Source: Candidatus Saccharimonadota bacterium
Lineage (GTDB): Bacteria > Patescibacteriota > Saccharimonadia > Saccharimonadales > UBA4665
Assembly (NCBI GenBank): GCA_963716945.1
Contig: OY970322.1
Location: 570,001-602,000 of the forward strand
DNA length: 32,000 nt
Reading direction: 5' to 3'
Shown: positions 1-32,000 of the stretch, piece after piece
How the letters are laid out: the number at the start of each line of letters is the position of its first letter
How positions within the stretch are numbered: the stretch's first letter is position 1
Notes under the pieces: generated by a model
What the model saw: only the letters and a program-made list of their open reading frames with translations
Told to the model about the DNA's origin: nothing
The model's database searches: none
Position numbers and translations under genes: made by a program

Positions 1-457
1 CGATTGATTCCAGCCGGACGCCTTCGCGCAGGTACTTGTCGGCGGCCACGTAAGCGATACCGGATTTCGTGCTGCCTTGCGCGTCCTTGCCGGCTTCGCG
101 CAAACTATCGAGGATAATGTGGTGCGGCAGAACCAGGTGGGCGGCATCGCTGATAAGCAGGTTTTTGGGCGACACGGACAAGCCGCCGCTGCGGATGGTA
201 GCCATCTCTTCGATGAGTTTCGGCGGGTCCAGGTAAACGCCGCTGCCGATGATGTTCAGCTTGCCGGGATAAGCTACGCCTGATGGTATCTGGTGCAAAG
301 CCAGCGGTTCGTCGCCGATTTTGGGTATGACGGTATGGCCGGCGTTGGCACCGCCGTTGGCACGGGCGATAATGGCATAATCACCCGCCACGAGATCGAC
401 GAAACGGCCTTTGCCCTCGTCGCCCCTCTGCAACCCAACAATCACATCTAAAGGCAT
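1..457 (-). CDS. purA: Adenylosuccinate synthetase, N-terminal ~152 codons (the rest runs off the left edge of the window)
   Basis: My own reverse-strand translation from the ATG at 457-455 gives MPLDVIVGLQRGDEGKGRFVDLVAGDYAIIARANGGANAGHTV... It carries the GDEGKG P-loop and the GG-x-NAGHT motif typical of PurA. It is absent from the ORF track because there is no stop codon inside the window. Confidence 0.85.
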   Translation of the reverse strand, partial: MPLDVIVGLQRGDEGKGRFVDLVAGDYAIIARANGGANAGHTVIPKIGDEPLALHQIPSGVAYPGKLNIIGSGVYLDPPKLIEEMATIRSGGLSVSPKNLLISDAAHLVLPHHIILDSLREAGKDAQGSTKSGIAYVAADKYLREGVRLESI

Positions 458-497
458 ACCTGATAGAGCATACCGTTCCAAGCTTGAATAATCAAGG

Positions 498-1472
498 TTA
501 GATCTGGTTTTGGCCTTCGAAAATAGCCGAAAGCGAGTTGCCGCTGGCCACGGCGTCGATGGCGTCGGCTACCAGCTGGGCTACCGACAGGACTTCGATT
601 TTGTCGGTGATACCTTTGCTGTCGACCGGCACGGTATTGGTAACGATTACCCTCTTGAACGCCGAAGCTTCGATGCGTTCCAAGGCTGTGCCGGATAGGA
701 TGCCGTGCGTAGCCAGGCCGTAAACTGATTTGGCGCCTTTGTCCTTAAGCATGTCGGCCGCCGCGCAGAACGTGCCGGCCGTGTCAATCATGTCGTCGAC
801 GATAATGCAGACCCGGCCGCGGACGTTGCCGATCAGCTGTTTGGCTTCGACGCTGTTGTGCTTGGTCGTGGAACGGGTTTTGTGGATGATGGCCATGTCG
901 GCGCCGAACGAGCTGCTGTAGCGCTCGGTCATCTTGACGCGGCCGGCGTCCGGTGACACGAAGACGATGTCGTTGCCGAAGTTGTCTTTGATGTACTTCT
1001 TGAATAACGGCATGGCGATCAAATGGTCGAACGGCCCGTCGAAGAAGCCCTGCGTCTGTCCGGAATGCAGGTCGACGCTCATGATGCGGTCGGCGCCGGC
1101 GGCCGATAACATGTCTACAAGTAAACGGGCCCCGATTGGTTCGCGGCCCGCTGATTTACGATCTTGCCTAGCATAGCTAAGCAAGGGGCACACGGCCGTA
1201 ATGCTGCGGGCGGACGCCCGCTTGGCGGCATCAATCATTAAAAGCTGCTCGAAAATCGATTCGTGGACCCGCGTACCATGGCTCTGAATAATAAAAACGT
1301 CATTGCCGCGCAATGACTCGTTGAAGCGAATGCTGACTTCGCCGTTAGCGAAGTTGCTCACCTTAATATTGCTTAATTTCATGCCCATGCAGGCGGCGAT
1401 TTCGGCGGCCAGTTCGGGATGGGCGCGACCACTAAGCAGCTGCAAGCGATGAGTGGTCCCGACACGATTCAT
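498..1472 (-). CDS. prs: Ribose-phosphate pyrophosphokinase (PRPP synthetase)
   Basis: 324-aa ORF with DLHSGQTQGFF, VSPDAGRVKMTERY and the PRPP-binding loop CIIVDDMIDTAGT. It lies 40 bp upstream of purA on the same strand. Confidence 0.93.
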   Translation of the reverse strand: MNRVGTTHRLQLLSGRAHPELAAEIAACMGMKLSNIKVSNFANGEVSIRFNESLRGNDVFIIQSHGTRVHESIFEQLLMIDAAKRASARSITAVCPLLSYARQDRKSAGREPIGARLLVDMLSAAGADRIMSVDLHSGQTQGFFDGPFDHLIAMPLFKKYIKDNFGNDIVFVSPDAGRVKMTERYSSSFGADMAIIHKTRSTTKHNSVEAKQLIGNVRGRVCIIVDDMIDTAGTFCAAADMLKDKGAKSVYGLATHGILSGTALERIEASAFKRVIVTNTVPVDSKGITDKIEVLSVAQLVADAIDAVASGNSLSAIFEGQNQI

Positions 1473-1628
1473 ATTTCCAGTGTAGCTAGCGTGTTCGTCC
1501 TGCGCAAGCCCGGATTATTAAAAACTTGACTTTACACCGATAAAAGCTTAAACTTTTGTGTAATTGAGATGATAATTTTGCAAAAATGATTCATTTCAGA
1601 GCATGTAAACTTAATTTTTGAGGCAAAT

Positions 1629-3266
1629 ATGGCACTAAAGAGCAAAAATGAGTATGTCAAAGTAGCTTCCCACGAGGGCCGTAAAGGCGAAGTCAAGAAG
1701 GTAGTTCTCCTCTATTCCGGCGGTTTGGACACTTCGACTATGGTCAAATGGATCCAGGAAGAATACAAAGCCGAAGTCATTGCCCTGACGATCGACATCG
1801 GCCAGCAGACCGACGACCTGGAAGCCATTCGCCAGAAGGCGCTCGACCTCGGTGCCGCCAAAGCCATAGTCATCGACGCCCGCGAAGAGTTCGCCGAAGA
1901 GTACATCGCCCGCGGCATTAAGGCCAACGGCATGTACCAGGGCCGCTACTACTTGTCGACGCCGCTCGGCCGGCCGCTGCTGGCTAAGTGGGCCGTCAAG
2001 ATTGCCGCCCAGGAAGGCGCCGACGCCATCGCCCACGGCGCCACCGGCAAAGGCAACGACCAGATCCGCATGGAGGGCTCTGCCTTGGCGCTTAACCCCG
2101 ATATCAAGATCATCGCCCCGGTCCGCGAATGGGGCATGGGCCGCGACGAACAGCTGGAGTATTGCCGCCAGCACGGCATTCCGGTCAAGCAAACCAAGGA
2201 CAAACCCTATTCTTATGACGACAACATGTGGGGCGTGACCGGCGAAGGCGGCGAGATCGAAAACCCGGCCCTGGTACCGCCGCTCGAAAAGATTCTCCAG
2301 GTTTGCAAGACTCCCGAAAAGGCCAAGAACACTCCGGAGTACATCAAGCTGGAATTCGAAAAGGGCCTGCCGGTAGCCGTCGACAAGAAGCAAATGGGTC
2401 TGGTCGAGATCATCGGCCAGCTCAACAAACGCGCCGCCCAGCATGCTATCGGTATCGTCCACTTGCTCGAAGACCGGGTTATCGGCCTCAAGGTCCGCGG
2501 CATTTACGAGGCCCCGGCCGCCGAAACCATCATCACTGCCCACAAGGCCTTGGAGCGCTACACCTCGACCCGGCTGGAGAACGAGTTTAAGAGCATTGTC
2601 GATGAGAAATGGGCTTACTTATGTTACGGCGCCCTGTGGTTCGAGCCGCTGATGGACGACCTCAACGCCTACGAGGACAAAGTTAATGAAAAGATAACAG
2701 GCACCGTTACCGTCAAGCTGTTCAAGGGCCATGTCGAAGCCGTCGCCGTCGAGACGCCTAACACCATATTCGACGAGAAGCTAGCGACTTTCATGGAAGA
2801 CGGCAGCCACTTCAATCAGAACGCCTCGGCCGGCTTCATCGAGCACTACACTTTGCAAATGAAACTGGCCCAGCGCCGCAAGCATACCGCCTTGCTGGCT
2901 ATCGGCGGCCGCGACAAGAAGCTTAAGCTGCTGCCGCAGCTTAAGTCCCTCAACAGTATGGGGTACCAGCTGTATGCGACCTACAAGACCCATAAGTTCC
3001 TCAAGAGCCACGGTATCGAAGCCATCCTGGTCAATAAGATCAGCTCGCCCGAACTGAAGCCCAACCTGGCCGACCTGCTCGATGCCAACCGTTTCGATAT
3101 CATCATCAATATCCCGACCGGCACCGACCGCGAAGAGAGCAAGGCCAAAGAAAAGACCGACGGCCAGACCATCCGCGAAAAGGCCGTTAAGGCCAACGTC
3201 ACCCTGATTACTACCGTTTCGGTCGCCAAAGAAGTCGTTTCCAAGCTCGAGAAGGCCCGGGTGTAG
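1629..3266 (+). CDS. argG: Argininosuccinate synthase-like enzyme (aa ~1-410) fused to a C-terminal MGS-like (CarB allosteric-domain-like) module (aa ~415-545)
   Basis: N-terminal PP-loop YSGGLDTS, GATGKGNDQIRME and YSYDDNMWG are ArgG hallmarks. The tail HTALLAIGGRDKK...GYQLYATYKTHKFLKSHGIEAILVNK...FDIIINIPTG...IREKAVKANVTLITT aligns by eye to the C-terminal allosteric (MGS-like) domain of carbamoyl-phosphate synthetase large subunit. GAGG lies 6 nt upstream of the ATG. Confidence 0.85.
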   Translation: MALKSKNEYVKVASHEGRKGEVKKVVLLYSGGLDTSTMVKWIQEEYKAEVIALTIDIGQQTDDLEAIRQKALDLGAAKAIVIDAREEFAEEYIARGIKANGMYQGRYYLSTPLGRPLLAKWAVKIAAQEGADAIAHGATGKGNDQIRMEGSALALNPDIKIIAPVREWGMGRDEQLEYCRQHGIPVKQTKDKPYSYDDNMWGVTGEGGEIENPALVPPLEKILQVCKTPEKAKNTPEYIKLEFEKGLPVAVDKKQMGLVEIIGQLNKRAAQHAIGIVHLLEDRVIGLKVRGIYEAPAAETIITAHKALERYTSTRLENEFKSIVDEKWAYLCYGALWFEPLMDDLNAYEDKVNEKITGTVTVKLFKGHVEAVAVETPNTIFDEKLATFMEDGSHFNQNASAGFIEHYTLQMKLAQRRKHTALLAIGGRDKKLKLLPQLKSLNSMGYQLYATYKTHKFLKSHGIEAILVNKISSPELKPNLADLLDANRFDIIINIPTGTDREESKAKEKTDGQTIREKAVKANVTLITTVSVAKEVVSKLEKARV

Positions 3267-3291
3267 GTGCTATGCCCGAGGTGGAGCCTAA

Positions 3292-4269
3292 ATGACAAAG
3301 CCGAGTTATTTTGACCCCAAGCAAGCCCTTTTAGAAAAAATACGGCAACGCGGCGGCTGGGTTAACGCCCACAGCCACATTGATCGGGCGTACATACTGA
3401 CTGAAGAGAATTTCCAGCTTTCCAACGCCTCGTTACAGCAGAAATGGGCTTTGCCCGACGAGTTCAAAGCCAAGGCCAGCGTTGACGACATTTACGGCAA
3501 TATGACCTTGGCTGTCGAAACCATGTGCGCCCAGGGCGTACGGGCCATGGCCTCGTTCATCGACGTTGATCCGGTTATCGAGGACAAGGCCATCAAAGCG
3601 GCGCGAAAAGTCCGTGATAACTTCAAGGGCCAAATCGAAATACGCTTCGTCAACCAGGTCGTCAAAGGCGTAATCGACCCCGAAGCCCGTAAATGGTTTG
3701 AAATCGGTGCCGAGTTCGCCGACATTATCGGCGGTCTGCCCGAAAAGGACGAAGGCCGCGAGGCCGAACACCTCGATATATTGTTTGAGACGGCTAAGAA
3801 GTATGGCGGCAAACCGCTGCATGTCCATGTCGACCAGTACGGTCTGCCTTCGCAGCGTGATACCGAGCTGCTGGCCAAAAAGACAATCGAGCACGGCTAC
3901 CAAGGCAAGGTCGCGGCCGTGCACGGCATTTCCATCGCTGCCCAGACTAAGGACTACCGCGAAAAGTTGTACAAGTTGATGAACGAAGCCGGACTGCTGG
4001 TCGTTACTTGTCCGCTGGCCTACATCGCCAGCCACCGCAGCGAAGAATTGGCGCCGCTGCATAACTCCATCGCGCCGGTTGAAGAAATGATCCAAGCCGG
4101 ATTGACGGTCGGCATGGGCACCGACAACATCCACGACATATATATGCCGTTCGCCGATGGCGACATGTGGTCGGAAATGCGGGTGCTGCTGGAGGCCTGC
4201 TATATCCGGGACCTCGATGTTTTGGCTGACATCGCGACCGTTAACGGCCTGAAAACCTTATTTTTGTAG
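3292..4269 (+). CDS. Metal-dependent amidohydrolase, cytosine-deaminase (CodA)-like family. Substrate unknown.
   Basis: HxH metal motif (VNAHSHIDRAY), HVHVDQ, and the C-terminal GMGTDNIHDIYMPFADGDMW, which resembles the CodA-type GxD(D/N)..D.W.P.G..D motif. At 325 aa it is shorter than E. coli CodA. RBS GGTGGAG lies upstream. Confidence 0.65.
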   Translation: MTKPSYFDPKQALLEKIRQRGGWVNAHSHIDRAYILTEENFQLSNASLQQKWALPDEFKAKASVDDIYGNMTLAVETMCAQGVRAMASFIDVDPVIEDKAIKAARKVRDNFKGQIEIRFVNQVVKGVIDPEARKWFEIGAEFADIIGGLPEKDEGREAEHLDILFETAKKYGGKPLHVHVDQYGLPSQRDTELLAKKTIEHGYQGKVAAVHGISIAAQTKDYREKLYKLMNEAGLLVVTCPLAYIASHRSEELAPLHNSIAPVEEMIQAGLTVGMGTDNIHDIYMPFADGDMWSEMRVLLEACYIRDLDVLADIATVNGLKTLFL

Positions 4270-4303
4270 CTACCTATTCCGGCGTCGGTGCTAGACTAAA
4301 ATT

Positions 4304-4885
4304 ATGAAATACAAGGTTGGCGTTTACGGTTCCGCGGCCGGGGATTACGAGGCCTTTTTACCGATTGCGGCGAAAGTCGGTCAGGCCCTCGCCGAACATG
4401 CCGATTCGGTAATCGTGATAACCGGAGCCTGTCCCGGCCTGCCGTACGCCGCGGCCAAGACGGCCGCCGCTCAAGGGGTTGAGGTATGGGGCTTTTCGTC
4501 ATCACCCAGTGAGGCCGTCCAACGCCAGGAATACGCCGCCGACGATCTGAGCATTTACGCCAAGCTGGTCTACGTGCCCCAAGACTTCCCGTTTGCGGAT
4601 AGTGACCAGGCCTGCAAAAAGTACCGCAACGTTATTTCGACGGCCAATTGCGACGCCGCTATCATCATGTCGGGGCGTTGGGGCAGTTTGAACGAATTCA
4701 CAGATCTTATTGATATGGGCAAAACTGTCGGCGTCTTGACCGGCAGCGGCGGCATCGCCGACGAGCTGCCCGCGCTAAGCCGGAAAATATCAAAAGCCGG
4801 CCAAGGCGAGTTATTGTTTGATGGTGATGCCGGCCGGCTGGTCGAAAAGCTGCTTAGCTCTTTGAAGCTTTCAGCGCCAACTTGA
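4304..4885 (+). CDS. LOG/TIGR00725-like Rossmann-fold protein (possible nucleotide N-glycosidase, SLOG superfamily)
   Basis: The 193-aa ORF has the pattern VGVYGSAAG...VITGACPGLPYAAAKTAAAQG..VWGF...IIMSGRWGSLNEF...TGSGGIADEL, which resembles LOG-family GGxG...PGGxGTxxE architecture in divergent form. The assignment is by pattern only. Confidence 0.45.
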   Translation: MKYKVGVYGSAAGDYEAFLPIAAKVGQALAEHADSVIVITGACPGLPYAAAKTAAAQGVEVWGFSSSPSEAVQRQEYAADDLSIYAKLVYVPQDFPFADSDQACKKYRNVISTANCDAAIIMSGRWGSLNEFTDLIDMGKTVGVLTGSGGIADELPALSRKISKAGQGELLFDGDAGRLVEKLLSSLKLSAPT

Positions 4886-5966
4886 TCTCGGCGGCCAGGT
4901 TGGGGTTGTACATGGCGCCGGTAGCTGACAAAACTACGTCGGCCCCGGCCTGGCGGTACTCCATGAAATCCCGGGCGTTGAGGACGCCGCCGATACTGAA
5001 AATTTCATAATGCAGCCTCTCCCGCTCACGGAGCTCGAACAGGCGCCGGGTCATATCCAGGCCGATCTCTTTTATGGCGTGGCCGGAGACGCCGGCCTTG
5101 AGCCTGCCCTTGCCGGGCAGGGCCTGCTGGCCGGCATCGTCTACTACCGGTGCCGCGTAAGTATTGATGGCGCTGATGGCCTCGACATAAGGGTCGACGG
5201 CGATGAACATCTCCTCGAACAGGCCTTGCACGGCTTGCGGGAAATAGCCGAATTTGGCGATGACGGGCGTTTCGCCGACGACCTCTTTGACCAGCTTGCA
5301 GACCTGAAGTACGGCCTCGGGGTCGTAGCATAAAACGCCTTCGTTGGAGACGTTCGGGCATGACAGGTTGATTTCGATTGCCCGGGCGCCGCTGCCCTTG
5401 GCCAGCAAAGCCGTTTTGGCGAAGTCTTCGTAATAGTCATCGGTCGTGAAGCCCGGCTGGATAGTGCCGACAATGCTGTTAATCAACAGCCGCCCCCGCT
5501 TCTCCAGACTATAGCTGTTAGCCTTGCGGCCATCCGGCATCCAGTAGCTGGGGTCGATCGAATTATTGCCGAAAGAATTGGCTATAGTCAGGGTGCTATA
5601 GTCGCTGTCAGACGTAGTCGTGCGGCTGGGCAAGGCTTCAAAATCGTGGTGCGGCAAAAGCTTGCCGGGCACGATGTGCACGACGTTGGCGAAGGGCTGG
5701 GGGGCGAAGTGCACGCTGCGCCGGGTTTTGGTGGTTACGATGTCGTAGCCGTTATCGAACATGGTCTTGATGTAGCGGCTGTCGGCGCCTGTCGGGCACG
5801 AGGCCGAACCGAAGGGCGAGTTGACTTTGAAACCGAGGGCCTGGTAATCGCCGGCTTTGGCGGGGGCCTTTAGGGTGGCTTTGAATTTTTTAGACGGGCC
5901 GGCTTCGAGATTGTCGTTATAAGTCTTGGATATGTCGTAAATTGGCTGATAAACCGTCTTTCCCAT
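4854..5966 (-). CDS. pyrD: Dihydroorotate dehydrogenase-like flavoenzyme (class 1-like, Cys active-site loop)
   Basis: EINLSCPNV active-site loop, NSPFGSAS, VTTKT, ANSFGNNS, SIGGV and LSATGA segments are collinear with class 1 DHODH. The start is set at internal ATG 5966 (MGKTVYQ...), because the track start at 6113 would overlap pyrF by 120-138 nt depending on its start. Confidence 0.7.
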   Translation of the reverse strand: MGKTVYQPIYDISKTYNDNLEAGPSKKFKATLKAPAKAGDYQALGFKVNSPFGSASCPTGADSRYIKTMFDNGYDIVTTKTRRSVHFAPQPFANVVHIVPGKLLPHHDFEALPSRTTTSDSDYSTLTIANSFGNNSIDPSYWMPDGRKANSYSLEKRGRLLINSIVGTIQPGFTTDDYYEDFAKTALLAKGSGARAIEINLSCPNVSNEGVLCYDPEAVLQVCKLVKEVVGETPVIAKFGYFPQAVQGLFEEMFIAVDPYVEAISAINTYAAPVVDDAGQQALPGKGRLKAGVSGHAIKEIGLDMTRRLFELRERERLHYEIFSIGGVLNARDFMEYRQAGADVVLSATGAMYNPNLAAEIKLALKASKS

Positions 5967-5993
5967 ATCTTTTATATGATAACATATAGACAG

Positions 5994-6809
5994 ATGACGT
6001 TTCTGCAGAAACTTGGGGCGGCCGTGGCCAAAAATGACTCTTTGCTGTGTGTCGGCCTTGACCCGGACTTGGCTAAACTGCCCGAAGGATTTAACCAGCT
6101 TAGCTTTAACCAAGCCATCATTGACGCTACTGCGGACCTGGTCTGCGCCTTCAAGCCCAACCCCGCCTTTTATGAAGCCTTAGGGGTTGAAGGTATAGGC
6201 TACTTGGAGGACACTTGTCGCTATATCAAGCAAAAGTACCCGGCTATACCGATAATTCTCGACGCCAAACGCGGCGATATCGGTAATACCAATCGGGCAT
6301 ACGCGCGGGCGGTATTTGACGTTCTGCAAGCCGACGCCGTGACGTTGCACCCTTACTTTGGTAAAGATTCGTTAATGCCCTTTCTGGAGTACAAGGACAA
6401 AGGCATGATCATCCTGTGCAAATCGACGAATTCGGGCAGCGGCGAGTTGCAGGATCTAACGGTCGAAGGCATGAAGCTATACGAATACGTGGCGCGTAAG
6501 GTAACGCAAGACTGGAATGAAAACGGCAACTGCCTGCTCATGGTGGGCGCCACCTACCCGGAGGAACTGGCAGCCGTTCGAAAGATAGCCGGATCCATGC
6601 CGATCCTGGTGCCGGGCATCGGCGCCCAGCAAGGCGACATGCAGGCTATGCTGGCCGCCGGTTTGACGCCTGACGGCACGGGCCTGATTATCAATTCGTC
6701 ACGGGACATTATATTTGCCGCCGGCGGTCCGGATTTTGCCGAGGCGGCCCGCCAAAAAGCTTCGGAATCACGCGATGCGATTAACAAGTACAGAGGAGGC
6801 ACGATATGA
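5994..6809 (+). CDS. pyrF: Orotidine 5'-phosphate decarboxylase (long/type 2 form)
   Basis: GLDPD..., LDAKRGDIGNT catalytic motif and PGIGAQQGD. The start is either ATG 5994 (MTFLQKLG) or ATG 5976. Its stop overlaps the pyrE start (ATGA at 6806-6809). Confidence 0.9.
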   Translation: MTFLQKLGAAVAKNDSLLCVGLDPDLAKLPEGFNQLSFNQAIIDATADLVCAFKPNPAFYEALGVEGIGYLEDTCRYIKQKYPAIPIILDAKRGDIGNTNRAYARAVFDVLQADAVTLHPYFGKDSLMPFLEYKDKGMIILCKSTNSGSGELQDLTVEGMKLYEYVARKVTQDWNENGNCLLMVGATYPEELAAVRKIAGSMPILVPGIGAQQGDMQAMLAAGLTPDGTGLIINSSRDIIFAAGGPDFAEAARQKASESRDAINKYRGGTI

Positions 6810-7414
6810 CTAACCGGGAGCAAAAGATCGAGCTGGCGCTTGATCTGCATGATATCGGAGCGCTTAAATTTGGCGAATTCACTTTCAAGAGCGGAATTGT
6901 CAGTCCCATATATGTGGACCTCCGACTATTCATTAGCTACCCGAAGATTCTGAAAAAAGTGGCCAAGCTCTATGCTGCCCAATTGGAATCAGTCAAGTAT
7001 GATCGCTTAGCCGGCGTAGCTTATGCCGCCTTGCCGATTGCCGGCGCCATCAGTCTGGAGCTTGAACGGCCTTGGATCTTCATGCGTAAGGAAGGCCTCA
7101 AAAAAGGCTATGGCTTGCAAAAAAGCCTTGAAGGTGAATATAAGCCGGGCGAAACGGTAGTAATGATCGAGGATTTGGTAACCCGGGCTACTTCCCTGCT
7201 CGAGGCTATACCGGCTATAGAGGAACACGGGCTGATTATCAAGGATGCCGTAGTCCTACTGGATTACGGCAAGGGCGGCGGCCAAGCGCTTGAGGCCAAA
7301 GGCTACAAATTGCACGCTTTCATGACCATGCGCGAAATGGTCGACATCATGCATGCCGAGGGCAAGATCGATGACGCCAAGCATAAGCAATCGATTGAAT
7401 TTTTAGCGGGCTAA
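6806..7414 (+). CDS. pyrE: Orotate phosphoribosyltransferase
   Basis: [19 protein letters not shown] and the PRPP-binding loop [13 protein letters not shown]. Translationally coupled to pyrF. Confidence 0.9.
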
Positions 7415-10400
7415 ACTTGGTCGACCCAGGCGCGGGCGTTATAGAAGATTTGCAGCCAGGGCGAGTCCGGACCCCAGTTGTCGGGATGCCAGGACAGTTG
7501 GCGGGTCATGAAGGCGCGTTCGGGGTGCGGCATCAGGATCGTGGCACGGCCGTCGGGCGTCGTCAGCGCGGTGATGCCTTGCGGGGAGCCGTTGGGGTTG
7601 GCCGGGTAGGTTTCGGTCGTTTGACCGCGGTTGTCGACGTATTGAGCAATGACTAGGCCGGCTTTTTGGGCTGATTGGAGATGCTGCTTATTAGCGAATT
7701 GGGCCCTGCCCTCGCCGTGGGCGACCGGAACGGGCAGGATCGATCCGGCCATGCCTTTGAAGAGGATTGACGGCGACTCGTTAATTCTCACGAGCGTGAC
7801 GCGGGCTTCATACTGCTCGGACGTGTTGCCCAGGAAAGCCGGCCAGGTTTCGGCGCCGGGAATCAATTCTTTGAGGGCCGCCAGCATTTGGCAGCCGTTG
7901 CAGACGCCGAGGCTGAAAGTGTCGGTCCGAGCAAAGAATTTACTAAAAATTGTGCGCAGCTTCGGGCTATAGAGGATGGATTTGGCCCAGCCCTCGCCCG
8001 CCCCGAGTACATCACCGTAGCTGAAACCGCCGCAAGCCGCCAGCCCGGCGAAGTCTTTCAAGTCGACCCGGCCGTCCAAAATGTCGTTCAAATGGACATC
8101 GACGCTGGTGAAACCGGCCCGGTCGAAGGCGGCGGCCATTTCGATTTGGCCGTTGACGCCCTGTTCGCGGAAGATAGCGACCTTGGGCTTGGTCTTGTAG
8201 GTCTTTGATTCCGGCTTGAAGCTGACTTTGGCTGACAGGCCCGGGTCTTTGTCGTCGCTGATGGCCTCGAATTCCTGGTCGGCGGCTTCCGGGTTGTCGC
8301 GCAGCTTCTGTAGCTGGTAGCTGGTCTGACCCCACCAGCTTTCAAGTTCGGCGCGGGTATTGCGGTATAGCTCAAAGCTCTCGCTGATGGTGATTTCCTG
8401 TTTGTGGGTCGGACGGCCGATGTTGGTGGCAATTGAAGCGCCAAATTGCTTGATGACGGCCAGGGCGTCTGATTCGGCTACTTGGATGACGGCGCCTAAC
8501 TCTTCATTAAATAGTTTCTCCAGGGGGTGGCCGCCAAGACCGCTAATGTTTAGTTCCAGGCCGCAGCGGCTGGCGAAAGCCATCTCCAGAACGGTCGTTA
8601 GCAGGCCGCCGTCAGAGCGGTCATGGTAGGCCAGAATTTTGTTTTGCCGCTTGAGCCGGTTGAGGGTTTTGAAAAACTGTTTGAGTACGGCCGGGTCGGC
8701 GTCCGGCGTTTGGCCGCCGGTTTGGTTGAAGACCTGGGCCAGGGCCGAGCCGCCGAGCCGCGGTTCCGGGCCGCCCAGGTTTACCAGTATCAGGCAGGTG
8801 TCGCCTGCTAAGTCCAGTTGCGGCGTTAAGGTCTTGCCGGTGTCTTGGACGGGGGCGAAACCGGTAATGATGAGCGATACCGGCGAGGTAACGTCGCGGT
8901 CCAGGCCCTTGTCCTGCCACTGGGTGCGCATGCTGAGCGAGTCTTTGCCGACGGGTATGGTTAAGCCGAGGGCCGGAGCGAAGTCTTCGCCGACGGCCTT
9001 GACGCTGTCGAACAGGCGCTCGTCTTCGTCGCCTTCGCCGGCGGCGGCCATCCAGTTGGCCGATAATTTGATATCTTGGAGCTTGCCGATGTCGGCAGCG
9101 GCGATATTAGTGATGGTCTCGCCAATGGCCATGCGGGCGGCGGCCGGAGCGTTGGTGACGGCCAGCGGCGTGCGTTCACCCATGGCCATGGCTTCGCCGG
9201 CATCACTGTCAAAACCGACTGCCGTAACGGCTGCGTCGCTGACCGGAACTTGCCAGGGACCGACCATTTGGTCGCGGGTAACCAGTCCGCCGACCGTGCG
9301 GTCGCCGATGGTGATAAGGAACTTTTTGCTGCCGACGGCCGGCAGCTGCAGGACGCGTTTAACGGCCTCTTCAAGCTCTAGGCCGGTGAAATCCAGTTTG
9401 CCCGTCTCCGTCTCCCGGCGGCTGACTTCGCGGGTCATTTTGGGCGGTTTGCCGAATAATACGCTCATTGGCAGGTCGACCGGCCGGTTGTCGAATAGGC
9501 TGTCTTCCAGGACCAGATGCCGGTCCTTGGTGATGGTTCCGGCAACCGCGAAGGGACACCGCTCGCGCTCGCAAATCTTAGTAAAACGCTCCAAGTCGCC
9601 AGGCGCGATACCGATTACGTAGCGCTCTTGGGCTTCGTTGCACCAAATCTCCAGCGGCGACAAACCAGGTTCGGCGCTTGGGATGTCGCGCAATTGGAAA
9701 ACGGCGCCGCGGTTGGAGTCATGCACCAGCTCCGGCAGGGCGTTGGACAAGCCCCCGGCACCGACATCATGGACCGTAATGACCGGATTCTTATCGCCGA
9801 GTGCCCAGCAGGTGTCGATTACTTCTTGGGCCCGGCGTTCAATCTCACCGTTGCCGCGTTGGACCGAGGCGAAATCCAGCGTCGCTTCCTGGCTGCCGAC
9901 ATTCTGGCTCGAAGCCGCCCCGCCGCCGAGTCCGATCAGCATGGCCGGTCCGCCCAGCACGATGACCAGCGAGCCGACCGGCAGCTGTTTCTTTTTGATG
10001 TGCTGCTCCCGGATATTCCCCAGGCCGCCAGCAATCATGATCGGTTTGTGGTAACCCCACACCCGGCCGCCGGCCTGTTGCTCGTAAGTGCGAAAATAGC
10101 CGGCAAGATTAGGCCGCCCGAACTCGTTGGCGAAGCCGGCGCCGCCAATCGGGGCTTCCAGCATGATATCAAGCGCCGAAACGATGCGGTCGGGTTTGCC
10201 GCAAGATTGTTCCCAGGGCTGTTTCAGGCCGGGTATCTCCAGGTTGGAGACGGTGAAACCGGCCAAACCCATTTTGGACTTGGCACCGCGCCCGGTCGCG
10301 GCTTCGTCGCGGATTTCGCCGCCGATACCGGTCGCCGCGCCGGGCACCGGCGCGATAGCCGTCGGGTGGTTATGGGTCTCAACCTTAATGACGCTGTGGA

Positions 10401-11244
10401 CGGGTTCCTGGTGGTAACGGTAGGTGTTGTCCGCCGGGTCGGTGAAGAAGCGGCCGGCGGCCGGCCCTTTGATGACGGCGGCGTTATCGCTATAGGCCGA
10501 GAGGACGTCCTGGCCGCCCTTCTCGTAGGTATTCTTGATCATTTTGAAAAGGCTTTTAGGCTGGCGCACGCCGTCGACTACCCAATCGGCATTGAAGATC
10601 TTGTGGCGGCAATGCTCGCTGTTGACCTGGGCGAACATCATCAGCTCGACATCGGTCGGATTGCGTTCCAGTCCTGTGTAAGCCTCGTAGAGGTAGTCGA
10701 TTTCGTCTTCGGCGAGGGCCAGGCCTAACTGCCGGTTGGCCGTCATGAGCCCTTCCCGGCCGGACTTTAGGATGTCGATAAAGCGGAGTTTGCCCGGCTC
10801 GGTCTCGGCGAACAGGGTTTTGGCGGCCTCGAGGTCGGTCAGGACCGCCTCCGTCATTCGGTCATGTAGTATTTCGGCTATGGCCGCGTCGGCCGGGGCG
10901 GCCCCCCGGACGTAATAGGCAACGCCGCGTTCGATTCTTTTAACGGCTGTCAAGCCGGAGTTATGGGCGATGTCGGTGGCTTTGCTCGACCAGGGTGAAA
11001 TCGTGCCCGGCCGTGGAACTACCAGATATAAGGCGCCATCCCCGCTGCCTTCAAAAGGCGTGCCATAAGTTGTCAGTTGCCTTAGCCGTTCTTCGCTGCC
11101 GGCGTCCAGCCGGCTTTCGGTGTCGGCGAAATGGACATATTCAGCCTCGACGTTCTGAATCGAGTTGTCGACCGCTTGCAGGCGGCTGAGCAGTTTGGCC
11201 TTGCGAAACTCCGACAGTGCCGAGATTCCGCGGAAGGTCTGCAC
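7411..11244 (-). CDS. purL: Phosphoribosylformylglycinamidine synthase, single-chain large form (synthetase + glutaminase)
   Basis: 1277-aa ORF with [23 protein letters not shown], and a C-terminal glutamine amidotransferase containing GVCNGCQML and MPHPER. Confidence 0.97.
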
Positions 11245-12341
11245 TAGCGCACCCCCAGGCTATCGCCGGCGAAGGTGATCTGGAGCGGTTCGATGACGAC
11301 TTGTTTGGGGCCGGCCTCGACAGTGCCGGCGGCCCAGGCTTTTAAGCCCTGCTTGGCGGCGACGTCGACGACCGCCCCAGCTTGCCCGGCCGGCACGTAA
11401 ACGGCGTAGCCGGCGCCCATGTTGTAGTTGCCGTACATTTCGGTCTCGTCATTGCCGGCCTGGTCGGCAATGAAAGCGAAAATCTCTTGAGCCGGCACCA
11501 GTTCTCTTATAACGTAGCTGAATTCGACTTCGGCCCGCATCAGTTTGCGCCAGCCGTGGCCGGTGATGTTTGACAGGTAGTGGACATCGATGTCGTCGGC
11601 CTGCAAGGCCTGGACCAGGCCGGCATATATATAAGACGGCGCCAGCGCGGCTTCGGCCAAAGTCCGGCCGCCGGGCAATTTGGTCTGGTAACCGTCCGGC
11701 AGCCCGGCGGCGATTTCGCGGATCAGGCTGATGCCGTTGGCGTGGGGTCCGTTGGACTCGATTAGGACTATGGCATCGCCGGCGCGCAGGTTTTTACCCT
11801 GGACCAGGTGCTTGGCGGATTTGATAATGCCGAAGGCCGAGCCGGCTAGTTCCAGCGCCCCGTCTTCGACTACTCCCGGCAGCGACTGGGTTTCGCCGCC
11901 GCCCCAGACCACCTTGGCCAAGTCGCACGCCCGGCGCCAGCCTCTGATCAGGTCGCCGGCTAATTTCTCATCGGTCAGCCATTCGTAAGAGCTGGACGAC
12001 CAGTAGGCGTTCAGAACTACGGGGCTGGCGCCGACACTGACCAGGTCATTAATAACGCAGGCGACCGTATCTTGGGCGACCTCGCCGAAATAGGATTGGC
12101 CGGTTTGCCGGTAAACGGCTTGGGCGATCAGGCTCTTAGTGCCCAGGCCTTCCTGTACGAAAGCCCCCCAGGTGCCGCCCATGTCAAAAACGTAGGCCGA
12201 TTCGCCCCTGGTGCCGTCGACTTCGCGGTAGCCGGCCGGCATGTTGCCGGCGGTAGCCAGGCCCTGCTTTTGGGCCAGGACTTTCAGGGGGTCAGCTTGG
12301 GAATAGTTAACGGACTTATGATAGGATAGCTTCTTTGCCAC
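11244..12341 (-). CDS. purM: Phosphoribosylformylglycinamidine cyclo-ligase (AIR synthase)
   Basis: [31 protein letters not shown] and [15 protein letters not shown] are collinear with PurM. GTG start with AAGAGGAG upstream. The stop overlaps the purL start by 1 nt. Confidence 0.88.
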
Positions 12342-12418
12342 GCCGGCTCCTCTTACTGATTCATTATACCAAAAATCTTAAGGTCTGCCTCCTCTGCCGG
12401 CGCCAGCTTATTAAAGGC

Positions 12419-12448
12419 TTGTCAGGCGTGTTTGTTATGGTTTATTAT
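12419..12448 (+). promoter_or_regulatory. Candidate sigma70-type promoter for the purF-purN-purD operon
   Basis: TTGTCA (12419-12424), an 18-nt spacer, then TATTAT (12443-12448), about 100 nt upstream of purF. Recognised by pattern only. Confidence 0.25.
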
Positions 12449-12556
12449 AAGAATAAGAAAGTTGCAAGCGCGTGACAGCTTTTTCGCTATTTCCGCTATC
12501 ACGAAAGCCCTAGCCGGCGCGTTTGCCGCTTCCGAACAATAAAAGGGGGAAACTAA

Positions 12557-14053
12557 ATGCCACTGGCAAACCACGTGATGGACGAACTCAAGGAAAAATG
12601 TGCGGTGTTTGGTATTATTGGACCGAAAACCGACCAACGAACGGGCCTGGAAGCGGCCCGTTTATCTTTTTATGGCCTATGGGCGTTGCAGCACCGCGGC
12701 CAGGAGAGTTCGGGCATCGCCAGTACCGACGGCAAAGCGATGTACCGCCACGCCGCCCCCGGTCTGGTGGCCACGGTTTACCGCGAAGAGGACCTGGAGC
12801 AGTTGCCGGGCCATATCGCCATCGGCCATAACCGCTACTCGACGTCGGGCGGGACCGATGACCGTTACAACCAACCGTTTGTCGACCACGAGCGCAAGAT
12901 CGCTTTTGCTCATAACGGCAACTTGCCCGACTGGACCAAGCTTGAAGAATTCCTGACCGGGCGCGGCGTTACCCTGGACAAGCTCAACGATTCCAGCATG
13001 ATGGCCGCGGCAATCGGCTGCTACATGGACGAGGGTTTGGACTTGGTGGACGCCATCAAACGGGCCTATCCGCTGTTCACGGGTGTTTTCTCGGCGGTAG
13101 TTATGGATACCGAGCGGCTTATCACCTTCCGTGACCCGTGCGGTATCCGGCCGCTGTCAATCGGCAAATTGGATGGCGGCTATGCCGTGGCTTCCGAAAC
13201 TTGTGCCTTTGATACGGTCGGGGCGGAATTCGTCCGCGACGTCAAACCGGGCGAGCTGGTCGTCCTCAGCGAAGACGGCATTGAATCGCACCAGGTCGTC
13301 AAGGGCGAGCAAAAACTCGATATCTTTGAAATGGTCTACTTCGCCCGGCCCGACAGCCTGCTGCTCGGCAAGCGGGTTGACATGGTGCGGCAGGAGTTCG
13401 GCCGGGTCATGGCCCGCGAGTTCCCGATCGAGGCCGACGTGATCGTGCCGGTGCCCGACTCCGGGATTCCGGCGGGCCTCGGCTACTCACAGGCCAGCGG
13501 TATCCCGTTCGAGATGGCGCTCATCAAGAACCGCTATATCCATCGAACCTTTATCCGCCCGACGGCCCAGCTCCGCGAAAGAGACCTGAAGATGAAACTC
13601 AACCCGGTGATCGAACTCCTGAAAGATCAGCGGGTTGTTTTAGTAGACGACTCGATTGTCCGGGGCACGACCATGCGCCACCTGGTATCAATGGTCTTTG
13701 AGGCCGGCGCCAAAGAGGTTCATTTGCTGATAAGCTGTCCGCCGGTACGCTATCCGGATTTCTATGGCATTAATACTCCCAAACAGTCCGAACTGCTGGC
13801 CGCTTATATGACGGAAAAAGAAATGGGTGATTACGTCGGTGCCACGTCGCTGTCTTTCCTGTCATTCGACGGCATGATGAAAGCTACCGGCTTACCGGCT
13901 TCGAACTTCACGGCCTCGTGCTTCACCGGCGATTACCCGATCCCGATCGGCAAGCGCGCCAACGAAATCGTCAAGCTCAAGCCCGGCGAAGTCCTGCCCC
14001 GCTCCAGCCACACGCCGCCTCAAAGGGCCACGGCCCGCAGCGCCTCATCATGA
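12557..14053 (+). CDS. purF: Amidophosphoribosyltransferase
   Basis: N-terminal nucleophile context KCAVFGIIG after a short propeptide, HNRYSTSG, and the PRPP loop VVLVDDSIVRGTT. GGGGGA RBS upstream. Confidence 0.95.
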   Translation: MPLANHVMDELKEKCAVFGIIGPKTDQRTGLEAARLSFYGLWALQHRGQESSGIASTDGKAMYRHAAPGLVATVYREEDLEQLPGHIAIGHNRYSTSGGTDDRYNQPFVDHERKIAFAHNGNLPDWTKLEEFLTGRGVTLDKLNDSSMMAAAIGCYMDEGLDLVDAIKRAYPLFTGVFSAVVMDTERLITFRDPCGIRPLSIGKLDGGYAVASETCAFDTVGAEFVRDVKPGELVVLSEDGIESHQVVKGEQKLDIFEMVYFARPDSLLLGKRVDMVRQEFGRVMAREFPIEADVIVPVPDSGIPAGLGYSQASGIPFEMALIKNRYIHRTFIRPTAQLRERDLKMKLNPVIELLKDQRVVLVDDSIVRGTTMRHLVSMVFEAGAKEVHLLISCPPVRYPDFYGINTPKQSELLAAYMTEKEMGDYVGATSLSFLSFDGMMKATGLPASNFTASCFTGDYPIPIGKRANEIVKLKPGEVLPRSSHTPPQRATARSASS

Positions 14054-14745
14054 ACCCGCGGATCGCTGTCCTGGCTTCGGGCGGTGGGACGACGGCCGAA
14101 GCCTTCATCCGGGCCGGCCAAAAAGGCGAGATTAATGTCGACGTCGGCTTGGTGATTGCCAGCCGCCAGGATGCCGGCGTTTTTCAGCGGATCGATAAGC
14201 TCAACCAAGAATTCAAACTGCAAATAGACTGCGTTCTGATTAACCACAAAACTCATCCGGCCGCGATTGACGAGAATGTCGAACCGGGCGGCCAGACGGC
14301 CGGCGAGGAAGCCGCTATTCTGGCGGCGTTATTGGCAGGTCATTTTGACCTGGTGGCACTGATGGGTTATATGAAAAAAATGGGGCCCAATCTGGTCGAA
14401 GCCTTTGGCTGGCGGATCGAGTACACCAGCCTTTACCAAGCTCGCATGGTCAACACCCACCCCGGTATTTTGCCGGACACCAAGTCTATGTACGGCTTGC
14501 AGATCCAAGAGTATGTTCTTGACCACCGGCTGCCATATGGCGGCCAGACACTCCATGTCGTAGCCGAGGATTATGACGAAGGCCCGATTATCGCCGAACA
14601 TAAGGTGCCGGTCGAGCCGGGCGATACGCCGGCCAAGCTTTTTGAACGGGTCCAAGCCGTCGAGAAACAGTATTTGCCCGGCGACATCGAGGCCTTTATC
14701 CAGGCCCGGCAGGCGTATAGTATGGAGCAAAAGGAGACCGAATAA
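14050..14745 (+). CDS. purN: Phosphoribosylglycinamide formyltransferase
   Basis: MNPRIAVLASGGGT..., VNTHPGILP and DEGPIIAEHKVPV. The start is set at ATG 14050, which overlaps the purF stop (ATGA). The 13918 track start lies inside purF. Confidence 0.85.
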   Translation: MNPRIAVLASGGGTTAEAFIRAGQKGEINVDVGLVIASRQDAGVFQRIDKLNQEFKLQIDCVLINHKTHPAAIDENVEPGGQTAGEEAAILAALLAGHFDLVALMGYMKKMGPNLVEAFGWRIEYTSLYQARMVNTHPGILPDTKSMYGLQIQEYVLDHRLPYGGQTLHVVAEDYDEGPIIAEHKVPVEPGDTPAKLFERVQAVEKQYLPGDIEAFIQARQAYSMEQKETE

Positions 14746-16013
14746 TGGCGGAAGTTTTGGTTATCGGCGGCGGCGCCCGCGAACAAGCCTTAGCCTGGAA
14801 ACTGGTCCAATCCCCGTCCGTCGATAAGGTTTATGTGGCGCCCGGCAACGGCGGCAGCGGCGGCCGGATCGAGAACGTCGACATCGGCTGGCTGGATGTC
14901 GACGGCCTGCTGGAATTCGCCCGGACCAAAAAGATCGGCTTGACCGTCGTCGGCCAGGAAGCGGCTTATGAAGCCGGCGTGGTTGACGCCTTTCAGGCAG
15001 CCGGTCTGACGATATTCGGCCCTACCAAAGCCGCCGGCCGGATTGAAACCTCCAAAGTCCTATCCAAGGACCTGATGGCCGACCAGGGCATCCCGACGGC
15101 TGCTTATAAAACCTTCACCGATACCGCCGCGGCTCTAGCCTACGCCAAAAGCCGCCCGTTGCCGGTAGTGGTCAAGGCCGACGGCCTAGCCGAGGGCAAA
15201 GGCGTTACCGTCTGCTTCGAGACCGGCCAAATCGAGGCCGCCATCGACCAGATCATGGTTCAAAAGGCTTTCGGCGACTCCGGCAACCAGGTCGTAGTCG
15301 AGGATTTCCTCAAAGGCCGGGAAGTCTCGATTCACGCCTTATGCGACGGCCGGCAGGCGGCAATCTTCCCCGCCTCGCAGGATCACAAGCAAATTAACGA
15401 TGGCGACCTGGGTCCGAACACCGGCGGCATGGGAGTCATCGCGCCCGTGCCCTGGGTTACGCCTAAGCACCTGGAAACAATCAAGGACCGTATCGTCCAG
15501 CCGGCCTTGCGCGGTCTTGATCAAAAAGGTTCGAAATTTAGCGGCGTGCTGTACCCCGGCCTGATGATCGACGGTGACGACGTTAACGTCGTCGAGTTCA
15601 ACGCACGCTTCGGCGATCCCGAGGCGGAAGTCTATATGCGTTTACTGGACGGCGACCTTTATGAAATTCTGAGCGATTGTGCGCGGGGCCGGTTGGACCC
15701 GGCCAGCGTCGGCTGGAAACCGGGCTTCGCCGTAGACATTGCCCTAGCCTCCGGCGGCTACCCCGGCAAATATAGCAAGGGCCTGCCGATTACGGGCATC
15801 GGCGAAGCCGAAAAGCTGGCTGACATAGTCGTTTTTCACGCCGGCACGGCTATCAAAGACGGGCAGTTGGTAACGGCCGGTGGACGGGTGCTGAACGTTA
15901 CGGCTACCGGCGAGACGCTGGACCAGGCCTTGGACAAAGCCTATGCCGCCGTCAAACTTATACATTTCGAAGGTATGCACTACCGCACCGACATCGGCCG
16001 CCGGCCGGTTTAG
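14745..16013 (+). CDS. purD: Phosphoribosylamine-glycine ligase
   Basis: VLVIGGGAREQALAWKL, VAPGNGG, an ATP-grasp core and EFNARFGDPE. The start overlaps the purN stop (TAATG). Confidence 0.95.
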   Translation: MAEVLVIGGGAREQALAWKLVQSPSVDKVYVAPGNGGSGGRIENVDIGWLDVDGLLEFARTKKIGLTVVGQEAAYEAGVVDAFQAAGLTIFGPTKAAGRIETSKVLSKDLMADQGIPTAAYKTFTDTAAALAYAKSRPLPVVVKADGLAEGKGVTVCFETGQIEAAIDQIMVQKAFGDSGNQVVVEDFLKGREVSIHALCDGRQAAIFPASQDHKQINDGDLGPNTGGMGVIAPVPWVTPKHLETIKDRIVQPALRGLDQKGSKFSGVLYPGLMIDGDDVNVVEFNARFGDPEAEVYMRLLDGDLYEILSDCARGRLDPASVGWKPGFAVDIALASGGYPGKYSKGLPITGIGEAEKLADIVVFHAGTAIKDGQLVTAGGRVLNVTATGETLDQALDKAYAAVKLIHFEGMHYRTDIGRRPV

Positions 16014-16552
16014 TCGCTCAGGCCGGCCGTAGAGGGCTTGACCAGGCGCCGGGCTTCGGCGGTAGCCAAGGCATATAGGCCGAACAATGCGCCGGTGTAA
16101 ACCAGGTCGCTCAAGGCCGTATTCCTGAAGAACGGCAGCGCCAGAGTATAGCAGCTGACCAGACCGCTCCAGGTGTGGGCGTACATGCCGCTGGTCACCC
16201 AGACGCCGAAGTTGGTAATCACGTAAAAACCGGCCGAACCGCTAACCGTCAGGAGCGCTCCGCGGCGCAAAGTCGGTTTCTGCAGCCAGCGTGAACTGGC
16301 CAGCGCGATTAGGAAATAACATCCCCAAGTCAGCAGGATCAGATTATGCAAGCCGATGATGAGGTCCGACACCATCATGGCCCCGACCGGCACCCAGACC
16401 GCCAGCCGCCGCGGCAGGACCGAACCGCCGAAAATGGCGATGGCCGCGATCGGCGCGAAGTTGGCCGGGTGCGGCAATAGACGCATGACTACGCCTAGCG
16501 TAATCAGGCACAGGGCGATAGCCAGATTGAGTTGCCCACCGGCCTTGTTCAT
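16010..16552 (-). CDS. Polytopic membrane protein (5-6 predicted TM helices), DUF6580-like putative transporter
   Basis: Hydrophobic throughout. The N-terminal LLPHPANFAPIAAIAIFGG pattern matches what I recall of the DUF6580 putative transport family. Overlaps the upstream DUF4430-like gene by 4 nt. Confidence 0.45.
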   Translation of the reverse strand: MNKAGGQLNLAIALCLITLGVVMRLLPHPANFAPIAAIAIFGGSVLPRRLAVWVPVGAMMVSDLIIGLHNLILLTWGCYFLIALASSRWLQKPTLRRGALLTVSGSAGFYVITNFGVWVTSGMYAHTWSGLVSCYTLALPFFRNTALSDLVYTGALFGLYALATAEARRLVKPSTAGLSD

Positions 16553-16941
16553 TGGAGCTTCCAGGTTACGGTGTCGGTATTCTTGGTAACGTAGGCGCTG
16601 GCGCCGAGGCTGGACTCCTTGTTATTGACATAAAGCGTCCAGTACTTGGGGCCGTTGCCGGCGGTGCCGTTGATTGAAACTACGAAGTCGCCGAACGAAT
16701 AGTGCTTGGTCTGGACCTGGGCGTGCCGCTTGAGCAGCGTCAAGGCGTCGACGCCCTGCTGGCCGCGGTAGCTGATTTGCGTGGTTTGCTGCTCGGAGTT
16801 GGTCGTTACCTGGACGTGCGCCGGGTTGTGCAGCTGGTACCAGGCGCCGATGCCGCCGCCGACCAGGCCGGCGAGCACGATGACGCTGACAATTACTTTT
16901 GATACCTGGCTTTGTGCCTTCTTTTTTGCCGTTCGGCCCAT
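16549..16941 (-). CDS. Membrane-anchored DUF4430-like (transcobalamin/intrinsic-factor beta-domain-like) binding protein
   Basis: N-terminal TM anchor (VIVSVIVLAGLVGGGIGAW). The following domain, GVDALTLLK...GDFVVSINGTAG...YWTLYVNN...GASAYV...DTVTWKL, follows the DUF4430 pattern. RBS AAGGAGG upstream. Confidence 0.5.
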   Translation of the reverse strand: MGRTAKKKAQSQVSKVIVSVIVLAGLVGGGIGAWYQLHNPAHVQVTTNSEQQTTQISYRGQQGVDALTLLKRHAQVQTKHYSFGDFVVSINGTAGNGPKYWTLYVNNKESSLGASAYVTKNTDTVTWKLQ

Positions 16942-17054
16942 GATTAATCCTCCTTGCCCCTAGGCAAATAGGATGAGCCAACCCTAATCATCAAATGCTT
17001 GCCTGAGACCCGCCGCCCGCGCGGCTGTTGTTAATAACCGCATTGTAGCATGCT

Positions 17055-17573
17055 TTAATCCTTGTCGGCCAGGAATTGCTGCCAGCCTTGGGTTTGGATT
17101 TGGGCGTCTTTGTCGAGAACGCCGTCACGCTGCTCCTGCACGTACGCCTCATACTTTTCGGCCAGTTCCCCGTTGCCTAGAGCCAGGATGCGGATAGCCA
17201 GCAGGGCGCCGTTCTTGGCGCCGTTTTCGGGCATGGTGGCTAGCGGTATGCCAGGCGGCATTTTGATATTTGACCAAAAAGCTTCATGGCCGTGGTGCTC
17301 TCGTTTAACCGGTATGGCGATGACCGGCAGCATGGTGCTGGAGGCCGTCATGCCCGGCAGGTGGGCGGAGCCGCCGGCGCCGGCAATAATGACTTGCAAA
17401 CCCCGGCTTTGCGCCTCTTCGGCGTATTTGACCATTTCGTTCGGAGTGCGGTGCGCCGAAACGACCTTTACCTCGTAGCCGACACCGAATTCATCGAGTG
17501 TTTTGGCGGCCGGGCCCATGATATCCAGATCCGAATCCGATCCCATGATGATGCCGACGACGGGGTTGCTCAT
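17055..17573 (-). CDS. purE: N5-carboxyaminoimidazole ribonucleotide mutase
   Basis: MSNPVVGIIMGSDSDLDIM... and AGGSAHLPGM. The start is set at ATG 17573, with AGGAG 8 nt upstream. The longer track ORF (to 17882) is an Arg/Pro-rich read-through into purK. Confidence 0.93.
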   Translation of the reverse strand: MSNPVVGIIMGSDSDLDIMGPAAKTLDEFGVGYEVKVVSAHRTPNEMVKYAEEAQSRGLQVIIAGAGGSAHLPGMTASSTMLPVIAIPVKREHHGHEAFWSNIKMPPGIPLATMPENGAKNGALLAIRILALGNGELAEKYEAYVQEQRDGVLDKDAQIQTQGWQQFLADKD

Positions 17574-17587
17574 AATATTTACTCCTA

Positions 17588-18718
17588 TTATACATCGATT
17601 AGCTGCCTGGCCCACCGTGCCTGCCGGCGGGCTTGTTCCAAACTGTCGGCGGTGGCGGTCAAGTGGCCCATCTTGCGGTCGATTTTGGTCGGCGATTTGC
17701 CGTATAAGTGGACGGTAACGCCGGAGAGCGCGGCGGCTTCGTCCAGGCCCTTGATGTCTGTCGGACCGTCTCGTTCGCCGAGGATGTTGATCATAACGGC
17801 GGCCGGTACGGTTAAGTCGGTCGGTCCCAGGGGCAAACCGGCTATAGCGCGGATGTGCTGCTCGAACTGCGAGGTGGCGCAAGCCTCAATCGTGTAATGG
17901 CCGGAGTTGTGGACGCGCGGCGCGATCTCGTTGACCAGGATTTCGTCATCATCGGTCAGGAACATTTCGATACCGAAGACACCGGCGCCTGCCAGGTGCT
18001 CGACGACGCTTAAGGCTACTTGTTCGGCCGTTTGGTAGAGTGATTCGCCAATCGCGGCCGGTGCCAGGACCTCGACGCAAATATTGCGCTGCTGGATGGT
18101 TTCGACCACCGGGTAAACCGCCGTTTCGCCGGTCGTGCCGCGGGCGACCATGACGGCTAATTCCTTACGGAACGCCACAAACTTTTCGGCGTAGAGTTTT
18201 TGGTCTTTGAAACGGTCAAAGGCTTTCTCCAAGTCTTCGCCGGAGCTGACGACCATGTTGCCGCGGCCGTCGTAGGCGCCGATCCGGGTTTTGACCAGCA
18301 TTTTGCCGCCGAAAGCTTGGAGGGCTTGGTTGGCCGAAGCCTCATCGGTGATTTCGACGAAATCGGCCAGCGGAATGCCGGCCTCGGCCAGGAACTGCTT
18401 CTGGCGGAATTTATCTTGGATCATGGCGATGGTGTCCGGCGCCGGTTGGACCGGCTTGCCCAGCGCAGCGATTTCGCTCAGCAGTTTGGCGTCAACGTGT
18501 TCGATCTCGATAGTCATGATGTCGGTTCGGGCGGCCAGCCGGCTCAGGGCGGCCGCGTCGTGCAAACCGGCCTTGATCTGCGTGGCTCCGACCTGGGCGG
18601 CCGGGCAGTTGTCATGGGGGTCGACCACGATCACTTTGAACCCTAGCGGCAGCGCGGCTTCGGTCAGCATGCGGCCCAATTGGCCGCCGCCGACGATGCC
18701 GATCACCTTATGTTGCAT
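17588..18718 (-). CDS. purK: N5-carboxyaminoimidazole ribonucleotide synthase (ATP-grasp)
   Basis: MQHKVIGIVGGGQLGRM..., an ATP-grasp core and NEIAPRVHNSGH. The start is set at ATG 18718. Confidence 0.9.
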   Translation of the reverse strand: MQHKVIGIVGGGQLGRMLTEAALPLGFKVIVVDPHDNCPAAQVGATQIKAGLHDAAALSRLAARTDIMTIEIEHVDAKLLSEIAALGKPVQPAPDTIAMIQDKFRQKQFLAEAGIPLADFVEITDEASANQALQAFGGKMLVKTRIGAYDGRGNMVVSSGEDLEKAFDRFKDQKLYAEKFVAFRKELAVMVARGTTGETAVYPVVETIQQRNICVEVLAPAAIGESLYQTAEQVALSVVEHLAGAGVFGIEMFLTDDDEILVNEIAPRVHNSGHYTIEACATSQFEQHIRAIAGLPLGPTDLTVPAAVMINILGERDGPTDIKGLDEAAALSGVTVHLYGKSPTKIDRKMGHLTATADSLEQARRQARWARQLIDV

Positions 18719-18852
18719 GCTTTTATCATACCGTATGCTTGCGATTTTGGCTGTTGTAACGGATAATATAAGGTATCGATACGCAATCATTTTCTCGTAC
18801 CAATTTTCAATTTCCCAATCAGACTGCGGTCTACCACGGCAAAGTCCGGGAC

Positions 18853-19737
18853 ATGTATACCATCGGTAATGACTGCCTGGTTTCGATTGCGACTGACCGG
18901 ATTTCGGCGTTTGATGTTGTCTTGCCCCGGGCAATTCCCTATAAGGGCCAGGTTCTTAACCAATTAGCCGCACATTTTTTGGAGCAGACAGGGGATATTA
19001 TCGAAAACTGGTTGCAGGCCGTGCCGGATCCGAACGCCAGCGTCGGCCGCAAGGCCGAACCGGTCAAGATCGAAATCGTAGTCCGCGGCTGCCTGGTCGG
19101 CCATGCCTGGCGCGAGTACGAGGCCGGCAAAAGACAGCTTTGCGGCGTTGATTTGCCTGAAGGCTTGCAGGAGTATGACGGCTTCGAATCACCTATCATT
19201 ACGCCGACGACCAAGGCTGATGCCGGCCATGACGAGGATATTTCCGGCGCGGAGTGCGTCAAACTAGGCCTGGCAACGGCCGAAGAGTGGCAGCAATTGA
19301 GCGACTACGCCTTGAAGCTGTTTGCCCGCGGCCAGCAATTGGCCCGCGACCGCGGCCTGGTGCTGGCCGACACCAAGTACGAATTCGGCCGGCTGGACGG
19401 CAAGCTTATCCTGATTGACGAGGTTCATACGCCTGACTCCTCGCGCTATTTCTACGCTGACAGTTATGATGCCTACGTGGCCGGACACAAAGACGAAGCG
19501 CCGAAGCATTTGTCGAAGGAATTCGTCCGCGCCTGGCTGATGGAGCATGGCTTCAGCGGCCAAGACGGCCAGGCGGTACCCGAATTAACCGATGTTTTCG
19601 TATCGTCGGTATCGGAACGCTACATTGAGCTGTATGATAAGTTGACGGGTAAGGCTTTCGTTAAAGCCGATACTGCCGACATCCTAAGGCGCATCGAAAC
19701 CAACGTCAAAAATTATTTGCAAAGGAGCCCTTCATGA
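18853..19737 (+). CDS. purC: Phosphoribosylaminoimidazole-succinocarboxamide synthase (long form). The true start is probably upstream of the first ATG.
   Basis: ATDRISAFD, GKGQVLN-like YKGQVLNQL and ADTKYEFG. The conserved GKVRDMY motif is encoded in frame immediately upstream (18838-18858) of the first ATG. See findings. Confidence 0.9.
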   Translation: MYTIGNDCLVSIATDRISAFDVVLPRAIPYKGQVLNQLAAHFLEQTGDIIENWLQAVPDPNASVGRKAEPVKIEIVVRGCLVGHAWREYEAGKRQLCGVDLPEGLQEYDGFESPIITPTTKADAGHDEDISGAECVKLGLATAEEWQQLSDYALKLFARGQQLARDRGLVLADTKYEFGRLDGKLILIDEVHTPDSSRYFYADSYDAYVAGHKDEAPKHLSKEFVRAWLMEHGFSGQDGQAVPELTDVFVSSVSERYIELYDKLTGKAFVKADTADILRRIETNVKNYLQRSPS

Positions 19738-21137
19738 AACCAATCAACTTGCCTGCCGTCTCCGAAGCCGCTAACTATAACGCGATTGACCCGCTGGACG
19801 GCCGCTATTACGATCCCGAAATCGCCAAATACCTATCCGAAGCCAGCCGTATCGCCTACCAGGCTTACGTCGAGGCGGCGCTGGCCCGCGGCCTGGCCGA
19901 ATTCGGCATTTGCTCCGAGGAAATAGCCGGCCAGATCGAAGAAGCTGCCGCCAAAGTCACGGCCGAAGCCGTCGCCGAAGAAGAAAAAACCACCAAGCAT
20001 GATGTCAAAGCCCTGGTCAACTGCATCAAGGCCGGCTTGCCGGAAACCGCCCAGCCCTATGTCCATTTCGGCGCTACGTCTTATGATATCGTCGCCACGG
20101 CTATGAGCTTGCAACTTAGGGCGGCCGTCAACGAAGTATTAATTCCCCGCCTGGTGGCCCTCGAGAAAACCTTGCTGCGCCTGACCAAAGATTACGCCGA
20201 AACCATCCAGATCGGCCGCACCCACGGCCAGCACGCCGTGCCGGTAACTTTCGGCTTCGCCATGGCCGAATATACCAGCCGTTTGGGTGCCAGCATCAGT
20301 TCTATCAAAGTGCTCAACGGCAAGCTCAAGGGCAAGTTTTCCGGGGCCGTCGGCGCTTATAACGCGCTCAGCCTGTTCGTTGACGACCCGCTGGAATTCG
20401 AGAAAACCGTTTTGGGCTACCTCGACATTGAACCGGCTCCCTACTCGACACAGATTATACCGGCCGAAAACTACGTCCGCCTGATTGACGAACTGGCCGT
20501 TACGGCCGGCATCATGGCCAACCTCGGCCATGACATGCGCCACCTGCAGCGTTCCGAAATCGCCGAAGTCCGCGAACAATTCGAAGCCGGCCAAACCGGC
20601 AGCTCGACCATGGCCCACAAACGCAACCCCTGGAATTTCGAAAACGTTATCGGCATGCACAAGCAGGTCCTGGCCCAAGTCGTCAACGCCAACCTCAACA
20701 TCAGCAGCGAGCACCAGCGCGACCTGACCGACTCGGCTTCGGCCCGTTTCTACCCCGTCGTCATAGCCAGCGTGGCCTCAATGGCCGGCCGCCTTGACCG
20801 GGTTATGGGCAAGCTTGAAGTTGATGCCGACAACATGCAAAAGAACCTGTACATGAGCGGCGGCGCCATAGCGGCCGAACCGCTTTATTTGCTGCTCGAG
20901 AAATACGGCCACACCACGGCCCATGAAGCTTCCAAAGCTTTGGCCCACCAGGCGCTGGAAGCCGGCAAGCCGTTATACGAAGTCGCTTCGCAGGACGACG
21001 GTATTCGCGACTACTTCGCCAAGTTTACCGATGGCGAAAAGCAAATTCTGCAGGAACCCGAAAAGTACTACACCGGCCTGGCCGCCAAAAAAGCCCTGGC
21101 TGTTTACGACTACTGGCAAGATAAGCTGGCTAATTAA
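19734..21137 (+). CDS. purB: Adenylosuccinate lyase
   Basis: Fumarate-lyase signature GSSTMAHKRNP, at 467 aa. ATGA overlap with purC. Confidence 0.95.
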   Translation: MKPINLPAVSEAANYNAIDPLDGRYYDPEIAKYLSEASRIAYQAYVEAALARGLAEFGICSEEIAGQIEEAAAKVTAEAVAEEEKTTKHDVKALVNCIKAGLPETAQPYVHFGATSYDIVATAMSLQLRAAVNEVLIPRLVALEKTLLRLTKDYAETIQIGRTHGQHAVPVTFGFAMAEYTSRLGASISSIKVLNGKLKGKFSGAVGAYNALSLFVDDPLEFEKTVLGYLDIEPAPYSTQIIPAENYVRLIDELAVTAGIMANLGHDMRHLQRSEIAEVREQFEAGQTGSSTMAHKRNPWNFENVIGMHKQVLAQVVNANLNISSEHQRDLTDSASARFYPVVIASVASMAGRLDRVMGKLEVDADNMQKNLYMSGGAIAAEPLYLLLEKYGHTTAHEASKALAHQALEAGKPLYEVASQDDGIRDYFAKFTDGEKQILQEPEKYYTGLAAKKALAVYDYWQDKLAN

Positions 21138-21864
21138 GCCGGGCCATAGCTTCGACATCGGGCTTGAGCAGACGCAAAATAGCCGTCGCCGACAAGCGCT
21201 CAAACTTCAAACGTTCTGCCCGGAAACGCATTACGGATAACTGCTCCCTGACAAAGTCTCTGGTATTCTCGCGTTCAACTTCTTCCGAAGGCGGTACTTC
21301 ACCGATTGCCTCTAAGAGATCGCGTAGGTTAATAACCGGGATACCATCAATCGTCTCCGGCTTAGACTCTTCCTCTTGCCGGTCAAGCGCTGCCAAGCGA
21401 ACTGTTAAGCCGGCGATTTGCTGATTGCGCAGCGACGCGACCGTGCCTTCCTTTTCGATTATATAAGCACCGACTTTGGCAATAGCCGGACCGGGTTCCA
21501 AGCCGCTTTCTAGTAAATTATGGTAGCCCCGGTCTACGCATTGCGCCAGATGGGACTGTAAAAGCGTGACCGCCAAGCCTTGCCGGGTAGCTTCGCTTCT
21601 TCCGCCTTGTTCCTGCTCCTGTTCGTAGATACCGGCTCGATAAGCCATTATGCTTTCGTGCACTCGGTGCAAGGGACTGTCTTCAGACACGTAGCCGCCA
21701 CTATAGTTCCCCAGAGGATTATCGGCACCTGCCACGAACATGGTCTGGAGGGGGAATATGTCCGATAGCGGCTCTTCGCCGGCGCCGGCGACCAGCACTT
21801 CCGCGGCCGGAGTAAGCGCCTGGGGTATTAAGAGGGCATGCTCTTTAATCATGAAAGTATGCAA
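21130..21864 (-). CDS. Hypothetical protein, paralog A of a tandem pair
   Basis: 244-aa ORF (TTG 21864 or ATG 21852). It shares collinear blocks with the upstream gene: SDIFP, GLAVTLLQSHLAQCVDRGYHNLL versus GLSVVNLQIHLALCIDKGYLNVL, and a C-terminal helix RAERLKFERLSATAI versus RLERLRFEWLSARAI. Confidence 0.6.
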   Translation of the reverse strand: MHTFMIKEHALLIPQALTPAAEVLVAGAGEEPLSDIFPLQTMFVAGADNPLGNYSGGYVSEDSPLHRVHESIMAYRAGIYEQEQEQGGRSEATRQGLAVTLLQSHLAQCVDRGYHNLLESGLEPGPAIAKVGAYIIEKEGTVASLRNQQIAGLTVRLAALDRQEEESKPETIDGIPVINLRDLLEAIGEVPPSEEVERENTRDFVREQLSVMRFRAERLKFERLSATAILRLLKPDVEAMARLN

Positions 21865-21885
21865 TCACTTAAGGTTTATAAGCTG

Positions 21886-22539
21886 TCATTCCTCAGCGTG
21901 AGCCAATACCGACCGCTTCATTATCTGCTCGATAGCCCTAGCCGATAACCATTCGAAACGCAACCGCTCTAAACGCAGCTCGGCTTGCCTGATTTGCTGT
22001 CGCGGGCCGCTTGTCCCCTGTTGCTCCTCGGCCGGTTCCGAACGGCCGCTGAAGCTTTCAGCTTTGGCTTGGGCCGCGACCAAAGTGCCTACCTGGTCGG
22101 TGTAGCGGTCATAACTCATTTCATCCCGTTCGTCTATGTAGCCGGCTAAGATTGCGAAAGCTATGCGCGGATCATTGCCGGCGCTGCCTTTCAGCACGTT
22201 GAGGTAGCCCTTGTCAATACACAGAGCCAGGTGAATCTGGAGATTAACGACTGACAGCCCGCTTTCCGTTTCTTCGGTGGGGATATAGCCGTTTCGCCTC
22301 TCTTCGGCTTTGAGCCGGTTGCTGCGGGCAATCAGGGTGCCCATTAGCGGCTGCAAAGGGCTGTTCCCAGGCAGCGTTGGGCTAAGGTAATCTCCGAGTA
22401 TACCCCGGCTTTTCTCGGGATAAGTCTCCGGGAAAATATCCGAGCCGAGGCTATCAGAGTGTGCCAGCAGGGCTTCACGGGGCGGAGTTTCGGAAGCGGG
22501 CAGCAGCGTGGAGAAACCGGCGGCATCAGGGTGGGACAT
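21886..22539 (-). CDS. Hypothetical protein, paralog B of a tandem pair
   Basis: 217-aa ORF. It is a paralog of 21130-21864 (blocks listed there). I recognise no domain. Confidence 0.6.
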   Translation of the reverse strand: MSHPDAAGFSTLLPASETPPREALLAHSDSLGSDIFPETYPEKSRGILGDYLSPTLPGNSPLQPLMGTLIARSNRLKAEERRNGYIPTEETESGLSVVNLQIHLALCIDKGYLNVLKGSAGNDPRIAFAILAGYIDERDEMSYDRYTDQVGTLVAAQAKAESFSGRSEPAEEQQGTSGPRQQIRQAELRLERLRFEWLSARAIEQIMKRSVLAHAEE

Positions 22540-22546
22540 AATACAT

Positions 22547-22575
22547 ATTATACACTTATATTATAGTTCTTGCAA
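22547..22575 (-). promoter_or_regulatory. Near-consensus sigma70 promoter directly in front of paralog B, probably giving a leaderless or near-leaderless mRNA
   Basis: On the minus strand: TTGCAA (22575-22570), a 17-nt spacer, TATAAT (22552-22547), then only 7 nt before the ATG at 22539. No Shine-Dalgarno sequence is possible in that space. Confidence 0.5.
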
Positions 22576-22597
22576 ACATTTGCTCTTTGCCGGGCCG

Positions 22598-24271
22598 TTA
22601 GTGCATGTAGAAGCCGCGGCCGGTTTTGTCCGGTACCATCGCGATAACGGCACCCGCATCGGCCAGTGTCTTGATTACCTGTTCGTCGCCGACCGACCCG
22701 CTGGAGGTCAGGACGGCCTTGATGCCGGCCTTGGCTAGGAGCTCTGGCCCGTCGGGGAATGGGAAAAAGCTGTCACTGTAGGCGGCGGCACCTGCCAATT
22801 TTTGCTTGTCTAGAATAACTTTTAGGACCAAGTTGCCGCCCTGTTCTTCCAGCTCCGGCAAGGCGTTGGTGGTGCGGGTCAGCGCCAACTGTCCGGCCCC
22901 GACTCGGTCTTGCTGGCCGACGCCGTTGCCGATAAGCCGGCCGTCTTTGACCAGGGTGATAGTGTTGCTGTTACTGGTGCAGCCGACGGCCCAGCCGAGT
23001 ACCATGTCGCGTTTCTGCTGCTCAGTCGGCTGGCCGTGCAGCTGCATGTAATCGGCCGACAGGTCGATGACGAAATCATAATTCGGCTGTTCGAGAACGC
23101 CGCCGCGGACCGGCCGGCTACGGCGGCCGCCATCCAGCGACCCGGCGGACAGCTCGGCCAGCGCCGGGTTAACCACGACCCGCAGTTTGTTGCGGCTTAG
23201 CAGCTCCAAAGCCTCTTTGCTAACGCCTGAACCGACTACCCCGTCCAATAAACGCGGCTTGTCGCCGTCCATGGCATAGTGCATCAGCGCTTCGGCGACA
23301 TCTTCGTCAATTTCGCCATTAATCATAACTACGCCGCCGAAAATCGCTCGGGTGTCGCCCGTCAGCATTTTTTGGATAGCCTCGACCCTCGTCTCGCCGA
23401 CGGCCGCGCCGCAGGCGTTGCCATGTTTAACGCCGACGGCTATGGCTGGCACATCGTCGAAATTCTTATCAAAACCGGCAGCTATATGGGTGACGGTCTG
23501 GAGCAGCCGGTCGATGTCGGTGATGTTGATGAAGCTGCGTTCCATGCCCTGGACATGCTCGAATTTGTCCAGGCCCAGCGGGTCGGCCGCAATGCGGTTG
23601 TCGGCGTAGAAGCCGGCTTCGGCTTGCTGCGGGTTTTCGCCGTATTTGGTCGGACTGGCTAAACGGGCGGCGAAGCCGCTGATGTCCGTACCGCCGAGGT
23701 ACTTGGCCGAAGCCAGGACATAGCGGGCGACCTCGTACTCCGCCCGGGCGGCCAGATCGTGGACGAATTGCGCCTCGTCCGGTTTGCCGGCCTTGAGCCA
23801 TTCCAGCACGGGCTGCCGCTGCGAAGCATGCGACAGGACCACCCGCCGGCCCTTGGCCGCCAGGCGCAGCATGGTCGGACCGCCCATGTCGGTTTGCTCG
23901 ATAACGTCCTGCTCGGTCGCGCCGGGCTTAGCGATGATTTCTTCGAGCGGGTACATATCGACGCAAACCAGGTCGATAACCGGCAGCTTCAGTTCGGCCA
24001 TTTCGGCTAGGTCGGCGTCACTGGATTTATTAGCCAGCAGTCCGGCCGAAATTTCCCGCGACAAGGTCACGACCCGGTGGCCCAGAATCGCGCCGCCGCC
24101 GACCAGCCCGGCGATGTCAGTAACTTTAATGCCGGCCGCCTCGATAGCCTTGGCCGTACCGCCGGAAGCATAAACCTGCCAGCCCAGCTCGGCCAGCCCG
24201 CGGGCGAACTCATCGATACCCGACTTGTCATAAACCGAAATCAACGCCACGCCGGCCGCTTCGCCCATCAT
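22598..24271 (-). CDS. purH: Bifunctional AICAR transformylase / IMP cyclohydrolase
   Basis: N-terminal MGS-like IMPCH domain (ALISVYDKSGI, ASGGTAK), then an AICARFT domain with VKHGNACG. AAGGAGG lies upstream. The second ATG (24268) has the better spacing. Confidence 0.95.
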   Translation of the reverse strand: MMGEAAGVALISVYDKSGIDEFARGLAELGWQVYASGGTAKAIEAAGIKVTDIAGLVGGGAILGHRVVTLSREISAGLLANKSSDADLAEMAELKLPVIDLVCVDMYPLEEIIAKPGATEQDVIEQTDMGGPTMLRLAAKGRRVVLSHASQRQPVLEWLKAGKPDEAQFVHDLAARAEYEVARYVLASAKYLGGTDISGFAARLASPTKYGENPQQAEAGFYADNRIAADPLGLDKFEHVQGMERSFINITDIDRLLQTVTHIAAGFDKNFDDVPAIAVGVKHGNACGAAVGETRVEAIQKMLTGDTRAIFGGVVMINGEIDEDVAEALMHYAMDGDKPRLLDGVVGSGVSKEALELLSRNKLRVVVNPALAELSAGSLDGGRRSRPVRGGVLEQPNYDFVIDLSADYMQLHGQPTEQQKRDMVLGWAVGCTSNSNTITLVKDGRLIGNGVGQQDRVGAGQLALTRTTNALPELEEQGGNLVLKVILDKQKLAGAAAYSDSFFPFPDGPELLAKAGIKAVLTSSGSVGDEQVIKTLADAGAVIAMVPDKTGRGFYMH

Positions 24272-24500
24272 GCCTCCTTGTCAGCTAATCAATACAGACA
24301 GTATCTTATAATTCGTTACACAGGACAAGCCGCATGCTGCCGAAACGCCCGGTTGTCTAGCCCAAGGCTTTTGACAGGCGGTCAAACCTAGCCCCTCGGT
24401 CATAATGAAACCCTCGGCTTGCATAGTTATCCACATAAGCTATTTGACACAAAAACTATTTGGGTGGATGATGAAAATGTCAATTAAGGAGGGTGTCTCT

Positions 24501-25037
24501 ATGAGCACAGCAAGCGTAACCAAAGAAAACTGGTGGGCTCTGGTTCTAGGGGGTGTGGCAACTATTATCTTCGGTGTGGCAGCGGTCTTTTGGCCGGGGC
24601 TGACACTGCTAGTGCTGCTCTATCTGTTCAGTGCCTACGCGCTGGTCAGCGGAGTGGTTAACGTGACGGCCGGTCTTGGCACGCTGGGCCGCGTCGATTC
24701 GTGGTTCCTGCCGGTCGCGCTGGGCGCGTTCGAACTGGGTGTCGGGGTGTACCTGCTCCGCCACACGGCCGTGAAGTTCAGTACCTTCATCGTACTGATC
24801 GGTTTCGTATTGATTGCCCGGGGCGTCATTGAAGCCGTCGGGGCTTACTTTAACGCCGGTCTGGCCGCCCGGGCCCGGGCCTTAAGCTATCTGAGCGGCC
24901 TCGGCGCGCTGGTAGCCGGTATCGCCATCCTGTTCGCCAAGCAGGCTCAAGGCGTGTCCTTCGTTTGGATCCTGGGTCTGTACGCGATTATCGTCGGTAC
25001 GATCCAGATTACCGAGTTGTCCAGCGGCAGCAAATAA
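24501..25037 (+). CDS. HdeD/DUF308-family membrane protein
   Basis: NWWALVLGGVATIIFGVAAVFWPG... and repeated TM pairs typical of DUF308. The start is set at ATG 24501, which is preceded by AAGGAGGG (24486-24493). The track start at 24405 has no RBS. Confidence 0.65.
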   Translation: MSTASVTKENWWALVLGGVATIIFGVAAVFWPGLTLLVLLYLFSAYALVSGVVNVTAGLGTLGRVDSWFLPVALGAFELGVGVYLLRHTAVKFSTFIVLIGFVLIARGVIEAVGAYFNAGLAARARALSYLSGLGALVAGIAILFAKQAQGVSFVWILGLYAIIVGTIQITELSSGSK

Positions 25038-25059
25038 ACAATTCAGATAAATAATAAGG

Positions 25060-25091
25060 CGCAGGCAGTCGGATTAGGCTGCCTGCGTTTG
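25060..25091. terminator. Hairpin between convergent genes (candidate bidirectional terminator)
   Basis: CGCAGGCAG (25060-25068) pairs with CTGCCTGCG (25079-25087), giving a 9-bp perfect stem and a 10-nt loop. It is followed by TTTG on the + strand and by a T-rich run on the - strand. It overlaps the last codons of the GNAT-like gene. Confidence 0.4.
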
Positions 25092-25667
25092 CATGTCAAA
25101 GCGGCTGTTTAGCTCATAGGGCTGTTCCAGTTCGGCCACCCCGACCCGGCTAAGGTCGATAACCACACCGAAACCTATCTTGCGATGCTCAAGGTCCGCT
25201 TCAAACTGCCCTGACCGTTCCAGCAGCGCGATTGCCTCGTCGGCCGATATGGGCAGTTCGGCTTCGTGGCCGTCGATCGGGTCGGCATTCGTAAAACTCA
25301 GGCTATCTTCGCCGAATACCCGGCGCAGCGCCATGACGGTGTACTGGGAGTTGGCCTGGCCGCTGAGGCTTTCGATCTGGTTTTGCTTGGCTACGTAGCC
25401 CAGAGCGCTGATCAACCGCTTGCCGATGCCGCCTTCGCGGATGGACGGGTCAACCCTTAGGCCTAAAAATACCATTTCCCGCGTATTGCCGTCGGCATCA
25501 TCCCGGCCCATGGCGGCGTTGAAAGTGCAGCCATATGGCAGCTTAAGCCCCAAACGGACCTTGCCTATCGAGGTATCGTCTGACCATGAAGCTTCTACCG
25601 GACAATTCTGAAGATCGTTCAGTATAAAGCGGCGCTCGGCTTCCCGGCGTTTGGCCAAACTGTTCAT
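25074..25667 (-). CDS. GNAT-like N-acetyltransferase (tentative)
   Basis: 197-aa ORF with LRVDPSIREGGIGKRLISAL, which resembles GNAT motif A (R/Q-x-x-G-x-G/A). I recognise no other motif. Confidence 0.45.
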   Translation of the reverse strand: MNSLAKRREAERRFILNDLQNCPVEASWSDDTSIGKVRLGLKLPYGCTFNAAMGRDDADGNTREMVFLGLRVDPSIREGGIGKRLISALGYVAKQNQIESLSGQANSQYTVMALRRVFGEDSLSFTNADPIDGHEAELPISADEAIALLERSGQFEADLEHRKIGFGVVIDLSRVGVAELEQPYELNSRFDMQTQAA

Positions 25668-25705
25668 AAATAAACATTAACATAAAATAATCACTTTGAC
25701 AAGTA

Positions 25706-25713
25706 GTAGCTCA
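25706..25713. repeat. Left copy of the 8-bp direct repeat GTAGCTCA (putative target-site duplication)
   Basis: Abuts the left TIR. An identical 8-mer abuts the right TIR at 28344-28351. Confidence 0.75.
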
Positions 25714-25739
25714 GGCATGTCCCCCCAAAGCACAAGTAG
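25714..25739. repeat. Left terminal inverted repeat
   Basis: GGCATGTCCCCCCAAAGCACAAGTAG. It is the inverted match to 28318-28343 (23/26). Confidence 0.85.
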
Positions 25740-25800
25740 ACCTTTCAGGTGGGTAGATAGAGATCACAGTTATTTCTAAATATTATGAGATAATAGGGGG

Positions 25801-26301
25801 ATGGAGCCGAGACGACCTATAGGTAATTATGCTTTCATAGATTCTCAGAATCTATATATGAGTCTTGAGGAGTGCGGATGGCGGCTAGACTGGCGAAAGT
25901 TCAGAACGTATCTTAGAGAAAAGTATGCAGTGACTGATGCTTACGTATTCATAGGTTATATTTCAGCTCAAGAACCATTATATAAATTCTTACAAGAAGC
26001 TGGATTTACACTTATTTTTAAGGAGACCCAGAAGAGAGTTGATGGTTCATCTAAAGGTAATGTTGATGCCGAATTAGTTCTGAACGCTATGATAGAATAC
26101 CCGAATTATGATAAAGCGGTAATCATAACTGGTGATGGGGACTTCGCTTGCCTTATCACTTATTTAAAGAAACAAGATAAGTTACAAATGCTTCTTGTTC
26201 CCAATGAAGCTAAATATTCTGCACTACTCAAAAAGGCAGCAGCCAGCCAGTTGGCTTCAATTAGCAGTCTTCAAAAGAGGCTAGAATACATCCCTAAATG
26301 A
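25801..26301 (+). CDS. NYN-domain (LabA-like, PIN-related) putative ribonuclease
   Basis: NYAFIDSQNLY, GNVDAELV and VIITGDGDFACLI place the conserved Asp residues as in the NYN/LabA fold. 166 aa. Confidence 0.8.
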   Translation: MEPRRPIGNYAFIDSQNLYMSLEECGWRLDWRKFRTYLREKYAVTDAYVFIGYISAQEPLYKFLQEAGFTLIFKETQKRVDGSSKGNVDAELVLNAMIEYPNYDKAVIITGDGDFACLITYLKKQDKLQMLLVPNEAKYSALLKKAAASQLASISSLQKRLEYIPK

Positions 26302-26307
26302 AAAGCA

Positions 26308-26342
26308 CCCCTTAAGGACGGAACCTTAAGGGGGTCTTTTCG
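26308..26342. terminator. Rho-independent terminator after the NYN gene. It probably acts in both directions.
   Basis: CCCCTTAAGG (26308-26317) pairs with CCTTAAGGGG (26324-26333), giving a perfect 10-bp stem and a 6-nt loop. GTCTTTTCG follows on the + strand, and an A-run precedes the hairpin, which reads as a T-run on the - strand. Confidence 0.7.
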
Positions 26343-26460
26343 TGGTAATTACATCTCTAATTATACACATCACAAAGAAATAAGTCAATAGTTTTGTCAA
26401 GTTTAAGCATAAAAGATGTGAATGATCACAGATTCTTTGTAACTTCACTTTAGGCCTCAT
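26326..26460 (-). CDS. Candidate small ORF (44 aa, below the track cutoff). Hypothetical.
   Basis: My own translation gives MRPKVKLQRICDHSHLLCLNLTKLLTYFFVMCIIRDVITTKRPP. It is preceded by AAGAGGAGG, although the spacing to the ATG is short. Its stop sits inside the 26308-26333 hairpin. Coding status is unproven. Confidence 0.2.
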   Translation of the reverse strand: MRPKVKLQRICDHSHLLCLNLTKLLTYFFVMCIIRDVITTKRPP

Positions 26461-26502
26461 AGCCTCCTCTTAATAACTATTTAATAATCCCCCAAAGAGC
26501 CG

Positions 26503-26526
26503 TATCACAGGGGTTTGTGATATAAT
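26503..26526 (+). promoter_or_regulatory. Palindromic operator-like site overlapping an extended -10 element
   Basis: TATCACA-GGGGTT-TGTGATA (26503-26522) has 7-bp perfect arms. It is immediately fused to TGATATAAT, an extended -10 (TGn + TATAAT at 26521-26526). No good -35 element is present. Confidence 0.35.
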
Positions 26527-26555
26527 CGCTTTGTTCTAGTTTTGGCGGTTTTTTT

Positions 26556-26647
26556 ATTTACATTCGAAATGGGCAACCTATTTCGAACACAGTGAATGTA
26601 AATTTACTGCTGGAACTAGAACAACCTAGAAATGGGTTGTCCTTTTT
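26556..26647 (+). promoter_or_regulatory. Structured 5' leader: a long imperfect hairpin plus a terminator-like hairpin just before the RBS of the 26664 gene
   Basis: ATTTACATTC (26556-26565) pairs with GAATGTAAAT (26594-26603), with an inner GAAAT/ATTTC stem. ACAACC (26621-26626) pairs with GGTTGT (26635-26640) and is followed by CCTTTTT. The duplicated CAACCTA and GAAATGGG segments allow alternative pairing. Confidence 0.3.
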
Positions 26648-26663
26648 ATTTAAGGGAGGTTTT

Positions 26664-27098
26664 ATGAAGAAGGTCCTAATCCTAGCGGCAGTAATTATCA
26701 TCGGTTTGACAGGCGGAGTGATGGCTCTTACGTCTTCAAAGCCTAAACCAAAGGCTCAGAACCTCATTACTGTAAGCAAACCGATACAAGCTAAAGCGCC
26801 CGTCAGCCAACCTACGGTTACTGCTACGCCTGGCGCTCAAGTCGCTACCGCTTCTACTGCGCCCGATCCTGCTTGCCTTAGTCAAAAAGCTTCACAGTTA
26901 GTCTCTATCCAAACCCAAGAAACCCAAGTTCAGGCGCAAATAGACCAGATCACTGCAAGAATACGGGGCGAAATAGTCGGAGAAGCTGTAACACCGGCAG
27001 TTATGGCAATTGAAATCACAGATCAAACAGCTTCTCTTCAAAGCCAGTTAACCGCTCTAAAAGCTCAGTACGCTTCTGTTCAAGCAAAGGTTTGTTAG
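26664..27098 (+). CDS. Single-pass membrane/secreted protein with a Q-rich coiled coil. Hypothetical.
   Basis: The start is set at ATG 26664, with AAGGGAGG at 26652-26659. Features are MKKVLILAAVIIIGLTGGVMAL (signal/anchor), a P/T/A-rich linker, and Q-rich heptad-like segments (QTQETQVQAQIDQITARI, LQSQLTALKAQYASVQAK). Confidence 0.6.
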   Translation: MKKVLILAAVIIIGLTGGVMALTSSKPKPKAQNLITVSKPIQAKAPVSQPTVTATPGAQVATASTAPDPACLSQKASQLVSIQTQETQVQAQIDQITARIRGEIVGEAVTPAVMAIEITDQTASLQSQLTALKAQYASVQAKVC

Positions 27099-27439
27099 TG
27101 AAGATAAAAGTAGAAGAGGCGTTAGCCGTCATACTCCTTGTGCTCCTATGCTCCATAGGTTCTTACTATTTCGGCCATCACATAGGCTTCTCTACAGGCT
27201 ATACGACAGGTGAAGATAGAGGCTCTGCACTACAAGTAGCGCACGACAAACCTGTTCTTGCGTCAGCTTACAGCGCTAATACGAAGCTTACAGATCAATA
27301 TAACCAGCTATCGGATAACTACAATAACCTAAGAAACTCAGTTCTTAAATATATAAGCGTGGCTCAGTACCAGGCTAGTAGGCCAATTAGTTGTACCAGC
27401 AATACCTTACCCAATACGACTTTTACTAATTGTTTTTAA
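27092..27439 (+). CDS. Single-pass membrane protein with an N/Q-rich helical segment. Hypothetical.
   Basis: TTG 27092 or GTG 27098 start, overlapping the upstream stop (coupled). TM segment ALAVILLVLLCSIGSYYF, then TKLTDQYNQLSDNYNNLRNSVLKY, and a C-terminal Cys pair. Confidence 0.5.
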   Translation: MLVKIKVEEALAVILLVLLCSIGSYYFGHHIGFSTGYTTGEDRGSALQVAHDKPVLASAYSANTKLTDQYNQLSDNYNNLRNSVLKYISVAQYQASRPISCTSNTLPNTTFTNCF

Positions 27440-27525
27440 TTTCTTTAGGCTATAGTAGTTTCATGACTAAAACTAAATTTGATAAAGCTTTGGATAAGGT
27501 ATTCGGGCCTAAACGGAAGAAGTAG

Positions 27526-27831
27526 TTACTGTTTGTCTTTAATTTCTTGGAGAAGTTGTGTTTGCTTATTGGTTTGGTCTACTTGGCTCGACACGAAAGC
27601 AGCGAAAGCGATAATAACTCCAGCTAGGGTTATAAGAGCAATAATAAAACCTAATGTAGTTATTGCTTGAATTGTCGAGATTTGAGAATCCTGTCTTTCT
27701 ATTCTCTTTATGGCATCCTCTGCTTGGTTTTGAGTTTGTTTTATTTGAGTTGCAAGAGCAGATAGGACTTGTTGACTCTCAGAATCAATACTATTTTCAT
27801 CGGCTGCTTGAAATATGTTATCGTCACTCAT
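27526..27831 (-). CDS. Tail-region single-pass membrane protein with a Q-rich coiled coil. Hypothetical.
   Basis: 101 aa. It has an acidic N-terminus, QIKQTQNQAEDAIKRIERQDSQISTIQ, and the TM segment LGFIIALITLAGVIIAFAAFV. ATGA overlap with the upstream 27828-28238 gene. Confidence 0.55.
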   Translation of the reverse strand: MSDDNIFQAADENSIDSESQQVLSALATQIKQTQNQAEDAIKRIERQDSQISTIQAITTLGFIIALITLAGVIIAFAAFVSSQVDQTNKQTQLLQEIKDKQ

Positions 27832-28238
27832 ACTTTTCTAACTAAAAAATAAAACTTGTTATCATCCTGAAGACGCTTACCATTATCATAAAAACGCAGG
27901 TAGTAACGGCCAGGTTTTTTAAATTCAACTAGCATAAACCTCGCAGCAAAATCTGCATCTCCCTCAGTAAATTCACCTATAAGCTTAGAAGTCGCAAATA
28001 CGGTTTTGTCCGGAGCAATTATCCTAACTTCAGCTTGTGACTTGCCAGCAGTAACATTATTAATACTGCCCACCACAAAAAAAGACTGAAATGTACTTGT
28101 TTGATTTTCAAATATGCTAACAGCATTAAAGATGTCTATATACGACCATTTACCGGTTGCGGCATCACGAATGGCATTCTCGGTAGGTATCAGATATCTT
28201 ATGGTAGTTTGAGCGGACATAGGTACTTTATGAAACAC
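27828..28238 (-). CDS. Small soluble beta-rich protein. Hypothetical.
   Basis: 136-aa ORF (GTG 28238, or ATG 18 nt downstream). No TM segment and no motif I can name. Translationally coupled to 27526-27831. Confidence 0.55.
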   Translation of the reverse strand: MFHKVPMSAQTTIRYLIPTENAIRDAATGKWSYIDIFNAVSIFENQTSTFQSFFVVGSINNVTAGKSQAEVRIIAPDKTVFATSKLIGEFTEGDADFAARFMLVEFKKPGRYYLRFYDNGKRLQDDNKFYFLVRKV

Positions 28239-28317
28239 CTCTCTGGTTAGTGTATCAATTGTACCGATATTTTTCTAAAACTGCACGACTTATCCATTCA
28301 AATGGATAAGTTTAGGG

Positions 28318-28343
28318 CTACTTGTGCTTTGGGGGGAAGGGCC
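28318..28343. repeat. Right terminal inverted repeat
   Basis: CTACTTGTGCTTTGGGGGGAAGGGCC. It is the inverted match to 25714-25739. Confidence 0.85.
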
Positions 28344-28351
28344 GTAGCTCA
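28344..28351. repeat. Right copy of the 8-bp direct repeat GTAGCTCA (putative target-site duplication)
   Basis: Abuts the right TIR and is identical to 25706-25713. Confidence 0.75.
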
Positions 28352-28375
28352 TAAGGCTGCACTGGGCTTTATGTT

Positions 28376-29455
28376 TTAAAATTTCCGGGCGCCGCAAAAC
28401 CTGACCAGCTGGCGTAATTCTTGCTTGGCCCCCCGGTCAAGGTCCAGCCGGTCGATGTGCCGAAAGGCGGTTTGCTCCAGCTTCGAGACGTCCTGTTTGA
28501 GGCGGTCCTGTAGCCGGCCGCGGCGCATGGCTTGCTGGACGTAGCTTATATCATCGGCACCGGCAGCCGGGTTGCCGAAGACGGCCAAGAGCCGGCGCCG
28601 TTCGGCGGCACCGGCGGCTTGCCAGAGGTAGTAATAGAGCAGCGTCTTTTTGCCTTCGCGGATGTCCGAGCCGACCGGCTTGCCGATGTCTCCCGCCAAG
28701 CCCAAACTGCCGAGCTCATCATCCCTTATCTGGAAAAGCGTGCCGGCCGCCATACCGATGTCGTGCAGCCGCCGGCGCGTAGCCGCCGGTTGTCCGGCTA
28801 GGATGGCGCCGGCTTCCAGGGGCAGGGCTAGCGAATAAGTGGCCGTTTTGGCGCGCATGACGGCGTAAATGTCGCGCTTGGGCGGCGGCACCGGCAAGGA
28901 CCCCAAATAGATGTCTTGCATCTGGCCGGCACAGACGGTAGTCAGCTCGCGTATGAAGAGCCGGCTTAATTGCAGGCTGCCCGTGGTTTGGGATTTCGCC
29001 GACGCCAGCAGTTCGAACCCCAGAAACAGTACCATATCGCCGGCGCACAATGCCAGCCCTTCGCCGAGCCGCGCGGGGTCGGCCAGGCCCTGGCGGGCTG
29101 CCAGCTTGCCGTACTGGGCGTGGATCGAGGGCCGGCCGCGCCGGAGTTCGTCTTGGTCGATAATATCGTCATGGATTAATAGTCCGGCGTGGACCAGCTC
29201 GATGGCGGCCGCGGCATTGAGGACGGCCGGCGGCAGCTCCTGGCCCGGCTGGTTGCCGCTGCAGATCGTATAACTGTAGCAAATCAGGCTGCCGCGCAGC
29301 AGCTTGCCGGCAACGGCGAAATCCCGCAACCGGTCGATGAAGTCCGCGCTCCAGGCTAGGCCGCCGCCCGACAGCTTGCGGTGGCGGGCGATAAAAGCTT
29401 CCAGTTCGGCCAGCACCGCCGGCCGGTAAGCTGTGACAGGGTCGATATTTTTCAT
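28376..29455 (-). CDS. trans-Polyprenyl diphosphate synthase (FPP/GGPP-synthase family; chain length not determinable)
   Basis: First Asp-rich motif LLIHDDIIDQDELRRGRPS, then KTA.YS, and a second motif FQIRDDELGSLG...GKPVGSDIREGKKT. ATGA overlap with the upstream fusion gene. Confidence 0.88.
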   Translation of the reverse strand: MKNIDPVTAYRPAVLAELEAFIARHRKLSGGGLAWSADFIDRLRDFAVAGKLLRGSLICYSYTICSGNQPGQELPPAVLNAAAAIELVHAGLLIHDDIIDQDELRRGRPSIHAQYGKLAARQGLADPARLGEGLALCAGDMVLFLGFELLASAKSQTTGSLQLSRLFIRELTTVCAGQMQDIYLGSLPVPPPKRDIYAVMRAKTATYSLALPLEAGAILAGQPAATRRRLHDIGMAAGTLFQIRDDELGSLGLAGDIGKPVGSDIREGKKTLLYYYLWQAAGAAERRRLLAVFGNPAAGADDISYVQQAMRRGRLQDRLKQDVSKLEQTAFRHIDRLDLDRGAKQELRQLVRFCGARKF

Positions 29456-31434
29456 ACTTTGGCCGCCTTGCCGTGCCGGCCGTAGTGCTTGATGAAGCGG
29501 CTGGCTTGGGTCTGGGCTGCCAGGGTGTCGGCAACCGAGCTGTCGATTCTATCAAGCAAGCCCGTGATTGCGTTATTGGCTTTCAGCTCCGGCCAGCCCT
29601 GCAGTTTGTGCCGGCCAAGAGCGGTTTGCTGCCGGATCGTCCGGCAAATCCGCGGCAACGTAGAGTGCCAGAATTGCCGCTGCAGCTGCGGCAGCAGTTG
29701 GGGCCGGCTATAATTTCCGGGGCCGATGCCCGCGTCACCGAAGATAGCGGCTACCACATAAGTGAGGTGGCCGTTACGCAGGTCCTCTTGCCAGTCGTGG
29801 GCGTCATCATTGAGCTGCCTGGCTATTAAGTAATGGCTAAAAGCCTGCCGCACGCTGTCAAAAAGCGGTTCGTCGGGGCCGACTCCCCTGGCCCGCAGAA
29901 CGGCTAGCGGCGTCAGGCCGTGGCCTAGCGAACGTTCCGCCAGCTTGGACAGGTCGCCGTAATCCGGCAGGTCGTCAACCGCCAACTGCTGTCCGCGGAT
30001 AACGCAGCGGCAGTGTTTTAATTCCCAGGCGTTGGCACTGTCGATAGTGTCAAATGTCCGCCTTACCAGGTCTTGGAAGCCGCTGTCGGCCGGCAACGCG
30101 CCGCCGAACCCGGCAATCGAATAACGCAAGGCCAAGGTGGCTGCTGGCAATAAACCCGGCCGGCCTTCTTCGTCAAGGAAGTCGTCAAAAATCGTGTAGG
30201 CCGCCCAGCCGTAAAGGTTGGCTAAGCCGAGTTGACGCAACAGCGGCTGGCACGCCCGCCCTAAAGGTTTGGCCAGCGACTGGTTGAAGGCCTGCGGCAA
30301 GTCGACTATTTCGGCGCCTATGGGACTGCGGGCCAGCTTGTCAAGGAAACCGACTGTCACGGTTCGCAATTCCGGCTCCAGCCCGTTACAGGCCCGCCTG
30401 GCGGCCGCCAACACTTGCGGCCGGTTGCTGGTATAGCCCGGGCCGGCTTGCCGCTCGGGCCGGATCGGTTCCGTCCGCAAGGCCTGCTGGCGGTACAGCT
30501 CCAACGCCTCTATTGCCAGTGCTGTCGTCAAGCTCTCGCAGCCATTGTAGTAAGTTATGCCGTCGCGGGCCGGATCCAGGCAGAAAGCTTCGGCCGGCCA
30601 CGAGCCGTCGGCCGCTTGGGCGGCCAGCAAGCGTCCGGCCAGCGGGCCGGCATCCTTAGCGCCCAGCCGCAGCAAGGAAGTCGCCGACAAGGCGTTTTTA
30701 AGGGGCGTCAAGTTGTTATCCTGGTCACGTGTTTGCCGTATGGCTGACAGTAGCTTGCCAGCCAACGGCCCCTTATACGACCGGGAAAGGTAATAAAAAA
30801 GCGGATAAGCCGAGGCGTAATAAGGCGAGGCTAGCTGGCCCTGGCTTATGGCCTTTTCGATGAGGCCGGTAATGCTGTCCAGCGGCTGGCTGACAAGCAA
30901 TAAAAGGTAGCCGATATTGGCGTTAACCGCCAGGTCGACGTCCTGCCAGGCTGCCGCGCTGCCGGCCGTCAGCCAGGTTTTGTAAGGGCCGCCGACCCGC
31001 GTTTCAGCTGCCAGCAGCAATTTTACGAACGCCGCCAGGGCTTCGGCTCCTACCAGCCCTGGTTGGTAGAGCGTCAAGCCGATTAGGGCGCAGCTGGTAT
31101 CGTCCAGGTCGTCGGGATAAGGTTGTTCGGCGCGTTCGGCCGATGCCTTGCTCCAATAGTTAAACGACCAATGCGGGCCGGCCTGGGCTTTGACAAAAGC
31201 CGCCAGGCGCCGTTTCAGCCGCCGGACTGCCGGCGTATCCGAACCGGCCAGGCCCGCCAGTATAAGGCTGGGCACGAAAGTAGTCTGATAGGTGAAAACT
31301 TTTTCGAAGCGGCCGGCCGAGGGGCTGGAGAAGCTGTCGAAGCCGCCATCCGGGCGCTGGGCCGCCGCCAGGTAGGCCGCCGCCTTGTCGATGGCGATGG
31401 TCAAGTCCCCGTCGGAGCGTAGATTATTTGGCAT
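29452..31434 (-). CDS. Two-domain terpenoid enzyme candidate: N-terminal terpene-cyclase/prenyltransferase-type alpha/alpha barrel (aa ~1-320) fused to a class I isoprenoid synthase domain resembling squalene/phytoene synthases (aa ~345-660)
   Basis: N-terminal domain: QW-like repeats AQRPDGGF and AQAADGSW, and the DxDDT motif in YPDDLDDTSCAL (nt 31093-31113). C-terminal domain: YTIFDDFLDEE (DDxxD, nt 30172-30186) and ARQLNDDAHDWQEDLRNGHLTYV (nt 29782-29811), which resembles the second SQS/PSY motif QL.N..RD..ED...GR.YLP. Confidence 0.55.
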   Translation of the reverse strand: MPNNLRSDGDLTIAIDKAAAYLAAAQRPDGGFDSFSSPSAGRFEKVFTYQTTFVPSLILAGLAGSDTPAVRRLKRRLAAFVKAQAGPHWSFNYWSKASAERAEQPYPDDLDDTSCALIGLTLYQPGLVGAEALAAFVKLLLAAETRVGGPYKTWLTAGSAAAWQDVDLAVNANIGYLLLLVSQPLDSITGLIEKAISQGQLASPYYASAYPLFYYLSRSYKGPLAGKLLSAIRQTRDQDNNLTPLKNALSATSLLRLGAKDAGPLAGRLLAAQAADGSWPAEAFCLDPARDGITYYNGCESLTTALAIEALELYRQQALRTEPIRPERQAGPGYTSNRPQVLAAARRACNGLEPELRTVTVGFLDKLARSPIGAEIVDLPQAFNQSLAKPLGRACQPLLRQLGLANLYGWAAYTIFDDFLDEEGRPGLLPAATLALRYSIAGFGGALPADSGFQDLVRRTFDTIDSANAWELKHCRCVIRGQQLAVDDLPDYGDLSKLAERSLGHGLTPLAVLRARGVGPDEPLFDSVRQAFSHYLIARQLNDDAHDWQEDLRNGHLTYVVAAIFGDAGIGPGNYSRPQLLPQLQRQFWHSTLPRICRTIRQQTALGRHKLQGWPELKANNAITGLLDRIDSSVADTLAAQTQASRFIKHYGRHGKAAKV

Positions 31435-32000
31435 GGCGTTTGAAGGGCATGGTTATAACGAAGGTCGTGCCTGCCTTGGAGCTGTTTAGGTTGATAGTGC
31501 CGCCGAAGTCCTTTTCGGCTACTTGCTTGACGATAAACAGGCCGATACCCATGCCTTTATCCTTGGTGCTGTAAAAGGGTTCAAAAACCTTAGCCTGGTC
31601 GGCCCGGCGGATACCCTTGCCGCGGTCGCTGACCGTAATTCGCAAATCGCCCCCTGTCTTGTCAACCGCTACCGTCACTGCCGCCGGGCTTTCGGACGTC
31701 GGCCTAGCGCCCTGGTAGGACTCTATGGCATTGGACAGAAGGTTGATTATGATTTGCCGGAAGCGCGTCAAGTCGCCCCGGTACATAATCGGGCGCCGCG
31801 CCGGCGGGCTATCCAGACTGACGCCGACTTCTGCCCGGTTGCTCTGGTAGCTCAGGATCTTGATAATCTCGGCGATTTCTTCTCTGACGTTGAAGCGTTC
31901 GACCTCGCTTTGGCCTTGGATTTGCCGGCGCACGCGCCGCACGACTTCGTCAATGTAGCTGATATTGTCCTGAATCCGGGTGGCAATGTCGGAGTGGGGG
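31424..32000 (-). CDS. Sensor histidine kinase, C-terminal part (HATPase_c). The 5' part lies beyond the right edge.
   Basis: N-box NLLSNAIESY, G1 SDRGKGI and G2 GMGIGLF. The frame stays open to the window edge (my translation: PHSDIATRIQDNISYIDEVV...). The 31942 track start is an internal GTG. The stop overlaps the downstream fusion gene by 11 nt. Confidence 0.85.
   Translation of the reverse strand, partial: PHSDIATRIQDNISYIDEVVRRVRRQIQGQSEVERFNVREEIAEIIKILSYQSNRAEVGVSLDSPPARRPIMYRGDLTRFRQIIINLLSNAIESYQGARPTSESPAAVTVAVDKTGGDLRITVSDRGKGIRRADQAKVFEPFYSTKDKGMGIGLFIVKQVAEKDFGGTINLNSSKAGTTFVITMPFKRHAK

Follow-up and report, generated by a model that had tools for sequence, protein, structure and literature searches.

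An argininosuccinate synthase fused to a CarB-type allosteric domain and its amidohydrolase partner in pyrimidine operons of Patescibacteria

An argininosuccinate synthase (ArgG) fused to the MGS-like allosteric domain of the carbamoyl-phosphate synthetase (CPS) large subunit CarB forms, together with a metallo-amidohydrolase, a conserved module in pyrD/pyrE/pyrF operons of Patescibacteria. The genomes carrying this module are without PyrB and dihydroorotase and mostly without CarAB and ArgH. Its gene neighbors and the genes missing in related genomes suggest that the fusion protein, ArgG-MGS, starts a route from citrulline to the pyrimidine ring. That the two proteins replace aspartate carbamoyltransferase (ATCase) and dihydroorotase (DHOase), with the MGS-like domain as nucleotide sensor, is the reading put forward here; we regard it as close to an even possibility, if a little short of it. 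The fusion gene lies in a stretch of 32,000 nucleotides (the window) of a genome assembled as one contig of 1.10 Mb (G000), with the following features.

498..1472, minus strand: prs (PRPP synthetase), divergent from argG-MGS, named by sequence and conserved synteny
1526..1628, plus strand: promoter-like TTGACT-17-TAAACT (1526-1554), AT-rich leader, and GAGG Shine-Dalgarno sequence before the ATG (sequence, consensus scan)
1629..3266, plus strand: ArgG-MGS fusion gene (protein P0001, 545 aa; open reading frame and translation, Pfam and NCBIfam matches)
1698..2867, plus strand: ArgG catalytic core, residues 24-413, with a HUP domain (24-185) and a C-terminal domain (194-413)
2886..3263, plus strand: CarB-type allosteric (MGS-like) domain, residues 420-545, about 125 aa (Pfam, CarB models, fold)
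3292..4269, plus strand: AtzC/CodA-like metallo-amidohydrolase of family NF005365 (PRK06886), 325 aa (NCBIfam, 452 bits; cutoff, 340)
4304..4885, plus strand: SLOG cluster-4 (LOG-like) protein, encoded third in the operon (Pfam PF18306, 64 bits)
4854..6113, minus strand: divergent dihydroorotate-dehydrogenase-like gene (Pfam DHO_dh, 65 bits, residues 221-414)
5976-6809, plus strand: pyrF (NCBIfam pyrF_sub2, 240 bits, over the cutoff)
6806-7414, plus strand: pyrE (NCBIfam pyrE, 134 bits, over the cutoff)

Structure of the fusion protein and its genomic setting

Argininosuccinate synthase forms argininosuccinate from citrulline, aspartate, and ATP. The initial annotation described the open reading frame as a complete ArgG, and all the motifs that it quoted, among them the PP-loop SGGLDTS of the core, are contained in the translation. 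Pfam and NCBIfam models match over their cutoffs, with Arginosuc_synth covering residues 24 to 185 (E value, 1.3e-66), Arginosuc_syn_C covering residues 194 to 413 (5.4e-65), 505.1 bits against the ArgG equivalog NF001770 (cutoff, 334), and 459.9 bits against TIGR00032 (ArgG, EC 6.3.4.5; cutoff, 268.2). The protein matches the short-type ArgG/ASS1 enzymes (1J1Z/1KH1, Mycobacterium 4U7J, human 2NZ2) over their full length, with 42% identity to 1J1Z (E value, 7e-104). Alignment to this structure shows that the equivalents of T. thermophilus T116, N120, D121, R124, S173, E258, and Y270 are kept; the equivalent of Y84 was read from the same alignment in P0001 alone. The citrulline/aspartate ligand S182 is replaced by threonine, as in the aligned fused and unfused relatives. 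An AlphaFold model of the whole protein (pLDDT, 83) adopts the ArgG fold, with Foldseek TM-scores of 0.87 to 0.89, normalized to the target, against 1KH1, 4XFJ, and 7K5Z. Judged from its sequence, P0001 is an argininosuccinate synthase in which every tested catalytic and substrate ligand is intact (S182 as Thr). A tblastn search of the whole genome shows no trace of a second ArgG, making P0001 the sole copy.

What sets P0001 apart from the short-type enzymes is a CarB-type domain of 125 aa attached to its C-terminal helix. The last ArgG helix (residues 401 to 415) runs almost without a linker into this tail, which had been assigned to the CarB-type MGS-like domain by eye. Profile searches agree with that assignment: MGS PF02142 covers residues 434 to 528 (E value, 3.5e-15; 56.3 bits; gathering score, 24.1), and residues 415 to 543 correspond to positions 931 to 1049 of the 1,058 positions of the CarB model NF003671 (E value, 1.4e-13). 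The further NCBIfam matches to the tail are CarB models only, and its sequence matches in the PDB are CPS1 and CarB, with E. coli CarB alignable at residues 940 to 1022. When the tail is modeled by itself with AlphaFold (pLDDT, 92), its best PDB fold matches are the CPS allosteric domains 2YVQ, 5DOU, and E. coli 1CE8, the last with an rmsd of 1.9 Å over 120 columns. Ranks 1 to 17 of the Foldseek search are all CPS structures, with MgsA appearing from rank 19 and PurH likewise behind CPS. A true methylglyoxal synthase or a PurH-type cyclohydrolase is rejected as the identity of the tail, given the lack of an NCBIfam match to either and the first place of CPS by both sequence and fold.

The CPS allosteric domain (about residues 937 to 1073 of E. 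coli CarB, 1CE8 with IMP; human CPS1, 2YVQ/5DOU) is thus the best profile and fold match of the tail, which differs from it in hanging on ArgG instead of an ATP-grasp synthetase. The tail shows 42% identity to its counterpart in the CarB of a different patescibacterium (G619) and 29% to the CarB of its own genome. Its pocket contains K430/K431, T451, T454, K470, and N494. The last four residues correspond to T974, T977, K993, and N1015 of E. coli CarB, which bind phosphate and ribose in the UMP/IMP pocket; they are invariant in 29 fusions, and their equivalents are nearly invariant across other MGS fusions as well. K430, aligned with CarB K954, varies next to an invariant K431, and the positions of CarB T1016 and T1017 are occupied by Ile and Pro. 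The invariance of the phosphate and ribose ligands across the fusions argues for a bound phosphorylated ligand, and nucleotide-responsive control of ArgG-MGS through the CarB-like pocket is plausible on the basis of these residues. Against a nucleotide sensor counts the human CPS1, in which the same fold binds N-acetylglutamate. The initial annotation had extended the CarB analogy to UMP, IMP, and ornithine as effectors. The nucleotide part is made plausible by the retained pocket residues T451, T454, K470, and N494 (alignment, pocket table). The ornithine site of CarB requires residues from the carbamoyl-phosphate domain; because ArgG has no such domain, the ornithine analogy probably fails for ArgG-MGS.

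The amidohydrolase gene starts 26 bp past the stop codon of argG-MGS, with no terminator-like site between them. In the consensus scan, promoter-like and terminator-like sites are no more frequent than in shuffled sequence, and window positions 1 to 9000 contain no Rfam match. NF005365 is an NCBIfam family of its own, named "hypothetical protein." The best PDB sequence matches of the enzyme are AtzC (N-isopropylammelide isopropylaminohydrolase, 2QT3; E value, 4e-23), followed by CodA. It has the amidohydrolase-superfamily barrel and the HxH, His, and Asp metal ligands in common with these enzymes, and the ligands H27, H29, H177, H179, H211, and D278 are invariant in 10 homologues. With only 325 aa, it differs from AtzC and CodA in the absence of their N-terminal beta-sandwich. 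AtzC removes an N-alkylamine hydrolytically from the carbon of a ring, and the step proposed below for the PRK06886 enzyme is, by analogy, of this kind.

The SLOG cluster-4 gene follows the amidohydrolase gene in a few relatives as well (L053, L054, L064, and L086). The divergent PyrD-like protein has about 220 N-terminal residues outside its DHO_dh match and remains below the cutoffs of the NCBIfam PyrD models; its homologues adjoin the fusion module in relatives. The pairing of prs and argG-MGS on opposite strands is likewise conserved in relatives. The purine/pyrimidine supercluster reported from the sequence is indeed present, with purA, prs, the pyrD-like gene, pyrF, pyrE, purL, purM, purF, purN, and purD around the fusion.

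Distribution of the fusion and gene content of its carriers

At least 120 protein clusters from independent sources contain both ArgG and MGS domains, with 74 to 95% identity and almost all with a length of 541 to 549 aa. The full-length fusion occurs at 57 to 85% identity in 11 further genomes, giving 12 examined carriers across the Patescibacteria including G000, and more copies are found in many species-representative contigs. An assembly artefact or gene-fusion error, a reservation attached to the ArgG/MGS junction in the initial annotation, is rejected on account of these many independent assemblies.

A survey of 251 genomes of the class shows ArgG in the fused form in five genomes and in the unfused form in six. 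Unfused ArgG adjoins argH in all six cases. The fused form lies beside prs and/or pyrimidine genes or the amidohydrolase gene in all five and beside argH in none, in contrast to the unfused enzymes. The amidohydrolase is present in exactly four genomes of the class, those with fusions of 84 to 85% identity, and in none of the six ArgG-ArgH genomes. A phylum survey adds seven fusions from other families, each adjoining the amidohydrolase gene or one gene away from it, often next to pyrD, pyrE, or pyrF. Taken over the 12 carriers, the PRK06886 gene adjoins argG-MGS or is one gene away from it in 11, within pyrD/pyrE/pyrF operons. A tree of ArgG cores, built with no outgroup, parts fused from unfused forms by one split, from which the direction of change is not readable.

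PyrB is found in only 1 of the 12 fusion genomes, G173, and a recognizable dihydroorotase was not found in the other 11, which are those with the amidohydrolase. ArgH is limited to G000 and G124 (not found in 10 of 12), six of the 12 have no gene of the fumarate-lyase family at all, and OTC is also absent in several. Among five fusion genomes searched with the CarB model, G104 and G177 gave no CarB, and a query with the MGS tail detected no other MGS domain in six more. The PRK06886 enzyme is the sole Amidohydro_1 protein of G104, G177, G124, and G330; additional Amidohydro_1 proteins in other carriers are purine-type deaminases or a peptidase-like protein. The fusion travels with pyrimidine genes in every case, and in most carriers, where ArgH was not found, ArgG-MGS is probably not an enzyme of the arginine pathway.

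The window's own genome shows a complete arginine cluster (argH, argF, carB, carA, argC, argJ, argD, and argB). No PyrB was found in G000, its sole transcarbamoylase being an OTC (385 bits with the OTC model compared to 155 bits with the ATCase model TIGR00670; cutoff, 237), and no dihydroorotase was found, with a best TIGR00857 score of 22.7 bits. The two Amidohydro_1 proteins of this genome are the PRK06886 enzyme and a peptidase-like protein. G000 has ArgH and the full arginine pathway, and the routes to arginine and to pyrimidines would part there at argininosuccinate.

This gene content also allows a plainer interpretation, in which ArgG-MGS serves arginine biosynthesis, the CarB domain tunes arginine synthesis to the supply of nucleotides or ornithine, and the location among pur and pyr genes has no pathway meaning. 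The sole ArgG of a genome with argH, argF, carAB, and argCJDB fits it, as do the intact substrate ligands and an equivalog score well above the cutoff. We nevertheless consider it unlikely in view of the carriers without ArgH, a fumarate-lyase-family gene, or OTC, the pairing of argH with unfused instead of fused ArgG in the class, and the absence of the amidohydrolase from the six ArgG-ArgH genomes.

The proposed entry into pyrimidine synthesis and its alternatives

The six-step route to UMP is textbook knowledge and held to be near-universal. A literature search retrieved no paper on an ArgG-MGS fusion or on pyrimidine synthesis by way of argininosuccinate, in line with the initial annotation, which knew of no characterized example of this architecture. 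In the proposed route, the ureido carbon and nitrogen would pass from citrulline to aspartate through ArgG-MGS. By analogy, the amidohydrolase may then act on argininosuccinate, or on the six-membered cyclic anhydride of this compound, and expel ornithine, leading to dihydroorotate or carbamoyl-aspartate, and UMP would be completed by the PyrD-like enzyme, PyrE, and PyrF. Citrulline could be supplied by OTC and CarAB in the window's own genome and by an ArgZ-like arginine hydrolase or the host in relatives. The MGS-like domain would place the new ATP-spending committed step under UMP-type nucleotide feedback, as CarB does in the classical route.

Compared with the canonical entry (CarAB, PyrB with or without PyrI, and PyrC; CAD in animals), the module occupies the same operon place upstream of pyrD/pyrE/pyrF and shares an aspartate-ligating first step and the CPS regulatory domain, which in sister lineages is borne by PyrB. 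The proposed route differs in needing no carbamoyl phosphate at the aspartate-ligating step; citrulline would act as the carbamoyl donor, with ATP spent to AMP and PPi and ornithine released.

The relation between the fusion and PyrB was also tallied across PyrF-positive genomes, including one unpublished genome (G397) on which no conclusion here rests. PyrB is present in none of the seven such genomes with the fusion, compared to 58 of the 132 without it (Fisher's P = 0.04, in related genomes). This complementarity is only weakly informative, because PyrF without PyrB is common in the phylum, with 74 of the 139 PyrF-positive genomes containing neither PyrB nor the fusion. G173 counts on both sides. 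PyrB, CarAB, and a PyrC-like enzyme are present in the one carrier that lacks PRK06886, as replacement would have it; against replacement, this genome shows that the fusion is not strictly tied to it. Its ArgG carries the changes S8G, T116S, and S173V.

Homologues of PRK06886 extend the comparison beyond the Patescibacteria. Sixteen records from other groups, one or two of which may be misbinned Patescibacteria contigs, contain PyrF without exception and PyrB over the cutoff in a single case; one gammaproteobacterial MAG holds both PRK06886 and PyrB. The records include the cultured Bacteroidota Saprospira grandis, Empedobacter brevis, and Moheibacter. A protein search that started from a "Gammaproteobacteria" MAG, on a contig that is probably misbinned, gave mainly metagenome proteins without a name; Patescibacteria are among the few matches that do have one, and Pasteurellaceae are not. 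Citrulline has been termed a pyrimidine precursor for the PyrB-less H. influenzae, with the enzyme left unnamed (PMC3739930). Argininosuccinate may be the intermediate of a second, undescribed entry into pyrimidines in many Patescibacteria and in cultured, free-living Bacteroidota, in which ArgG and PRK06886 would yield dihydroorotate or carbamoyl-aspartate plus ornithine and bypass aspartate carbamoyltransferase and dihydroorotase; this broader proposal is tentative, and we place it somewhat below an even chance. The Bacteroidota named for it, Saprospira, Empedobacter, Moheibacter, and Faecalibacter, are without pyrB and keep pyrF.

Salvage or catabolism of arginine and citrulline offers another explanation for the same genes. 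Here, the amidohydrolase would act on arginine, citrulline, or damaged argininosuccinate, for example by reopening cyclic anhydrides in a repair reaction, ArgG-MGS would handle citrulline from the ArgZ-like enzyme, and the link to pyrimidines would be regulatory or due to shared aspartate or PRPP. Argininosuccinate cyclizes spontaneously, which counts in favor of a repair enzyme. In 5 of the 12 carriers (G104, G177, G124, G173, and G270), argG-MGS is followed by a gene for a 267-aa arginine hydrolase of the ArgZ/AgrE type, traced with a protein query, since the arcA model is too insensitive and missed the G104 copy. This protein matches Synechocystis Sll1336 with an E value of 1e-51 and contains the C-terminal Cys motif. 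Compared to the N-terminal domain of ArgZ/AgrE (Sll1336, 6JV0; Anabaena Alr4995, 6LRF), the protein of the relatives is a stand-alone domain that keeps FATD and HLD, which are guanidino-type motifs (PMC9007349); the gene is absent from the window. Outside the Patescibacteria, the amidohydrolase gene of Weeksellaceae/Empedobacter is lined up with genes for an ADI-like protein and CtlX, a putative citrullinase (PMC9007349); in many of the 16 records it follows argH, as it does in Saprospiraceae and Flavobacteriales. The Weeksellaceae and Saprospiraceae settings also fit arginine/citrulline catabolism or repair and, to that extent, count against replacement. As an account of the whole pattern, salvage or catabolism nevertheless seems improbable. 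With no ArgH or lyase, the amidohydrolase is the only candidate consumer of argininosuccinate in most carriers. If the enzyme served repair, the six ArgG-ArgH genomes should contain it as well, and none does. The absence of PyrB and PyrC with retention of PyrD, PyrE, and PyrF in two phyla is left unexplained by catabolism.

The MGS-like domain on other enzymes and the meaning of the module

Related MGS domains with 37 to 46% identity are found on PyrB in the sister lineages G268, G363, and G295. The same subtype also occurs on an AsnRS-like ligase, amidohydrolases, and DHODH, with two such fusions adjacent to each other in G377. Resolution in the MGS-domain tree is poor, and the ArgG tails form more than one clade in it, with at least two changes forced; domain swapping or noise could underlie this split. 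Under any pathway reading, the domain might serve as an assembly handle instead of a ligand sensor, its homo- or hetero-oligomer contacts joining successive pyrimidine enzymes. The allosteric domains of E. coli CPS form one tetramer interface, and the C-terminal helix of ArgG, to which the MGS-like domain is attached (residues 401 to 415), makes tetramer contacts in ArgG structures; the recurrence of the subtype on the enzymes named above, including the adjacent pair in G377, points the same way, but the residues that are invariant across all fusions are the phosphate/ribose ligands of the CarB nucleotide pocket, and a mere handle is distinctly improbable.

If the route from citrulline is real, central metabolism would gain a new element, a conserved replacement of the second and third steps of the UMP route. 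Genome annotation would have to score pyrimidine capacity differently, as Patescibacteria and several Bacteroidota now look auxotrophic or gapped, and the route would explain an arginine-cycle enzyme inside pyrimidine operons. It would also illustrate neatly how a regulatory domain can relocate onto the enzyme that takes over the committed step. Read conservatively, the fusion still represents an ArgG architecture that is uncharacterized and widespread and that probably contains a ligand pocket.

Domain architecture of ArgG-MGS

ArgG-MGS is an argininosuccinate synthase extended by an MGS-like tail, and its open frame begins with an ATG downstream of GAGG. The gene and its domains are as follows:

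1629-3266, plus strand: ArgG-MGS, open frame of 545 codons
Residues 24-185: ArgG HUP domain (Pfam, E = 1.3e-66)
Residues 194-413: ArgG C-terminal domain (Pfam, E = 5.4e-65)
Residues 434-528: MGS-like domain (Pfam, E = 3.5e-15; 56 bits against a gathering score of 24)

The protein scores above the curated cutoffs of two ArgG equivalogs of NCBIfam (505 bits versus 334). Its sole further strong NCBIfam matches are two CarB models, in which residues 415-543 align with the C-terminal 120 positions of the carbamoyl-phosphate synthetase (CPS) large subunit. The domain call of the initial annotation, a complete ArgG with a CarB-type MGS-like extension, is right, and both the Pfam profiles and the NCBIfam models bear it out. 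A search of 5.8 billion proteins yields at least 120 clusters from independent sources, of 74 to 95% identity and with ArgG and MGS domains; almost all of those listed are 541 to 549 aa long, and the named clusters among the matches listed are Candidatus Saccharimonadales or Saccharimonadia. Full-length fusions of 57 to 85% identity occur in 11 more genomes, and many species-representative contigs carry additional copies. An assembly accident is ruled out as the origin of the fusion by this spread over independent sources. ArgG-MGS is a new variant of two well-known parts, without prior characterization.

Over its full length, the ArgG half aligns with Thermus thermophilus ArgG (E = 7e-104). 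It retains the PP-loop and residues equivalent to T116, N120, D121, R124, S173, E258, and Y270, as well as that equivalent to Y84, read in the alignment of this protein only; in T. thermophilus and human ArgG structures, these positions bind citrulline and aspartate. The S182 position is a threonine, likewise in unfused relatives. The AlphaFold model of the whole protein (pLDDT 83) shows a target-normalized TM-score of 0.87 against ArgG structures. Judged from sequence, the chemistry of this half should be ordinary, converting citrulline, aspartate, and ATP to argininosuccinate.

Modeled alone (pLDDT 92), the tail matches CPS allosteric domains best in the PDB, with human CPS1 (2YVQ and 5DOU) and Escherichia coli CarB (1CE8) as top structures and methylglyoxal synthases and PurH ranking below them. 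The superposition with 1CE8, the IMP complex of E. coli CarB, gives an rmsd of 1.9 Å over 120 columns with 27% identity. In the HMMER alignment with residues 940-1022 of E. coli CarB, the UMP/IMP ligands T974, T977, K993, and N1015 correspond to T451, T454, K470, and N494. CarB K954 aligns with K430, and the adjacent residue 431 is also a lysine. T451, T454, K470, N494, and K431 are invariant in 29 of 29 ArgG-MGS proteins, and both threonines, the lysine, and the asparagine of the pocket are kept in almost every other protein with this MGS subtype. The predicted pocket for a phosphorylated ligand is probably intact, and nucleotide-responsive regulation of ArgG, as first proposed, is plausible on this residue pattern. 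Alternatively, the MGS domain could serve assembly instead of sensing. In the AlphaFold model, the final ArgG helix (401-415) passes into the first strand of the MGS domain (420-425) with almost no linker.

Gene neighborhood in Patescibacteria

The genome holding the window (G000) consists of one contig of 1.10 Mb, in which ArgG-MGS is the sole ArgG. The relevant genes are as follows:

208-220 kb of the genome: separate cluster of argH, argF (OTC), carB, carA, argC, argJ, argD, and argB
3292-4269 of the window, plus strand: 325-aa metallo-amidohydrolase starting 26 bp after argG-MGS; NF005365 (PRK06886, "hypothetical protein"), 452 bits, cutoff 340
Directly downstream of ArgG-MGS in the window: PyrD-like gene (4854-6113, minus strand), pyrF, and pyrE
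4304-4885 of the window, plus strand: SLOG cluster-4 (LOG-like) gene after the amidohydrolase, sharing 32 nt with the 3' end of the PyrD-like gene, which is convergent to it

Because the arginine cluster is present, ArgG-MGS can serve arginine synthesis in this genome. Aspartate carbamoyltransferase (ATCase, PyrB) was not found there; the single transcarbamoylase is an OTC, to which the OTC model gives 385 bits and the ATCase model (cutoff 237) only 155. Profile and Amidohydro_1 searches of the genome found no dihydroorotase. The DHO_dh profile leaves about 220 residues at the N terminus of the PyrD-like protein unmatched, and another PyrD-like gene is located at C1:187881-188591. The ArgH (C1:208615-209811, outside the window) is short, with 398 aa covering positions 14-386 of the 455-position argH model, and scores barely above the cutoff (292 versus 279.5). 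The same truncated match is seen for the ArgH adjoining unfused ArgG in relatives and the ArgH adjoining the amidohydrolase in Saprospira.

ArgG occurs in 11 of 251 Saccharimonadia genomes, fused in 5 and unfused in 6. Unfused ArgG adjoins argH in all six; fused ArgG has prs and/or pyrimidine genes, or the amidohydrolase, as neighbors in all five and adjoins argH in none. The PRK06886 amidohydrolase is found in 4 of the 251, exactly those with the 84 to 85% identical fusion. This identity holds across three Saccharimonadia families (G104, G177, and G124 versus G000; L025-L027). Since the module is patchy, present in 4 to 5 of the 251 genomes, horizontal spread of the cluster is suggested. With the tail as a query, 401 Patescibacteria genomes contain seven more ArgG-MGS genes in other families, each neighbored by the amidohydrolase (40 to 55% identical; one gene away in G377 and G473). 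Operon orders include amidohydrolase-ArgG-MGS-pyrE-pyrF, ArgG-MGS-amidohydrolase-pyrD-like, and amidohydrolase-ArgG-MGS-pyrD. Six of these seven genomes show no second MGS domain with the MGS-tail query.

Among the 12 fusion genomes, PyrB is present in G173 only and ArgH in G000 and G124 only; six have no fumarate-lyase-family gene, and CarB was not found in G104 and G177. Eleven carry PyrF, and nine a PyrD-family gene. G104, G177, G124, and G330 have no Amidohydro_1 protein other than the PRK06886 enzyme; the extra amidohydrolases of other fusion genomes are TRZ/ATZ-type or adenine deaminases or a peptidase-like protein, with no dihydroorotase among them. A 267-aa ArgZ/AgrE relative (match to the cyanobacterial arginine dihydrolase Sll1336, E = 1e-51) follows argG-MGS in 5 of the 12 and is absent from G000. 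It occurs mostly where OTC is missing (G124 carries both), a distribution consistent with its providing citrulline from arginine. On some Patescibacteria contigs (L102 and L118), two tandem ArgZ-like genes flank the amidohydrolase adjoining ArgG-MGS.

The Patescibacteria-type module is also seen on short contigs binned as other taxa (L053, L058, L071, L080, L103, and L076), in MAGs named Dormiibacterota, Chlamydiae, Pseudomonadales, Methylomirabilota, Sulfotelmatobacter, and Gammaproteobacteria; the ArgG-MGS of a Dormiibacterota-named contig is 96% identical. These are probably binning errors, not transfers.

Related MGS domains and the amidohydrolase in other contexts

A phmmer search of 1.84 billion representatives gives 762 matches to the tail. 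Its nearest relatives sit on ArgG, PyrB, an AsnRS/AsnA-like class II ligase core, amidohydrolases, DHODH, GNAT, and Patescibacterial CarB. The ArgG tail shares 42 to 46% identity with the G268 PyrB tail and with one Patescibacterial CarB tail, versus 29% with the CarB tail of its own genome. The MGS-domain tree is poorly resolved, and fusion events are not countable from it. Depending on the lineage, related MGS domains are fused to PyrB, the classical committed enzyme, or to ArgG, as expected if ArgG took over the committed position.

The PyrB-MGS frames (L044:16880-18175 in G268; L045:15126-16325, minus strand, in G363; L052:2238-3527 in G295) encode 436 to 445 aa with a C-terminal MGS domain of the same subtype, score above the ATCase cutoff (362 to 377 bits), and adjoin pyrF; we know of no description of this architecture. 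The class II ligase core, lacking the anticodon domain, is joined to MGS in L035:9510-10967 (G377), L046:8535-10013 (G392), P0164, P0242, P0132 (1134 aa), and P0147; DHODH follows in P0132 and P0147, with an additional phosphoribosyltransferase-like domain in P0132. These fusions adjoin ArgG-MGS, pyrD, or the amidohydrolase and may represent another ATP-dependent step of a noncanonical pyrimidine route. Other fusions with this MGS subtype (P0137, P0187, P0168, and P0127) are amidohydrolase-MGS, MGS-amidohydrolase, MGS-DHODH, and GNAT-MGS. Half-size CarB-like frames of ∼525 to 540 aa (L047-L050 in G440, G454, G372, and G547) contain one ATP-grasp synthetase module, to which both CarB halves align, and an MGS-like domain.

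An alignment-based scan of 185,579 species genomes finds 507 amidohydrolase loci. Bacteroidota homologues (55 to 60% identity) occur in Saprospira grandis DSM 2844, Aureispira, Chitinophagales, Flavobacteriales, and Weeksellaceae (Empedobacter brevis, Moheibacter, and Faecalibacter). The gene comes after argH in Saprospiraceae and many Flavobacteriales; in Empedobacter, an ADI-like gene and CtlX, a putative citrullinase described in PMC9007349, come after it. Two example loci from cultured Bacteroidota, whose genomes contain PyrF and no PyrB above the cutoff, are as follows:

L087, 6565-8969: Saprospira grandis DSM 2844, PRK06886 homologue directly after argH
L128, 8001-10910: Empedobacter brevis, PRK06886 homologue before the ADI-like gene and CtlX

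Of 16 non-Patescibacteria records with the amidohydrolase, one or two of which (e.g., the L076 contig) are perhaps misbinned Patescibacteria, all have full-length PyrF and one, a gammaproteobacterial MAG, has PyrB above the cutoff; PyrB is present in Bacteroides thetaiotaomicron of the control set. Unless a substitute exists, it is difficult to account for free-living bacteria with genomes of 2.4 to 7.8 Mb that lack ATCase and retain the final part of the pathway. The arginine- and citrulline-related neighbors in Bacteroidota would also fit a catabolic or repair function of the amidohydrolase.

A possible citrulline route to pyrimidines

By linking citrulline, through its ureido carbon, to the aspartate amino group, ArgG would form argininosuccinate, which already holds two parts of dihydroorotate, the N1-C2-N3 unit and the whole aspartate skeleton. 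What would remain is ring closure onto the beta-carboxylate and the exchange, at C2, of the ornithine nitrogen for oxygen. Spontaneous cyclization of argininosuccinate to anhydrides is known. The closest solved relative of the partner amidohydrolase is AtzC, which hydrolytically removes an N-alkylamine attached to a ring carbon; ring chemistry of the dihydroorotase type is found in this superfamily as well. Overall, citrulline, aspartate, and ATP would be converted to dihydroorotate, ornithine, AMP, and PPi, with ornithine recycled by OTC and CarAB in G000. Arginine (via ArgH) and pyrimidines (via the amidohydrolase) would then branch off from argininosuccinate, and a UMP-type effector on the MGS domain would be a natural feedback.

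The role of ArgG-MGS is probably wider than arginine synthesis. The specific route through ArgG-MGS and the amidohydrolase, as read from genes and their neighbors, is put forward tentatively, with a likelihood somewhat short of even. The fusion is not strictly tied to replacement of the classical enzymes: G173, the sole fusion genome without PRK06886, contains PyrB, a PyrC-like enzyme, and CarAB alongside it. This fusion (L028:9259-10908), the only one coexisting with PyrB, PyrC, and CarAB, has a long branch in the tree, and its ArgG is altered at three conserved sites (PP-loop Ser to Gly, T116 to Ser, and S173 to Val). Complementarity of fusion and PyrB in the phylum is weak (Fisher p = 0.04, among related genomes) because Patescibacteria often have PyrF but no PyrB: among 139 PyrF-positive genomes, 74 lack both PyrB and the fusion, in tallies that include one unpublished genome (G397), to which no conclusion is tied.

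Full-text literature searches found no mention of the fusion architecture or of pyrimidine synthesis by way of argininosuccinate. In a 2026 preprint on Saccharimonadia, argG/argH and nucleotide modules are listed and the fusion goes unremarked. For Haemophilus influenzae, which is without de novo pyrimidine synthesis, citrulline has been described as a pyrimidine precursor, with no enzyme named (Sinha et al. 2013, PMC3739930). If true, the citrulline route via ArgG-MGS and the amidohydrolase would be new central metabolism.

Follow-up and report, generated by a model that had tools for sequence, protein, structure and literature searches.

A transposase-less, multigene insertion cassette of probable IS1595 affinity in a Saccharimonadales chromosome

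Mobile insertion cassettes (MICs) have been known since 1999. They are defined by imperfect inverted repeats, the lack of a transposase, a target-site duplication (TSD) and at least one passenger gene with its own expression signals (PMC3913671), and they are listed as a category of element (PMC3129680). MIC231 of Bacillus cereus and the qnrD and qnrS2 mic elements resemble the element described here in their inverted repeats, TSD, passengers and absence of a transposase. MIC231 is of the IS4/IS231 lineage, and experiments have shown that the IS231A transposase mobilizes it in trans, whereas the present element has IS1595-like ends, a Saccharimonadales host and a five-gene cargo, and its trans-mobilization is something we infer. 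MITEs are likewise non-autonomous, with terminal inverted repeats (TIRs), a target duplication and a need for a transposase in trans, but they are short (under ~600 bp) and non-coding; at 2630 bp with five open reading frames (ORFs), the element was rejected as a MITE. Members of the Tn3 family have ~38-bp inverted repeats and 5-bp duplications. The Tn3-family MICs of Xanthomonas that carry effector genes (PMC4337579) also hold cargo between transposon-type inverted repeats without a transposase, while our element differs from them in its 8-bp duplication and IS1595-like termini.

The IS1595 family usually has 8-bp TSDs on its flanks (PMC8101967) and, so far as the account cited in PMC3129680 goes, includes 'transporter IS' with passenger genes in the ISNwi1+ and ISNha5 groups (Siguier, Gagnevin and Chandler 2009). 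An 8-bp duplication, termini starting with GG and passengers unrelated to transposition are common to these and to our element. Four related units that we compared with it (in loci L003, L093, L094 and L158) are exactly of the transporter kind, combining a zinc ribbon and a DDE_Tnp_IS1595 domain with cargo. Set against such transposase-bearing units, our element has no transposase and its termini have diverged at positions 4–10 and 14–19. Mobile DNA is poorly described in Saccharibacteria and other ultra-small CPR bacteria, and no link of NYN genes to Patescibacteria, nor of IS1595 to Saccharibacteria, was found in the searchable literature.

We analyzed a 32-kb stretch (32,000 nucleotides; the window) of a Saccharimonadales (Saccharibacteria/TM7) chromosome, in which the element spans positions 25714–28343 (2630 bp). 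Its ends are as follows:

25706–25713, unstranded: left TSD copy, GTAGCTCA, abutting the left TIR and the same as 28344–28351
25714–25739, plus strand: left TIR, GGCATGTCCCCCCAAAGCACAAGTAG
28318–28343, minus strand: right TIR, reverse complement GGCCCTTCCCCCCAAAGCACAAGTAG
28344–28351, unstranded: right TSD copy, GTAGCTCA, abutting the right TIR

A sequence-only reading of the window had described TIRs identical at 23 of 26 positions, with the inner 20 nt perfect, and an 8-bp duplication directly outside both, and each of these was reproduced exactly. The inner 20-mer has two sites only within the window, which are the two element ends, and none of 100 shuffled sequences matched it with up to three mismatches permitted; exact identity of an 8-mer at fixed positions has a chance of 4^-8 (~1.5e-5). 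The termini have the form GGC...TCCCCCCAAAGCACAAGTAG. With two TIRs, a flanking TSD, passenger genes and no transposase gene, the element is a MIC. Its architecture had been called unusual, but MICs are an established ISfinder category with these features (PMC3913671; PMC3129680), and taken as a single window this is an ordinary kind of element. A composite transposon was rejected, as the ends are bare 26-nt TIRs with no IS copy on either side.

The claim that the interior is AT-rich was borne out by the windowed calculations proposed with it: GC content is 0.397 in the element and 0.583 in the remaining window (z = -9.1), with a minimum of 0.548 among outside 2630-bp windows, and the tetranucleotide distance of the element reaches z = 19. 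GC3 is 0.25–0.41 in the element's ORFs versus 0.68–0.78 in flanking genes, the GC break is sharp at both ends, and the composition is that of foreign DNA. Removing the element together with one repeat copy restores, as anticipated, a 70-bp intergenic spacer, with the stop codon of the polyprenyl synthase gene (28376) on one side and the start of the GNAT-like gene (25667) on the other. The TIRs, duplication and composition support the earlier reading of non-autonomous transposition with a multigene cargo, as does a relative of the host that is without the insert (L012, described below), and the element is very probably a transposase-less cassette moved by DDE-type transposition.

Five ORFs make up the cargo, and homologues or a family were found for four of them (NYN, o115, o101 and o136). 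The interior features are as follows:

25801–26301, plus strand: NYN-domain (LabA-like, PIN-fold) nuclease gene, 166 aa, cargo (Pfam NYN E = 1e-18; PADLOC NYN model E = 4e-6)
26308–26333, unstranded: bidirectional terminator hairpin 3' of the NYN gene, within the conserved NYN module
26532–26623, plus strand: stable 92-nt hairpin within the non-coding stretch that precedes o144, a candidate leader or attenuator
26621–26640: terminator-like stem after the 92-nt hairpin
26664–27098, plus strand: o144, from its translation a small protein that is hydrophobic in an N-terminal segment and resembles a coiled coil in its C-terminal half
27092–27439, plus strand: o115, cargo, small protein with an N-terminal membrane segment and a homologue in the L094 IS1595-type unit
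27526–27831, minus strand: o101, cargo, small protein with a C-terminal membrane segment and homologues in L093 and L003
27828–28220, minus strand: o136, divergent DUF6941 member according to its relatives, an all-beta sandwich

None of the five ORFs is a transposase in Pfam, NCBIfam, PHROGs and PADLOC scans, which agrees with the earlier statement that no transposase, integrase or recombinase is present; the beta-sandwich model of o136 is part of the same evidence. A tblastn search of the 32-kb window with an IS1595 transposase gave nothing (best E = 2.5). The element was thus rejected as an IS1595 insertion sequence itself, there being no DDE_Tnp_IS1595 or zinc-ribbon transposase in the element or window, and it is at most a candidate non-autonomous derivative.

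The gap upstream of o144 folds strongly (26515–26666, -53.6 kcal/mol, z = -7.8), and its hairpin region has no Rfam match. The o144 stop overlaps the o115 start; o144 itself had no family match above threshold and no homologue among the fetched loci. Similarly, the o101 start overlaps the o136 stop (ATGA). At E <= 1e-3, o136 has relatives in 104 cluster representatives, the best with 48% identity, and Pfam DUF6941 is matched by 27 of the 41 aligned family members. Its AlphaFold model (pLDDT 97) is nearest in fold to uncharacterized phage proteins (TM 0.78) and, at TM 0.62, to the Wzt carbohydrate-binding domain.

In the NYN protein, D89, D112 and D114 are invariant among 20 homologues and D14 and N17 are nearly so; the nuclease is apparently active. 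Its gene sits in a module of ~600 bp (window 25799–26400) that keeps 74% DNA identity in L003 and L089, and the module's hairpin is found in L003, L089, L008 and L090. The NYN module, at ~700 bp, was also observed in tandem and inside a conserved ATP-synthase operon, where copies of the 5' end of the target gene border it. Many NYN homologues sit on contigs of ~1 kb. In L089, a related NYN gene adjoins a CHAP-domain gene.

The phage-like neighbors of the o136 fold, the small membrane proteins in the cargo and the CHAP-domain gene beside the L089 NYN gene would all suit a piece of a phage or island taken up through recombination, with repeats that are coincidental or structural. This we regard as scarcely credible: recombination leaves unexplained the 26-nt TIRs, for which the chance expectation is zero, and the exact abutting 8-bp duplication; we found no integrase, no att-type direct repeats and no DNA similarity to phage or plasmid records. 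Nor does the TIR behave as a common intergenic repeat, since in loci not chosen by the terminus pattern the motif is seen at unit ends only. An integrase-mediated island or prophage remnant was rejected separately, with no recombinase among the element's ORFs, no tRNA gene in the window and repeats that are inverted, with a short duplication, and not of att type.

Which transposase moved the cassette is best approached through its sister units. Alongside an NYN gene, the L003 unit (1860–5040) encodes an IS1595 transposase (NCBIfam E = 1.3e-51), and a 9-bp direct repeat, CCTTAATTG, lies on both sides of the unit. Transposase-less units include L094 5482–7601, which has perfect 24-nt TIRs and five small ORFs, none an NYN gene and one with a homologue among the passengers of the L093 unit (E = 1e-17); L008 127–1098 (972 bp), with an NYN gene and one small ORF between flanks CAATAGCG and CAATAACG that match at 7 of 8 bp; and L090 38–766 (729 bp), with NYN alone, adjoining flanking DNA of 60% GC. 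No target duplication was found at four sister units (L093, L090 and both in L094).

Three passengers of IS1595-type units recur in our element. Its NYN protein is 83% identical (amino acids) to the one inside the transposase-bearing L003 unit. Over 104 aa, the o115 protein is 29% identical (E = 1.5e-6) to an ORF at 3461–3802 of L094, directly upstream of the transposase and inside that unit. Finally, o101 matches an L093 ORF that ends at 1468, directly upstream of the transposase (33% identity, E = 1.6e-7), and is 68% identical to L003 1303–1527, which adjoins the L003 unit.

The ends point the same way. Ungapped alignment of unit ends yields one graded family, GGC·A·TAT·CCC···CAAGTA, that includes the window termini (background frequency ~5e-5), and its motif is confined to unit ends in loci not chosen by that pattern. 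Against a matrix built from the termini of other units (IS1595 clade and NYN-only) with the window's own sequences excluded, the left TIR scores 6.4 bits (background frequency 6.7e-5) and the right TIR 7.5 bits (4.1e-5). A window end matches an L008 end at 16 of 26 positions, and the L094 IS end matches those of L008 and L090 at 18 and 19 of 26, respectively, so that the NYN-only termini bridge the window ends and the IS1595-type ends. Direct comparison of the window termini with the ends of transposase-bearing units gives 12–17 of 28 matches (16–17 of 28, in register, for L093 and L094; p ~0.001 in a shuffle test), a likeness that is moderate and not close, and a transposase of the IS1595 clade might fail to recognize them.

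Because of the shared cargo and the terminus similarity, IS1595 is a better candidate than ISL3, IS66 or IS256, the families named by the sequence-only reading, and the 8-bp duplication also fits. We consider assignment of the element to the IS1595 clade reasonably probable, and the element likely belongs to a group of IS1595-type transposons with gene cargo, not described before, that occurs in Saccharimonadales and other Patescibacteria. A MIC moved by a DDE transposase of another family with 8-bp duplications (ISL3, IS6, IS256 or IS66) is distinctly unlikely. The duplication is not unique to IS1595, the window termini are only moderately like those of its clade, and the right tip, GGCCCTTCC, may be akin to ISL3-type tips in ISfinder consensus sequences, for example GGCTCTTC. 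However, homologues of three of the five cargo genes lie in or beside IS1595-transposase units, the terminus similarity is significant and bridged by intermediates, and no other transposase family turned up in the related loci.

The NYN gene could be thought to do the moving itself. In that case, the element would be autonomous, with the PIN-fold nuclease acting as a non-canonical transposase or homing-type enzyme on TIRs that serve as recognition sites. TIR-bounded units that have an NYN gene but no DDE transposase do occur independently at three places, and two of these units (L008, L090) are of IS size and have no sizeable ORF besides NYN; the catalytic residues are conserved, and the ATP-synthase insertion, tandem pair and ~1-kb contigs noted above are also compatible. 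Even so, we hold this to be very improbable, as an 8-bp duplication implies staggered strand transfer, a hallmark of DDE enzymes, and the same terminus family bounds DDE-transposase units that lack NYN (L093, L094) as well as the transposase-less L094 5482–7601, which also has none. Moreover, many NYN genes have no flanking TIRs (L004–L007, L089 and L159–L176), and we know of no PIN-fold transposase. A broader proposal is that NYN is a selfish mobile module in Patescibacteria and not passive cargo; in the strongest form, the nuclease would either spread by itself (homing-like or as a non-canonical transposase) or help these cassettes to succeed through a role in maintenance or defence. The proposal draws on the recurrence of NYN within IS1595-type termini, including units where it is the only sizeable gene, and on the ATP-synthase insertion and tandem pairs, and we give it little credence.

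Neither a sibling copy nor an autonomous partner, which the earlier reading had expected a TIR search to reveal, was found in genome, viral and metagenome DNA collections, where two metagenome matches were attributable to chance. No transposase with matching termini was found, and the top 120 relatives of the L003 transposase include none from the 1,099,440-bp source contig. The element lies within an unbroken 14.8-kb Logan contig, which suggests, if repeats would have broken the assembly, that it is single-copy in its sample.

The missing partner and second copy would also be expected had the element arrived as an autonomous IS1595-type cargo unit like that of L003, and had its transposase gene then been deleted, or replaced with another module, at the present site, leaving a stranded fossil that was never trans-mobilized. 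DNA homology to L003 stops at window position 26400 (L003 2839), the L003 transposase gene starts only 86 bp further on, with its stop codon at 2925, and the equivalent place in the window is a 260-bp non-coding, hairpin-rich stretch. We nevertheless judge such a loss unlikely: no remnant of a transposase is detectable; the ORFs are intact, as are the two TIRs and the duplication; and transposase-less sister units recur elsewhere (L008, L090 and L094 5482–7601), which suggests that such cassettes move. Mobilization in trans by an IS1595-type transposase is most likely, in keeping with the earlier proposal that a transposase supplied in trans is probably needed.

For such a trans-mobilized cassette, an IS1595-type transposase (zinc ribbon plus DDE domain) would have bound both 26-bp termini, cut the two strands of the 70-bp spacer that separates the polyprenyl synthase gene from the GNAT-like gene with a stagger of 8 bp and joined the element ends to the cut DNA, with gap repair producing the GTAGCTCA duplication. 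The DNA would have originated in a lineage of lower GC content within the same bacterial group, and the cargo (NYN, three small membrane or coiled-coil proteins and the DUF6941 beta-sandwich) from a pool shuffled among sister units. The locus is a clean, intact case of a transposase-less cassette delivering genes horizontally into a reduced genome of 1.1 Mb. What is new is the likely family link, with IS1595-type units exchanging small membrane-protein genes and an NYN nuclease from a common pool. NYN homologues number ~8000 and, if the family is equally widespread, genes of these bacteria, possibly including defence or toxin genes, could move to a major extent by this route.

An exact empty site, proposed as a further check, was looked for and not found. 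The host relative without the insert (L012; PurH 78% and DUF308 82% identical to the host locus) has the order synthase, terminator, DUF308, and it is also without the neighboring GNAT-like gene, so the two loci are not a clean before-and-after pair. L012 does hold a MITE-like repeat of ~103 bp whose ends belong to the same terminus family as the window element, and this terminus family has therefore been active in the host's lineage.

The 2630-bp element (window 25714–28343) is a real feature with clean limits. According to the sequence-only reading, its terminal inverted repeats (TIRs) match at 23 of 26 positions and are perfect over the inner 20 nt, and sequence comparison and a shuffle test bore this out: the inner 20-mer occurs at two sites only in the 32-kb window, which are the two ends of the element, and gave 0 matches in 100 shuffles with three mismatches tolerated. 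The 8-bp duplication claimed immediately outside both ends is likewise present, as the direct repeat GTAGCTCA lying flush with both TIRs (25706–25713 and 28344–28351). The composition of the element is foreign: its interior, already described as more AT-rich than the flanks, has 39.7% GC versus 58.3% elsewhere in the window (z = −9.1; minimum of 54.8% for equal-length windows outside the element), a tetranucleotide distance of z = 19 and GC3 of 0.25–0.41 for its ORFs versus 0.68–0.78 for neighbouring genes. Deleting the element with one repeat copy restores, as proposed, a spacer of 70 bp between the stop of the polyprenyl synthase gene and the start of the GNAT-like gene.

Features of the element (window coordinates)
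25714–25739, + strand: left TIR, GGCATGTCCCCCCAAAGCACAAGTAG
25801–26301, + strand: NYN, LabA-like PIN-fold nuclease (Pfam E = 1e-18; PADLOC NYN model E = 4e-6)
26308–26333: bidirectional terminator directly after the NYN gene
Between the NYN terminator and o144: non-coding gap, ~260 bp
26664–27098, + strand: o144, N-terminal hydrophobic segment
27092–27439, + strand: o115, N-terminal hydrophobic segment
27526–27831, − strand: o101, overlaps o136 by ATGA
27828–28220, − strand: o136, DUF6941-related
28318–28343, − strand: right TIR, reverse complement GGCCCTTCCCCCCAAAGCACAAGTAG
TIR as search sequence: TCCCCCCAAAGCACAAGTAG
Reconstructed empty site: TTGACAAGTAGTAGCTCATAAGGCTGC

Two further candidates were rejected. 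A fusion of two units, with an internal end persisting near 26487 (CCCCCAAAG), had best interior matches of 14–16/26, inside a shuffle range of 13–17, and for the 15-nt repeat TAGCTCATAGGGCTG (25110 and 28345) we estimate that ~0.3 such pairs per 4 kb are expected by chance.

None of the five ORFs resembles a transposase, integrase or recombinase in Pfam, NCBIfam, PHROGs and PADLOC scans, and tblastn of an IS1595 transposase against the 32-kb window returned nothing, in agreement with the original description of the element as transposase-less. The NYN enzyme is probably active, judging from acidic residues D89, D112 and D114, invariant across 20 homologues, and from D14 and N17, which are nearly so. 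The gap behind its terminator holds a 92-nt hairpin (26532–26623; fold of 26515–26666, −53.6 kcal/mol, z = −7.8), followed by a terminator-like stem and T-run (26621–26640) just ahead of the next RBS; the hairpin matches no Rfam family, is absent from related loci and could be a leader, an attenuator or a DNA-level site. The ORFs of o144 and o115 overlap, and the two look translationally coupled. o136 is missing as a gene call in the public annotation and had no homologues by word-indexed search; an exhaustive search recovered 104 cluster representatives of ~128–130 aa, and Pfam DUF6941 was matched by 27 of 41 aligned family members. Its predicted structure is an all-beta sandwich (pLDDT 97), and the folds nearest to it belong to uncharacterised phage proteins and to the carbohydrate-binding domain of Wzt.

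Relatives of the flanking polyprenyl synthase come from Saccharimonadales and other Patescibacteria. At L012, a syntenic locus from a relative of the host (PurH 78% and DUF308 82% identical to the window proteins), a terminator and then DUF308 come straight after the synthase, and both the element and the GNAT-like gene are absent; relatives therefore lack the element's genes at this locus, and the pattern named beforehand as contrary evidence, the same genes in relatives without the repeats, was not seen. Within the sample ERR11523672, a Logan contig is identical to the window across 13.3 kb and covers the entire element. Assemblies of this kind break at long repeats, from which we infer a single copy of the element in the sample.

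The GNAT-like gene adjoining the insertion (25074–25667) has host-like composition (GC3 0.68) and no relative with at least 90% identity among 15 billion proteins. With the element inserted, this gene is cut off from the synthase gene upstream and retains just 46 bp of its native 5′ sequence; its expression may therefore be altered.

Searches for a cognate transposase, for a second copy and for an exact empty site all came back negative. L012 is not an exact empty site, its GNAT-like gene being missing as well; L009, the contig of the closest relative (synthase 82% identical), stops within the synthase gene; and L010 and L011 have no synteny with the window locus. The sibling copies suggested by the sequence-only reading did not emerge credibly from DNA searches with the exact 20-mer or 19-mer of the TIR: GTDB species genomes and IMG/VR had 0 matches each and JGI metagenomes had 2, both of which we attribute to chance, one lying within a 310-aa ORF and the other standing alone with no partner end. 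Viral contigs gave 0 matches to the longer pattern of the clade terminus consensus, and 57 single matches to a pattern of 15 specified bases were dismissed as chance, with no transposase near any. Nor was the predicted autonomous partner with the same ends found: among the best 120 relatives of the transposase of L003 (see below), none came from the source contig. A phage or plasmid origin was set aside, as neither 50,697 phage nor 72,556 plasmid records showed DNA similarity to the element.

Protein searches led further. NYN has ~8000 homologues, mainly from Patescibacteria, at around 60% identity and many on very short contigs; the closest on a usable contig, L003, is 83% identical when the full ORF is read and lies inside a TIR-bounded unit with an IS1595-family transposase (Pfam Zn_ribbon_IS1595 and DDE_Tnp_IS1595; NCBIfam E = 1.3e-51). 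Relatives of this transposase are abundant in genomes in the size range of Saccharimonadales and are located in similar cargo-carrying units.

TIR-bounded units at comparison loci (locus coordinates)
L003, 1860–5040, 3181 bp: 36-nt inverted ends, NYN inside, flanking direct repeat CCTTAATTG
L093, 62–3736: perfect 27-nt ends; two small ORFs, transposase, KilA-N protein
L094, 2812–5383: small ORF and transposase
L094, 5482–7601, 2120 bp: perfect 24-nt TIRs GGCACCTATATACTTTAGTCACGG; five small ORFs, no transposase
L158, from 1780: clade-type ends
L008, 127–1098, 972 bp: NYN and a 58-aa ORF, 26-nt ends GGCGACTATCCCCTGACAGCAAGTAG; no DDE transposase on contig
L090, 38–766, 729 bp: NYN only; no DDE transposase on contig

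The cargo is shared beyond NYN: the ORF immediately preceding the transposase gene is matched by o115 in the case of L094 (E = 1.5e-6) and by o101 in that of L093 (E = 1.6e-7), and o101 is also 68% identical to an ORF beside the L003 unit. The transposase-free L094 unit adjoins its transposase-bearing neighbour at a distance of 98 bp, a pair arrangement seen again in several samples (L095–L098), and an ORF within it has a homologue among the L093-unit passengers (E = 1e-17). Between transposase and small ORF, the L003 unit also contains a tRNA-Ser gene (3992–4067, anticodon ACT, by ARAGORN), unusual as IS cargo; a tighter end pair around the L003 transposase, complementary over only 8–11 nt, was unconvincing.

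The IS1595-clade transposases of L093, L094 and L158 (P0124, P0130 and P0183) occur on recurrent 35–49-kb contigs full of small unannotated ORFs, 24 of them for P0183, and a KilA-N protein is also present on the L093 contig. These contigs may represent phages or plasmids of CPR bacteria, which would make them possible vehicles for the cassettes.

As judged from their alignment, the unit termini are one family, all ends aligning ungapped to GGC·A·TAT·CCC···CAAGTA, with a 12-nt tip motif confined to unit ends among loci not chosen by that pattern. In-register identity is 16/26 between the window and L008 ends, and 18/26 and 19/26 for L008 and L090, respectively, against the L094 IS end. A matrix built without window sequences scores the window ends at 6.4 and 7.5 bits, values that only 4–7 in every 100,000 positions attain in a 2-Mb background of unrelated Patescibacteria loci. 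Both L008 and L090 are IS-sized, with NYN as the sole sizeable gene; the 8-bp flanks of the former, CAATAGCG and CAATAACG, match at 7/8, and the latter adjoins an ORF that we read in translation as ruvA-like, in flanking DNA of 60% GC. The family extends to a MITE-like inverted repeat of ~103 bp in the DUF308–PurH spacer of L012 (5072–5174; 25-nt arms, 96% complementary, 51-nt spacer; ends GGCAACTCTACCGCCATGCCAAGCAG, 16.8 bits), which has no visible target duplication; the equivalent window spacer (24272–24404) has no such repeat.

The termini, together with three of the five genes, tie the element to IS1595-type cargo units of Patescibacteria. Mobile insertion cassettes have four defining traits (PMC3913671; PMC3129680), all of which the element shows: inverted repeats, passenger genes, a target duplication and the lack of a transposase. 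Duplications of 8 bp are usual at the flanks of IS1595 members (PMC8101967); several sister units have none. In the most likely history, an IS1595-type transposase supplied in trans would have acted on the cassette, making a staggered cut of 8 bp in the synthase–GNAT spacer and integrating it into a high-GC Saccharimonadales genome. Homology to L003 ends 86 bp short of the position of its transposase gene, as might be expected had the element arrived with its own transposase and then lost the gene, a course of events that we regard as unlikely. Mobilisation by an ISL3-type or other transposase making 8-bp duplications seems less likely still. The window termini resemble those of transposase-bearing units only moderately, with identity of up to 17/28 at a shuffle p of ~0.001. 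The mechanism is of known kind, that of a mobile insertion cassette probably derived from an IS1595-type element, and the element adds one more such case from a little-studied host group.

The promiscuity of NYN is the most interesting thread of these findings. A conserved module of ~600–700 bp, comprising ORF and terminator, is found in very different settings besides TIR units. At L159 (2467–3241), and in the same context at L160–L168, it separates atpA from atpG in the F-type ATP-synthase operon; at L159 it has no inverted ends, and partial copies of the atpG 5′ end lie on both sides (3086–3140 copies 3187–3241 at 76%, with a 21-nt piece at 2477–2497), a pattern suggestive of either insertion with restoration of the target or spread through recombination. 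L170 and L171 (1775–3026) carry two tandem NYN genes of 167 and 173 aa (period ~698 bp, 77–88% identity), and L169 a single copy with another left neighbour. NYN also occurs without TIRs in ordinary chromosomal contexts (L004–L007 and L089); at L089 (1159–3069) an 83% identical homologue with no detectable inverted ends adjoins a CHAP-domain (endolysin-like) gene and small ORFs, and the locus has nothing but the ~600-bp module in common with the window and L003. Settings so varied leave room for a reading in which NYN contributes to its own spread, to which we assign a low probability: the same termini bound units that contain a DDE transposase but lack NYN, and an 8-bp duplication is a DDE signature.

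What the first reader, a model, noticed from the sequence alone, without database searches (positions are those of the whole stretch)
25801..28238. Cargo gene set: NYN nuclease-like protein plus three single-pass Q/N-rich coiled-coil membrane proteins and a small beta-rich protein
The element carries three transcription units:
- an NYN/LabA-like putative RNase (25801-26301), followed by a strong terminator;
- a coupled pair, 26664-27098 and 27092-27439. Both have an N-terminal TM anchor and an extracytoplasmic Q/N-rich helical region, and end near Cys residues;
- a coupled pair on the other strand, with an ATGA overlap at 27828-27831. It encodes a 136-aa soluble beta-rich protein and a 101-aa protein with a cytoplasmic Q-rich coiled coil and one TM.

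I recognise none of the four non-NYN proteins. A nuclease combined with small membrane proteins, on a horizontally acquired mobile cassette, is the pattern seen in abortive-infection, superinfection-exclusion and toxin-antitoxin modules. This combination does not match any named defence system I know. It is the best candidate in the window for an undescribed system, but its function is pure inference.
Basis: partly seen in the sequence, partly recalled or inferred. Interest (0 to 1): 0.7.

Follow-up and report, generated by a model that had tools for sequence, protein, structure and literature searches.

The report
Foreign islet: NYN plus DUF6941 pair
A 2.7-kb stretch of foreign, low-GC DNA in a soil bacterium carries five real genes that are not one system but three unrelated modules, one of them a conserved but uncharacterised two-gene pair that temperate phages also carry in the places where they keep host-protection genes.

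Summary
All five ORFs are real and lie where described. They sit in a 40%-GC islet (25668-28375) inside a 58%-GC chromosome, bracketed by an imperfect 36-nt inverted repeat. The proposed five-gene system is not supported.

1. The NYN protein is a genuine LabA-type NYN with its acidic residues intact. About 80 relatives at 51-65% identity have no conserved neighbour, and none lies near a relative of the other four genes.
2. P2 and P3 have no detectable relatives. They look like exported, Cys-stapled helical proteins.
3. P5 (136 aa, probably 130) is a divergent DUF6941 β-sandwich. P4 is its translationally coupled partner, with an N-terminal coiled coil and one TM.

In 9 of 10 independent homolog loci, a P4-like gene overlaps the 3' end of the P5 homolog. 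Five groups of temperate Firmicutes phages (A403, AP45, phiETA-type, 42E, StB12-type) carry a DUF6941 gene with an overlapping or 2-nt-spaced coiled-coil, C-terminal-TM partner. It always sits in lysogeny or accessory ("moron") loci.

The best reading is a mosaic islet whose only conserved multi-gene unit is P5-P4. That pair may be a prophage-type exclusion or abortive-infection module, but this function is inferred, not shown. Interest is moderate.

The parts
25668..28375 (.). Low-GC foreign islet between a GNAT-like gene (25074-25667, -) and a polyprenyl synthase gene (28376-29455, -)
   Evidence: GC is 0.395 against 0.584 for the rest of the window. The sequence is identical in the independent assembly L001. 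There is no DNA match in the phage or plasmid collections.
25708..25743 (+). Left arm of an imperfect 36-nt inverted repeat (perfect 19-nt core CCCCCCAAAGCACAAGTAG at 25721-25739)
   Evidence: 83% complementary. The core occurs only twice in the window, against 0.02 expected. I found no target-site duplication and no transposase.
28314..28349 (-). Right arm of the inverted repeat (core at 28318-28336)
   Evidence: Each arm lies upstream of an inward-facing gene (NYN or P5), so the repeat could be either an element end or a shared upstream element.
25801..26301 (+). P1: stand-alone NYN/LabA-like predicted ribonuclease, 166 aa
   Evidence: PF01936 at 68.7 bits against a cutoff of 24.2. 2QIP at E=7e-12, with D14, D89, D112 and D114 aligned to conserved acidic residues. 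About 80 homologs at 51-65% identity without a conserved neighbour.
26308..26333 (.). Bidirectional intrinsic-terminator-like hairpin after NYN
   Evidence: 10-bp stem with 6 GC pairs and T-runs on both strands.
26532..26623 (+). 92-nt extended hairpin in the putative 5' leader of P2-P3. It follows an extended -10 motif (TGTGATATAAT, 26517-26527) and precedes a small terminator-like hairpin (26621-26640) and the ribosome-binding site AAGGGAGG.
   Evidence: Region 26500-26666 folds at -59.3 kcal/mol against -33.0 +/- 3.5 for shuffles, z = -7.57. No Rfam match.
26664..27098 (+). P2: 144-aa ORFan with an N-terminal signal/anchor, a Pro/Thr/Ala-rich linker and a two-helix hairpin with Cys71 and Cys144 at its ends
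   Evidence: Strong ribosome-binding site. Hydropathy. AlphaFold2 single-sequence model with helices 69-106 and 111-141 at pLDDT about 84-90. No relatives.
27092..27439 (+). P3: 115-aa ORFan (113 aa if it starts at GTG 27098) with an N-terminal TM anchor, an N/Q/S/T-rich region and Cys101/Cys114. It overlaps the P2 stop codon.
   Evidence: No family or viral match.
27526..27831 (-). P4: 101-aa membrane partner of P5, with a roughly 60-aa Q-rich helical N-terminal region, one TM (62-80) and a 21-aa tail. Its ATG overlaps the P5 stop (ATGA).
   Evidence: It aligns with the downstream partners of 9 P5 homologs and shares an L-G-F…A core. It matches no known family.
27828..28238 (-). P5: DUF6941-type cytosolic beta-sandwich protein (136 aa from GTG 28238; more likely 130 aa from ATG 28220)
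   Evidence: 103 representative clusters at E<=1e-3. 27 of 41 family members hit PF22091. hhalign to phage DUF6941 proteins gives 95.7% probability, E=8.5e-9. All-beta model, pLDDT 78.
28288..28311 (.). Perfect 11-bp-arm palindrome (ACTTATCCATT-CA-AATGGATAAGT) just upstream of a TACAAT -10-like hexamer for P5-P4; operator-like
   Evidence: Read from the sequence. Three related loci have a different palindrome at the equivalent place. Function is inferred only.

Best explanation
The region is a recently acquired 2.7-kb low-GC islet in a high-GC soil bacterium, probably Candidatus Dormibacteraeota. It is a mosaic of three functionally independent modules, not one system.

**Module 1: NYN.** A stand-alone NYN/LabA-type predicted ribonuclease with an intact acidic active site, its own promoter region and its own terminator. 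This gene family moves between phyla on its own.

**Module 2: P2-P3.** A bicistron encoding two lineage-specific exported or anchored helical proteins, probably stabilised by disulfides. They are surface proteins of unknown role.

**Module 3: P5-P4.** This is the only conserved multi-gene unit. P5 is a cytosolic DUF6941 beta-sandwich. P4 is translationally coupled to it and is a small membrane protein whose cytoplasmic coiled coil precedes a single TM helix.

**Inferred mechanism for P5-P4.** The two proteins are made in fixed ratio and form a complex at the inner face of the membrane. P5 acts as the sensor or regulator and P4 as the membrane-acting effector. Like the accessory genes that prophages keep in the same genomic positions, the pair protects the carrier cell against incoming phage. 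It would do so either by blocking entry (superinfection exclusion) or by collapsing the membrane on infection (abortive infection).

**Shown:** gene reality, family assignments, the synteny of P5 with its partner, the phage locations, and the independence of NYN.

**Inferred:** physical interaction, topology, and any anti-phage role.

**My probabilities:** mosaic with P5-P4 as the conserved pair, about 0.85. Exclusion or abortive-infection function for the pair, about 0.3.
For: **Reality and foreignness.**
- Five long ORFs against 0.115 expected.
- GC 0.40 against 0.58.
- Identical in a second assembly.

**NYN.**
- Pfam at 68.7 bits; 2QIP alignment with conserved acidic residues.
- 80 relatives across CPR, Omnitrophota, Elusimicrobiota and others.
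- No recurrent neighbour (at most 5 of 80), and lower GC than the flanks (0.36 against 0.43).
- No relative of P2-P5 nearby.

**P5.**
- Exhaustive HMMER search: 103 clusters, 58 of them at E<=1e-10.
- DUF6941 hit in 27 of 41 family members; phrog_5881 in 9 of 41.
- hhalign to the phage proteins at 95.7% probability.

**Pair synteny.**
- 9 of 10 independent homolog loci have an overlapping downstream gene with P4's architecture and a shared motif.
- The pair has lower GC than its flanks in 9 of 10 loci.

**Phages.**
- A403, AP45, phiETA and 42E show the order repressor -> ... -> DUF6941 -> overlapping coiled-coil/C-terminal-TM gene -> integrase, all on one strand.
- StB12 and five related viral contigs (six loci in all) carry the pair after the lysin gene; in three of them an integrase gene follows, and the other three end at the record or locus end.
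- The StB12 partner is 35% identical to phiETA ORF2 (E=5e-12). The two genes therefore move together between two accessory loci.

**Precedent.** The post-amidase accessory locus of staphylococcal prophages encodes a membrane-anchored abortive-infection protein, PdpSau (PMC10127798).
Against: - No functional data exist for any DUF6941 protein; a full-text search found no paper.
- P5 itself scores below the Pfam gathering threshold (19.6 against 27 bits).
- The CPR-type and phage membrane partners share architecture and position but no detectable sequence homology (hhalign probability 4.7%). They could be analogous rather than orthologous.
- No member of the family hits a PADLOC defence model convincingly.
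- In bacterial contigs the pair sits among housekeeping genes (ruvAB/ruvC, ychF/uvrB), not in defence islands. In one Saccharimonadales contig the P5 homolog ends a type IV pilus operon and lacks the P4-like partner.
- Foldseek gives only generic Ig-like sandwiches (TM 0.35-0.57 in PDB).
- Only 10 bacterial neighbourhoods could be retrieved.
- P3 was never searched in the large protein database, and P4 was placed in its family through synteny only.
Confidence: 0.55

Rival explanations
1. One reading: all five genes form one new defence, abortive-infection or toxin-antitoxin system, in which the NYN nuclease is the effector and the small membrane proteins are sensors or effectors.
For: - All five genes lie in one foreign islet bracketed by one inverted repeat.
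- NYN weakly matches a PADLOC 'NYN' model (E=4e-6).
- In phages A403 and AP45, a nuclease of a different family (membrane-anchored SNase) sits directly upstream of the DUF6941 pair.
Against: - No relative of P2-P5 lies near any of 80 NYN homologs.
- NYN has no conserved neighbour.
- None of 10 P5-homolog loci has an NYN gene.
- NYN has its own terminator and faces P5-P4 in convergent orientation.
- phiETA, 42E and StB12 carry the pair without any nuclease.
Confidence: 0.06
2. P5-P4 is a lysis-related module. P4 would be an XhlA- or holin-like membrane-disrupting protein and P5 its inhibitor or timer, left behind from a prophage lysis cassette.
For: - The A403 partner weakly hits phrog_689 'holin' (E=2.4e-4), and P4 touches the same family at E=0.46.
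- The StB12-type pairs lie right after the holin-lysin genes.
- From my own knowledge of PBSX, the coiled-coil plus C-terminal-TM architecture is that of XhlA.
Against: - The matches are not significant for P4.
- In four phage groups the pair is in the repressor-integrase operon, far from the lysis genes and on the lysogeny strand.
- Those phages have their own holin and lysin elsewhere.
- The bacterial copies have no endolysin nearby.
Confidence: 0.1
3. P5-P4 is an addiction-type (toxin-antitoxin-like) module. P4 would be a membrane toxin and P5 its protein antidote, stabilising the mobile DNA that carries them.
For: - Tight translational coupling of a soluble protein with a small membrane protein.
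- Lower GC than the flanks in 9 of 10 loci, and scattered locations.
- IS1595 transposases adjoin the pair in 2 loci.
- Palindromic, operator-like sequences lie upstream, which would fit autoregulation.
Against: - There is no similarity to any known toxin or antitoxin family.
- P5 has no DNA-binding fold.
- At 101-211 aa, the partner is larger than typical membrane toxins.
- This rival overlaps mechanistically with abortive infection and is hard to separate from it by sequence alone.
Confidence: 0.12
4. P5-P4 has an ordinary cell-envelope or pilus-associated role in small-genome (CPR-type) bacteria. It arrived here by chance as passenger DNA with no role in conflict with phages.
For: - In a Saccharimonadales MAG the P5 homolog is the next gene after a pilB-pilC-pilin-pilM-pilN cluster, on the same strand.
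- The other copies lie among housekeeping genes.
Against: - The pilus linkage is seen once in ten loci, and that copy lacks the P4-like partner.
- Location varies and GC is atypical.
- The same module is carried by temperate phages of Firmicutes, which have unrelated envelopes.
Confidence: 0.12
5. The four non-NYN ORFs are not expressed genes. The islet would be decaying foreign DNA, and the public gene finders were right not to call them.
For: - None of the four was called by NCBI, ENA or Logan annotation.
- P2 and P3 have no relatives.
Against: - ORF lengths are far beyond chance.
- P2 has a strong ribosome-binding site, and starts and stops are coupled.
- P5 is full-length and 48% identical to its best homolog, and the conserved partner is intact.
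- A P4-like gene was also missed by the gene finder in another genome, so non-calling reflects atypical composition.
Confidence: 0.05

Closest known systems
NYN domain / LabA-like family (Pfam PF01936; solved example VPA0982, PDB 2QIP)
   Same: P1 matches over the full domain. It keeps the acidic residues that define the PIN-like NYN active site (D14, D89, G-D112-G-D114) and is the same size as single-domain LabA-like proteins.
   Different: It is a solitary gene with no fused OST-HTH or other domain and no conserved partner. It belongs to a subgroup that is about 55-63% identical across very different phyla and lower in GC than its surroundings. Activity and substrate are untested.
DUF6941 (Pfam PF22091) / phrog_5881, e.g. 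Anoxybacillus phage A403 AVO22623, Staphylococcus phage phiETA ORF3, 42E ORF031, StB12 AFD22286, Aeribacillus phage AP45 gp03
   Same: - P5 has about the same length (about 130-141 aa) and an all-beta sandwich fold.
- The profile-profile match runs over 114 columns (95.7% probability).
- A small membrane-protein gene overlaps or directly abuts its 3' end.
   Different: - P5 scores below the Pfam threshold on its own (19.6 against 27 bits).
- It belongs to a divergent branch found on low-GC bacterial contigs. One is labelled Saccharimonadales and the rest are unlabelled.
- Its partner has a 19-49-aa tail after the TM, whereas most phage partners end at or within three residues of the TM (AP45's has about 15 more).
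- The partner shares no detectable sequence with the phage partners.
Prophage accessory ('moron') defence genes between repressor and integrase or after the lysin, e.g. PdpSau of S. aureus prophages (PMC10127798). From my own knowledge: lactococcal Sie2009 and the mycobacteriophage Sbash gp30/gp31 pair.
   Same: The phage DUF6941 pairs occupy the same genomic positions. They include a small membrane-anchored protein and are on the lysogeny-expressed strand.
   Different: - There is no sequence or fold relationship to PdpSau, which has an N-terminal TM and an OB fold.
- No phenotype is known for any DUF6941 pair.
- The window copy is not in a prophage. It is in a 2.7-kb islet with no integrase.
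XhlA-type / holin-like small membrane proteins (phrog_689)
   Same: A cytoplasmic coiled coil followed by a single C-terminal TM helix, at a size of about 90-200 aa.
   Different: P4's match is not significant (E=0.46). No Pfam XhlA or holin hit appears in any of 10 P4-family members. There is no adjacent endolysin.
Non-autonomous transposable elements carrying passenger genes (inverted-repeat-bounded cassettes)
   Same: A 36-nt imperfect inverted repeat with a 19-nt perfect core sits within about 40 nt of both GC-content boundaries.
   Different: - There is no transposase or remnant of one.
- I found no target-site duplication.
- The window holds no other copy, and the two 19-mer matches in metagenomes are at chance level.
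- The repeat is unrelated to the IS1595 copies next to two homologous pairs.

Membership tests
NYN / LabA-like (PF01936) | Profile match above the curated threshold over the whole domain | tested here: met
   68.7 bits against a cutoff of 24.2, residues 12-148 on model positions 5-139 of 145.
NYN / LabA-like (PF01936) | Conserved acidic residues of the PIN-like active site | tested here: met
   D14, D89, D112 and D114 align with the conserved Asp residues of 2QIP, in F-I-D-x-Q-N, G-N-V-D and G-D-G-D-F.
NYN / LabA-like (PF01936) | Ribonuclease activity | not testable with these tools
   This needs an enzyme assay.
DUF6941 (PF22091) / phrog_5881 | Profile match above the Pfam gathering score | tested here: not met
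   P5 scores 19.6 bits against a cutoff of 27 (E=1.2e-3) and has no PHROG hit on its own.
DUF6941 (PF22091) / phrog_5881 | Homology shown through intermediate sequences or profile-profile comparison | tested here: met
   - 27 of 41 P5 relatives hit PF22091, best E=4.5e-12.
- 9 of 41 hit phrog_5881.
- hhalign of the P5 family against phage DUF6941 proteins gives 95.7% probability, E=8.5e-9 over 114 columns.
- The best structural match is the A403 protein, which passes the Pfam threshold at 29.3 bits.
DUF6941 + tail-anchored partner module (defined here) | A downstream gene, overlapping or nearly abutting, that encodes a coiled coil followed by a single TM | tested here: met
   - Window: ATGA overlap.
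- 9 of 10 bacterial homolog loci.
- All 5 phage groups.
DUF6941 + tail-anchored partner module (defined here) | Sequence homology of the partner across the whole module family | tested here: not met
   P4-like partners are related to one another, and the staphylococcal phage partners are related to one another. The bacterial set against the phage set gives only 4.7% hhalign probability.
Known anti-phage defence systems (PADLOC-DB 2.0) | Component proteins match the models of one named system | tested here: not met
   Only NYN gives a partial hit, to PDLC01154 at E=4e-6. P2-P5 have no hit at E<0.01, and the P5 family has none.
Phage spanin / holin lysis genes | Significant match to Rz-like spanin or holin families, and linkage to an endolysin | tested here: not met
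   P3 against phrog_1403 gives E=0.2. P4 against phrog_689 gives E=0.46 and against phrog_89 gives E=0.81. There is no endolysin in the window near the islet.
Insertion sequence / transposon | Terminal inverted repeats | tested here: met
   36 nt at 83% complementarity, with a 19-nt perfect core.
Insertion sequence / transposon | Transposase gene, target-site duplication, and further copies | tested here: not met
   - No transposase ORF or remnant.
- The flanks CAAGTAGT and CATAAGGC are not a duplication.
- No further copy in the window, in the viral collection, or (beyond chance) in metagenomes.
- The rest of the genome could not be searched.
Toxin-antitoxin module | Toxicity of one product neutralised by the other | not testable with these tools
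   This needs expression experiments. No known toxin or antitoxin family matched.

The most novel reading that the evidence does not exclude
The DUF6941 beta-sandwich and its translationally coupled, tail-anchored coiled-coil membrane partner form a previously unrecognised, widespread two-gene anti-phage module that works by superinfection exclusion or membrane-collapse abortive infection. The module is shared between temperate Firmicutes phages (phiETA, 42E, StB12, A403, AP45) and ultra-small CPR bacteria such as Saccharimonadales. The window would then record its cross-phylum transfer, with a solitary NYN nuclease, into a Dormibacterota chromosome on an inverted-repeat-bounded cassette.
Probability: 0.2. 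Interest if true: 0.6.

Novelty: new member of a known kind. Interest (0 to 1): 0.4.

Why it matters
The scan's candidate for an undescribed five-gene defence system breaks down into ordinary parts: a promiscuous stand-alone NYN gene, two ORFan surface proteins, and one conserved pair. That lowers its value as a new system.

The follow-up did yield a concrete, testable lead. DUF6941 is a catalogued family with no known function. It is almost always followed by a coupled coiled-coil/TM partner, and well-studied temperate phages, including S. aureus phage phiETA, keep this pair in their lysogeny or accessory loci. Its role could therefore be tested directly in a tractable host.

Two further points matter for scans of this kind:
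- Standard gene finders missed four real genes in a compositionally foreign islet.
- DNA whose closest relatives are in CPR bacteria can sit in a high-GC soil bacterium.

Tried and rejected
**DNA similarity.** A search of the whole islet against the phage and plasmid collections found nothing.

**Word-indexed protein searches.** P5 and P2 returned nothing. Only the exhaustive HMMER search found the P5 family.

**BLAST-level searches.**
- tblastn of P5 and of two distant relatives against phages and plasmids found nothing. The phage link came from Foldseek plus profile methods.
- Viral-contig scans for P2, P3, P4 and P5 found no relatives.
- Family alignments A1 and A2 were too divergent for the pattern scan.

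**The inverted repeat as a widespread element end: rejected.**
- There are no viral matches, and the two metagenome 19-mer matches share nothing else with the islet.
- A similar-looking repeat around the L086 cassette is a local hairpin.
- There is no link to the IS1595 copies next to two homologous pairs.

**Resemblances that did not hold.**
- L086's convergent 118-aa anchored protein looked like P2 or P3, but there is no significant similarity.
- The 166-aa gene upstream of the best P5 homolog has the same length as NYN but is not NYN.

**RNA and tRNA.** There is no Rfam family and no tRNA in or next to the islet.

**P4 family.** It gave only noise against Pfam and PDB.

**P5 fold.** The PDB search gave generic Ig-like sandwiches. 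The UNC119/PDEdelta/RhoGDI hits have TM of only 0.35-0.44, so I did not build on a lipid-binding reading.

**Literature.** No paper mentions DUF6941. PdpSau is a positional precedent only, not a relative.

**Assembly chimera: rejected.** The independent assembly is identical.

Full report
**1. The observation**

They fill a sharply bounded low-GC stretch, about 0.40 GC against 0.58 for the rest of the window. The stretch lies between a GNAT-like gene and a polyprenyl synthase gene.

Five ORFs of at least 100 aa in 2708 bp is far beyond chance. One thousand dinucleotide shuffles gave a mean of 0.115 and never more than two.

The sequence and hydropathy analysis confirm these details:
- the ATGA overlap between P5 and P4
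- the P2/P3 overlap
- the strong ribosome-binding site of P2
- the terminator after NYN
- the C-terminal Cys residues
- the single hydrophobic segments in P2, P3 and P4

An independently assembled public contig (L001) is 100% identical over 13.3 kb, including both junctions. The islet is therefore not an assembly chimera.

Public gene finders called only NYN. The exact products of the other four ORFs are absent from a 15-billion-protein collection. I attribute that to the atypical composition, because a clearly conserved P4-like gene was also missed in another genome.

I make two small corrections. Homologs align only from P5 residue 10-13, so its start is probably the ATG at 28220. P3 may start at GTG 27098.

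**2. Setting**

The host side of the window is a purine-biosynthesis cluster (purL, M, F, D, K, C, B, H), then DUF308 and GNAT-like genes. On the far side of the islet are a polyprenyl synthase, a 660-aa protein and a histidine kinase. This is not a defence island. There is no tRNA.

One housekeeping protein, argininosuccinate synthase, falls in a 90%-identity cluster with a Candidatus Dormibacteraeota MAG protein. The host is therefore probably a high-GC soil Dormibacterota bacterium. The source contig is 1.10 Mb.

An imperfect 36-nt inverted repeat with a perfect 19-nt core lies within about 40 nt of each GC boundary. I could not show that it is a transposon end:
- there is no transposase or remnant of one
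- there is no target duplication
- there are no other copies; the two metagenome matches are at chance level and share nothing else

Each arm lies upstream of an inward-facing gene (NYN or P5), so a shared upstream element is an alternative reading.

**3. NYN is genuine but independent**

P1 matches PF01936 at 68.7 bits. It aligns to the solved LabA-like protein 2QIP with D14, D89, D112 and D114 conserved.

A scan of one genome per species returned 80 relatives at 51-65% identity. Most are in Patescibacteria (Peregrinibacteria, Saccharibacteria, Parcubacteria), Omnitrophota and Elusimicrobiota.

- tblastn found no relative of P2, P3, P4 or P5 within 10 kb of any of them.
- Clustering all ORFs within 3 kb of these NYN genes gave no recurrent partner. 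The best family was present in 5 of 80 loci.
- The NYN genes are on average lower in GC than their loci, 0.36 against 0.43.

This is a solitary gene that is prone to transfer.

**4. P2 and P3 are ORFans**

Nothing matched in Pfam, PHROGs, PADLOC or NCBIfam, in the fetched loci or in viral contigs. P2 also found nothing in the large protein database. P3 could not be searched there.

A single-sequence AlphaFold2 model of P2 shows three elements:
- a signal or anchor
- a disordered Pro/Thr/Ala-rich linker
- a two-helix hairpin (69-106 and 111-141, pLDDT about 84-90), with Cys71 and Cys144 at its ends

This fits an exported, disulfide-stapled helical hairpin. Small anchored Cys-containing proteins also sit next to several P5 homologs, but they show no sequence similarity to P2 or P3.

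**5. P5-P4 is a conserved pair**

An exhaustive HMMER search with P5 found 103 representative clusters, 58 of them at E<=1e-10. The best is 48% identical, and lengths are about 125-165 aa.

- 27 of 41 aligned members hit Pfam DUF6941, best E=4.5e-12.
- 9 of 41 hit phrog_5881.
- P5 itself stays below the Pfam threshold at 19.6 against 27 bits.

I retrieved 10 independent genomic neighbourhoods. In 9 of them, a gene of 104-142 aa overlaps or abuts the 3' end of the P5 homolog. Its product has P4's architecture: a hydrophilic, helical N-terminal region, one TM and a short tail. They share an L-G-F…A core, and pairwise BLASTP E-values reach as low as 1e-23.

The exception is a Saccharimonadales contig. 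There the P5 homolog follows a type IV pilus cluster and is followed by a multi-TM protein.

The pair lies at unrelated positions (ruvAB/ruvC, ychF/uvrB, sugar-nucleotide genes). It is lower in GC than its flanks in 9 of 10 loci and adjoins an IS1595 transposase twice. None of these loci has NYN.

**6. The phage connection**

The P5 model is an all-beta sandwich (pLDDT 78, pTM 0.72). PDB matches are generic Ig-like domains. The best matches among predicted viral structures are uncharacterised proteins of 134 and 138 aa (TM 0.64 and 0.53).

The first of these is Anoxybacillus phage A403 CDS 35864-36268. It passes the Pfam DUF6941 threshold at 29.3 bits and hits phrog_5881 at E=1e-40. The next CDS overlaps it and encodes 184 aa with a long coiled coil and a TM at the extreme C-terminus.

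tblastn from the phage proteins found the same arrangement in Staphylococcus phages StB12, phiETA, 71, DSP07 and 42E, and in Aeribacillus phage AP45.

- In A403, AP45, phiETA and 42E the order is repressor -> (ImmA, nuclease or small ORFs) -> DUF6941 -> overlapping coiled-coil/C-terminal-TM gene -> integrase, all on one strand.
- In StB12 and five related viral contigs the pair follows the lysin. In three of them an integrase gene comes next; the others end at the record or locus end.
- The StB12 partner is 35% identical to phiETA ORF2 (E=5e-12). The two genes therefore travel together between two different accessory loci.

Profile-profile comparison links the P5 family to the phage DUF6941 proteins at 95.7% probability, E=8.5e-9. 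It does not link the bacterial partners to the phage partners (4.7%). For the partner, conservation is therefore positional and architectural only.

**7. Mechanism**

Shown:
- a soluble beta-sandwich and a small bitopic membrane protein are co-inherited and translationally coupled across very distant lineages
- in phages they sit where lysogen-expressed accessory genes are kept

Precedent: the post-amidase locus of staphylococcal prophages encodes PdpSau, a membrane-anchored abortive-infection protein (PMC10127798). From my own knowledge, repressor-integrase intervals hold superinfection-exclusion genes in lactococcal and other phages.

Inferred: P5 binds the cytoplasmic coiled coil of P4 and controls a membrane activity that excludes or aborts infecting phage. 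I put about 0.3 on that.

The rivals are:
- a toxin-antitoxin-like addiction module
- an XhlA/holin-like lysis accessory
- an envelope or pilus-related role
- non-expressed DNA

No defence model matches and no paper mentions DUF6941.

**8. Verdict**

The interpretation as one new five-gene system is not supported: the islet is a mosaic, and NYN is unrelated to the rest.

What remains of interest is the DUF6941 pair. It is a catalogued but unstudied family, and I document here its conserved partner and its placement in prophage accessory loci. This makes it a moderately interesting, experimentally tractable lead, for example through phiETA ORF3-ORF2 in S. aureus. It is not a categorically new system.

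Interest is 0.4. Novelty is 'new member of a known kind'.

Noticed in passing
window 26500-26666 (+): The spacer upstream of P2 folds exceptionally well as RNA (-59.3 kcal/mol against -33.0 +/- 3.5 for shuffles, z = -7.6). It contains a 92-nt extended hairpin (26532-26623) right after an extended -10 motif (TGTGATATAAT), then a small terminator-like hairpin and the ribosome-binding site. There is no Rfam match. It could be an attenuator or riboregulator, or a palindromic DNA element.
   Followed up: partly
window 26360-26388 (-): A near-consensus sigma-70-type promoter (TTGACT-17-TATAAT, 11 of 12) on the minus strand points straight into the bidirectional NYN terminator (26308-26333). It would give a transcript of only about 50 nt, antisense to the NYN 3' end.
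   Followed up: no
window 25699-25706, 25732-25739, 28318-28325: The octamer ACAAGTAG occurs three times at the islet ends: twice in direct orientation on the left (once just outside the inverted repeat) and once inverted on the right. It could be a protein-binding site.
   Followed up: no
L086 5975-6000, L087 about 1740-1765, L091 about 640-665: Three related P5-homolog loci share the palindrome TTGCATGGTGCTTAAGCATGCAA just upstream of the gene. The window has a different perfect palindrome (28288-28311) at the equivalent place. This suggests operator-controlled expression, yet there is no regulator gene nearby.
   Followed up: partly
L086 4913-5854 (-); L094 4667-5254 (-): IS1595-family transposase genes lie directly next to the DUF6941 pair in two of ten loci. 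In L094 the transposase gene overlaps the 3' end of the partner gene by 4 nt.
   Followed up: partly
L092 1-8396 (Saccharimonadales MAG GCA_035946175.1, contig DASYZQ010000027.1): Here the DUF6941 homolog is the gene after a type IV pilus cluster (pilB, pilC, two pilins, pilM, pilN and two more genes) on the same strand. It is followed by a multi-TM protein instead of a P4-like partner.
   Followed up: partly
L095 34522-35682 (phage A403); L098 2022-3431 (phage AP45): In both thermophile phages a membrane-anchored SNase/Excalibur nuclease gene sits directly upstream of the DUF6941 pair. This echoes the window's 'nuclease plus membrane proteins' with an unrelated nuclease family. phiETA, 42E and StB12 lack it.
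   Followed up: partly
L099 2832-3416 (phage 42E ORF022): A lipoprotein gene with a lipobox (LILGAC) lies between the repressor and the DUF6941 pair. This is the typical look of a superinfection-exclusion lipoprotein, so the interval appears to be a multi-cassette accessory hotspot.
   Followed up: no
L002-L081 (NYN homolog loci): The solitary NYN gene is 51-65% identical across Patescibacteria, Omnitrophota, Elusimicrobiota, Chloroflexota and others. It is usually lower in GC than its locus (for example 0.37 against 0.54 in L008), which suggests frequent cross-phylum transfer of a single gene.
   Followed up: partly
window 26664-28238; L084 6387-6725: Public gene finders missed four real ORFs in the window's islet and a conserved P4-like gene in another genome. 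Protein databases built from such calls will therefore under-represent genes in compositionally foreign islets.
   Followed up: yes
protein P0097: A 491-aa protein contains five tandem repeats that each weakly match the C-terminal part of P5. The DUF6941-like sandwich therefore also occurs as a repeat module.
   Followed up: no
window 1629-3266 (+): The argininosuccinate synthase here is at least 90% identical to a Candidatus Dormibacteraeota MAG protein (HZL08107.1). This points to a Dormibacterota host, whereas the islet's genes have their nearest relatives in low-GC CPR lineages.
   Followed up: partly

Follow-up and report, generated by a model that had tools for sequence, protein, structure and literature searches.

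Gene Organization of the Locus

The window, i.e., the whole stretch of 32,000 nucleotides of DNA that was analysed, carries close to its end a gene for a 660-aa two-domain fusion protein, located between the genes for a polyprenyl diphosphate synthase and a histidine kinase (Table 1). The kinase gene runs past the window end, and the region beyond was taken from the 100%-identical contig L001, nt 1437-13985 of which correspond to window positions 32000-19452. This region contains a small tryptophan peptide gene, which was missed by the sequence-only reading because it lies beyond the window end, at a distance of ~890 nt. The open reading frames, motifs and gene overlaps reported earlier were all found again in the sequence. 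Read directly from the letters, the fusion stop overlaps the polyprenyl synthase start in ATGA (29452-29455), and the fusion ATG (31432-31434) and the kinase TAA (31424-31426) give an 11-nt overlap. The kinase and fusion genes are translationally coupled, and the polyprenyl synthase gene is coupled to the fusion in this lineage.

Table 1. Features of the fusion locus (window positions, or window-equivalent positions for the region taken from contig L001).
Feature	Position	Strand	Basis or remark
Canonical trans-polyprenyl diphosphate synthase, 359 aa	28376-29455	minus	PF00348 polyprenyl_synt, E 5e-48
Candidate two-domain maturase gene, 660 aa; N-terminal class II cyclase domain joined by a linker to a C-terminal trans-IDS-like prenyltransferase domain	29452-31434	minus	ORF list
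C-terminal domain, aa 338-660, all-helical trans-IDS-like fold, candidate Trp prenyltransferase	29455-30423	minus	Foldseek
SARM-like motif with Gln three residues ahead, Q540 to G555	29770-29817	minus	Conservation, spacing
FARM-like DDxxD, D417-D418-F-L-D421	30172-30186	minus	Conservation
N-terminal domain, aa 1-322, single alpha/alpha-barrel TC-beta-type class II terpene cyclase	30469-31434	minus	Foldseek, profile
Y205-Y206	30817-30822	minus	Y206 equivalent to AsDMS Y427 by profile alignment
DxDD(T) acid motif, D108-D109-L110-D111-D112-T113	31096-31113	minus	D109/D111 align with AsDMS D331/D333
Histidine kinase, C-terminal 191 aa of 461 aa, running past the window end	31424-32000	minus	HATPase_c, E 3e-25
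Kinase start	32809 (window-equivalent)		Contig L001 gene calls
Peptide gene, 37-38 aa, MKDVITSILTDASMRDDAAIEAALMQQAVAVPWADVSE	32886-33002 (window-equivalent)		Contig L001 gene call
OmpR-type response regulator	Beyond the peptide gene on contig L001		Gene calls, translations

Distribution and Conservation of the Fusion Protein

The AF2 model of the fusion (pLDDT 94.8, pTM 0.88) consists of two domains, aa 8-321 and aa 338-657, with a disordered linker at 324-330; the first is the single barrel of about 320 aa that had been expected. In total, 363 full-length homologues were found, and the family comprises 311 GTDB species/genomes and 1379 clusters at 50% identity. Among the 150 listed of these clusters, the long proteins keep the domain order, and the short ones consist of the C-terminal domain alone. 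All 311 GTDB species belong to the Patescibacteria (CPR), the sole group where this large family was seen. The loci examined cover Saccharimonadales, Microgenomates, Parcubacteria, and Doudnabacteria, with fusion identity down to 33%. The fusion is genuine and widely conserved in these tiny symbiotic bacteria. On the points where the sequence-only reading might have failed (barrel class, C-terminal fold, and artefact), it held.

Residues D109, L110, D111, D417, D421, Q540, D543, D544, D547, D551, and G555 were invariant in 117 homologues. In GTDB-derived sets reaching down to about 25-33% identity, the same residues were invariant except for L110, D544, and G555, for all of which conservation was 90% or higher; Y206 and W548 were likewise invariant, and D418 was at least 90% conserved. 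The invariance of D109, D111, Y206, D417, D421, D543, and D547 among sequences with as little as 25-35% identity indicates selection for catalysis, and by this sequence comparison the motifs are not due to chance. The strict coupling of the fusion to the kinase would also suit a non-catalytic sensor or scaffold of the two-component system, keeping terpenoid-enzyme folds, e.g., to bind an isoprenoid ligand; with catalytic residues invariant in both domains, this explanation is highly improbable.

N-Terminal Cyclase Domain

The N-terminal half had been regarded as a class II terpene-cyclase barrel on account of its repeats (AQRPDGGF, aa 25-32; AQAADGSW, aa 272-279) and acid motif (PDDLDDTS, aa 107-114). 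Foldseek and profile alignment bear this out, with the acid motif in place. The best Foldseek matches were the TC-beta domain of drimenol synthase AsDMS (E 1e-9), the small myxobacterial cyclases 8pak/8paj, SsDMS, and SHC. A profile comparison against the PDB also matched AsDMS (E 1.3e-17, aa 27-308), and nothing named MstE in the PDB match lists comes as close to the domain as AsDMS TC-beta does. These alignments indicate that it and the AsDMS TC-beta domain are homologous.

In AsDMS (HAD-TC-beta; PDB 9mhs, 9m7d; PMC12365925, PMC12232559), the homologous single-barrel class II cyclase is joined to a HAD phosphatase, whereas the partner here is an IDS-like domain. In AsDMS, Y427 activates the catalytic Asp, and the D331, D333, and Y427 mutants lose activity (PMC12365925). 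All three residues have counterparts here (Table 1; alignment numbering verified on AsDMS Y373/R378/R380), and several cavity aromatics are kept. In contrast, the arginines holding the diphosphate in AsDMS (R378, R380, R425, and R513; PMC12365925) are replaced by W163, D165, P204, and A289, respectively, in the profile alignment. R218 is the sole conserved basic residue of the domain, and there is no conserved cationic cluster. Since the diphosphate-binding arginines are missing, the substrate of the cyclase domain probably no longer bears a diphosphate.

C-Terminal Prenyltransferase-like Domain

A class I isoprenoid-synthase fold had been foreseen for the C-terminal half and was recovered by Foldseek; the presumed likeness to head-to-head SQS/PSY enzymes gave way to a trans-IDS fold. 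The Foldseek neighbours were GGPPS 5jfq (E 1.3e-3, TMt 0.69), FPPS, and SPS, and SQS/PSY were absent from the top 50 matches. The two Asp-rich motifs, DDFLDEE (aa 417-423) and QLNDDAHDWQEDLRNG (aa 540-555), are separated by 126 residues from D417 to D543, in line with the earlier estimate of about 120. The second reads Q540-L-N-D543-D544-A-H-D547-W-Q-E-D551-L-R-N-G555, and the overall pattern, DDxxD plus QxxDDxxD...DLxxGxxT, is of the IDS/PalQ type and not DxxED. An SQS/PSY-like domain was rejected on the neighbours, this pattern, and the lack of PF00494.

The canonical IDS pattern is FQxxDDxxD...DxxxGKxT, which the SARM-like motif matches. The SARM is degenerate in the ComQ family, whereas the domain here retains an Asp-rich one, which speaks against a ComQ-like reading. 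For Q197 of PalQ, a role in holding the indole NH is proposed, and the spacing of Q197/D200/D204 equals that of Q540/D543/D547. A Pfam search of the domain returned neither PF00494 nor PF00348 nor any other match, comparison with PDB profiles gave no significant link, hhalign probability against the adjacent IDS family was below 1%, and the GKxxR, RRG, and KT motifs were absent by eye. Pfam, PDB profiles, and hhalign thus revealed no sequence similarity to a prenyltransferase or IDS that has been characterised, polyprenyl_synt/ComQ included. The domain is proposed to be a prenyltransferase from its modelled fold and its motifs. The same motifs are also those of canonical chain-elongating IDS, an observation that counts against a peptide maturase.

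Operon Context and the Tryptophan Peptide

The operon order is nearly everywhere OmpR-type regulator, peptide gene, six-TM histidine kinase, and fusion. Upstream of the fusion, 77/77 loci carry the kinase, 74/74 the peptide gene, and 64/69 the regulator. Two-component control had been suspected, and the kinase is indeed always present; the association goes beyond mere control, as kinase, regulator, and Trp peptide accompany the fusion essentially everywhere. The kinase has about six TM segments (aa 25-189) and no HisKA_3 match in Pfam. The two-component proteins fall outside the ComP/ComA class, the regulator being OmpR-type, which counts against a likeness to ComQXPA. No exporter or leader peptidase was conserved near the fusion loci, a point against a peptide signal.

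The polyprenyl synthase contains the GKxxR, DDIID...RRG, and KT motifs, and its SARM, DDxLG, is conserved in 16 orthologues. It had been taken for the core partner in a compact two-gene route; it adjoins the fusion in only 16/77 loci (members of its family recur downstream in 19 loci) and is a lineage-restricted accessory gene that likely supplies the prenyl donor.

The earlier proposal of a path from C5 units to a free cyclised terpenoid can be updated as a bifunctional synthase, in which the C-terminal domain would synthesise or ionise a prenyl diphosphate, in the manner of the fungal PvCPS or PaFS prenyltransferase domains, and the class II domain would cyclise the product to a membrane component or small-molecule signal, with the two-component system regulating or sensing the terpenoid. 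AsDMS, the nearest solved cyclase homologue, works on FPP, the Asp-rich motifs show IDS-style spacing, and the gene translationally coupled to the fusion in this lineage encodes a true IDS. Fungal fusions of class II cyclase and prenyltransferase domains also exist (PMC12393454). However, the cyclase lacks all four diphosphate arginines and a cationic cluster, the C-terminal domain lacks IDS profile similarity, PF00348, and (by eye) the GKxxR/RRG/KT motifs, and an IDS at 16/77 loci compares with a Trp peptide at 74/74. A free terpenoid is unlikely on this balance.

The peptides are 34-41 aa long and have one Trp, usually as Pro-Trp, 1-7 residues from the C-terminus. Pro precedes Trp in 61/73 peptides, Trp is never the last residue, and a Shine-Dalgarno-like sequence was found upstream of 53/73 genes. 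The conserved N-terminal block is M-x-x-[ILV]-[ILV]-x-x-[ILV]-L-T-D-x-x-x-R, and 61/72 peptides show a Leu-to-Trp spacing of 24-25 residues. The peptide is acidic, amphipathic, and not TM-like in Saccharimonadales; in Parcubacteria and Microgenomates its N-terminus is basic and its core hydrophobic, so that it resembles either a signal peptide or one TM helix. This TM-like form would also suit a small membrane protein partnering the kinase.

Prenylation and cyclisation of another acceptor (free tryptophan/indole, a lipid, or a larger protein) is rather improbable. The small ORF would then encode a kinase accessory protein analogous to membrane peptides modulating other sensor kinases, as the TM-helix-like forms and its position beside the kinase rather than the fusion might suggest; moreover, Ord1, of the same fold, farnesylates free Trp (PMC13290415). 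Against this stand the Saccharimonadales forms, the translational coupling of kinase and fusion, and the co-occurrence of peptide and fusion in every locus examined. Two-point docking of a substrate would call for just what the peptide shows, namely one invariant Trp close to the C-terminus and a fixed Leu-to-Trp spacing.

Proposed Function

With the Trp peptide and the two-component sensor as constant partners, the most likely product of the fusion is a peptide signal decorated with a terpene, and not a free terpenoid. Its more specific assignment as the bifunctional maturase of a ribosomal peptide signal in a ComQXPA/PalPXQ-like pheromone cassette has, in our estimate, slightly better than even chances. 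We infer the following course. The 34-41-aa precursor would be made with its N-terminal block and single Trp 24-25 residues further along. The C-terminal domain would bind a prenyl diphosphate (C10-C20, in this lineage from the adjacent polyprenyl synthase) via Mg2+ at DDxxD, ionise it, and alkylate the Trp indole, held by Q540 and the SARM-like motif. The N-terminal cyclase may then form rings by protonating the attached chain at its terminal double bond, with D111 as the acid, activated by Y206. The lipidated peptide would exit the cell and be sensed by the six-TM kinase encoded immediately upstream, which would signal to the OmpR-type regulator. If true, a ComQXPA-like cassette is conserved across Patescibacteria, with a cyclase-bearing maturase wired to a two-component system.

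Comparison with Known Systems

The drimentine pathway uses a prenyltransferase of class I fold to farnesylate a diketopiperazine at Trp C3, and then another enzyme, a cyclase, to build the drimane; as proposed here, the indole is prenylated first and the chain is then cyclised by protonation. The drimentine enzymes are separate, the cyclase is membrane-bound, and the substrate is a cyclodipeptide rather than a ribosomal peptide. In PvCPS, unlike in the fusion here, the cyclase is a beta-gamma didomain, the GGPP synthase is canonical and recognised by Pfam, and the product is a free diphosphate. Fungal bifunctional class II terpene synthases such as PvCPS nevertheless resemble the fusion in that one chain contains both a class II cyclase and a domain of IDS fold, in their case a GGPP synthase (PMC12393454).

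The PalQ cluster consists of a kinase, a Trp peptide, and a prenyltransferase (PMC10853753), and StheQ/StheX is another prenyltransferase/Trp-peptide pair (preprint 10.64898/2026.08.29.745113). Like ComQXPA (Bacillus), PalPXQ (Paenibacillus), and StheQ/StheX, the cassette here combines an IDS-fold enzyme with a small precursor having Trp near the C-terminus. A multi-TM histidine kinase encoded alongside is likewise shared with these systems, and a regulator too with ComQXPA. The FARM and the Gln three residues ahead of the SARM position are shared with PalQ; Trp is internal here as in ComX, and C-terminal in PalX. However, ComQ, PalQ, and StheQ have no cyclase domain, the regulator here is OmpR-type rather than NarL-type, and the gene order differs.

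According to a review (PMC13290415), Trp is the target of every characterised trans-IDS-like prenyltransferase. The same review describes ChrPC and NctPC (Hubrich et al., Chem 2024, as cited there) as fusions of a prenyltransferase with a cyclase, which attach the prenyl chain to a Trp of a peptide before cyclising it. From that description, rather than by sequence, the fusion here resembles them in that a prenyltransferase domain, which is trans-IDS-like in ChrPC, shares one chain with a monodomain class II cyclase, here N-terminal. In ChrPC and NctPC, a ribosomal peptide accepts the prenyl group at an internal Trp, with cyclisation after transfer, as is proposed here. Their precursors, as described there, are proteusin, Nif11, or lasso peptides, whereas the present cassette has a 34-41-aa peptide with its own leader and is tied to a two-component system in Patescibacteria.

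Gene Organization and Distribution of the Fusion Family

Three ORFs were called on the minus strand at the end of the window, as the sequence-only reading had described, and every motif quoted there was found in the translation. The ATGA overlap between the 660-aa fusion ORF and the polyprenyl synthase gene and the 11-nt overlap between the kinase and fusion genes were both seen directly in the sequence. Window positions 19452-32000 are matched at 100% identity by contig L001, which reaches 1436 nt further. The features of the locus are listed in the table.

Features of the locus in window coordinates; positions past the window end are window equivalents from contig L001
Feature	Position	Strand	Evidence
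PurB-like	19734-21137	plus	
SAICAR synthase	within 19452-24271		
PurH-like	22598-24271	minus	
Polyprenyl synthase, 359 aa	28376-29455	minus	PF00348, E 5e-48
Fusion ORF, 660 aa	29452-31434	minus	ORF translation
Histidine kinase, C-terminal 191 aa	31424 to window end	minus	HATPase_c
Kinase start	32809		L001
Trp peptide gene, 38 aa, MKDVITSILTDASMRDDAAIEAALMQQAVAVPWADVSE	32886-33002		L001 gene call and translation

A word-indexed search returned 363 relatives of the 660-aa protein, together with an exact match on a 1.10-Mb contig. Homologues bear the name Candidatus Saccharimonadales, which places the window in a CPR/Patescibacteria genome. The 120 listed were nearly all full length (~640-665 aa; identity 45-74%) and carried no precomputed Pfam family, bar one spurious PF07678. 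A survey that took one genome for each GTDB species showed a relative in 311 genomes, including Saccharimonadales, Levyi-, Davies- and Shapirobacteria, Moraniibacteriota, and Doudnabacteria, together with a few MAGs with non-CPR labels. When the C-terminal half served as query in an exhaustive HMMER search, E <= 1e-3 was reached by 1379 clusters (50% identity) and E <= 1e-30 by 689. The 150 matches listed from this search, which was aimed at non-CPR relatives and other domain orders, all belonged to the fusion's own family; the long proteins carried the match at their C-terminal end, and the rest were short proteins or fragments with the C-terminal domain alone. The phylogenetic profile proposed in the earlier reading thus revealed a large family, and the 363 relatives, 311 GTDB genomes, and 1379 clusters ruled out an assembly or frameshift artefact.

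Domain Structure of the Fusion Protein

The AlphaFold2 model of the 660-aa protein, built with a 117-sequence alignment, had a pLDDT of 94.8 and a pTM of 0.88 and comprised two domains (aa 8-321 and 338-657) with a disordered linker (324-330). The first domain is a single alpha/alpha barrel. In the PDB, Foldseek put it closest to AsDMS, a bacterial drimenol synthase (TC-beta domain; E 1e-9), followed by two myxobacterial cyclases of ~345 aa (8pak/8paj), SsDMS, and SHC, and the N-terminal-domain profile matched AsDMS at E 1.3e-17 across 280 residues. AsDMS likewise has a single TC-beta barrel, in which D331, D333, and Y427 are essential (PMC12365925); the profile alignment equates these residues with D109, D111, and Y206 of the fusion, all invariant in the family. 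Having this fold, the DxDD acid with the activating Tyr, and homology to AsDMS, the N-terminal domain is a monodomain (TC-beta) class II terpene cyclase of the AsDMS/MstE type, with a predicted protonation-initiated cyclase activity. The AsDMS homology and the invariant catalytic residues bear out the class II assignment and the single barrel noted from the sequence. A protein-prenyltransferase beta-subunit or LanC-like barrel was rejected, as both were absent from the Foldseek top 50 and the AsDMS homology was significant. Searches of Pfam and NCBIfam with the whole protein and with each half gave no match above threshold, the sole matches being weak OSC/SHC ones at aa 7-124.

The AsDMS-type Arg/Tyr diphosphate-binding cluster was not retained in the cyclase domain of the fusion in the profile alignment. 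In AsDMS, R378, R380, R425, and R513 form salt bridges with the substrate diphosphate; their counterparts in the fusion are W163, D165, P204, and A289. Y373 falls on a variable position, and Y426, equivalent to Y205, is the sole member of the cluster retained. With these Arg residues gone and R218 left as the sole conserved basic position of the domain, a prenyl diphosphate is probably not the substrate of the cyclase.

The C-terminal domain was closest in Foldseek to GGPPS (5jfq; E 1.3e-3, TMt 0.69), then to FPPS and SPS, the trans-IDS (isoprenyl diphosphate synthase) neighbours lying at E ~1e-3 and TMt 0.6-0.69. It thus has the all-helical trans-IDS fold, and structural comparison, suggested earlier for both halves, placed the N-terminal domain near AsDMS/SHC and the C-terminal one with trans-IDS. 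SQS, PSY, and class I cyclases were absent from the Foldseek top 50 of this domain. Its motifs, D417-D-x-x-D421 and Q540-x-x-D543-D544-x-x-D547-W-x-x-D551-L-x-x-G555, follow the IDS layout FQxxDDxxD...DxxxGKxT, with D417, D421, Q540, D543, and D547 invariant in the family. They also match PalQ, a Trp prenyltransferase, in their arrangement (D89/D93, Q197, D200/D204), the proposed role of Q197 there being to hold the indole NH; the combination of DDxxD and a Gln just before the second Asp-rich motif (SARM) does not discriminate against canonical IDS. Pfam gave neither a PF00348 nor a PF00494 match for the domain, its profile yielded only chance matches among PDB sequences (e.g., p14 and Mdm4), and hhalign against the adjacent IDS family returned a probability below 1%, with the first Asp-rich motif (FARM) misaligned with the SARM.

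The squalene/phytoene-synthase-like assignment of this half in the sequence-only reading did not hold. An SQS/PSY (HpnC/D) identity was rejected on the trans-IDS neighbours in Foldseek, the DDxxD rather than DxxED motifs, and the lack of PF00494 or NCBIfam matches. An NSE/DTE reading of NDDAHDWQE was also rejected, with N542 ~70% conserved and E550 not conserved, and with D543, D544, and D547 invariant or nearly so. From its fold, its motifs, and the peptide gene nearby, the C-terminal domain is a candidate trans-IDS-like Trp prenyltransferase. A non-catalytic role for the fusion is very improbable, since the catalytic residues are invariant at 25-35% identity.

Conserved Neighbours and the Trp Peptide Gene

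The neighbourhood sample comprised four loci fetched by protein identity and 80 from GTDB genomes. In these loci, the conserved neighbours of the fusion are upstream, not downstream. The kinase gene precedes the fusion in all 77 loci with enough sequence (within 200 nt in 73), the kinase gene in turn has an OmpR-type regulator (Response_reg and Trans_reg_C) upstream of it in 64 of 69, and a small ORF sits between regulator and kinase in 74 of the 74 loci with room for one. Apart from the polyprenyl synthase, no downstream gene recurred in more than six loci, and a search downstream of the fusion for a conserved exporter or peptidase gene found none.

Approximately six TM segments, joined by short loops, occupy aa 25-189 of the kinase; its sensor consists of these helices with almost no extracytoplasmic loops. 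HATPase_c is clear, and no Pfam HisKA-type match was obtained even at E <= 1; the H-box region of the kinase (L001 628-2013, window-equivalent 31424-32809) is FAELGHLSTALFHDMANHL. In many Saccharimonadales loci, the gene immediately upstream of the response regulator encodes a CRP/FNR-type regulator (cNMP_binding and HTH_Crp_2), as in L002, a further homologous locus (4906-5592), and similarly in ~14 loci; the cassette of regulator, peptide gene, kinase, and fusion may thereby receive a second regulatory input. The cassette, otherwise CPR-specific, was also found in GTDB representative MAGs titled Gammaproteobacteria, Bacillota, Methylomirabilota, Dormiibacterota, and Vitreimonas (L005, L032, L043, L049, L051, L053, L059, L062, L070, and others), where the titles probably reflect wrong taxonomic labels or contaminated bins.

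The small ORF was beyond the reach of the sequence-only reading because it sits past the window end. It encodes a peptide of 34-41 aa and is preceded by a Shine-Dalgarno-like sequence in 53 of 73 cases. The peptides share an N-terminal block, M-x-x-[ILV]-[ILV]-x-x-[ILV]-L-T-D-x-x-x-R, and contain one Trp, directly preceded by Pro in 61 of 73 and followed by one to seven residues, never zero; the distance from the conserved Leu to the Trp is 24-25 residues in 61 of 72. The pattern used to pick the ORFs included the Leu, the Trp, and a basic residue, and the other peptide features are independent of it. A putative cognate peptide with a candidate acceptor Trp is thus encoded at the same locus, as for trans-IDS-like Trp prenyltransferases (ComQ, PalQ, ChrPC P domain).

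Our preferred scheme is that the 660-aa protein would attach a prenyl chain to the peptide Trp and then cyclise the Trp-bound chain, with the adjacent IDS as the presumed supplier of the prenyl donor in the lineage of the window, and that the product would be read by the kinase and regulator. We place this scheme only slightly on the favourable side of even, because every chemical step is one that we infer. Prenylation of some other acceptor, with the small ORF as an accessory of the kinase, seems quite unlikely. In Parcubacteria and Microgenomates, the N-terminus of the peptide is strongly basic (net charge +4 to +9) and some 14 hydrophobic residues form a core just ahead of Pro-Trp. Such a peptide could be a signal peptide, like that of Phr-type pheromone precursors, or a TM helix. 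The Saccharimonadales peptides are acidic and amphipathic. The basic-N-terminus peptides of six loci (L064, L078, L081, L058, L069, and L080) look like Sec signal peptides. The export route of the peptide may differ between lineages.

Polyprenyl Synthase and Flanking DNA

The 359-aa gene encodes a canonical trans-polyprenyl diphosphate synthase, with GKxxR, FARM-RRG, and KT motifs in addition to its PF00348 match, and these motifs are kept in 16 orthologues. The sequence-only reading had taken it for the coupled partner of the fusion, a role that narrows considerably across the sample, as only 16 of 77 loci have it after the fusion, mostly those of the closest Saccharimonadales relatives. This coupled IDS, the homology of the cyclase domain to AsDMS, and the intact Asp-rich motifs would suit a bifunctional synthase of a free terpenoid. 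We regard that alternative as unlikely: the diphosphate site is missing in the cyclase domain, the C-terminal domain is without IDS sequence features, and the IDS is patchy in its occurrence. The second Asp-rich motif of the polyprenyl synthase, FQxxDDxLG (aa 243-251), has Gly for the third Asp in all 16 fusion-adjacent orthologues.

A region of ~2.1 kb (26300-28370), bounded by the NYN-domain gene on one side and the polyprenyl synthase gene on the other, has a GC content of 38-41%, against ~58% elsewhere. Its ORFs (168, 115, 101, and 136 aa) had no family match above threshold, the best being a weak DUF6941, and no genes are called there on the identical public contig, bar one of 38 aa. An Rfam search of positions 25000-32000 gave no match. 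The region may be a foreign insertion or decaying. Genes for de novo purine synthesis are clustered just beyond the cassette (19452-24271, corresponding to L001 9169-13985), a neighbourhood also present in L002 and noteworthy in a genome of ~1.1 Mb.

Significance of the Cassette

CPR bacteria have genomes of ~1 Mb and are host-attached and mostly uncultured. To our knowledge, next to nothing has been established on how they sense one another or their hosts, and no other system of cell-cell or symbiont-host signalling has been described for such ultra-small episymbionts. That a four-gene cassette has been kept in several CPR classes indicates strong selection for its function, and the cassette supplies a directly testable candidate signal. 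Tentatively, and at somewhat short of even confidence, we suggest that CPR bacteria own a widespread, possibly ancestral pheromone system, assembled independently of Bacillus ComQXPA, in which a cyclised terpenoid on the near-C-terminal Trp of the peptide would be made by the fusion and read by the six-TM kinase and OmpR-type regulator. If true, this would be the first link of terpene-cyclised RiPPs to signalling, extending to it the terpene-cyclised ribosomal peptides of 2024, which are toxin-like natural products, and would add an enzyme family, now annotated as hypothetical, that is distinct in sequence and very large (689 clusters or more at E <= 1e-30).

Neither Pfam nor NCBIfam has a model for the fusion family, relatives are named in databases as "hypothetical" or "prenyltransferase/squalene oxidase repeat", and the literature searched gave nothing relevant tying CPR/Saccharibacteria to ComQXPA, terpene cyclases, or terpene clusters. 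On these grounds, the combination of the enzyme logic, already known (2024), with the pheromone logic, also known (ComX, PalX), appears to be new, as do its occurrence throughout CPR bacteria, its distinct type of precursor, and the coupling to an OmpR-type regulator; the primary ChrPC paper may already mention such loci. Genome-mining tools probably label the cassette loci as "terpene" clusters, and our results suggest that they are better read as RiPP/pheromone loci.

Comparison with Known Systems

All characterised trans-IDS-like prenyltransferases target Trp, and ChrPC and NctPC each have a prenyltransferase fused to a class II cyclase of the monodomain kind; C10-C20 donors are put on a peptide Trp and the chain is cyclised afterwards (2026 review, PMC13290415). 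The loss of the Arg residues in the cyclase domain fits this order of prenylation first and cyclisation second. The cassette shares the parts list of ComQXPA, namely a short precursor whose Trp is close to the C-terminus, an enzyme of IDS fold, a multi-TM kinase, and a regulator, and here too the four functions of candidate prenyltransferase, putative Trp precursor, membrane kinase, and regulator are joined in one operon. Similar parts lists are found in PalP-PalX-PalQ (PMC10853753) and StheQ/StheX. The regulator is of the OmpR type (Trans_reg_C) rather than NarL-type like ComA, the kinase has no HisKA or HisKA_3 match, unlike the ComP-type HisKA_3 kinase, and in place of ComQ there is a fusion without a ComQ/polyprenyl_synt match. 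Judged by these family assignments, the cassette is an analogue of ComQXPA and not a member of it.
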